A DNA stretch of 63,791 bases, counting the filler, from Leucoraja erinacea (lineage: Eukaryota): NCBI RefSeq assembly GCF_028641065.1. It is 3 parts of 3 records of this genome, joined end to end, with 100 filler letters (N's around TTAATTAATTAA, not from the genome) between each part and the next. Parts side by side here need not be neighbours in the genome. Positions count along the whole stretch, not along the records: positions 1 to 31,932 come from NW_026575785.1; 2 more parts are not named here. The stretch is one strand, 5' to 3'. Each line of letters opens with the position of its first letter. Position 1 is the first letter of the stretch. Position numbers and translations under genes: made by a program. A model generated the notes under the pieces. It saw nothing but the letters and a program-made list of their open reading frames with translations. It made no database searches and was not told the DNA's origin. Shown here piece by piece: positions 1 to 63,791 of this stretch.

Positions 1-2880
1 CCCTCCATCCCTCTCTCTTCTGTTGTTCCTCCGCTTTCCCCTTCTTCTTGTTTCTTCCCCTCCCTTTCCCCCCTTTCTCTCCTTTTTTCCCCCCCTCTTC
101 TTTCTTCTTCCCTTCCCTCCCTTTTTTCTCCTCCCCCCCCCCCCCCTCTTTGGGCCCCCTTTTTCCTCATTCCCTCCTTTCCCTCTTCTTTTTTCCGCCC
201 CCTTTTTCTCTCCCTCCTCCCCATCTCCTTTTCCCTCCTTCTCCCCCTCCCTTCCCTCTTCATCCCCTCCCATTTCACCTCTTCCCCCCTCTCCAAGATC
301 CCTGTAGGTACCCCCCTCCTCCTCTCTCTGGTCCTGCCATCCCTCCCCTTCCTTCCCTTTGACTCCACTCCCTCCCTTCCCTCCCCTCCCCTTCTTCTCC
401 TTTCCCCCTCCTCCCCCTTTATTCTCCCTCCACCTTTCCCCCTTCCTCCTCTAATCTCCCCTTCTCCTTCCTCCCTCTCCCTCCTTTCCCCTCTCCCTCC
501 TCTTTCCGACCCTTCCTCTTCCCCCCTTTTTGATCCTCTTCCTCCCCCTCTTTTCTCTCCTTCCTCTCTTCTCCTTCCCCTTCCCTTTTTTCTCTCTCTC
601 CCTCTCTCCTCTTCTCTTCCTCCTCTCCTCCCCTTCCTCTTCCTCTCTCCGCTTCCCTCTCCCATCCTCCCCCTCCCCCTCTCTCTCTTTTCCCCTCTCC
701 CCCCTCCCTTCCCTTCCTCTTTCCCATTTACACCTCCTCTCTATCTCCCCTCTCCCCTTCTTTTCTCCACCTTCTTCTTCTTTCCTCTCGTCCTCATCTT
801 CCTCTCCTCCCTCTCTCTCCCCCTTTTTTTTCTTCCTTCTCTCTCCTTCTCTCTTTTCCTTTCGCCCCCTTCTCTTTTTTGTCCTTCTCCTATCCCTTCT
901 TCCTTTCTCCTTTTCCTCTCCCTCACCCCTCCTCCCCCCCTCTCCCCCCCACCTTCCCTTTCCCTTCTTCCCTCTCTTTCCCTTCTCTTTTACTCCCCCC
1001 CCCCCCCCTCTCCCCTCTCCTCTCTTCCCCCCTCCCCCTCCCTCCCTCCCCCCCTCCCCCCTCTTCTCTATCCTCCTTCTCCTCTCTCCCTCCCTCTTTC
1101 TCCCCTCTTACTCTCCTCCCTCTCCTCTCTCCCCCCCCCTTTCTTCCCTTTTCCCTCCCTCCTTTTCACTCTCTCCACTCCTCTCCTCTCCTCTCCTTCC
1201 CTCCTCTCTTCTCTCTCTTCACCCCCCCTTTCTCACACTACCCTCTCTCCTTCTCCACCCTCCTCCTCTCCCTCTCCTCTCCCCCTCCTCCTCCTTCCTC
1301 TCCTCCTCCATCCCCCTTTTCTCCTCTCCCCTCCCTTTCCCATCCCTCTCCTCTCTCCCCCTTTTAACCCTCCTTCCCCCTCCTCCCACTTTTTTTTCCT
1401 CCTTCTTCCCCTCTCCCCCTCCCTCCTCTCCTTCCTCTCTCCATCCCTCTCTCCTCGCCTCCCCTCCCCTCTCCTTCTCCCCAAATACTCCTCTCCTCTC
1501 CCCATTCCCCTTTTCCCCCCCTCAGCTCTTTAGTCCCTTCTTTCCTCCATCCTTTCCTCTATCTCTCCTCTCCTCTCCATCCCTTCTCTCCTCTCCCTCC
1601 TTTTCATCTCCCTGTCACCTCATCCTTCCCCTCTCCCCCCTCCCTCCTCCTCCCTCTCTCTCTCCTTCCCATCCTCTCTTTCCCTCCTCCCTCTCCTTCC
1701 TCTCTCCTCTCCCCCTCTCTCATCCTACCCCATCCTTCTCACCGCCCTCTCTCTCCCTTCTCCCTCCCCATCCCATCCTCTCTCCCCCTCTCCTCCTTTT
1801 CTTCCTTTTCTCCTCTCCTGCACCTCTATCTCCCCCTCTTTCCCTCTCCTCCCACACCTCTCCTCTCCCCTATTCTCCTCTCCCCCTTCTCCATTTATCT
1901 CCCCTCCTTCACCCTCTCTCTTCCACTTTCCCTCCCTCTTCTGTCCCCTCCTTTTCCCCCTTCCTCCCCCTCCTTTCTCCCCTCTTTTCCTTCCATTCGC
2001 ACCCTATCTCCTCCCCTCTCCTCCCCTCTCCTCCCTCCCCTCTTTTCCCTCCTTTCTTTCCCTCCTCTCTCCTTTTTCCCTCCTCTCCTCCTCAATCCTT
2101 CATTTATCTCTCGATCTCCCTCTCCCCCCTCTCCTCTCATCCTCCCTCTCCTTTACCCCTCCTCTCCCTGATGTTTTCCATCTCCCTCCCTCTCTCCCCC
2201 CTCTCTTTCCACTCCTCCCCTTTCTTCCCTCCCTCTCCTCCCTCTCTTTCACCTCCCCCTTCCACCCCTCTCCTCTCCCCTCTTTCTCCTCCTCCTCCTT
2301 CTCGCCTCCTCTCTCTCCTCCACCTCTCTTCCCCTCTTTTTCTCCCATTCTATCAGAGCTCCCTTTTTTCTTTCCTCCTTCCCTCCCCTCTCCCTCCTCC
2401 TCCTCTAGTCCTCCTCTCCCCCTCTTTCCCCATTTTCCTCCCCTCCTTTTCCTTTTTTTCCTCTCCCCTTCCACTCCCTTTTTCTCCCTCCCTCCCCCTA
2501 TCTCCTCTCCTCTCCTCTCACTCCCCTCTTCCTTTTTTTCATCCTCTCAGCTTCCTTTTCTCCCTTTTCCACTCCCCTTTTCCCCTCCCCTCCCCTTTCC
2601 ACCTTCACTCCTTCCCTCTCCTCCCCCCCTCCTCTCCCCTCCTCTCTCTCCTCCCCTCTCTCCTCTCCTCCTCCCCTCTTCCTCTCCTTTCCTTCCCTCC
2701 CTCTCCTCTTCCTTTCCTTCCTTCCATCCCTTTCCTCTCCCTCTTCTCCTCCTTTCCCTTCCCCTCCCCCTCTCCCTCTCCTCTCCTCTCTCTCCCTTTC
2801 CCTCCCCCCCACTCTCCTCTCTCTCCCTCTATCTCTCTCTCTCCCTCTCTCCTCTCCCCCCTTCTCTCCCTCCACTCTTT
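1..2880. repeat. Long C/T polypyrimidine low-complexity tract
   Basis: Almost exclusively C/T with no fixed period; runs up to a gap. Confidence 0.9.
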
Positions 2881-3617
2881 CGGCGCCGCCGCCATTTTCT
2901 CACCCTTGTTGTTGTTGATCTTCCCCCCGATCCAACGCGCTGACGTGTATCACGTCACCTAGCGTCACGTCACGTCACCTAGCGTCACGTCACGGCCGNN
3001 NNNNNNNNNNNNNNNNNNNNNNNNNNNNNNNNNNNNNNNNNNNNNNNNNNNNNNNNNNNNNNNNNNNNNNNNNNNNNNNNNNNNNNNNNNNNNNNNNNNN
3101 NNNNNNNNNNNNNNNNNNNNNNNNNNNNNNNNNNNNNNNNNNNNNNNNNNNNNNNNNNNNNNNNNNNNNNNNNNNNNNNNNNNNNNNNNNNNNNNNNNNN
3201 NNNNNNNNNNNNNNNNNNNNNNNNNNNNNNNNNNNNNNNNNNNNNNNNNNNNNNNNNNNNNNNNNNNNNNNNNNNNNNNNNNNNNNNNNNNNNNNNNNNN
3301 NNNNNNNNNNNNNNNNNNNNNNNNNNNNNNNNNNNNNNNNNNNNNNNNNNNNNNNNNNNNNNNNNNNNNNNNNNNNNNNNNNNNNNNNNNNNNNNNNNNN
3401 NNNNNNNNNNNNNNNNNNNNNNNNNNNNNNNNNNNNNNNNNNNNNNNNNNNNNNNNNNNNNNNNNNNNNNNNNNNNNNNNNNNNNNNNNNNNNNNNNNNN
3501 NNNNNNNNNNNNNNNNNNNNNNNNNNNNNTTCAAGATAGATTTAATTGTCACATGTGCCAGATGGCACAGTGAAATGAATTCCCATACAGCCATACAATA
3601 AAAATAAACAGGACTCA

Positions 3618-4210
3618 ACAGGGTCTTGGTGAGACCACACATGGAGTATTGCGTACAGTTTTGGTCTCCAAATCTGAGGAAGGACATTATTGCCATAGAG
3701 GGAGTACAGAGACGGTTCACCAGACTGATTCCTGGGATGTCAGGACTGTCTTATGAAGAAAGACTGGATAGACTTGGTTTGTACTCTCTAGAATTTAGAA
3801 GATTGAGGGGGGATCTTATAGAAACGTACAAAATTCTTAAGGGGTGGACAGGCTAGATGCAGGAAGATTGTTCCCGATGTTGGGGAAGTCCTGGACAAGG
3901 GGTCACAGCTTAAGGATAAGGGGGAAATCCTTTAGGGCCAAGATGAGGAAAACTTTTTTCACACAGAGAGTGGTGAATCTCTGGAACTCTCTGCCGCAGA
4001 GGGCAGTTGAGGCCAGTTCATTGACTATATTTAAGAGGGAGTTAGATGTGGCCCTTGTGGCTAAAGGGATCAGGGGGTATGGAGAGAAGGCAGGTACAGG
4101 ATACTGAGTTGGATGATCAGCCACGATCATATTAAATGGCGAATGGTGCAGGCTCGAAGGGCCGAATGGCCTCTACTCCTGCACCTATTTTCTATGTTGC
4201 TATGTTTCTA
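3618..4210 (+). mobile_element. CR1/HER1-type LINE 3' fragment
   Basis: [14 protein letters not shown]...[15 protein letters not shown]...[14 protein letters not shown] with a CTATGTTT-type tail. Confidence 0.9.
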
Positions 4211-5438
4211 TATACACACATGAATAAATAAACTGATAAAGAGCAAATAACAGACAGTGGTTATTAATGTTCAGAGTTTTGTCCGAGCCAGGTTTAATAG
4301 CCTGATGGCTGTGGGGAAGTAGCTATTCCTGAACCTGGACGTTGCAGTCTTCAGGCTCCTGTACCTTCTACCTGATGGTAGCAGGGAGATGAGTGTGTGG
4401 CCAGGATGGTGTGTGGGTCCTTGATGATACTGCCAGACTTTTTGAGGCAGCGACTGCGATAGATCCCCTCGATGGAAGGAAGGTCAGAGCCGATGATATA
4501 CAGGTGCGCTCCTCCTTTTTTCTCTCCTTTTTTCTCTTTCCCATTATCCCAGAGTTTTGTGTTTAGGAAGTGTTGGTTTAGGGAGTCTGGTGATGTGCAC
4601 CTGCCCAAGGAAATAACTGAAAGTCATTAAGTTTCACCAGGCAGTAGAACCTCTCTCTCCCTCCATTCTCTTTTTATTTTTCTCATTCTTTCTTTCCCTC
4701 TCTCCATTATTTCTCTCCCTCCCTCTGTCATTTATCTCTTTCTTTTTCTCATTATTTCTTTCCCTCCATCCATCCCTCATTTCTCTCTTTCTTTTTCTCA
4801 TTATTTTTTTCCCTCCATCCCTCTCTCCCTTCCTCTCTTTCATTTTCCCATTTTATAATTTTATATGTTTCCATAAGATTCCCCCTCATCCTTCTAAACT
4901 CCAGTGAATACAAGCCTAGTCCAAACGCTTAATAATCTTATATGTTTCAATAAGATTCCCTCTCATCCTTCTAAACTCCAGAGTATACAAGCCCACAGCC
5001 GCTCCATTCTCTCAGCATCTGACAGTCCCGCCATCCCGGGAATTATAATTTCATATGTTTCTATAAGACCCCCCCACTCATCCTTCTAAACTCCAGTGAA
5101 TACAAGCCTAGTCTTTTCAATCTTTCCTCATATGACAGTCCCGCCATCCCAGGGATCGATCTGGTGAACCTACGCTGCACTGCCTCGATCACAAGGACGT
5201 CCTTCCTCAAATTAGGAGACCATTGGGAACATGTTTCCTGCCTCTAGTGTGTCCAAACCCTAAACAATCTTATATGTTTCAATAAGAATCCCTCTCATCC
5301 TTCTAAACTCCACAGAGTGTACAAGCCCAGCCGCTCCACATTCTCTCAGCATTTGACAATCCCGCCATCCCGGGAATTAACCTGGTGAACCTACGCTGGG
5401 CTCCCTCAATAGCAAGAATAAAACTGACTGAACGTACC

Positions 5439-8400
5439 TTACGCAGAAGATTTCGTCAATCCATCAGCTGAAAAAAAAAAACATGAAGTACAAGTTCAGT
5501 TTATTGTCACGTGTACCAAGGAACAGTTGAAGGGAAGGAAATAGACGACGTTTCCGGTCTGAAGAAGGGTCTCGACCCAAAACGTCACCTATTCCTTTTT
5601 CATCACAGATCCTGCAGCCCTGCCCCGCTGAGTTACTCCAGCTTTTTGCATCTATATTCGAACCTATATACATAGCAAAAGGATTTGAGTGTTGGAGCAG
5701 GGAGGTTCTACTGCAGTTGTACAGGGTCTTGGTGAGACCACACCTGGAGTATTCCGTACAGTTTTGGTCTCCTAATCTGAGGAAGGACATTCTTGCCATA
5801 GAGGATTTGAGTCTAGGAGCAGGGAGGTTCTACTGCAGTTGTACAGGGTCTTGGTGAGACCACACCTGGAGTATTGTGTACAGTTTTGGTCTCCTAATCT
5901 GAGGAAGGACATTCTTGCCATAGAGGATTTGAGTATAGGAGCAGGGAGGTTCTACTGCAGTTGTACAGGGTCATATTGCCATAGAGGGAGTACAGAGAAG
6001 GTTCACCAGACTGATTCCTGGGATGGCAGGACTTTCATATGAAGAAAAAGACTGGATAGACTCGGTTTGTACTCGCTAGAATTTAGAAGATTGAAGGGGG
6101 GATCTTATAGAAACTTACAAAATTCTTAAGGGGTTGGACAGGCTAGATGCAGGAAGATTGTTCCCGATGTTGGGGAAGTCCAGGACAAGGGGCCACACAC
6201 ACAAGTTTAAGGGGGAAATCTTTTAGGACCGAGATGAGAAAAACATTTTTTTTCACACACAGAGAGTGGTGAATCTGTGGAACTCTCTGCCACAGAAGGT
6301 AGTTGAGGCCACACAGTTCATTGGCTATGTTTAAGAGGGAGTTAGATGTGGCCCTTGTGGCTAAAGGGATCAGGGGATGGAGAGAAGGCAGGTACAGGAT
6401 ACTGAGTTGGATGATCAGCCATGATCGTGTTGAATGGCGAATGGTGCAGGCTCGAAGGGCCGAAAGGCCTCTACTCCTGCACCTAGTGTCTATGTTTCTA
6501 TGTTTCTAAGTCTATTCCTGTGTCTTGTATTACCTGAATCTCCGCTGGAATCTGAGCTGTTGGACGTATTAGAGTGCACACTCCCACCGCATGTGTAGGA
6601 TCGGCATAACCCAGTCTCCTTATTGAAGCCTACTGTGGAAAGAGCAAAGTCACATTGTATTGCATTTCATTTATTACTGTCATAGAAACATAGACAATAG
6701 GTGCAGGAGTAGAGGCCATTCGAGCCTGCACCATCCGCCATTCAATACGATCACGGCTGATCATCCAACTCAGTATCCTGTACCTGCCTTCTCTCCATAC
6801 CCCCTGATCCCTTTAGCCACAAGGGCCACATCTAACACCCTCTTACAGCAGGCAGTAAAGAAAGCAAATGGTATGTTAGCTTTCATTGCAAAAGGATTTG
6901 AGTATAGGAGCAGGGAGGTTCTACTGCAGTTGTACAGGGTCTTGGTGAGACCACACCTGGAGTATTGCATACAGTTTTGGTCTCCAAATCTGAGGAAGGA
7001 CATTATTGCCATAGAGGGAGTGCAGAGACGGTTCACCAGACTGATTCCTGGGATGGCAGGACTGTCTTATGAAGAAAGACTGGATAGACTTGGTTTATAC
7101 TCTCTAGAATTTAGGAGATTGAGAGGGGATCTTATAGAAACTTACAAAATTATTAAGGGGTTGGACAGGCTACATGCAGGAAGATTGTTCCCGATGTTGG
7201 GGAAGTCCAGGACAAGGGGTCACAGCTTAAGGATAAGGGGGAAATCCTTTAAAACCGAGATGAGAAGAACTTTCTTCACACAGAGAGTGGTGAATCTCTG
7301 GAACTCTCTGCCACAGAGGGTAGTTGAGGCCAGTTCATTGGCTATATTTAAGAGGGAGTTAGATGTGGCCCTTGTGGCTAAGAGGATCAGGGGGTATGGA
7401 GAGAAGGCAGGTACGGGATACTGAGTTGGATGATCAGCCATGATCATATTGAATGGCGGTGCAGGCTCGAAGGGCCGAATGGCCTCTACTCCTGCACCTA
7501 ATTTCTATGTTTCTATGTTAAATATAGCCAATGAATTGTGGTGGCCTCAACTACCTTCTGTGGCAGAGAATTCCACAGATTCACCACTCTCTGTGTGTGA
7601 AAAAAAATGTTTTTCTCATCTCATCTCAGTCCTAAAAGATTTCCCCCTTATCCTTAAACTGTGTGTGTGTGGCCCCTTGTTCTGGACTTCCCCAACATCG
7701 GGAACAATCTTCCTGCATCTAGCCTGTCCAACCCCTTATGAATTTTGGGGGAGTCCAGAACCAGGGGCCACAGTTTAAGAATGACAAATAAATTGAATCT
7801 TGAATCTTGAATCTTGAGAATAAGGGGTCGGCCATTTAGAACGGAGACGAGGAAACACTTTTTCACACAGAGTTGTGAGTCTGTGGAATTCTCTGCTTCA
7901 GAAGGCGGTGGAGGCCGGTTCTCTGGGTGCTTTCAAGAGAGAGCTAGATAGGGCTCTTAAAGATAGCGGAGTCAGGGGATATGGGGAGAAGGCAGGAACG
8001 GGGTACTGATTGGGGATGATCAGCCACGATCACATTGAATGGCAGTGCTGACTCGAAGGGCCGAATGGCCTCTACTGCACCTAGTGTCTGTTGTCTATTG
8101 TCTAATTTGTGGAGACCAAATCACGGGATGGATTTAAGAGAATTAGATAGAGCTCTAGGGGCTAGTGGAGTCAAGGGATGTGGGGAGAAGGCAGGCACGG
8201 GTTATTGATTATGGATGATCAGCCATGATCGCAATGAATGGCGGTGCTGGCTCGAAGGGCCGAATGGCCTCCTCCTGCACCTATTTTCTATGTTTCGATG
8301 TTTCTGATGGAAGATGGGGTGGTATATTATGCTTGTATAAAAGCTATTGAGACTTTTGGCTCACCTGTTGGAGTAACACCTGACTTCGTTCCACCTGTGC

Positions 8401-11400
8401 AAAGAAGTAAAGAGAATACATATTTCGTATCAATATTGAAACAAGCTCCTCAAGTTCCTATTAAATCTTCCCCCCCCTCACGTTAAACCTGCAGTATGAC
8501 GTTTAGTTCTTAATTCCCCTACTCTGGGCAAAAGAACTGTGCGTCTACCCGATCTATTCCTCTCATGAGCTTATACACCTCCATAAATTTACTCCGTATC
8601 AAGTAAGCATGCAGGTACAGCAGGCAGTGAAGAAAGCCAATGACCTGTTGGCCTTTATAACTAGAGGAGTTGAGTACAGGAGCAAAGAGGTCCTTCTGCA
8701 GTTGTACAGGGCCCTGGTGAGACCATACCTGGAGTATTGTGTGCAGTTTTGGCCTGTTGGCTTTCATAACAAGAGGAGTTGAATACAGGAGCAAAGAGGT
8801 CCTTCTGCAGTTGTACAGGGCCCTGGTGAGACCACACCTGGAGTATTGTGTGCAGTTTTGGTCAGAACAAGAGGAGTTGAGTATAGGAGCAAAGAGGTCC
8901 TTCTGCAGTTGTACAGGGCCCTGGTGAAACCACACCTGGAGTATTGTGTGCAGTTTTGGCCCATTGGCCTTCATAACAAGAGAAGTCGAGTATAGGAGCA
9001 AAGAGGTCCTTCTGCAGTTGTACAGGGCCCTGGTGAGACCACACCTGGAGTATTGTTTTGGTCATAACAAGAGGAGTTGAGTACAGGAGCAAAGAGGTCC
9101 TTCTGCAGTTGTACAGGGCCCTGGTGAGGCCACACCTGGAGTATAGTGTGCAGTTTTGGTCTGCTAATTTGAGGAAGGACATCAGGGACCTGTACAACTG
9201 CTGAAGGACCTCTTTGCTCCTATATTCGACTCCTCTTGTTATAAAGGCCAACACGCCATTGGCTTTCTTCACTGCCTGCTGCACCTGCATGCTTACTTTC
9301 ATAGACTGATGTACAAGGACCCCCAGATCCCCTTTTCCCAACTTCCCAATTTAGATAGTAGACTTAACCTACCATGTAAGAGCCAGCAATGAATCACCGT
9401 GGCCACCACCGATGCGGAGATTCCCAGTATTCCCATTACACTTCCGATGATAATCAAGGCTTCATTCGACACTGCCAGGTTGCGTTCTGTTGAGAAGACA
9501 CTTTGTGAAGTGCAAATAACTATTCAGTTAGAGTTTCGAGATACAGCAAGAGTTTCGAGATACGCCCCAGAATTTAGATAGTCTGGCACATTGGCCTTCT
9601 TCAATTCCTGGACCAGAACACCGATGCAATTATCAAGAAAGCACATCAGCGCCTCTACTTCCTGAGAAGATTACGGAGAGTCGGTTTGTCGAGGAGGACT
9701 CTCTCGAACTTCTACAGGTGCACAGTAGAGAGCATGCTGACCAGTTGCATCGTGGCTTGGTTCGGCAATTTGAGCGCCCTGGAGAGGGAGAGACTACAAA
9801 AAGTAGTAAACACTGCCCAGTCCATCATCGGCTCTGACCTTCCTTCCATCGAGGGGATTTATCGCAGTCGCTGCCTCAAAAAGGCTGGCAGTATCATCAA
9901 GGACCCACACACCATCCTGGCCACACACTCATCTCCCTGCTACCTTCAGAAGAAGGTACAGGAGCCTGAAGACCGCAACGTCCAGGTTCAGGAATATCTA
10001 CTTCCCCACAGGTTCAGGAATAGCTACTTCCCCACAGCCATCAGGCTATTAAACCTGGCTCGGACAAAACTCTGATTATTAATAGCCCATTATCTGTTAT
10101 TTGCACCTTATCAGTTTATTTATTCATGTGTGTGTATATATTTATATCATGGTATATGGACACACTGATCTGTTCTGTAGTAAATGCCGTCTATGTTCTG
10201 TTGTGCTGAAGCAAAGCAAGAATTTCATTGTCCTATACAGGGACACATGACAATAAACTCCCTTATCTGGATGAGGGAATTGAAGGCAATATCTCCAAGT
10301 TTGCAGATGACACGAAGCTGGGGGGCAGTGTTAGCTGTGAGGAGGATGCTAGGAGACTGCAAGGTGACTTGGATAGGCTGGGTGAGTGGGCAAATGTTTG
10401 GCAGATGCAGTATAATGTGGATAAATGTGAGGTTATCCATTTTGGTGGCAAAAACAGGAAAGCAGACTATTATCTAAATGGTGGCCGACTAGGAAAAGGG
10501 GAGATGCAGCGAGACCTGGGTGTCATGGTACCCCAGTCATTGAAAGTAGGCATGCAGGTGCAGCAGGCAGTGAAGAAAGCGAATGGTATGTTAGCTTTCA
10601 TAGCAAAAGGATTTGAGTATAGGAGCAGGGAGGTTCTACTGCAGTTGTACAGGGTCTTGGTGAGACCACACCTGGAGTACTGCGTACAGTTTTGGTCTCC
10701 AAATCTGAGGAAGGACATTATTGCCATAGAGGGAGTGCAGAGAAGGTTCACCAGACTGATTCCTGGGGTGTCAGGACGGTCTTATGAAGAAAGACTGGAT
10801 TGACTTGGTTTATACTCTAGAATTTAGGAGACTGAGAGGGGATCTTATAGAAACTTACAAAATTCTTAAGGGGTTGGACAGGCTAGATGCAGGAAGATTG
10901 TTCCCGATGTTGGGGAAGTCCAGGACAAGGGGTCACAGCTTAAGGATAAGGGGGGAAATCCTTTAAAACCGAGATGAGAAGAACTTTTTTTCACACAGAG
11001 AGTGGTGAATTCTCTGGAACTCTCTGCCGCAGAGGGTAGTCGAGGCCACAGTTCATTGGCTATATTTAAGAGGGAGTTAGATGTGGCCCTTGTGGCTAAG
11101 GGGATCAGGGGGTATGGAGAGAAGGCAGGTACGGGATACTGAGTTGGATGATCAGCCATGATCATATTGAATGGCGAATGGTGCAGGCTCGAAGGGCCGA
11201 ATGGCCTCTACTCCTGCACCTAATTTCTATATTTCTATGTTTCTAAACTCTCTTGAGTCTTGAGTATTCTGGCACTGTGTCGATCGTCAGGCCTGCTGTG
11301 ATCTTTTCACGAATATGTATCACTTACCTAGAGGTATGAAGAGCTTCCCCTTGAGGGCCTCGTGTTCCACTTGACAGACGTACGTCCCGCGATGGCCGTT

Positions 11401-14400
11401 TAGCGGGAGCACGCTCCTGACTTGGAAAGTCCCGTCCCTTTGAGGGACCACGTCGACAGTCTCCTGCCCCTTCTTCACCAGCTCTCCGTCTCTGACCCAG
11501 CTCACATTGACGTGGCGGGGGAAGAACCCACTCGCCTGGCACACCAGGTAGCCTTGTGCCAGCCTCCTCCGGGTGTAAGCCCTGGTGTAGGTCGGAGCTG
11601 CACAAACATCGGGGGGGAACGAGGCACAGGTTGAAAGCAGCTTGGATTAGAGACACAGAGAAACATAGACAATAGGTGCAGGAGTAGAGGCCATTCGGCC
11701 CTTCGAGCCAGCACCGCCATTCAATGTGATCATGGCTGATCATCCCCAATCAGTACCCCGTTCCTGCCTTCTCCCCACATCCCCTGACTCCGCTATCTTT
11801 AAGAGCCCTATCTAGCTCTCTCTTGAAAGCATCCAGAGAACATGCCTCCACCGCCCTCTGAGGCAGAGAATTCCACAGACTCACAACTCTCTGTGAGAAA
11901 AAGTGTTTCCTCGTCTCCGTTCTAAATGGCTTACTCCTTATTCTTAAACTGTGTGTGTGTGTGGCCCCTGGTTCTGGACTCCCCCAACATCGGGAACATG
12001 TTTCCTGCCTCTAGCGTGTCTCCAGGTGTGGTCTCATATCTTATAGAAACTTACAAAATTCTTAAAGGGTTGGACAGGCTAGATGCAGGAAGATTGTTCC
12101 CGATGTTGGGGAAGTCCAGAACAAGGGGTCACAGTATAGGGGACCAAAACTGTACGCAATACTCCAGGTGTGGTCTCACCAAGACCCTGTACAACTGCAG
12201 TAGAACCGAGTCTATCCAGTCTTTCTTCATATCGAGAGCCTGCTGACATACTGCATTACAGCATGGTATGGCAGCTGCACCATGGCAGACAGGTAGAGGC
12301 TTCAGAGGGTAACCAGGTCAGCGCAGAGGATCATTGGCTGCCCTCTCCCCTCCCTGATGGACATCTACACCTCCCGCTGCCTTAGCAGGGCAAAGAAGAT
12401 CATCAAAGACAGCTCCCATCCTGCGTTTGGACTGTTCGACCTGCTGCCCTCTGGAAGGCGCTATAGGTGCATCAAATCCAGGACAAACAGACTCAGGAAT
12501 AGTTGCTTTCCGAGAATTATATCTACCATAAATTCAAATTCACACATGCACTGACTACAACGCCCAACACGGACTTCCATCTGTATATATGTATATATGA
12601 ATGTAGCGCCGCAGAATTTGTGCACCTATATTCCCCCCCCCCCCCCATCTCCCTTCCGTTTTTTGTTTTTTCTGTTTCTTGTTTTTTGTGCTAAATTGTA
12701 TGTATGCACTGAGTACGAGCAGCTTTCAGTTTCACTGTACATGTATAGTGACAATAAATGGCATATCTAAATATCTAAATATGAAAGTCCTGACGTCCCA
12801 CCCTGACTTGACTTGAACGGGGTGAGGAGGGAAAGACAGGTGGACAAAAATGCTGGAGAAACTCAGCGGGTGAGGCAGCATCTATGGGACACCGACCTCT
12901 CCTCTCCTGGGTGACGTTGGTGAGGGCAGCCAGGCGTTTGATTTTATCGCAGAGAACGGACACCAGTTGGGGGACGGCCTTCACGAAGTGGGGGTTGGCG
13001 TTGCGCCCGTTTACCAGCGACTGGGCGTAGGGCTGGGTGGCGATGAACGACATGTTGCCCAGCTGGTAGTACACGATGGTCTCTCCATCGTAGCCGTCTA
13101 CCCAAAGCACGACCGTCTGCTGACCCCGCTGTCTGCAGCCACAAAGCTGGTGCATAACATGCAGGCCTGCAACGAAACACAACACAATCTTACTTAGTTC
13201 ACGGGCTCGTAAGATGTGTAAGAAAGTGCCGGTAAAATCGAAGGTATAACTACTGGCTGCTAACAAGTGCTTACAGTGGCAGTTAACAAATTGATCGGCA
13301 CAAAATACAGGAGTAACTCAGCGGGTCAGGCAGCATCTCGCGAAACATGTTCCCGATGTTGGGGGAGTCCAGAACCAGGGGCCACACACATACACACAGT
13401 TTAAGAATAGGATTGAGGAAAGATTGAAAAGACTCGGCTTGACTTCAGAATGAAAAGACAGAAGTTTAGGGGTAACATGTTTAGGGAACTTCTTTACTCA
13501 GAGAGTGGTAGCGGTGTGGAATGAGCTTCCGGTGGAAGTGGTGGAGGCAGGTTCGTTGGTATCATTTAAAAATAAATTGGATAGGAATATGGATGAGAAG
13601 GGAATGGAGGGTTATTGAAAGTAGTCATTGAAAGTAGGCATGCAGGTGCAGCAGGCAGTGAAGAAAGCGAATGGTATGTTAGCTTTCATTGCAAAAGGAT
13701 TTGAGTCTAGGAGCAGGGAGGTTCTACTGCAGTTGTACAGAGACCACACCTGGAGTATTGCGTACAGTTTTGGTCTCCAAATCTGAGGAAGGACATTATT
13801 GCCATAGAGGGAGTGCAGAGACGGTTCACCAGACTGATTCCTGGGATGTCAGGACTGTCTTATGAAGAAAGACTGGATAGACTTGGTTTATACTCTCTAG
13901 AATTTAGGAGACTGAGAGGGGATCTTATAGAAACTTACAAAATTCTTAAGGGGTTGGACAGGCTAGATGCAGGAAGATTGCTCCCGATGTTGGGGAAGTC
14001 CAGGACAAGGGGTCACAGCTTAAGGATAAGGGGGTAATCCTTTAAAACTGAGATGAGAAGAACTTTTTTCACACACAGAGTGGTGAATCTCTGGAACTCT
14101 CTGCCACAGAGGGTAGTTGAGGTCACAGTTCATTGGCTATATTTAAGAGGGAGTTAGATGTGGCCCTTGTGGCTAAGGGGATCAGGGGTTATGGAGAGAA
14201 GGTAGGTATGGAATACTGAAATGGATGATCAGCCATGATCATATTGAATGGCGGTGCAGGCTCGAAGGGCCGAATGGCCTCTACTCCTGCACCTAATTTC
14301 TATGTTTCTATGTTTCTATGTTAACAAATCGTTCGGCACAAAATACAGGAGTAACTCAGCGGGTCAGGCAGCATCTCGCGAAACATGTTCCCGATGTTGG

Positions 14401-15072
14401 GGGAGTCCAGAACCAGGGGCCACACACACACACACACAGTTTAAGAATAAGGGGTTTAAGAATAACAATGCGGAAAGATTGAAAAGACTAGGCTTGACTT
14501 CAGAATTAAGGGACAGAAGTTTAGGGGTAACATGAGGGGGAACTTCTTTACTCAGAGAGTGGTAGCGGTGCGGAATGAGCTTCCAGTGGAAGTGGTGGAG
14601 GCAGGTTCGTTGGTATCATTTAAAAATAAATTGGATAGGCATATGGATGAGAAGGGAATGGAGGGTTATGGTATGAGTGCAGGCAGGTGGGACTAAGGGG
14701 AAAAAGTTGTTCAGCACGGACTTCTAGGGCCGAGATGGCCTGTTTCCGTGCTGTAATTGTTATATGGTTATATGGTATTCACTGGAGTTTAGAAGGATTA
14801 GGGGACTGAGATGGATGATCAGCCATGATCATATTGAATGGCGAATGGTGCAGGCTCGAAGGGCCGAATGGCCTCTACTCCTGCACCTAATTTCTATGTT
14901 TCTATGAACGAGGTCTGATTAACACGTTGGCCGGGCTCACCTCAACGGAGCTGCAGGTCTAATAGACACAGGACAGAAGAAGTAGAAGGAACAACTCACC
15001 ACTTTGATTGCTGGCAAACGCATCTACGATCGAAACAAACGCATGAAGAATGGCCACGAGAGTCCCTCTCAT
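5439..15072 (-). CDS. MHC W-category beta chain (WB-like), complete, about 294 aa, 7 coding exons: 15072-15000 leader, 13166-12897 beta1, 11597-11328 beta2 IgC1, 9486-9373 CP/TM, 8394-8365, 6632-6534, 5467-5439 cytoplasmic/stop
   Basis: All exons have canonical AG/GT ends, all introns are phase 1, and the frame is open to TAA. Leader [20 protein letters not shown]. beta1 [11 protein letters not shown]...DGYDGE...LCDKIK resembles class I alpha2. beta2 [10 protein letters not shown]...VSW...[10 protein letters not shown]...[10 protein letters not shown] resembles class I alpha3. [23 protein letters not shown] has a GxxxGxxG pattern. Confidence 0.88.
5671..7517 (+). mobile_element. CR1/HER1 LINE 3' fragments flanking the WB exon 6534-6632
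   Basis: ORF2 C-terminal peptides, e.g. ORF 6660-7424. Confidence 0.85.
8600..9180 (+). repeat. Tandem reiteration of a ~100-110 nt CR1 ORF2 segment
   Basis: Repeated GGAGCAAAGAGGTCCTTCTGCAGTTGTACAGGGCCCTGGTGAGACCACACCTGGAGTATTG. Confidence 0.85.
9605..10260 (+). mobile_element. Rex1/Babar-like LINE 3' fragment
   Basis: [21 protein letters not shown]...[13 protein letters not shown]...[15 protein letters not shown]. Confidence 0.8.
10262..11245 (+). mobile_element. CR1/HER1 LINE with RT C-terminus
   Basis: [12 protein letters not shown]...[16 protein letters not shown]. Confidence 0.92.
11328..11597 (-). CDS. WB beta2 exon (IgC1, class I alpha3-like)
   Basis: 270-nt exon [38 protein letters not shown]...[11 protein letters not shown]...[18 protein letters not shown]. 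Confidence 0.93.
12240..12760 (+). mobile_element. Rex1/Babar-like LINE 3' fragment
   Basis: [35 protein letters not shown]. Confidence 0.8.
12897..13166 (-). CDS. WB beta1 exon (groove domain, class I alpha2-like)
   Basis: 270-nt phase 1/1 exon; H-x5-GC start, GYDG motif and a distal Cys forming the MHC groove disulfide pattern. Confidence 0.88.
13617..14320 (+). mobile_element. CR1/HER1 LINE 3' fragment
   Basis: ORF2 C-terminal peptide plus 3' tail. Confidence 0.88.
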
Positions 15073-15265
15073 CTTCAGGAGCAGCAAAGGATTCTCGATC
15101 AGCCCGAGTCGACTGGGAACGTGAATGAACTGAGACGGGAGTTTCAGATAGAAGCAACGTAAACAACTCCACCCACTTGAAACAGACACCAGACTGTTTG
15201 GCAATAAATCTGTGACGGGAAATGTACGTCCTGCCTGTGGGCGGGGCGGTGAGGAGTGAACGCAG

Positions 15266-16136
15266 ATTTGAGTCTAGGAGCAGGGAGGTTCTACTGCAGT
15301 TGTACAGGGTCTTGGTGAGACCACACCTGGAGTATTGCGTGCAGTTTTGGCCTGTTGGCCTTCATCACAAGAGGAGTCGAATATACGAGTACGGGATACT
15401 GAGTTGGATGATCAGCCATGATCATATTAAATGGCGGTGCAGGCTCGAAGGGCCGAATGGCCTACTCCTGCACCTAATTTCTATGTTTCTATAGGAGCAA
15501 AGAGGGGTCCTTCTGCAGTTGTACAGGGCCCTGGTGAGACCACACCTGGAGTATGGAGTACAGTTTTGCTCTCCAAATCTGAGGAAAGACATTCTTGCCA
15601 TAGAGGGAGTACAGAGAAGGTTCACCAGACTGATTCCTGGGATGTCAGGACTTTCATATGAAGAAAGACTGGATAGACTCGGCTTGTACTCGCTGGAATT
15701 CAGAAGATTGAGGGGGGATCTTATAGAAACTTACAAAATTCTTAAGGGGTTGGACAGGCTAGATGCAGGAAGATTGTTCCCGATGTTGGGGAAGTCCAGA
15801 ACAAGGGGGCCACACACACAGTTTAAGGATAAGGGGGAAATCTTTTAGGACCGAGATGAGATGAGAAAAACATTTTTTTTCACACACACACACAGAGTGG
15901 TGAATCTGTGGAATTCTCTGCCGCAGAAGGTAGTTGAGGCCACACAGTTCATTGGCTATATTTAAGAGGGAGTTAGATGTGGCCCTTGTGGCTAAAGGGA
16001 TCAGGGGGTATGGAGAGAAGGCAGGGATGGGATACTGAGTTGGATGATCAGCCATGATCATATTGAATGGCGAATGGTGCAGGCTCGAAGGGCCGAATGG
16101 CCTCTACTCCTGCACCTATTGTCTATGTTTCTATGT
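15266..16136 (+). mobile_element. CR1/HER1 LINE fragments between WB and WA
   Basis: ORF 15519-15848. Confidence 0.88.
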
Positions 16137-16951
16137 TGCCTCTCCCCTCTCCCCCTCCCTCTTTCTCTCCCCCCATCTTTCACACTCTCCCCTCCCTTTC
16201 CTCCCCATCTTTCCCTCTCTCTCGCCTCCCTCTCTCTCCTTTCTCCTGCAAAATTCTTAAGGGGTTGGACAGGCTAGATGCAGGAAGATTGTTCCCTAAT
16301 CCCTTTAGCCACAAGGGCCACATCTAACTTGTAACTAGCTTCAATAAAGAGACTGGGTTATACCGATCCTACACATGCGGTGGAGAGAAAGCAGGTACAG
16401 GATACTGAGTTGGATGATCAGCCATGATCATATTGAATGGCGAATGGTGCAGGCTCGAAGGGCCGAATGGCCTCTACTCCTGCACCTATTTTCTATGTTC
16501 CTATACTTAAATCCTTTGTTATGAATGCTAATATATCATTTGCTTCCAGTCTTTCTTCATATGAAAGTCCTGACCACTAGCGTGTCCACACCCAAAGCAA
16601 CACGGATAAGCATTTATTCTCTCACAATAGGCCCGTGATCAGGGCCGGATATACGTATAGGCTTCACAAACTTAATCTTAGGGCCTCGAGATCTAGGGGG
16701 GGCCTCGGGCAGGGCTGGATTTACCTATCGGCTTTCATAGACTGATTGGAACGGGCCTTACATAGGGGATTGAGAGTGGCCTCACCAAATCCGGCCCTGC
16801 CCGTGAAAAAGCTTGTCGCTCATTGAGGTGAATGCAAACATTCCATGACACGCACCTTGGCATGAAGGAATGGAGACATGAGGAACTGCGAATGACAACA
16901 CACAATGGTTTTTCGAAAGGCAACAATGTCCTCTTCATAAAATAAGTGACT

Positions 16952-17032
16952 GGGGAAGTTCCCGAAAGTAATTCTTTTGAACCTGAGCCAAGTTAGGTTT
17001 GGCCCTCGCCCCTAGCAATTAATATTGATTGT
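16952..17032 (+). promoter_or_regulatory. Candidate WA proximal promoter: NF-kB site plus X1-like box
   Basis: GGGGAAGTTCCC at 16952-16963 matches GGGRNNYYCC; CCCCTAGCAA at 17009-17018 resembles the MHC X1 (RFX) box; about 140-200 nt upstream of the ATG. Confidence 0.4.
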
Positions 17033-17156
17033 GAAATGCGTGGTACATAACTCGGCTTAACTTACGGGAGGTTTTGTGGGTTGTTCCCTGCACCTGCTAA
17101 AACTCTTCGCGATGTTTGCTAACCAGGAGATCCTCTGTACAAGTCTCCGGGGGAAC

Positions 17157-20100
17157 ATGGGTCTCAGAGGCTTGCTAACGGCCCTGCTGTCTCTGGCTGC
17201 AGCCGTGGCAGAGATTGGTGAGTAGGAAGCTTACAAGATTGGGGCAAAAAATGCTGGAGTAACTCAACATTTTGGGACAGGCAGCATCTCTGGACAGAAG
17301 GAACAGGCAACGTTTTGGGTCGGGGTCCTTGTTCAGACATACTTTTGGTTAATGGTATCAACAGTAGACAAAAGGGGCAGGAGTAGAGGCCATTCGGCCC
17401 TTCGGGCCAGCACTGCCATTCAATGTGATCATGGCTGATCATCCCCAATCAGTACCCCGTTCCTGCCTTCTCCCCTGACTCCGCTATCTTTAAGAACCCT
17501 ATCTAGCTCTCTCTTGATCACGGCCGATCATCCACAATCAGTACCCCGTTCCTGCCTTCTCCCCATACCCCCTAACTCCGCTATCTTTAAGAGCCCTATC
17601 TAGCTCTCTCTTGAAAGAATCCTCTCCAGATAACCGGCCTCCACCACCCTCTGAGGCAGAGAATTCCACAGACTCACCACACTCTGTGAGAAAAAGTGTT
17701 TCCTCGTCTCCGTTCTAAATGGCCGACCCCTTATTCTTAAACTGTGTGTGTGTGTGGCCCCTGGTTCTGGACCCCCCCAACATCTGGAAAAGATGTGGAA
17801 TGCGGAACAGAATTCCACAGACTCGCCACTCTCTGTGAGAAAAAGTGTTTCCTCGTCTCCGTTTTAAATGGCTTACTCCTTAGAAACATAGAAAATAGGT
17901 GCAGGAGTAGGCTATTCGGCCCTTCGAGCCTGCACCGCCATTCGATATGATCATGGCTGATCATCCAACTCAGTATCCCATTCCTGCCTTCTCTCCATAC
18001 CCCCTGATCCCCTTAGCCACAAGGGCCACATCTAACTCCTTATTCTTAAACTGTGTGTGTGGCCCCTGGTTCTGGACTCCCCCAACACCGGGAACATGTT
18101 TCCTGCCTCTAGCGTGTCCAAACCCTTAAAAATCTTATATGTTTCAATGAGATACCCTCTCATCCTTCTAAACTCCAGAGTGTACAAGCCCAGCCGCTCC
18201 ACATTCTCTCAGCATATGACAGTCCCGCCATCCCGGGAATTAACCTGGTGAACCTACGCTGGGCTCCCTCAATAGCAAGAATGTCCTTCCTCAAATTAGG
18301 GGACCAAAACTGCACACAATACTCCAGGTGTGGTCTCACCAGGGCCCTGTACAACTGCAGAAGGACCTCTTTGCTCCTATACTCGACTCCTCTTGTTTTG
18401 AAGGCCAACAGGCCAAAACTGCACACAATACTCCAGCTGTGGTCTCACCAGGGCCCTGTACAACTGCAGAAGGACCTCTTTGCTCCTATACTCAACTCCT
18501 CTAGTTTTGAAGGCCAACAGGCCAAAACTACACACAATACTCCAGGTGTGGTCTCACTAGGGCTCTGTTCAACTGCAAATGAGGGGTCCTTTGCTCCATA
18601 GATGCTGCTTCACCCGCTGAGTTTCTCCAGCGCTTTTGACTTGACTAACATTATCGATTCTCTTCTCCGACATTCTCTCGCCCCCCCCACCAGAGATCGA
18701 GACGGTGTCCGAGCATTTCGTCTACGGGCGGAGCACGTCGGGCTCGGAGAAGACTCTGGACATCCTCAGCGTGAACTCTGTGCCCTTCCTCGCCTACGAC
18801 CACGAGGCGCGCGCCTTCTCCATCAACGGCCAGGCCACGGACGGGAGGGAGGAGCTGGGCGAGGAGGAGGTGACCTACTTTGTGCAGAGGGCCGAGGGGT
18901 TTCAGAACCAAATCCGGAGCGACATGAGTGAGCTGGCGGCCGGCAACGATAACCAACCCATCGGCAGCAGTAAGTGGGCGTGCGAGGAAATTGGAGGCCT
19001 CTTCTTGCGAATGAATCGTAAATAAACCAAAGGAATGTAGACAAAAAGTGCTGGAGCAACTCGGCGGGTGAGGCAGCATCTATCTAAATGGCGTCATGTT
19101 GGGAAAAGGGGATCTGGGGGGGTCCTTGTACATCAGTCTATGAAAGTAAGCATGCAGGTACAGCAGGCAGTGAAGAAAGCCAATGGCATGTTGAGAGAGT
19201 ACAGAGGAGATTTACTAGAATGTTGCCTGGGTTTCAGCAACTAAGTTACAGAGAAAGGTTGAACAAGTTAGGGTTTTATTCTTTGGAGCACAGAAGGTTA
19301 AGGGGGCACTTGATAGAGGTCTTTAAAATGATGAGAGGGATAGACAGAGTTGACGTGGAAAAGCTTTTCCCACTGAGAGTAGGGAAGATTCAAACAAGGG
19401 GACATGACTTGAGAATTAAGGGACTGAAGTTTAGGGGTAACATGAGGGGGAACTTCTTTACTCAGAGAGTTGTAGCTGTGTGGGATGAGCTTCCAGTGAA
19501 GGTGGTGGAGGCAGGTTCGTTTTTTATCATTTAAAAGTAAATTGGATAGTTATATGGATGGGAAGGGAATGGAGGGTTATGGTCTGAGCGCAGGTATATG
19601 GGACATGGGGAGATTATGTGTTCGGCACGGACTAGAAGGGTCGAGATGGCCTGTTTCCGTGCTGTAATTGTTATATGGTTATATGTTGGCCTTCATAACA
19701 AGAGGAATCGAATATAGGAGCAAAGAGGTCCTTCTGCAGTTGTACAGGGCCCTAGTGAGACCACACCTGGAGTATCGTGTGCAGTTTTGGCCTGTTGGCC
19801 TTCATAACAAGAGGAGTTGAGTATAGGAGCAAAGAGGTCCTTCTGCAGTTGTTTCCTGCCTCTAGCGTGTCCAAGCCCTTAAAATAATCTTATATGTTTC
19901 AATACGATATCCCCTCATCCTTCTAAACTCCAGAGTGTACAAGCCCACAGCCGCTCCATTCTCTCAGCATATGACAGTCCCGCCATCCCAGGAATTAACC
20001 TGGTGAACCTACGCTGGGCTCCCTCAATAGCAAGAATGTCCTTCCTCAAATTAGGGGACCAAAACTGCACACAATACTCCAGGTGTGGTCTCACTAGGGC

Positions 20101-23100
20101 TCTGTACAACTGCAGAAGGACCTCTTTGCTCCTATACTCAACTCCTCTTGTTATGAAGGCCAACAGGCCATAACTGCACACAATACTCCAGGTGTGGTCT
20201 CACTAGGGCCCTGTACAACTGCAGAAGGACCTCTTTGCTCCTATTTTCGATTCCTCTTGTCAAAGCCTCACCTCTTGTTGCAGAGAAACCGATCGCCCAC
20301 ATCTACACAGAAGAGGACTACGTCCTGCAGAGAGCCAACACCCTGTACTGTTTCGCCGAGAGGTTCTACCCTTTCGAGATTGAGCTCCAGTTCCTGGTCA
20401 ACGGCCAACCCTTCACCGGCCCCGTACACTCGTCCCCACTGCTGGTCGAGAGAGACTGGACCTTCAACATCCTGAAGTACATCCGCATCGAGCCTCAACG
20501 CGGGGACACTTTCAGCTGCCTTGTGGCTCACGTCAGCCTCGATAAAGCCCTGACCCTCTCGCTTGGTAAGTGGCTCAGTTTGGTTTGTTGTCACGATGTG
20601 GTGGCCGATTGGGAAAGGGGGAGATGCAGCGAGACCTGGGTGTCATGGTACACCAGTCATTGAAGGTAGGCATGCAGGTGCAGCAGGCAGTAAAGAAAGC
20701 GAATGGTATGTTAGCTTTCATAGCAAAAGGATTTGAGTCTAGGAGCAGGGAGGTTCTACTGCAGTTGTACAGGGTCTTGGTGAGACCACACCTGGAGTAT
20801 TGCGTACAGTTTTGGTCTCCAAATCTGAGGAAGGACATTATTGCCAAAGAGGGAGTGCAGAGAAGGTTCACCAGACTGATTCCTGGGATGTCAGGACTGT
20901 CTTATGAAGAAAGACTGGATAGACTCGGCTTGTACACGCTAGAATTTAGAAGATTGAGAGGGGATCTTATAGAAATTTACAAAATTCTTAAGGGGTTGGA
21001 CAGGCTAGATGCAGGAAGATTGTTCCCGATGTTGGGGAAGTCCAGGACAAGGGGTCACAGCTTAAGGATAAGGGGGAAATCCTTTAAAACCGAGATGAGA
21101 CGAACTTTTTTCACACAGAGAGTGGTGAATCTCTGGAACTCTCTGCCACAGAGGGTAGTTGAGGCCAGTTCATTGGCTATATTTAAGAGGGAGTTAGATG
21201 TGGCCCTTGTGGCTAAAGGGATCAGGGGGTATGGAAAGAAGGCAGGTACGGGATACTGAGTTGGATGATCAGCCATGATCATATTGAATAGCGGTGCAGG
21301 CTCGAAGGGCCGAATGGCCTACTCCTGCACCTAATTTCTATGTTTATATGTTTCTATGTTGTCAAAAGGGGAGATGCTACGAGACCTGGGTGTCATGGTA
21401 CACCATTCATTGAAAGTAGGCATGCAGGTGCAGCATGCAGTTATACATAGAAACATAGAAATTAGGTGCAGGAGTAGGCCATTCGGCCCTTCGGCCGACC
21501 CCTTTATTCTTAAACTGCGTGTGTGGCCCCTGGTTCTGGCCTCCCCCAACATCTGGAACAGATGTGGAATGTGGAACAGAATTCCGCAGACTCACAACTC
21601 TCTGGGTGGAAAGGTTTCTCCTCATCTCAGTCCTAAATGGCCACAGATTCACACAACTCTCTGGGTGGAAAAGTTTCTCCTCGTCTCCGTTCTAAATGGC
21701 CGCCCCCCCTTATTCCTAAACTGCGTGTGGCCCCTGGTTCTGGACTCCCCCAAAATCGGGAACATAGAAACATAGAAAATAGGTGCAGGAGTAGAGGCCA
21801 TTCGGCCCTTTGAGCCTGCACCGCCATTCAATATGATCATGGCTGATCATCCAACTCAGTATCCTGTACCTGCCTTCTCTCCATACCCCCTGATCCCTTT
21901 AGCCACAAGGGCCACACCTAACTCCCTCTTAAATATAGCCAATGAACTGTGGCCTCAACTACCTTCTATGGCAGAGAATTCCACAAATTCACCACTCTCT
22001 GTGTTGGAAAAAAAATGTTTTTCTCATCTCGGTCCTAAAAGGTCGGGGTGGGACTAGTGTAGAGGGGACATGTTGGTCGGGGTGGGACTAGTGTAGACGG
22101 GGCATGTTGGTCGGGGTGGGACTAGTGTAGATGGGGCATGTTGGTCGGGGTGGGACTAGTGTAGATGGGGCATGTTGGTCGGGGTGGGACTAGTGTAGAT
22201 GGGGCATGTTGGTCGGGGTGGGACTAGTGTAGGGGGGGCATGTTGGTCGGGGGGGGACTAGTGTAGATGGGGCATGTTGGTCGGGGTGGGACTAGTGTAG
22301 ATGGGGCAACACAGAGGAGGGGTGGGACTAGTGTAGATGGGGCATGTTGGTCAGGGTGGGACTACTGTAGATGGGGCATGTTGGTCGGGGGGGGACAAGG
22401 TGTAGATGGGGCATGTTGGTCGGGGTGGGACTAGTGTAGATGGGGCATGTTGGTCAGGGGGGGGACTAGTGTAGATGGGGCATGTTGGTCGGTGTGGGAC
22501 TAGTGTAGATGGGGCATGTTGGTCGGGGTGGGACTAGTGTAGCTGGGACATGTTGGCCGGCGTGGGCAAGTTGGGCCGAAGGGCTTGTTTCAAGCTGGAT
22601 AGAGTGGATGTGGAGAGGATGTTTCCACTAGTGGGAGGTCCAGGACTAGAGGTCACAGCCTCAGATTTAAAGGACGTGCTTATAGGAAAGAGATGAGGAG
22701 AAATTTATTTAATCAGAGGGTGGTGAATCTGTGGGATTCGTTGCCACACAGACGGCGGTGGAGGCCACAAGTCAGTGGATATATTTAAGGCAGAGATAGA
22801 TAGATTGTTGATGAGTGCGAGTGTCAGGGGTTATGGGGAGAAGGCAGGAGAATGGGGTTGGGAGGGAGAGATAGATCAGCCGTGATTGAATGTCGGAGTA
22901 GACTTGATGGGCCGAATGGCCTAATCCTGCACCAGCATTCCCTTTGCACATCCGATTTTGGGATTCTCTCCCCATTTATAAAGCAGTCTACTCCGACTAA
23001 CAAAATCCATGACTCTACCAAGATTTGTGATAGGACTCTAAGGGATATTGGGCCTAAGGGGATGGCACTGCATGTGACAAATGATATGTAGACCGCATGT

Positions 23101-26100
23101 AATAAGGAATTAACATGCCGTCTTGATTTTTTCTGCAGATCGGCCTACTCGAACACCCATCTCGGGGATCGTTGTCTGTGTGGTCGGAGTTCTTGTGGGA
23201 GTTCTTGGGCTAATGCTAACCTTGTACTTGGGCAGAGAGATACACAAAAGGTAAGATCAAAGGGCCATAAGCCGAATTAGGCCATTCGGCCCATCGAGTC
23301 TACTCCACCATTCAATCACGGCTGATAGAGGGAGTACAGAGAAGGTTGACCAGACTGATTCCTGGGATGGCAGGACTTTCATCTGAAGAAAGGCTGGATA
23401 GACTCGGCTTGTACACGCTAGAATTTAGAAGATTGAGGGGGGATCTTATAGAAGGGGTTGGACAGGAAGATTGCTCCCGATGTTGGGGAAGTCCAGAACA
23501 AGGGGTCACAGTTTAAGGATAAGGAGGAAATCTTTTAGGACCGAGATGAGGAAAAAAAAATTCACACAGAGAGTGGTGAATCTGTGGAATTCTCTGCCAC
23601 AGTAGGTAGTTGAGGCCACACAGTTCATTGGCTATATTTAAGAGGGAGTTAGATGTGGCTCTTGTGGCTAAAGGGGTCAGTGGGTATGGAGAGAAGGCAG
23701 GTACGGGATACTGAGTTGGATGATCAGCCGTGATCATATTGAATGGCGAATGGTGCAGGCTCGAAGGGCCGAATGGCCTCTACTACTGCACCTATTTTCT
23801 ATGTATCTATGTATATTTAAGAGGGAGTTAGATGTGGCCCTTGTGGCTAAAGGGCTCAGGAGGTATGGAGAGAAGGCAGGTACAGGATACTGAGTTGGAT
23901 GATCAGCCATGATCATATTGAATGGTGAATGGCGCAGGCTCGAAGGGCCGAATGGCCTCTACTCCTGCTAGTTTCTAGTTTCTATATGTTTCTATGATCT
24001 ATCTCTCCCTCCCAACCCCATTCTCCTGCCTTCTCCCCATAACCCCTGACACCCGCACTCATCAACAATCTATCTATCTCTGCCTTAAATATATCCACTG
24101 ACTTGTGGCCTCCACCGCCGTCTGTGGCAACGAATCCCACAGATTCACCACCCTCTGGCTAAAGAAATTCCTCCTCATCTCCTTCCGATAAGCACATCCT
24201 TTAATTCTGAGGCTGTGCCCTCTAGTCCTAGACTCTCCCACTAGTGGAAACATCCTCTCCACATCCACTCTATCCAGGCCTGTACGTTTCAATGAGGTCC
24301 TCCCCCCCCACCTCCTCAATCTTCTAAACTCCTGCGAGTACAGGCCCAGTGCCGACAACCGCTCATCATAGGTTAGAGTTTGTCCAGCATCTACCATCGA
24401 TTTTTCAAGCAGTTCTTTGTTAATCATAGGTCAACCCACTCATTCCTGGGATCATTCTTGTAAACCTCCTCTGGGCCTTCTCCAGAGCCAGCACACCCTT
24501 CCTCAGATACAGGGCCCAAAACTGCTCACAATCCACCAAATGCTGGCCTTATAGAGCTGTTTTTGTATACAAGCCCTCTTGAAATAAATGCCAGCATTCG
24601 GTTTGCTTTCTTTACAACCGATTCAATAGACAATAGACAATAGATGCAGGAGTAGAGGCCATTCGGCCCTTCGAGCCAGCACCGCCATTCAATGTGATCA
24701 CGGCTGATCATCCACAATCGGTACCCCGTTCCTGCCTTCTCCGCATATCCCCTGACTCCGATATCTTTAAGAGCCCTATCCAGCTCTCTCTTCAAAGCAT
24801 CCAGAGAACCGGCCTCCACCGCCCTCCGAGGCAGAGAATTCCACAGACTCACAACTCTCTGCGAGAAAAAGTGTTTCCTCGTCTCCGTTCTAAATGGCCG
24901 ACTCCTTATTCTTAAACTGTGGCCCCTGGTTCTGGACTCCCCCAACATCGGGAACACGTTTCCTGCCTCTAGCGTGTCCAAGCCCTTAATAATCTTACAT
25001 GTTTCAATGAAATTCCCTCTCATCCTTCTAAACTCCAGAGTGTACAAGCCCAGCCGCTCCATTCTCTCAGCATATGACAGTCCCGCCATCATGGGAATTA
25101 ACCTGGTGAACCTATGCTGGGCTCCCTCAATAGCAAGAATGTCCTTCCTCAAATTAGGGGACCAAAACTGTACACAATACTCCAGGTGTGGTCTCACTAG
25201 GGCCCTGTATAACTGCAGAAGGACCTCTTTGCTCCTATAGTCAACTCCTCTTGTTATGAAGGCCAACGGGCCAAAACTGTACACAATACTCCAGGTGTGG
25301 TCTCACCAGGGCCCTGTACAACTGCAGAAGGGCCTCTTTGCTCCTATGCTCAAATCCTCTTGTTATGAAGGCCAACGGGCCAAAACTGCACACAATACTC
25401 CAGGTGTGGTCTCACCAGGGCCCTGTACAACTGCAGAAGGACCTCTTTGCTCCTAGACTCAACTCCTCTTGTTATGAAGGCCAACAGGCCAAAACTGCAC
25501 ACAATACTCCAGGTGTGGTCTCACCAGGGCCCTGTACAACTGCAGAAGGACCTCTTTGCTCCTGTACTCAACTCCTCTTGTTATGAAGGCCAACGGGCCA
25601 AAACTGCACACAATACTCCAGGTGTGGTCTCACCAGGGCCCTGTACAACTGCAGAAGGGCCTCTTTGCTCCTATATTCGATTCCTCTTGTTATAAAGGCC
25701 AACATGCCATTGGCTTTCTTCACTGCCTGCTGTACCTGCATGCTTACTGTCATAGACTGATGAACAAGGACCCCCAGATCCCGTTGTACTTCCTGTTTTC
25801 CCAACTTGCAGATGAACCTTTTTGGGAATTCTGCAACAGGATTCTGCAATATGTGTTCATTATCAACCTTATCCCACTACATGTATTTGTTTGGGGAATT
25901 CTGCAACAGCATTCCCTTTGCACATCTGATTCAGGATTCTCTCCCCATTTAGTAGTCTGCACCTTTACTCCGACTACCAAAATCCATGACTCTACCAAAA
26001 TTTGTGAAAGGACTGTGGGTCGGTGGTTTAACTCAGTGACTAACCTGACTTTCTCTTTTACTTTGACATTTTCTGCAGGAACGTGGCTGAAATCCCTGTT

Positions 26101-26148
26101 CATAAGATTATGAAAATTGAAGGCCTGAAAAAGGAAAATCCAAAATAG
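17157..26148 (+). CDS. MHC W-category alpha chain (WA-like), complete, about 266 aa, exons 17157-17217 leader, 18694-18969 alpha1, 20284-20565 alpha2 (beta2m-like IgC1), 23139-23250 CP/TM, 26079-26148 cytoplasmic/stop
   Basis: Canonical splice sites with compatible phases. Leader [19 protein letters not shown] (an in-frame upstream ATG exists at 17112). alpha1 has no Cys. alpha2 KPIAHIYT...[23 protein letters not shown]...[14 protein letters not shown]...[29 protein letters not shown] fits the class II alpha CxxGxxxGxxG motif. AATAAA at 26165-26170. The last exon is the least certain. Confidence 0.88.
18694..18969 (+). CDS. WA alpha1 exon (groove domain)
   Basis: 276-nt phase 1/1 exon [13 protein letters not shown]...[19 protein letters not shown]...; polypyrimidine-CAG acceptor and GTAAGT donor. 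Confidence 0.85.
20284..20565 (+). CDS. WA alpha2 exon (beta2-microglobulin-like IgC1)
   Basis: 282-nt exon; NTLYC, FYP, F in place of the C-strand Trp (FLVNG, compare beta2m LLKNG), DWTF (compare beta2m DWSF). Confidence 0.92.
20598..21360 (+). mobile_element. CR1/HER1 LINE 3' fragment
   Basis: ORF 20570-21259. Confidence 0.9.
22041..22560 (+). repeat. 34-bp G-rich minisatellite, about 15 copies
   Basis: Unit GGTCGGGGTGGGACTAGTGTAGATGGGGCATGTT, running into a LINE/SINE 3' tail. Confidence 0.93.
24625..25800 (-). mobile_element. CR1 LINE fragment with an internal 109-bp tandem array (about 25190-25690)
   Basis: ORF 24526-25284; repeated ORFs offset by 109 nt (25338, 25447, 25556). Confidence 0.88.
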
Positions 26149-27069
26149 AACCTGTTTTTCTTGTAATAAAATGTAAAGTGATCAGTATTTTGAAGGACTC
26201 TTTATTAGAAACATAGAAACATAGACAATAGAATTCATAGACATAGAATTCCACAGATTCACCACTCTCTGTGTGAAAAATGTTTCCCTCATCTCGGTCC
26301 AAAAAGATTTCCCCCTTATCCTTAAACTGTGATCCTTTGTTCTGGACTTCCCCAACATCGGGAACAATCTTCCTGCATCTAGCCTGTCCAACCCCCTTAA
26401 GAATTTTGTAAGTTTCTATAAGATCCCCCCCTCAATCTTCTAAATTCTAGCGAGTACAAGCCGAGTCTATCCAGTCTTTCTTCATATGAAAGTCCTGACA
26501 TCCCAGGAATCAGTCTGGTGAACCTTCTCTGTACTCCCTCTAGGGCAGGAATGTCTTTCCTCAGATTAGGAGACCAAAACTGTACGCAATACTACAGGTG
26601 TGGTCTCACCAAGACCCTGTACAACTGCAGTAGAACCTCCCTGCTCCTATACTCAAATCTATGGAGTCTGAAGAAGGGTTTCGGCCCGAAACGTTGCCAA
26701 TTTCCTTCGCTCAATAGATGCTGCTGCCGCACCCGCTGAGTTTCTCCAGCACTTTTGTCTACCTTCAATTTTCCAGCATCTGCAGTTCCTTCTTGAACTC
26801 TTCCTTGTGAGTTCAGCCCCGTACTTTGTTACACGCTGATTCATGTTGTTATGGGAATACCAGCATGCCCTTTAATAATAGCTATCTTATTTCAACGTAC
26901 GTATTTTAACATTCATTGTTAGCTCCACATTTTAATTAGCATAGCTTACGGCAAGATATGTACACGGATCTTGTTACACTGTGATTTATTTCCTCTTTGC
27001 TTCAGAAAGTCCCCGTAAACTCCCCTTCTCCAGGCAGCTTTTAAACAGATTAAAGACATTGGAGCAGAA

Positions 27070-27835
27070 TCAGCAACAACGATAAGTTGGCCTACAGGGA
27101 GGAGGTCCAGCAGTTAGCAGCATGGTGCGCTGACAACAACCTGGCCCTTAATTCCAAGAAGACCAAGGAGCTCATTGTAGACTTCAGGAAGTCCAGGGGC
27201 GGCACGCACACCCCCATCCACATTAACGGGACGGAGGTGGAACGTGTTTCTAGCTTCAGGTTCCTGGGATGACCTCTCTTAGACCCACAATACCTCAACT
27301 CTGATCAAGAAGGCTCACCAGCGTCTCTTCTTCCTGAGGAGACTGAAGAAGGTCCATCTGTCTCCTCAGATCCTGGTGAACTTCTACCGCTGCACCATCG
27401 AGAGCATCCTTCCCAACTGCATCACAGTATGGTATGGCAACTGCTCTGTCTCCGACCGGAAGGCCTTGCAGAGGGTGGTGAAAATTGCCCAACGCATAAC
27501 CGGTTCCTCGCTCCCCTCCATTGAGTCTGTCCAAAGCAAGCGTTGTCTGCGGAGGGCGCTCAGCATCGCCAAGGACTGCTCTCACCCCAACCATGGACTG
27601 TTTACCCTCCCACCATCCAGGAAGCGCTACAGGTCTCTCCGTTGCCGAACCAGCAGGTCGAGGAACAGCTTCTTCCCGGCGGCTGTCACTCTACTAAACA
27701 ACGTACCTCGGTGACTGCCAATCACCACCCCCCCCCCCCGGACACTTATTATTATTTATTCAAATCATTTGCTATGTCGCTCTTCAAGGGAGATGCTAAA
27801 TGCATTTCGTTGTCTCTGTACTGTACACTGACAAT
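27070..27835 (+). mobile_element. Rex1/Babar-like LINE 3' fragment
   Basis: AYREEVQQLAAWCADNNLALNSKKTKELIVDFRK...NFYRCTIESIL. Confidence 0.88.
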
Positions 27836-28561
27836 GTAGGTCGAAGGGCCGAATGGCCTACTCCTGCACCTAATTTCTATGTTTCTATATCCCCTGACTC
27901 CGCTATGTTTTAAGATGCTAGTCGTAGGCACCCGTGGCCTCAAGTAGGTCGGGGCGTTTTTCTAGCCTGATGAAAAATGTCCATGAGTTAAAAAAGATTG
28001 TGAAAGTGGGACAGAACCTTTACAGCGCTGGAGACCCAGGTTCAATCCTGACCTCTGCCTGGACGGAGATTAACGATCCCGTTACTGCTATCCAAATGTG
28101 CGACTGTTTCGTCGCAAATCGCAGGCACGGAAATCGCTATCAAAACATGCGGGGGACACGATTCCTTGGCGGCCGTGCGCGCGCACGTGCACGCACGCGC
28201 GAGGCTTTGGCCGCGGGCCCTGTGGACGGTAACGTCGGGAGCTGACCTGGTTGGTGACCGACTCCGAACTCCAGCAACAGCAGCTTCGTCCGCCTCGAAT
28301 CGCGGGGCTTGAATCGGCCAGTTCGCGGGGTCTTTCATCGACCGGCGGGGGCTTCAACATCCGGAGCCTCGATCGCCTCGATGGAGCGGTTTGATTTTAA
28401 GCCTCGCCGGGCGATGAAAGGCCCCGCGAACTGGCCGATTCAGCCCGTAGAAAGCGTCTGATATAAAGTCCGGATCGCAAAACACGGGGATTGTTGGCAC
28501 ATCAGTTTAAACATGAGGTCTTCAAGAGGCTGGTCGCCGGATTTTATTGGGCGATTCGTTT

Positions 28562-31500
28562 TTAAACTTCTGACACATTTACAGAGACGGGGCTCGGCAA
28601 AGATGTGACGTCTTCACAAAGTTGGGTGTCTTCACGCACTGCACTGACACCTGGGAAGTAAGGAAGAGACGGGATGATGCAGTCACAAACACAAGGCGGC
28701 AGCAGTCCAGTATTAGCTGTGTAAACCTCAGCGTTACATTGCCCAGACTCCGTTTGGTAGATTCCTGTCAGTGAAGTGCGCTCTGGTTAACTTTTATGAT
28801 ACATTATCTTTGGAACGTACTTTTGGAACGAAGACGAGGAGGAATTTATTTTGTCAGAGGATAGAAACCTCGAAAATAGGTGCAGGAGTAGGCCCTTCGG
28901 CCCTTCGAGCCTGCACCGCCATTTCAATGTGATCATGGCTGATCATCCAACCTCAGTATCCCATCCCTGCCTTCTCTCCATACCCCCTGATCCCTATAGG
29001 CACAAGGGCCACATCTAACTCCCTCTTAAATATAGCCAATGAACTGTGGCCTCAACTACCTTCTGTGGCAGAGAGTTCCACAGATTCACCACTCTCTGTG
29101 TGGAAAATGTTTTTCTCATCTCGGTCCTAAAAGATTTCCCCCTTATCCTTAAACTGTGGCCCCCTGTTCTGGACTCCCCCAACATCGGGAACAATCTTCC
29201 TGCATCTAACCCTTAAGAATTTTGTACGTTTCTATAAGATCCCCCCTCAATCTTCTAAATTCTAGCGAGTAGCGGAAGAAGGAAGGAAGAGGCAGAGACA
29301 ATGGTTGTGGGAGAGTATCTGCAGTTTCTCTCTCGTTTCAATGTTGTTATTGTACTGCCTTGTCACTTGCCTCTGGCTAATGAGGGCGGCACTTGTGGGT
29401 TAACGGCAGTGTTGCTTCCACAAGGGCCTGTCCCTCTTGGGGATTTTTTTCCGCGACTGCCAGCATCATCGACTGACTCATCGGGTCACCGAATAAAATC
29501 GGGGCGTGACGACCTATTGAAGCGCGGTGTTTCATCGAGTGTGACAACGTTTTTTTCGTCGCCGCTGGATTTTGAAATGTTCCAAATCTTTTGGCGACCC
29601 TGATATGTCGCCGGAAGTCGCCGAAAAAGATCGGCAAGCGGGGCAGGCCCTTTACAGTGCCCGAGACCCGGGTTCAATCCTGACCGTGTCTTTGATAGGC
29701 TTTTAGATGGGCAGATGGGAGAGCAGGAAAATAGAGGGATAAGAATCGTGTACATTGTTTAAACCAGCGTCTTGTTCGGCACAGACATTGTGGGCTGAAG
29801 GGACCCGTTCTCGTGTTATATTGTACCTTGCTCTATGTTTGTTCGTTAAGGGCCAGAGGCGATATTCACGCTTAGCCATTTGCGTTTGACGAGGAGGTGT
29901 TTACCTGAAGGCATATCTGGAAGGGTCATGAGTTGGCTCTGGATCGGCCCAAGTTGCGAGTCTCGGCTCTGGTTCACTGGAGAAAGATAATCGCATGTTT
30001 CCGCTTTGGTGGAAAGAATAAGAAGGCAGATTATTATCTGAATGGTGTCGGGTTAGGAAAAGGGGAAGTACAAGGAGACTCACTCTGGCAATGGAGGAGG
30101 CCCAGGACAGAAAGGACGGAGTCAGAATGGGAGGGGGGGATGGGGGGGGAGGGGGTTGAAGTGCTGAGCCACCGGGAGATCGGGTTAGTTATTGCGAACC
30201 GAGCGGAGGTGTTGGGCGAAGCGATCGCCGAGCCTGCGCCTGGTCTCACCGATGTAGAGCAGCCGACACCTAGAGCAGCGGATGCAATAGACGAGGCTGG
30301 AGGAGGTGCAGGCGAACCTCTGCCGCACCTGGAACGACTGCTTGGGTCCTTGGATGGAGTCGAGGGGGGGAGGTAAAGCGACAAGTGTAGCGTTTCTTGC
30401 GGTTGCAAGGGAAAGTACCAGGGAAGGGGGTGGTGGTTAGGGTGGGAAGGGACGAATGGACCAGGGAGTTGCGGAGGGAGCGGCCTCTACGGAAAGGGGA
30501 GGAGATGGGAGCATCTGCAGTTCCTTCTTAAACAATAGATAGGGTAGATAATTGCCATAGAGGGAGTGCAGAGAAGGTTCACCAGACTGATTCCTGGGAT
30601 GTCAGGACTGTCTTATGAAGAAAGACTGGATAGACTTGGTTTATACTCTCTAGAATTTAGGAGATTGAGAGGGGATCTTATAGAAACTTACAAAATTCTT
30701 AAGGGGTTGGACAGGCTAGATGCAGGAAGATTGCTCCCGATGTTGGGGAAGTCTAGGACAAGGGGTCACAGCTTAAGGATAAGGGGGAAATCCTTTAAAA
30801 CCGAGATGAGAAGAACTTTTTTCACACAGAGAGTGGTGAATCTCTGGAACTCTCTGCCACAGAGGGTAGTTGAGGCCAGTTCATTGGCTATATTTAAGAG
30901 GGAGTTAGATGTGGCCCTTGTGGCTAAGGGGATCAGGGAGTATGGAGAGAAGGCAGGTACGGGATACTGAGTTGGATGATCAGCCATGATCATATTGAAT
31001 GGCGGTGCAGGCTCGAAGGGCCGAATGGCCTCTACTCCTGCACCTAATTTCTATGTTTCTATAATCAGAACCTTTTTCCTAAGGTATGCAAAGTCACCAC
31101 ATAAATGGTACCGAAGTACAGTATACTTGCATCCATGCAAATTGTGGAATTAGGAAGGGACCGAGACTAGGTTATAAAGGAAAACTTTTCCTAGACTGAC
31201 GAGGATATGCAAAAATGTTCCTACCTTTCCATCTCATGACTCCTCCAGATAGAGCAATCAGAATACCGACTAATCCAGCCATTATTCCAACCACATATCC
31301 ATAGACTGGTCCGTTTTGATTCTGGTGAACTGGAGACAAAGAGCTAGAGTCAGAAGATGTTACATTAAACGCTACTCTATCAGAAGGAATATTGTGGGAG
31401 ATGGGTCTCGACCCGAAAAGTCGCCCATTCCTTCTCTCCAGAGATGCTGCCTGGCGCGCTGAGTTACTCCAGCATTTTGTGACTATGTTGGCAACTCTAT

Positions 31501-31932
31501 CAGACTTCGGTTACCCCCCCCCCCACCACGAGATTCCGGCCTGCAAAGTCGTCCGTGGAAGTCAGTCGGTGATGTGAATGGATCTGTTGTTTGTGGCCGG
31601 GACCGGCAGGAGAGGAGGGAGCGGGGAAACGCAGAAGTCCCGATTCTGATCCTTACCCCAAACTGCAGTCAGGTTGTCAGGCACGCTCGTGTGTGTGATG
31701 TGGCAGGAATAGGTGTCGCCGATTCCACTGGGGTCAACACTAAGCTGTAGTCTCATCTGGAACGTCCCGTCAAAGTTGGGCAGAATGTTGCTCCTCAGCA
31801 CCTCTTGGTCGATGTCTTTGCCGTTCCGCAGCCAGGTGGTGTTGATGTCCATCGGGTAAAACCCATCCACTCTGCAGGTCAGGACCAAGGGATGTCCCTG
31901 TGCATTTGGACGCCTTGAGGTGATCGTGATCG
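28562..31932 (-). CDS. Second MHC gene, probably a divergent W-category beta chain, 5'-truncated at the linker: 31932-31657 IgC1, 31329-31225 CP/TM, 29976-29905 and 28650-28562 cytoplasmic/stop
   Basis: IgC1 PLVLTCRVDGFYPMDINTTWLRNG...ILPNFDGTFQMR...YSCHITHTSV (class I alpha3-type P..DGTFQ). TM YGYVVGIMAGLVGILIALSGG is glycine-patterned. Phase-1 exons are open to TAA; AATAAA on - at 28548-28543. Groove exons are not visible, so a nonclassical class I chain is not excluded. Confidence 0.75.
30080..30510 (-). mobile_element. Penelope-like element fragment (GIY-YIG region)
   Basis: Homologous to 36201-36734; SHSDSVLSVLGLLHCQ. Confidence 0.8.
30552..31062 (+). mobile_element. CR1/HER1 LINE 3' fragment
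   Basis: ORF 30566-30970. Confidence 0.9.
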
Positions 31933-32032
31933 NNNNNNNNNNNNNNNNNNNNNNNNNNNNNNNNNNNNNNNNNNNNTTAATTAATTAANNNNNNNNNNNN
32001 NNNNNNNNNNNNNNNNNNNNNNNNNNNNNNNN
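31933..32032. other. Artificial 100-nt scaffold-joining linker
   Basis: 44 N + TTAATTAATTAA (stops in all six frames) + 44 N; cuts through an exon. Confidence 0.95.
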
Positions 32033-32199
32033 AGAGCTCTCCATTCATAAAGCTTCAACACACAGTCTTTTGATAATTATTTTCTCTATTGTAGATAGAA
32101 AACAGTAAGATATATCCAAGGTTTTTCAGACTTGTTACGGCAATCTTCTTCAAACTCCAGCTCATTACTTCAGATATTAGAAAGCTCCTCGTGTCTCCG

Positions 32200-32490
32200 T
32201 AACAATGACATGGCCGAAGGATTAGCCTTCTCCATCGTCTCTCCAAAACTAATCTAAAAACTAAACTTGTACGTAATCGAATTTTAGTCTCTTCTCCTCT
32301 GATATTCAGCCTTCTCGTCAGGCTTTCTGTGCAAAAGGTAGTCGAACTTCCATGATCCAGAAAAGCATATGTTTGCAACACTGCATTCATCTTGCTGTTC
32401 CTTACATGCACTGGTGAGATAGAAAAATGACGAGTTTCAACCCCGGCCCCAATATGAGCAGATGCTTGAGGCGAGGTGATAGCATTTCTA
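32200..32490 (-). mobile_element. BEL/Pao-like LTR retrotransposon protease relic
   Basis: VLQTYAFLDHGSSTTFCTESLTRRLNIRG (aspartic-protease LDxGS motif). Confidence 0.65.
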
Positions 32491-32574
32491 GTAGTTGGCT
32501 TCTTCTTCTTCTTCTTCTTCTCCTTCTCCTTCTCCTTCTCCTTCTCCTTCTCCTTCTCCTTCTCCTTCTCCTCT

Positions 32575-33400
32575 CCAGGGTGACCAAGGCTGGGAGCTGA
32601 ACATCCAGGGATATTCAATATTCAGGAGGGATAGAGAGAAAGGAAAAGGAGGTGGGGTAGCATTGCTGGTTAGAGAGGAGATTAACGCAATGCAAAGGAA
32701 GGACATTAGTTTGGAGGATGTGGAATCGGTATGGGTAGAGCTGCGAAACACTAAGGGGCAGAAAACGCTGGTGGGTGTTGTGTACAGGCCGCCTAACAGT
32801 AGTAGTGAAGTTGGAGATGGTATCAAACAGGAAATTAGAAATGCGTGCGACAAAGGCAAAACAGTTATAATGGGTGACTTCAATCTACATATAGATTGGG
32901 TGAATCAAATTGGCAGGGGTGCTGAGGAAGATGATTTCTTGGAATGTATGCGGGATAGTTATCTAAATCAACATGAAGAGGAACCAACGAGAGAGCAGGC
33001 TATTTTAGACTGGGTACTGAGTAATGAGGAAGGGTTAGTTAGCAATCTGTTGTACGTGCCCCCTTGGGCAAGAGTAACCATAATATGGTTGAGTTCTTCA
33101 TTAGGATGGAGAGTGACATTGTTAATTCAGAAACAATGGTTCTGAACTTAAAGAAAGGTAACTTTGAGGGTATGAGACGTGAATTGGCCAAGATTGACTG
33201 GCAATTAATTCTAAAAGGGTTGTCGATGGATATGCAATGGAAGGCATTTAAAGACTGTATGGATGAACTACAAAAATTGTTCATCCCAGTTTGGTAAAAG
33301 AATAAATCAGGGAAGGTAGTGCATCCCTGGATAACAAGGGAAATCAGGGATAGTATCAAAGCGAAGGATGATGCGTACAAATTAGCCAGAAAAAGCAGCA
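32575..33400 (+). mobile_element. CR1 LINE APE endonuclease fragment
   Basis: GYSIFRRDR...GGGVALLV...VVYRPP...IMGDFN...ILDWVLSN. Confidence 0.9.
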
Positions 33401-35067
33401 TACTTCTTGTCTTGAATTCTGAACTTTGATTCCCAAACAGTTAGTGGAGCATTCATTACTCCCTTATTATTTTTAGGTACATGTGTTTTCTCAAGCACTC
33501 ATCTAAATAAAGGTGAAGGTTTTTGCATGCTAAATTTGTATTTAAGCAATGAGCAATCATTTTATCTTGTTCCCCACCAATCCTCCTCTTTCTGAACAGA
33601 GGCAAAGCTTTCTTCTTTCTAAACTTTCATTCCATTGTGGAAAATAAGTAGCTTTGCCTTGCAGCTGCGGCTCGCCTGCAGTCCGTTTGTCTTTTCTTTT
33701 TTTGTTTTCTTTTGTCCCGTTTTTACAGTGTATTTCGGTTTATTTAGTTGTGTATGTGTGGGGGGGTGGGTGTAACATGTTTTTTGACTCTTCCTTCGGG
33801 GGGGATGCGACCTTTCTTGCCGTATCCCCCGTCTCCGTGTCCGTCTGCGCTGAGGCCTATCGCGGAGCTGGCGGCCTCCAACTGCGACTGACCTCGAGGC
33901 TGCGGAGGCAGAGCCAGGACTTGCCAACGCGAGGCTGGCCGACTTCGGGGCTGTGGTTACGACCTGACTTTGGAACCTCGAAGGCTCGGCCGCGGGCCAG
34001 TGGACGACATCGTTGGGAGCTCACAGGTGGTGACTTGTTTTTCCGGAGCTCCCGCAACTACAGCTGCGTCCGCTGGGCTGGAGGGCGGCAGCTTCGGCAG
34101 CTTCGACCGCCCCGGGCCGCGGAGTGTCAACCGGCCCGTTTGCGGAGCATGGATTCAGCCGCGGGACTTGCTCACCATCACCTGCCGGGGTCACAACATC
34201 GGAGGCTTGGATTGCCTCAACGCAGAGGGAGAGCAAGGAGGGAAGAGACAATGACTTTGGGAATTTAAACTGTGTTGAGTGTTTGTTTTATTATTATTCT
34301 ATGATATGACTGCAGGCTAAACCATTTTGTTGCACTGAAAAGTGCAATGACAATAAAATTGAATCCAATCCATTCCAATCCAAACTAGGCTCATTTTGTT
34401 GACCTTTGATTCTATCCCATTGTATACAATGATGATTACCTCACTGCGTTCACCATCTGCTGTTTAAACATATCTTGGATTGGTTTCCTTGAACAACTGC
34501 TTGAAATGTTCTTGTTGGTGCTGTACTTTGTATATGTTGGCCCTGTACATAACAATATATGCTTAATAGCATTTTAAATGTTGTAGAAATACAATATGTA
34601 AAGATAATTTTTGAAGGTTAACAGAGAACAGGTTTGCAACATTCTGTGATTAGTCCGTGCAATATCTTTAGTTCCCAGCTTTCAAAACCAGGAATGTTTC
34701 AATGCATTTGCCAGAAAGAATCTTAAATCCCAAAGTAAAGGTTGAGCTGTTGAATATACTTGGAAATGGTTGAGTTTCTGTTTAAAGCATTAACATGGTT
34801 GTAATGCGCATTTATCCAATATATATATAAATGTATATTATAACCATTTTAATGGTATAACTGTTATAACTGGGTGTACTGTTCACGTGGCTACTTTTTA
34901 ATCTAATTAACGAGAAGTAAAATTGGGTAGATAATTGAATTTGATTTTAATGTAGATGGGTACAATTGACACCATTATTTTAATTTTTTAATGGTTCATT
35001 TATTACACAAGGTGGCATTTTCCATTTTATATGATTCACTTTATAATTGTTCAGTTTGTACCTTCAG

Positions 35068-37049
35068 AGAAAGAGAGGACCCGTCTGGCAAAACCTAAGA
35101 AAACGCAAGAGCAAAAAGAAGAAAGAATCCAGAAACTGGCGGAAGAGAAAAAACAAAAATGCGAAGAGCTTAAAACGTAAGCACGTGCAAATCTAAATGC
35201 AATATTCAAATCTGAAGCTAGATGAGCAACAGAATACATTTTGATTTTTTTTAAATGTCTAGATCGTGATTCTAATTATGGACACATTTGTTTTCCCCGT
35301 GTTGCTATTTTACCCTCAGAAATAGCTTATCTTCATCTGTTGGTTATTTATCACCACACAAATTGTTGGCCTTGCTAATTTTCTTTGACTAAAACAAATC
35401 AATAATTCACATTTCTTGCTGGAATCTTAATTATTTAAATGCTTAATTTAAGTTATAAAGTAGGAACTGTATTGCTGCTTCTGGTTCACTCTGTGCACGC
35501 TTTTCCACAAAGTTTTGAGTTCAATATTTACCCCCTCAGAGAGCGGAAGTTACGGCTGACACCTGTTTTAGAAGCTTGTCCTCCAGTTGAGCAGCAAGAA
35601 GCAAAGACGAAAAGTCAAATTGAACCAAGTCGTGAAAAGGTATTTTATAATCCCAGAGGCCTGCCTGTAGGTAGTTTCATTTGCAATGATAGTATTTCAT
35701 AGTGTAGGTGGTAGAAGAATTGTGTTGGAACTGATGAGCATGAGAAAGTTAGATGTGAAGAAGAAAGTTCGGGGGGAAATATGGTTCTGTCTAAACTTAG
35801 TATTTTGCAAGTAATCCAATGCTGAACAGGTGGGCCAGTACAATTGTATTCTTCTGTTGAATTTTAGTCAGCTCAAGGAGCTGGTATGACATTTTATATC
35901 TTGTTGCAGTTGCATGAGGGAAACATTGCTGAAGAGAGTGCAATAAAGATACAAGCAGTTAAGAAGGTAACAGGAGAGTCTCAAAGGTGGCAAGAGGTAA
36001 CCAAAAAAGCTGGAGAAACTCAGCGGGTGCAGCAGCATCTATGGAGCAAAGGAAATGGGCAACGTTTCGGGCCGAAACCCTTCTTCAGGCTGATAGAGGG
36101 TGGCGGGGAGAAGGAAGGAAAAAGGAGGAGGAGGAGCCCGAGGGTTGGGGGATGGGAGGAGACAGCCCGAGGGCTGAGGAAGGGGGGGAGACAGCAAGGG
36201 CTAACAAAATTGGGAGAATTCAATGTTCATGCCCGCAGGCAGCAGACTCCCCAAGCGAAATATAAGATGCTGTCCCTCCAATTTCCGGTGTTGCTCGCTC
36301 TGGCCATGGAGGAGGCCCAGGACAGAGAGGTCGGATTCGGAGTGGGAGGGGGAATTGAAGTGGTGAGCCACCGGGAGGTCAGGTTGGTTATTGCGGACCG
36401 AGCGGAGGTGTTCGGCGAAACGATCGCCCAACCTCCGCTTGGTCTCACCGATGTAGATCAGCTGACATCCAGAGCAGCGGATGCAGTAGATGAGGTTGGA
36501 GGAGATGCAGGTGAACCTTTGTCGCACCTGGAACGACTGCTTGGGTCCTTGAATGGAGTCGAGGGGGGACGTAAAGGGACAGGTGTTGCATTTCTTGCGG
36601 TTGCAACGGAAAGTGCCAGGGGAGGGGGTGGTACGGGAGGGAAGGGAAGAATTGACCAGAGAGTGCGGAGGGAGCGGTCTTTGCGGAAACAGACATGGGG
36701 GGAGATGGGAAGATGTGGCGAGTGGTGGGGTCACATTGGAGTTGGTGAAATTGACGGAGGATTATTTGTTGTATGTGACGGCTGGTGGGATGAAAGGTGA
36801 GGACTAGGGGGACTCGGCCCTTGTTGCAACAGGTAATATTGCTTTGCTAACCCTTTATGTTCACTGATTAATTTGTCTTCGTATGACTTGCAGATGACAC
36901 AAATTGATAGAATTGTGGAGCTCCTGAATTGGCTCAATCTGTTCAAAGGGAAGAACACTGATGTGCCTTCTTGGGTCGCCATAGGCCCTGGTGGGATGGT
37001 TATCTCAGTCACTGAGGACAACGCCTGCAGAGACCCTTCAGGATGGTGA
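35068..37049 (+). CDS. Unidentified protein, 3' partial model: exons 35068-35176, 35540-35639, 35910-35966, 36894-37049
   Basis: Four AG/GT-bounded segments with compatible phases splice into one ORF: EKERTRLAKPKKTQEQKEERIQKLAEEKKQKCEELKTERKLRL...MTQIDRIVELLNWLNLFKG...PSGW*. No family recognised. Confidence 0.45.
36000..36825 (-). mobile_element. Penelope-like element fragment (GIY-YIG endonuclease plus terminal repeat with hammerhead motif)
   Basis: CNTCPF...NLIYCIRCSGCQLIYIGETKRRLGDRFAEH; CTGAAGA-stem-GAAAC on - at 36088-36061. Confidence 0.9.
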
Positions 37050-37333
37050 ACCTTTGAAAAGTGTCAAGTCCTGATATTGTACCTGGCCATTTTCTCAAAT
37101 GCTGCGTAGACCAACTCCATCAGTCTGAAGAAGGGTTTCGGCCCGAAACGTTGCCTATTTCCTTCGCTCCATAGATGCTGCTGCACCTGCTGAGTTTCTC
37201 CAGCATTTTTATCTACCTTAGACCAACTGAAGTCTTTGTGGAAATCTTCCATGCTCTCATTTATTTCCTGCCATCAGAAAGGAGGAGTATGATTCTGAAA
37301 GCCATGACCACCAGGTTTAAGAATAGCTACTTC

Positions 37334-38197
37334 TAGGTATGTTACAAAACCTACCTGAATCGTCATTAGGAATCTGCCCTCAGCCAGGCCCGCGATTTTG
37401 GCGCTGTTTGGAGGGGGGCGGGTTTAAAACGCGATTTTTACTAGGCTGTACTAATCGCACATTTTCAGCCTAGTAAATCATTAACGAAAAATCGCTGCAA
37501 GACCCGGTCGCAAAAGGTATTATTAGTTTTATAGGCCTCGATAATATAGTTCTAATAGTTTTAAAATTACTGTTTAATTCCGCAATCTCTCGCAGCCCCA
37601 GGGTTTTATAGAGCAAACAATTAAAGGTATGTACCTTATTTTTACATTAAATGGGGCATATATATAACCCTATATATCAAATTATCTATAACGAATAGCT
37701 CATTTTGGGCTTTTTATATCCCGCAGTATTTTTCTCGGCATTTGAGGGCACTAATCCAGCGCGATGTCAACATTCTAAACCGGCGCGTTCCACATGAACC
37801 CACTAGAAAGCCGATTTAAATGGGCATTTATTTACAGCAATTGAACACTAAATTCCTTCCATTTGGCCTATAAATTAATGTAAATTAGATATAAAAATCA
37901 TGTTATATTGTGAATTATTTGTGAATAATCTTTGGACACTTAGGCTATTTAAAAATGTTAATCTTTCCTTAAGAAATGGGCGTTTGATTATCCAAGATCA
38001 CAGCTTTTTTGTAATGTCCATTGAAAATCAATAGGGAACAAGATGCTAATTTCCGAGTATGAAAATGGTCATAACTTTTTTAATACTTGAGATATGAAAG
38101 TGAATTTGGTGTCAAATTAAACTTATTGTTATGCTTTATCTGATGGGATAAATTGCAGACTTGATTTTTTAAATCTCAAAATTTTGTAACATTGCTA
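37334..38197 (+). mobile_element. Non-autonomous TIR DNA transposon (MITE), copy 1
   Basis: TAGGTATGTTACAAAA...TTTTGTAACATTGCTA imperfect TIR; flanking direct repeat CTACTTC. Confidence 0.85.
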
Positions 38198-38269
38198 CTA
38201 CTTCCCAAAACCACCAGGCTCTTGAATATTACAAAAGCATCAACGAGACTATGATTCAGATTCAGATTC

Positions 38270-39490
38270 AACTTTAATTGTCATTGTCAGTGTACAGTAC
38301 AGAGACAACGAAATGCATGTAGCATCTCCCTGGAAGAGTGACATAGCAAATGATTTGAATAAATAATAATAAGTGTCCAGGGGGGGGGTGGTGATTGGCA
38401 GTCACCGAGGTACGTTGTTGAGTAGAGTGACAGCCGCCGGGAAGAAGCTGTTCCTGGACCTGCTGGTTCGGCAACGGAGAGACCTGTAGCGCCTCCCGGA
38501 TGGTAGGAGGGTAAACAGTCCATGGTTGGGGTGAGAGCAGTCCTTGGCGGTGCTGAGCGCCCTCAGTGATACAGTTGGTATACTGTGATACAGTTGGTAA
38601 GGATGCTCTCGATGGTGCAGCGGTAGAAGTTCACCAGGATCTGAGGAGACAGATGAACCTTCTTCAGTCTCCTCAGGAAGAAGAGACGCTGGTGAGCCTT
38701 CTTGATCAGAGTTGAGGTATTGTGGGTCCAAGAGAGGTCATCGGAGATGTTGACTCCCAGGAACCTGAAGCTAGAAACACGTTCCACCTCCGTCCCGTTA
38801 ATGTGGATGGGGGTGTGCGTGCCGCCTCTGGACTTCCTGAAGTCTACAATGAGCTCCTTGGTCTTCTTGGAGTTAAGGGCCAGGTTGTTGTCAGCGCACC
38901 ATGCTGCTAAGTGCTGGACCTCCTCCCTGTAGGCCAACTCATCGTTGTTGCTGATGAGGCCAATCACCGTTGTACCATCTGCATACTTGATGATGGTGTT
39001 AGTACCATGTACAGGTGTGCAGTCATAGGTGAAGAGGGAGTAGAGGAGGGGGATCAGCACACAGCCCTGTGGTCAGGGTGAGGGTTGAAGAGGTGTGCTT
39101 GTCTAACCTAACAGACTGGGGTCTGTTGGTTAGAAAGTCCAGTATCCAGTTGCAGAGGGAGGGGTTGATGCCCAGGTTACCGAGTTTGGTGATCAGTTTT
39201 GATGGTATAATGGTGTTGAATGCTGAGCTGTAATCGATGAACAGCATTCTTACTTAAGTGTCTCTGTTGTCGAGGTGGGAGAGGGCGGAGTGAAGTGCCG
39301 TTGAGATGGCATCCTCCGTACTCCATTTCTTGCGGTAGGCAAACTGATAGGGATCCAGTGTGGTGGGTAGGCAGCTTTTGAGGTGTGCCAGGACCAGCCT
39401 CTCGAAGCACTTGGTGATGATGGGGGTAAGTGCAACTGGGCGGAAGTCGTTGAGGCTTGCCGCAGTGGAGTGTTTTGGCACTGGCACGAT
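38270..39490 (-). mobile_element. Rex1/Babar-like LINE RT fragment
   Basis: [21 protein letters not shown]...DYSSAFNTI...IIKYADGTTVIGLI. Confidence 0.9.

Positions 39491-63791: not shown

What the first reader, a model, noticed from the sequence alone, without database searches (positions are those of the whole stretch)
28562..31932. Second, highly divergent WB-like gene tail-to-tail with WA, suggesting a W-category cluster
It has the same orientation as the first WB, a class I alpha3-type IgC1 (ILPNFDGTFQ) and a class II-style GxxxGxxxGxxG TM. Its IgC1 differs strongly from the first WB and its tail is unrelated, suggesting an old second lineage. By analogy its own WA partner should lie upstream, beyond the linker. 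Poly(A) signals of WA (26165) and this gene (28548) converge about 2.4 kb apart.
Basis: partly seen in the sequence, partly recalled or inferred. Interest (0 to 1): 0.7.

Follow-up and report, generated by a model that had tools for sequence, protein, structure and literature searches.

The report
Known skate W-category beta gene (DS1)
This is the back half of a skate immune-receptor gene already listed in print, the DS1-type beta chain of the ancient 'W-category' MHC family, sitting in the kind of gene cluster already described for sharks and rays; its likely alpha-chain partner lies outside this piece of the assembly.

Summary
Real, but already known. The minus strand holds four exons: Ig C1 (31932-31657, cut by the scaffold end), transmembrane (31329-31225) and two tail exons (29976-29905; 28650-28562 with stop). 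The C1 domain matches the row 'little skate WB DS1 like 01' of Okamura et al. 2021 (Dataset S2) at 90 of 91 residues. The 179 residues read here are 176/179 identical to a little-skate RefSeq model. The window's other two genes are the known DS5-type WA and an Nds5L-type WB. Multi-pair W clusters are published for white shark, catshark and sawfish. DNA beyond the N-linker is another scaffold and holds neither the missing exons nor a WA. The likely partner is a DS10-type WA: in thorny skate a sister DS1 copy and a DS10-type WA have consecutive accessions on one contig. Open detail: skates have at least two DS1-type copies, and whether this one has its own WA was not seen. None of the 8 earlier scan notes shown (of 32 fitting) concerned W genes.

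The parts
31657..31932 (-). WB DS1-like: beta2 (Ig C1-set) exon, 5' end cut by the scaffold end; carries P57 and G61
   Evidence: exon-bounded contigs with 0 differences in two RNA?-labelled runs
31225..31329 (-). WB DS1-like: connecting peptide/transmembrane exon with class II beta-type glycines
29905..29976 (-). WB DS1-like: first cytoplasmic exon (72 nt, skippable; alternative acceptor at 30003 gives 99 nt)
   Evidence: matches RefSeq isoforms X2/X1 of little skate; X3 skips it
28562..28650 (-). WB DS1-like: last coding exon, stop TAA at 28564-28562
28543..28548 (-). candidate poly(A) signal of the DS1-like gene
   Evidence: AATAAA 14 bases behind the stop; use not shown
17157..26148 (+). 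WA DS5-like gene, five exons (17157-17217, 18694-18969, 20284-20565, 23139-23250, 26079-26148), tail-to-tail with the finding
   Evidence: alpha2 100% identical to RefSeq P0019 and the same as 'little skate WA DS5 like 01'
4400..15072 (-). first WB gene, Nds5L-type (exons 15072-15000, 13166-12897, 11597-11328, 9486-9373, 8394-8365, 6629/6632-6534, 5467-5438, last exon from 4600; its lower end is not fixed), head-to-head with WA
   Evidence: C1, groove and tail resemble the Nds5L rows of Datasets S1-S3 by eye
31933..32032 (.). artificial 100-base join (44 N + 12-base linker + 44 N) between unrelated scaffolds
   Evidence: same block again at 52059-52158; the RefSeq WA protein lies on a contig of exactly 31,932 bases

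Best explanation
These four exons are the 3' half of a skate WB DS1-like gene, a beta chain of the W-category of MHC molecules, whose product likely pairs with a DS10-type WA alpha chain to form a non-classical, class II-shaped receptor on the cell surface. Shown: exon structure, near identity to the published little-skate WB DS1 row and to RefSeq models, one-groove architecture in relatives, P57/G61 and the TM glycines. Inferred: the missing leader and groove exons lie past the scaffold end; the chain assembles with a WA through the TM glycines and the class I-type P57 contact (by analogy with the salamander WA/WB co-expression experiment in PMC8713811); the partner is DS10-type. The groove half of relatives has at most one cysteine and mostly E in place of D37, so classical peptide presentation is unlikely; a fixed ligand or a ligand-free receptor role is more likely (inference, untested).
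For: C1 equals 'little skate WB DS1 like 01' at 90 of 91 residues (row read, compared by eye; the row reads like P0002, which differs from the window only at residue 77 in this domain). 176 of 179 residues identical to XP_055486150 and 160 of 179 to XP_032871933. In 4 of 5 relatives measured, 86 residues lie between leader and C1 (106 in P0003). 4 of these 5 hit MHC_II_beta (2 above the Pfam cut-off) and 0 of 5 hit a V-set family. The paper lists a single beta1 domain for little-skate DS1. TM and tail align with shark DS1 rows (by eye). In a tree of 36 C1 domains it falls in the DS1-like set, 99/95, apart from 7 class IIB rows. Partner: thorny-skate DS1-like XP_032870119 and DS10-like XP_032870120 are consecutive and share a 17,663,302-base contig; catshark XP_038638469 (DS1 group) and XP_038638468 (DS10 group) are consecutive too. 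The shared names Nds5L/DS5 and Nds3L/DS3 leave DS10 for DS1 (my reading of the names).
Against: The 5' half of this very copy was not seen. The RefSeq model nearest to it (P0003, another contig of 170,706 bases) lacks a leader and has about 20 extra residues in its groove domain, so very similar copies may be damaged. The DS10 adjacency was seen for the sister copy (P0010, 137 of 155 identical), not for this copy, and only as accession order, without orientation. The tree group was gathered with this gene as query and labelled by me, and holds just one class I-like row. No read fell on the exons in 3 of 3 raw RNA runs (1-5% of each read, tissue unknown).
Confidence: 0.9

Rival explanations
1. 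It is a WB DS1-like gene, but a duplicate without an alpha gene of its own; it would share the one DS10-type WA with its sister copy, or pair with the neighbouring DS5-type WA.
For: Skates have at least two DS1-type copies (about 88% alike over 155 residues). In thorny skate the copy like this one shares a 1.9-Mb contig with WA DS5, while the other shares a 17.7-Mb contig with WA DS10. The extracted text of Verissimo's Fig. S5 lists two DS1-group WB and one DS10-group WA for sawfish.
Against: No search here could show absence: one search missed even the thorny-skate DS10 protein known. White shark shows the reverse imbalance (one DS1-group WB, two DS10-group WA) and catshark two of each; Hypanus has two DS10-type proteins. 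I read part 96 of 98 of that supplement only, as machine-extracted figure text.
Confidence: 0.2
2. The copy is a pseudogene, or the scaffold is an uncollapsed second haplotype of the locus on the 170.7-kb contig.
For: A 176/179-identical model lies on another contig of little skate and looks damaged at its 5' end. No exon reads in 3 of 3 raw RNA runs.
Against: All four exons are open with canonical splice sites. Two runs guessed to be RNA hold C1 contigs with 0 differences from the window, one ending exactly at the exon border. Being a haplotig would not change what the gene is.
Confidence: 0.12
3. It is the alpha3/TM/tail end of a non-classical class I heavy chain, or a tapasin/B7/SIRP-like V+C1 protein.
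For: The C1 has class I alpha3 marks (P57, G61), and the one class I-like row joins the DS1 set at 94/94 in the tree.
Against: Relatives at 85-99% identity in C1 have room for only one groove domain and no V-set hit. P57/G61 are defining marks of WB too.
Confidence: 0.02
4. It is a conventional class II beta chain, as the automatic RefSeq names say.
For: Names 'class II histocompatibility antigen, B-L beta chain-like'; class II domain layout and TM glycines.
Against: It has G, not the invariant class IIB W61, and has P57. It stays outside the class IIB rows in the tree. The groove of relatives lacks the cysteine pair.
Confidence: 0.01

Closest known systems
W-category beta chain WB DS1 (Okamura et al. 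[quoted passage not shown] Seen: main text parts 1-5 of 6, Dataset S2 parts 1 and 3, Dataset S3 parts 1-2, searched rows of Dataset S1; the SI Appendix PDF could not be read.
   Same: C1 identical at 90 of 91 residues; P57 and G61; DS1-type TM; two-exon tail with a skippable first exon (the blue-shark row lacks that part too).
   Different: One residue in C1 (H for Q). The skate TM/tail is not among the WB rows that I read in Dataset S3. Whether the skate gene order is drawn in SI Fig. S11 I could not see.
RefSeq models XP_055486149-51 (Leucoraja erinacea) and XP_032871931-34 (Amblyraja radiata)
   Same: 176 of 179 and 160 of 179 residues; the same three tail isoforms can be read from the window.
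   Different: The little-skate models lie on a 170,706-base contig, differ at 3-4 residues, lack a leader and carry a groove insertion; they are named class II beta by automatic annotation.
Elasmobranch W-type clusters (Verissimo et al. 2023, PMC10751288; passages on 'W-type' and part 96 of the supplement with Figs S3 and S5 as extracted text)
   Same: Several WA and WB genes side by side, with DS1-group and other WB lineages in one cluster, in white shark, catshark and sawfish.
   Different: Skates were not mapped there (thorny skate was dropped from their analysis); the flanking marker genes (WDR13, FTSJ1, WNK3) are not on this short scaffold as far as I looked.
Conventional MHC class II beta
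   Same: One groove domain, one C1, glycine-patterned TM.
   Different: No W61, has P57, groove without the cysteine pair, unrelated longer tail.

Membership tests
W-category WB | Class II-type architecture: leader, one membrane-distal domain, one C1, TM, tail | tested here: met
   Met in relatives at 59-99% C1 identity and for C1/TM/tail in the window; the leader and groove exons of this copy are off the scaffold.
W-category WB | G61 (no W61) in beta2 | tested here: met
   G in the motif LPNFDGTFQ; aligned with W of class IIB rows
W-category WB | P57 in beta2 | tested here: met
   same motif
W-category WB | A32, G35, D37 in beta1 | tested here: inconclusive
   Exon not in the window. Relatives: A32 and G35 in 5 of 5, D37 in 1 of 5 (E in 4); the published DS1 rows mostly have E there as well.
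W-category WB | Class II beta-type glycines in the TM | tested here: met
   GxxxGxxxGxxG at residues 101-112, in register with DS1 rows
W-category WB | Head-to-head WA partner gene | tested here: inconclusive
   Scaffold ends in the C1 exon; no WA or groove hit beyond the linker for 10 query proteins at E<0.5. Consecutive DS1/DS10 accessions for a sister copy in thorny skate.
W-category WB | Forms a surface heterodimer with WA | not testable with these tools
   Shown only for salamander WA/WB in PMC8713811.
WB DS1 lineage | C1, TM and tail group with DS1 sequences, not DS3 or Nds5L | tested here: met
   (by eye)
Class I heavy chain | Two groove domains before C1 | tested here: not met
   86 residues between leader and C1 in 4 of 5 relatives, 106 in one
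Conventional class II beta | Invariant W61 in beta2 | tested here: not met
   G at this place
Tapasin / B7 / SIRP-like | IgV domain before C1 | tested here: not met
   0 of 5 relatives hit a V-set family at E<0.1

The most novel reading that the evidence does not exclude
Skates duplicated the DS1 beta gene and this copy is an orphan with no alpha gene of its own, so that one WA chain is shared between several WB chains (or DS1 cross-pairs with the neighbouring DS5 alpha): combinatorial pairing inside the W-category, against the one-pair-one-molecule picture.
Probability: 0.2. Interest if true: 0.4.

Novelty: already known. Interest (0 to 1): 0.13.

Why it matters
The W-category is proposed as the link between MHC class II and class I, so its genes are of interest, but this gene, its lineage and the cluster are already in print. 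The window adds small things: the gene order Nds5L-WB / DS5-WA / DS1-WB on one skate scaffold, the skate tail exons, and signs of two or more DS1 copies in skates. Only unpaired or shared alpha chains would be news to a specialist.

Tried and rejected
No whole genome is held for the window, so the 5' half could not be fetched. tblastn of 18 DS1-type proteins and of WA proteins found no DS1 groove exon or further WA beyond 32032 (the few hits there have E 0.17-0.98). The look-up of sequencing runs: no RNA holder listed on record. Laying 14800-31932 was swamped by repeats. Three raw RNA runs gave no exon read in the 1-5% sampled, which says nothing on expression in immune tissue. The search with a sawshark DS10-type protein returned 3 hits of 3976 candidates and missed the thorny-skate one, so it cannot show absence. 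The tree left the first WB unplaced (long branch 1.87). Paper searches: 'W-category'+'MHC' 3 papers; 'MHC-W'+'cartilaginous fish' 0; 'W-type' set 2; 'Okamura/W-category/shark' loose set, top 20 of 462 listed; skate+W-type+MHC+Leucoraja 1, listing only. The 1992 shark alpha3-like paper was not held; I saw only its title in a reference list. No fold or complex job was sent: any alpha/beta pair would pass by likeness to solved class II structures, so it would not pick the partner. The search of earlier findings showed 8 of 32 notes, all on transposons.

Full report
Observation. The window is made of three scaffolds joined by identical 100-base blocks (44 N, a 12-base linker, 44 N) at 31933-32032 and 52059-52158. 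The finding lies at the right end of the first scaffold. On the minus strand I recover four exons with canonical splice sites and matching phase: 31932-31657, 31329-31225, 29976-29905 and 28650-28562, giving 179 open codons and a TAA at 28564-28562. The first exon is a C1-set Ig domain (E=6.9e-18) that begins about 9 bases short, because the scaffold ends there. The second holds a hydrophobic stretch with the GxxxGxxxGxxG pattern. The C1 shares 28 of 78 aligned residues with the first WB's C1; the two tails are no more alike than shuffles (107 of 1000 reach the score).

What it is. Okamura et al. [quoted passage not shown] Their Dataset S2 has a row 'little skate WB DS1 like 01' that matches the window's C1 at 90 of 91 residues (compared by eye; the one change is H for Q), and Dataset S1 lists a partial single groove domain for the same gene. 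The shark DS1 rows of Dataset S3 show the same TM and a tail whose first part is absent in one species. A protein search with the C1 exon gave 6 hits among 52 candidates. The nearest, a little-skate RefSeq model, is identical at 176 of 179 residues, tail included, and its three isoforms (long acceptor, short acceptor, exon skipped) can all be read from the window. Of 5 full-length relatives measured, 4 have 86 residues between leader and C1 and one has 106; 4 hit the class II beta groove family (2 above cut-off) and none a V-set family. In a tree of 36 C1 domains (33 of 177 stored proteins chosen and labelled by me, plus 3 from the window) the gene sits in the DS1-like set at 99/95, away from 7 class IIB rows; that set was collected with this gene as query, so the name rests on the paper's row, not on the tree.

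Neighbours. The plus-strand gene is the DS5-type WA: its alpha2 domain equals the paper's little-skate DS5 row (by eye) and a RefSeq protein whose contig is 31,932 bases long, the length of the window's first piece. This also shows that DNA after the linker is not contiguous. The first WB resembles the Nds5L rows (by eye). DS1 and Nds5L both occur in sharks and in rays, so the 'old second lineage' is right, and known. Clusters are known too: three presumed pairs in white shark, and 6 to 12 W genes in sawfish, white shark and catshark in Verissimo et al. 2023, Fig. S3. Cloudy-catshark rows for DS5, Nds5L and DS1 share the suffix '159K', which I read as one scaffold with the same three genes; the figure that would show it is in the SI Appendix, which I could not read. 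In thorny skate the DS1 copy most like this one and WA DS5 share a 1,908,759-base contig with near-consecutive accessions, and in Rhinoraja both share a 17.4-Mb contig.

Partner. Ten WA or WB proteins laid on the window gave no hit beyond the linker at E<0.5. A profile-free search with WA yielded a skate DS10-type WA, which is thorny-skate XP_032870120; a DS1-type WB, XP_032870119, is the accession before it on the same 17,663,302-base contig. Catshark XP_038638468/469 show the same pattern. This supports DS1 pairing with DS10. But that thorny-skate WB is the sister copy (137 of 155 residues identical to the window's), so an own WA for the window's copy remains unseen.

Expression. No run on record as RNA held the stretch. 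Two runs guessed to be RNA hold C1 contigs of 193 and 158 bases with no difference from the window, the second stopping at the exon border. One of them also holds a contig that covers 80 bases of the TM exon with 2 differences and continues, at the exon border, in letters that I read by hand as the last exon of the sister copy. Three raw RNA runs, sampled at 1-5%, had no read on the exons. This is modest support for spliced transcripts of both copies.

How it likely works. By its anatomy and by the salamander experiment in the paper (WA and WB mature and reach the surface only together), the product would be the beta half of a surface heterodimer, held by TM glycines and class I-type domain contacts. 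Relatives' groove halves have 0-1 cysteines and E for D37 in 4 of 5, and the paper reports that W subgroups lack full peptide-anchoring sets and high polymorphism. A non-classical role with a fixed ligand or none is therefore more likely than peptide presentation. This last step is inference; no ligand is reported in what I read.

Verdict. Observation confirmed, interpretation supported, novelty none: a published gene of a published lineage in a published kind of cluster. Interest 0.13. The one open point worth a look is whether skates carry a DS1 beta copy without its own alpha gene (probability about 0.2).

Noticed in passing
window 4400-15072 (-): The first WB is of the Nds5L type. No skate Nds5L row appears in the cartilaginous-fish WB block of Dataset S2 that I read or among the 5 skate rows of Dataset S1, so this skate member may not be listed there. 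Its C1 is a very long branch.
   Followed up: partly
P0005 and P0017 (Rhinoraja RefSeq isoforms) against window 12933-13167: Two gene models splice the DS1 transmembrane or tail exon into a frameshifted copy of the Nds5L groove exon (tblastn E about 1e-15). This implies an Nds5L-type gene or relic downstream on the same strand, as in the window, and either read-through transcripts or a modelling error.
   Followed up: no
P0003/P0008/P0009 (little skate, 170,706-base contig); P0004, P0010-P0012: Skates seem to hold two DS1 types about 88% alike, and little skate perhaps a third, near-identical copy whose model lacks a leader and has about 20 extra residues in the groove domain.
   Followed up: partly
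P0176, P0177 (Hypanus): Two DS10-type WA proteins with consecutive accessions on one 38.8-Mb contig, so the alpha partner is duplicated in a stingray.
   Followed up: no
window 27060-27720 (+): A decayed LINE reverse-transcriptase-like fragment lies between the two converging 3' ends; a related copy lies at 38290-39072 (-).
   Followed up: no
window about 35068-35176 and 35550-35660 (+), second scaffold: Exon-like open stretches, one lysine/glutamate-rich, of an unidentified gene unrelated to MHC.
   Followed up: no
window 22040-22560: Tandem array of a unit of about 30 bases in the WA intron between the alpha2 and TM exons.
   Followed up: no
RefSeq names: All named W-category proteins seen carry automatic 'class II' names, and several WA alpha chains are named 'beta chain-like', so name searches will miss or mislabel this family.
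   Followed up: no
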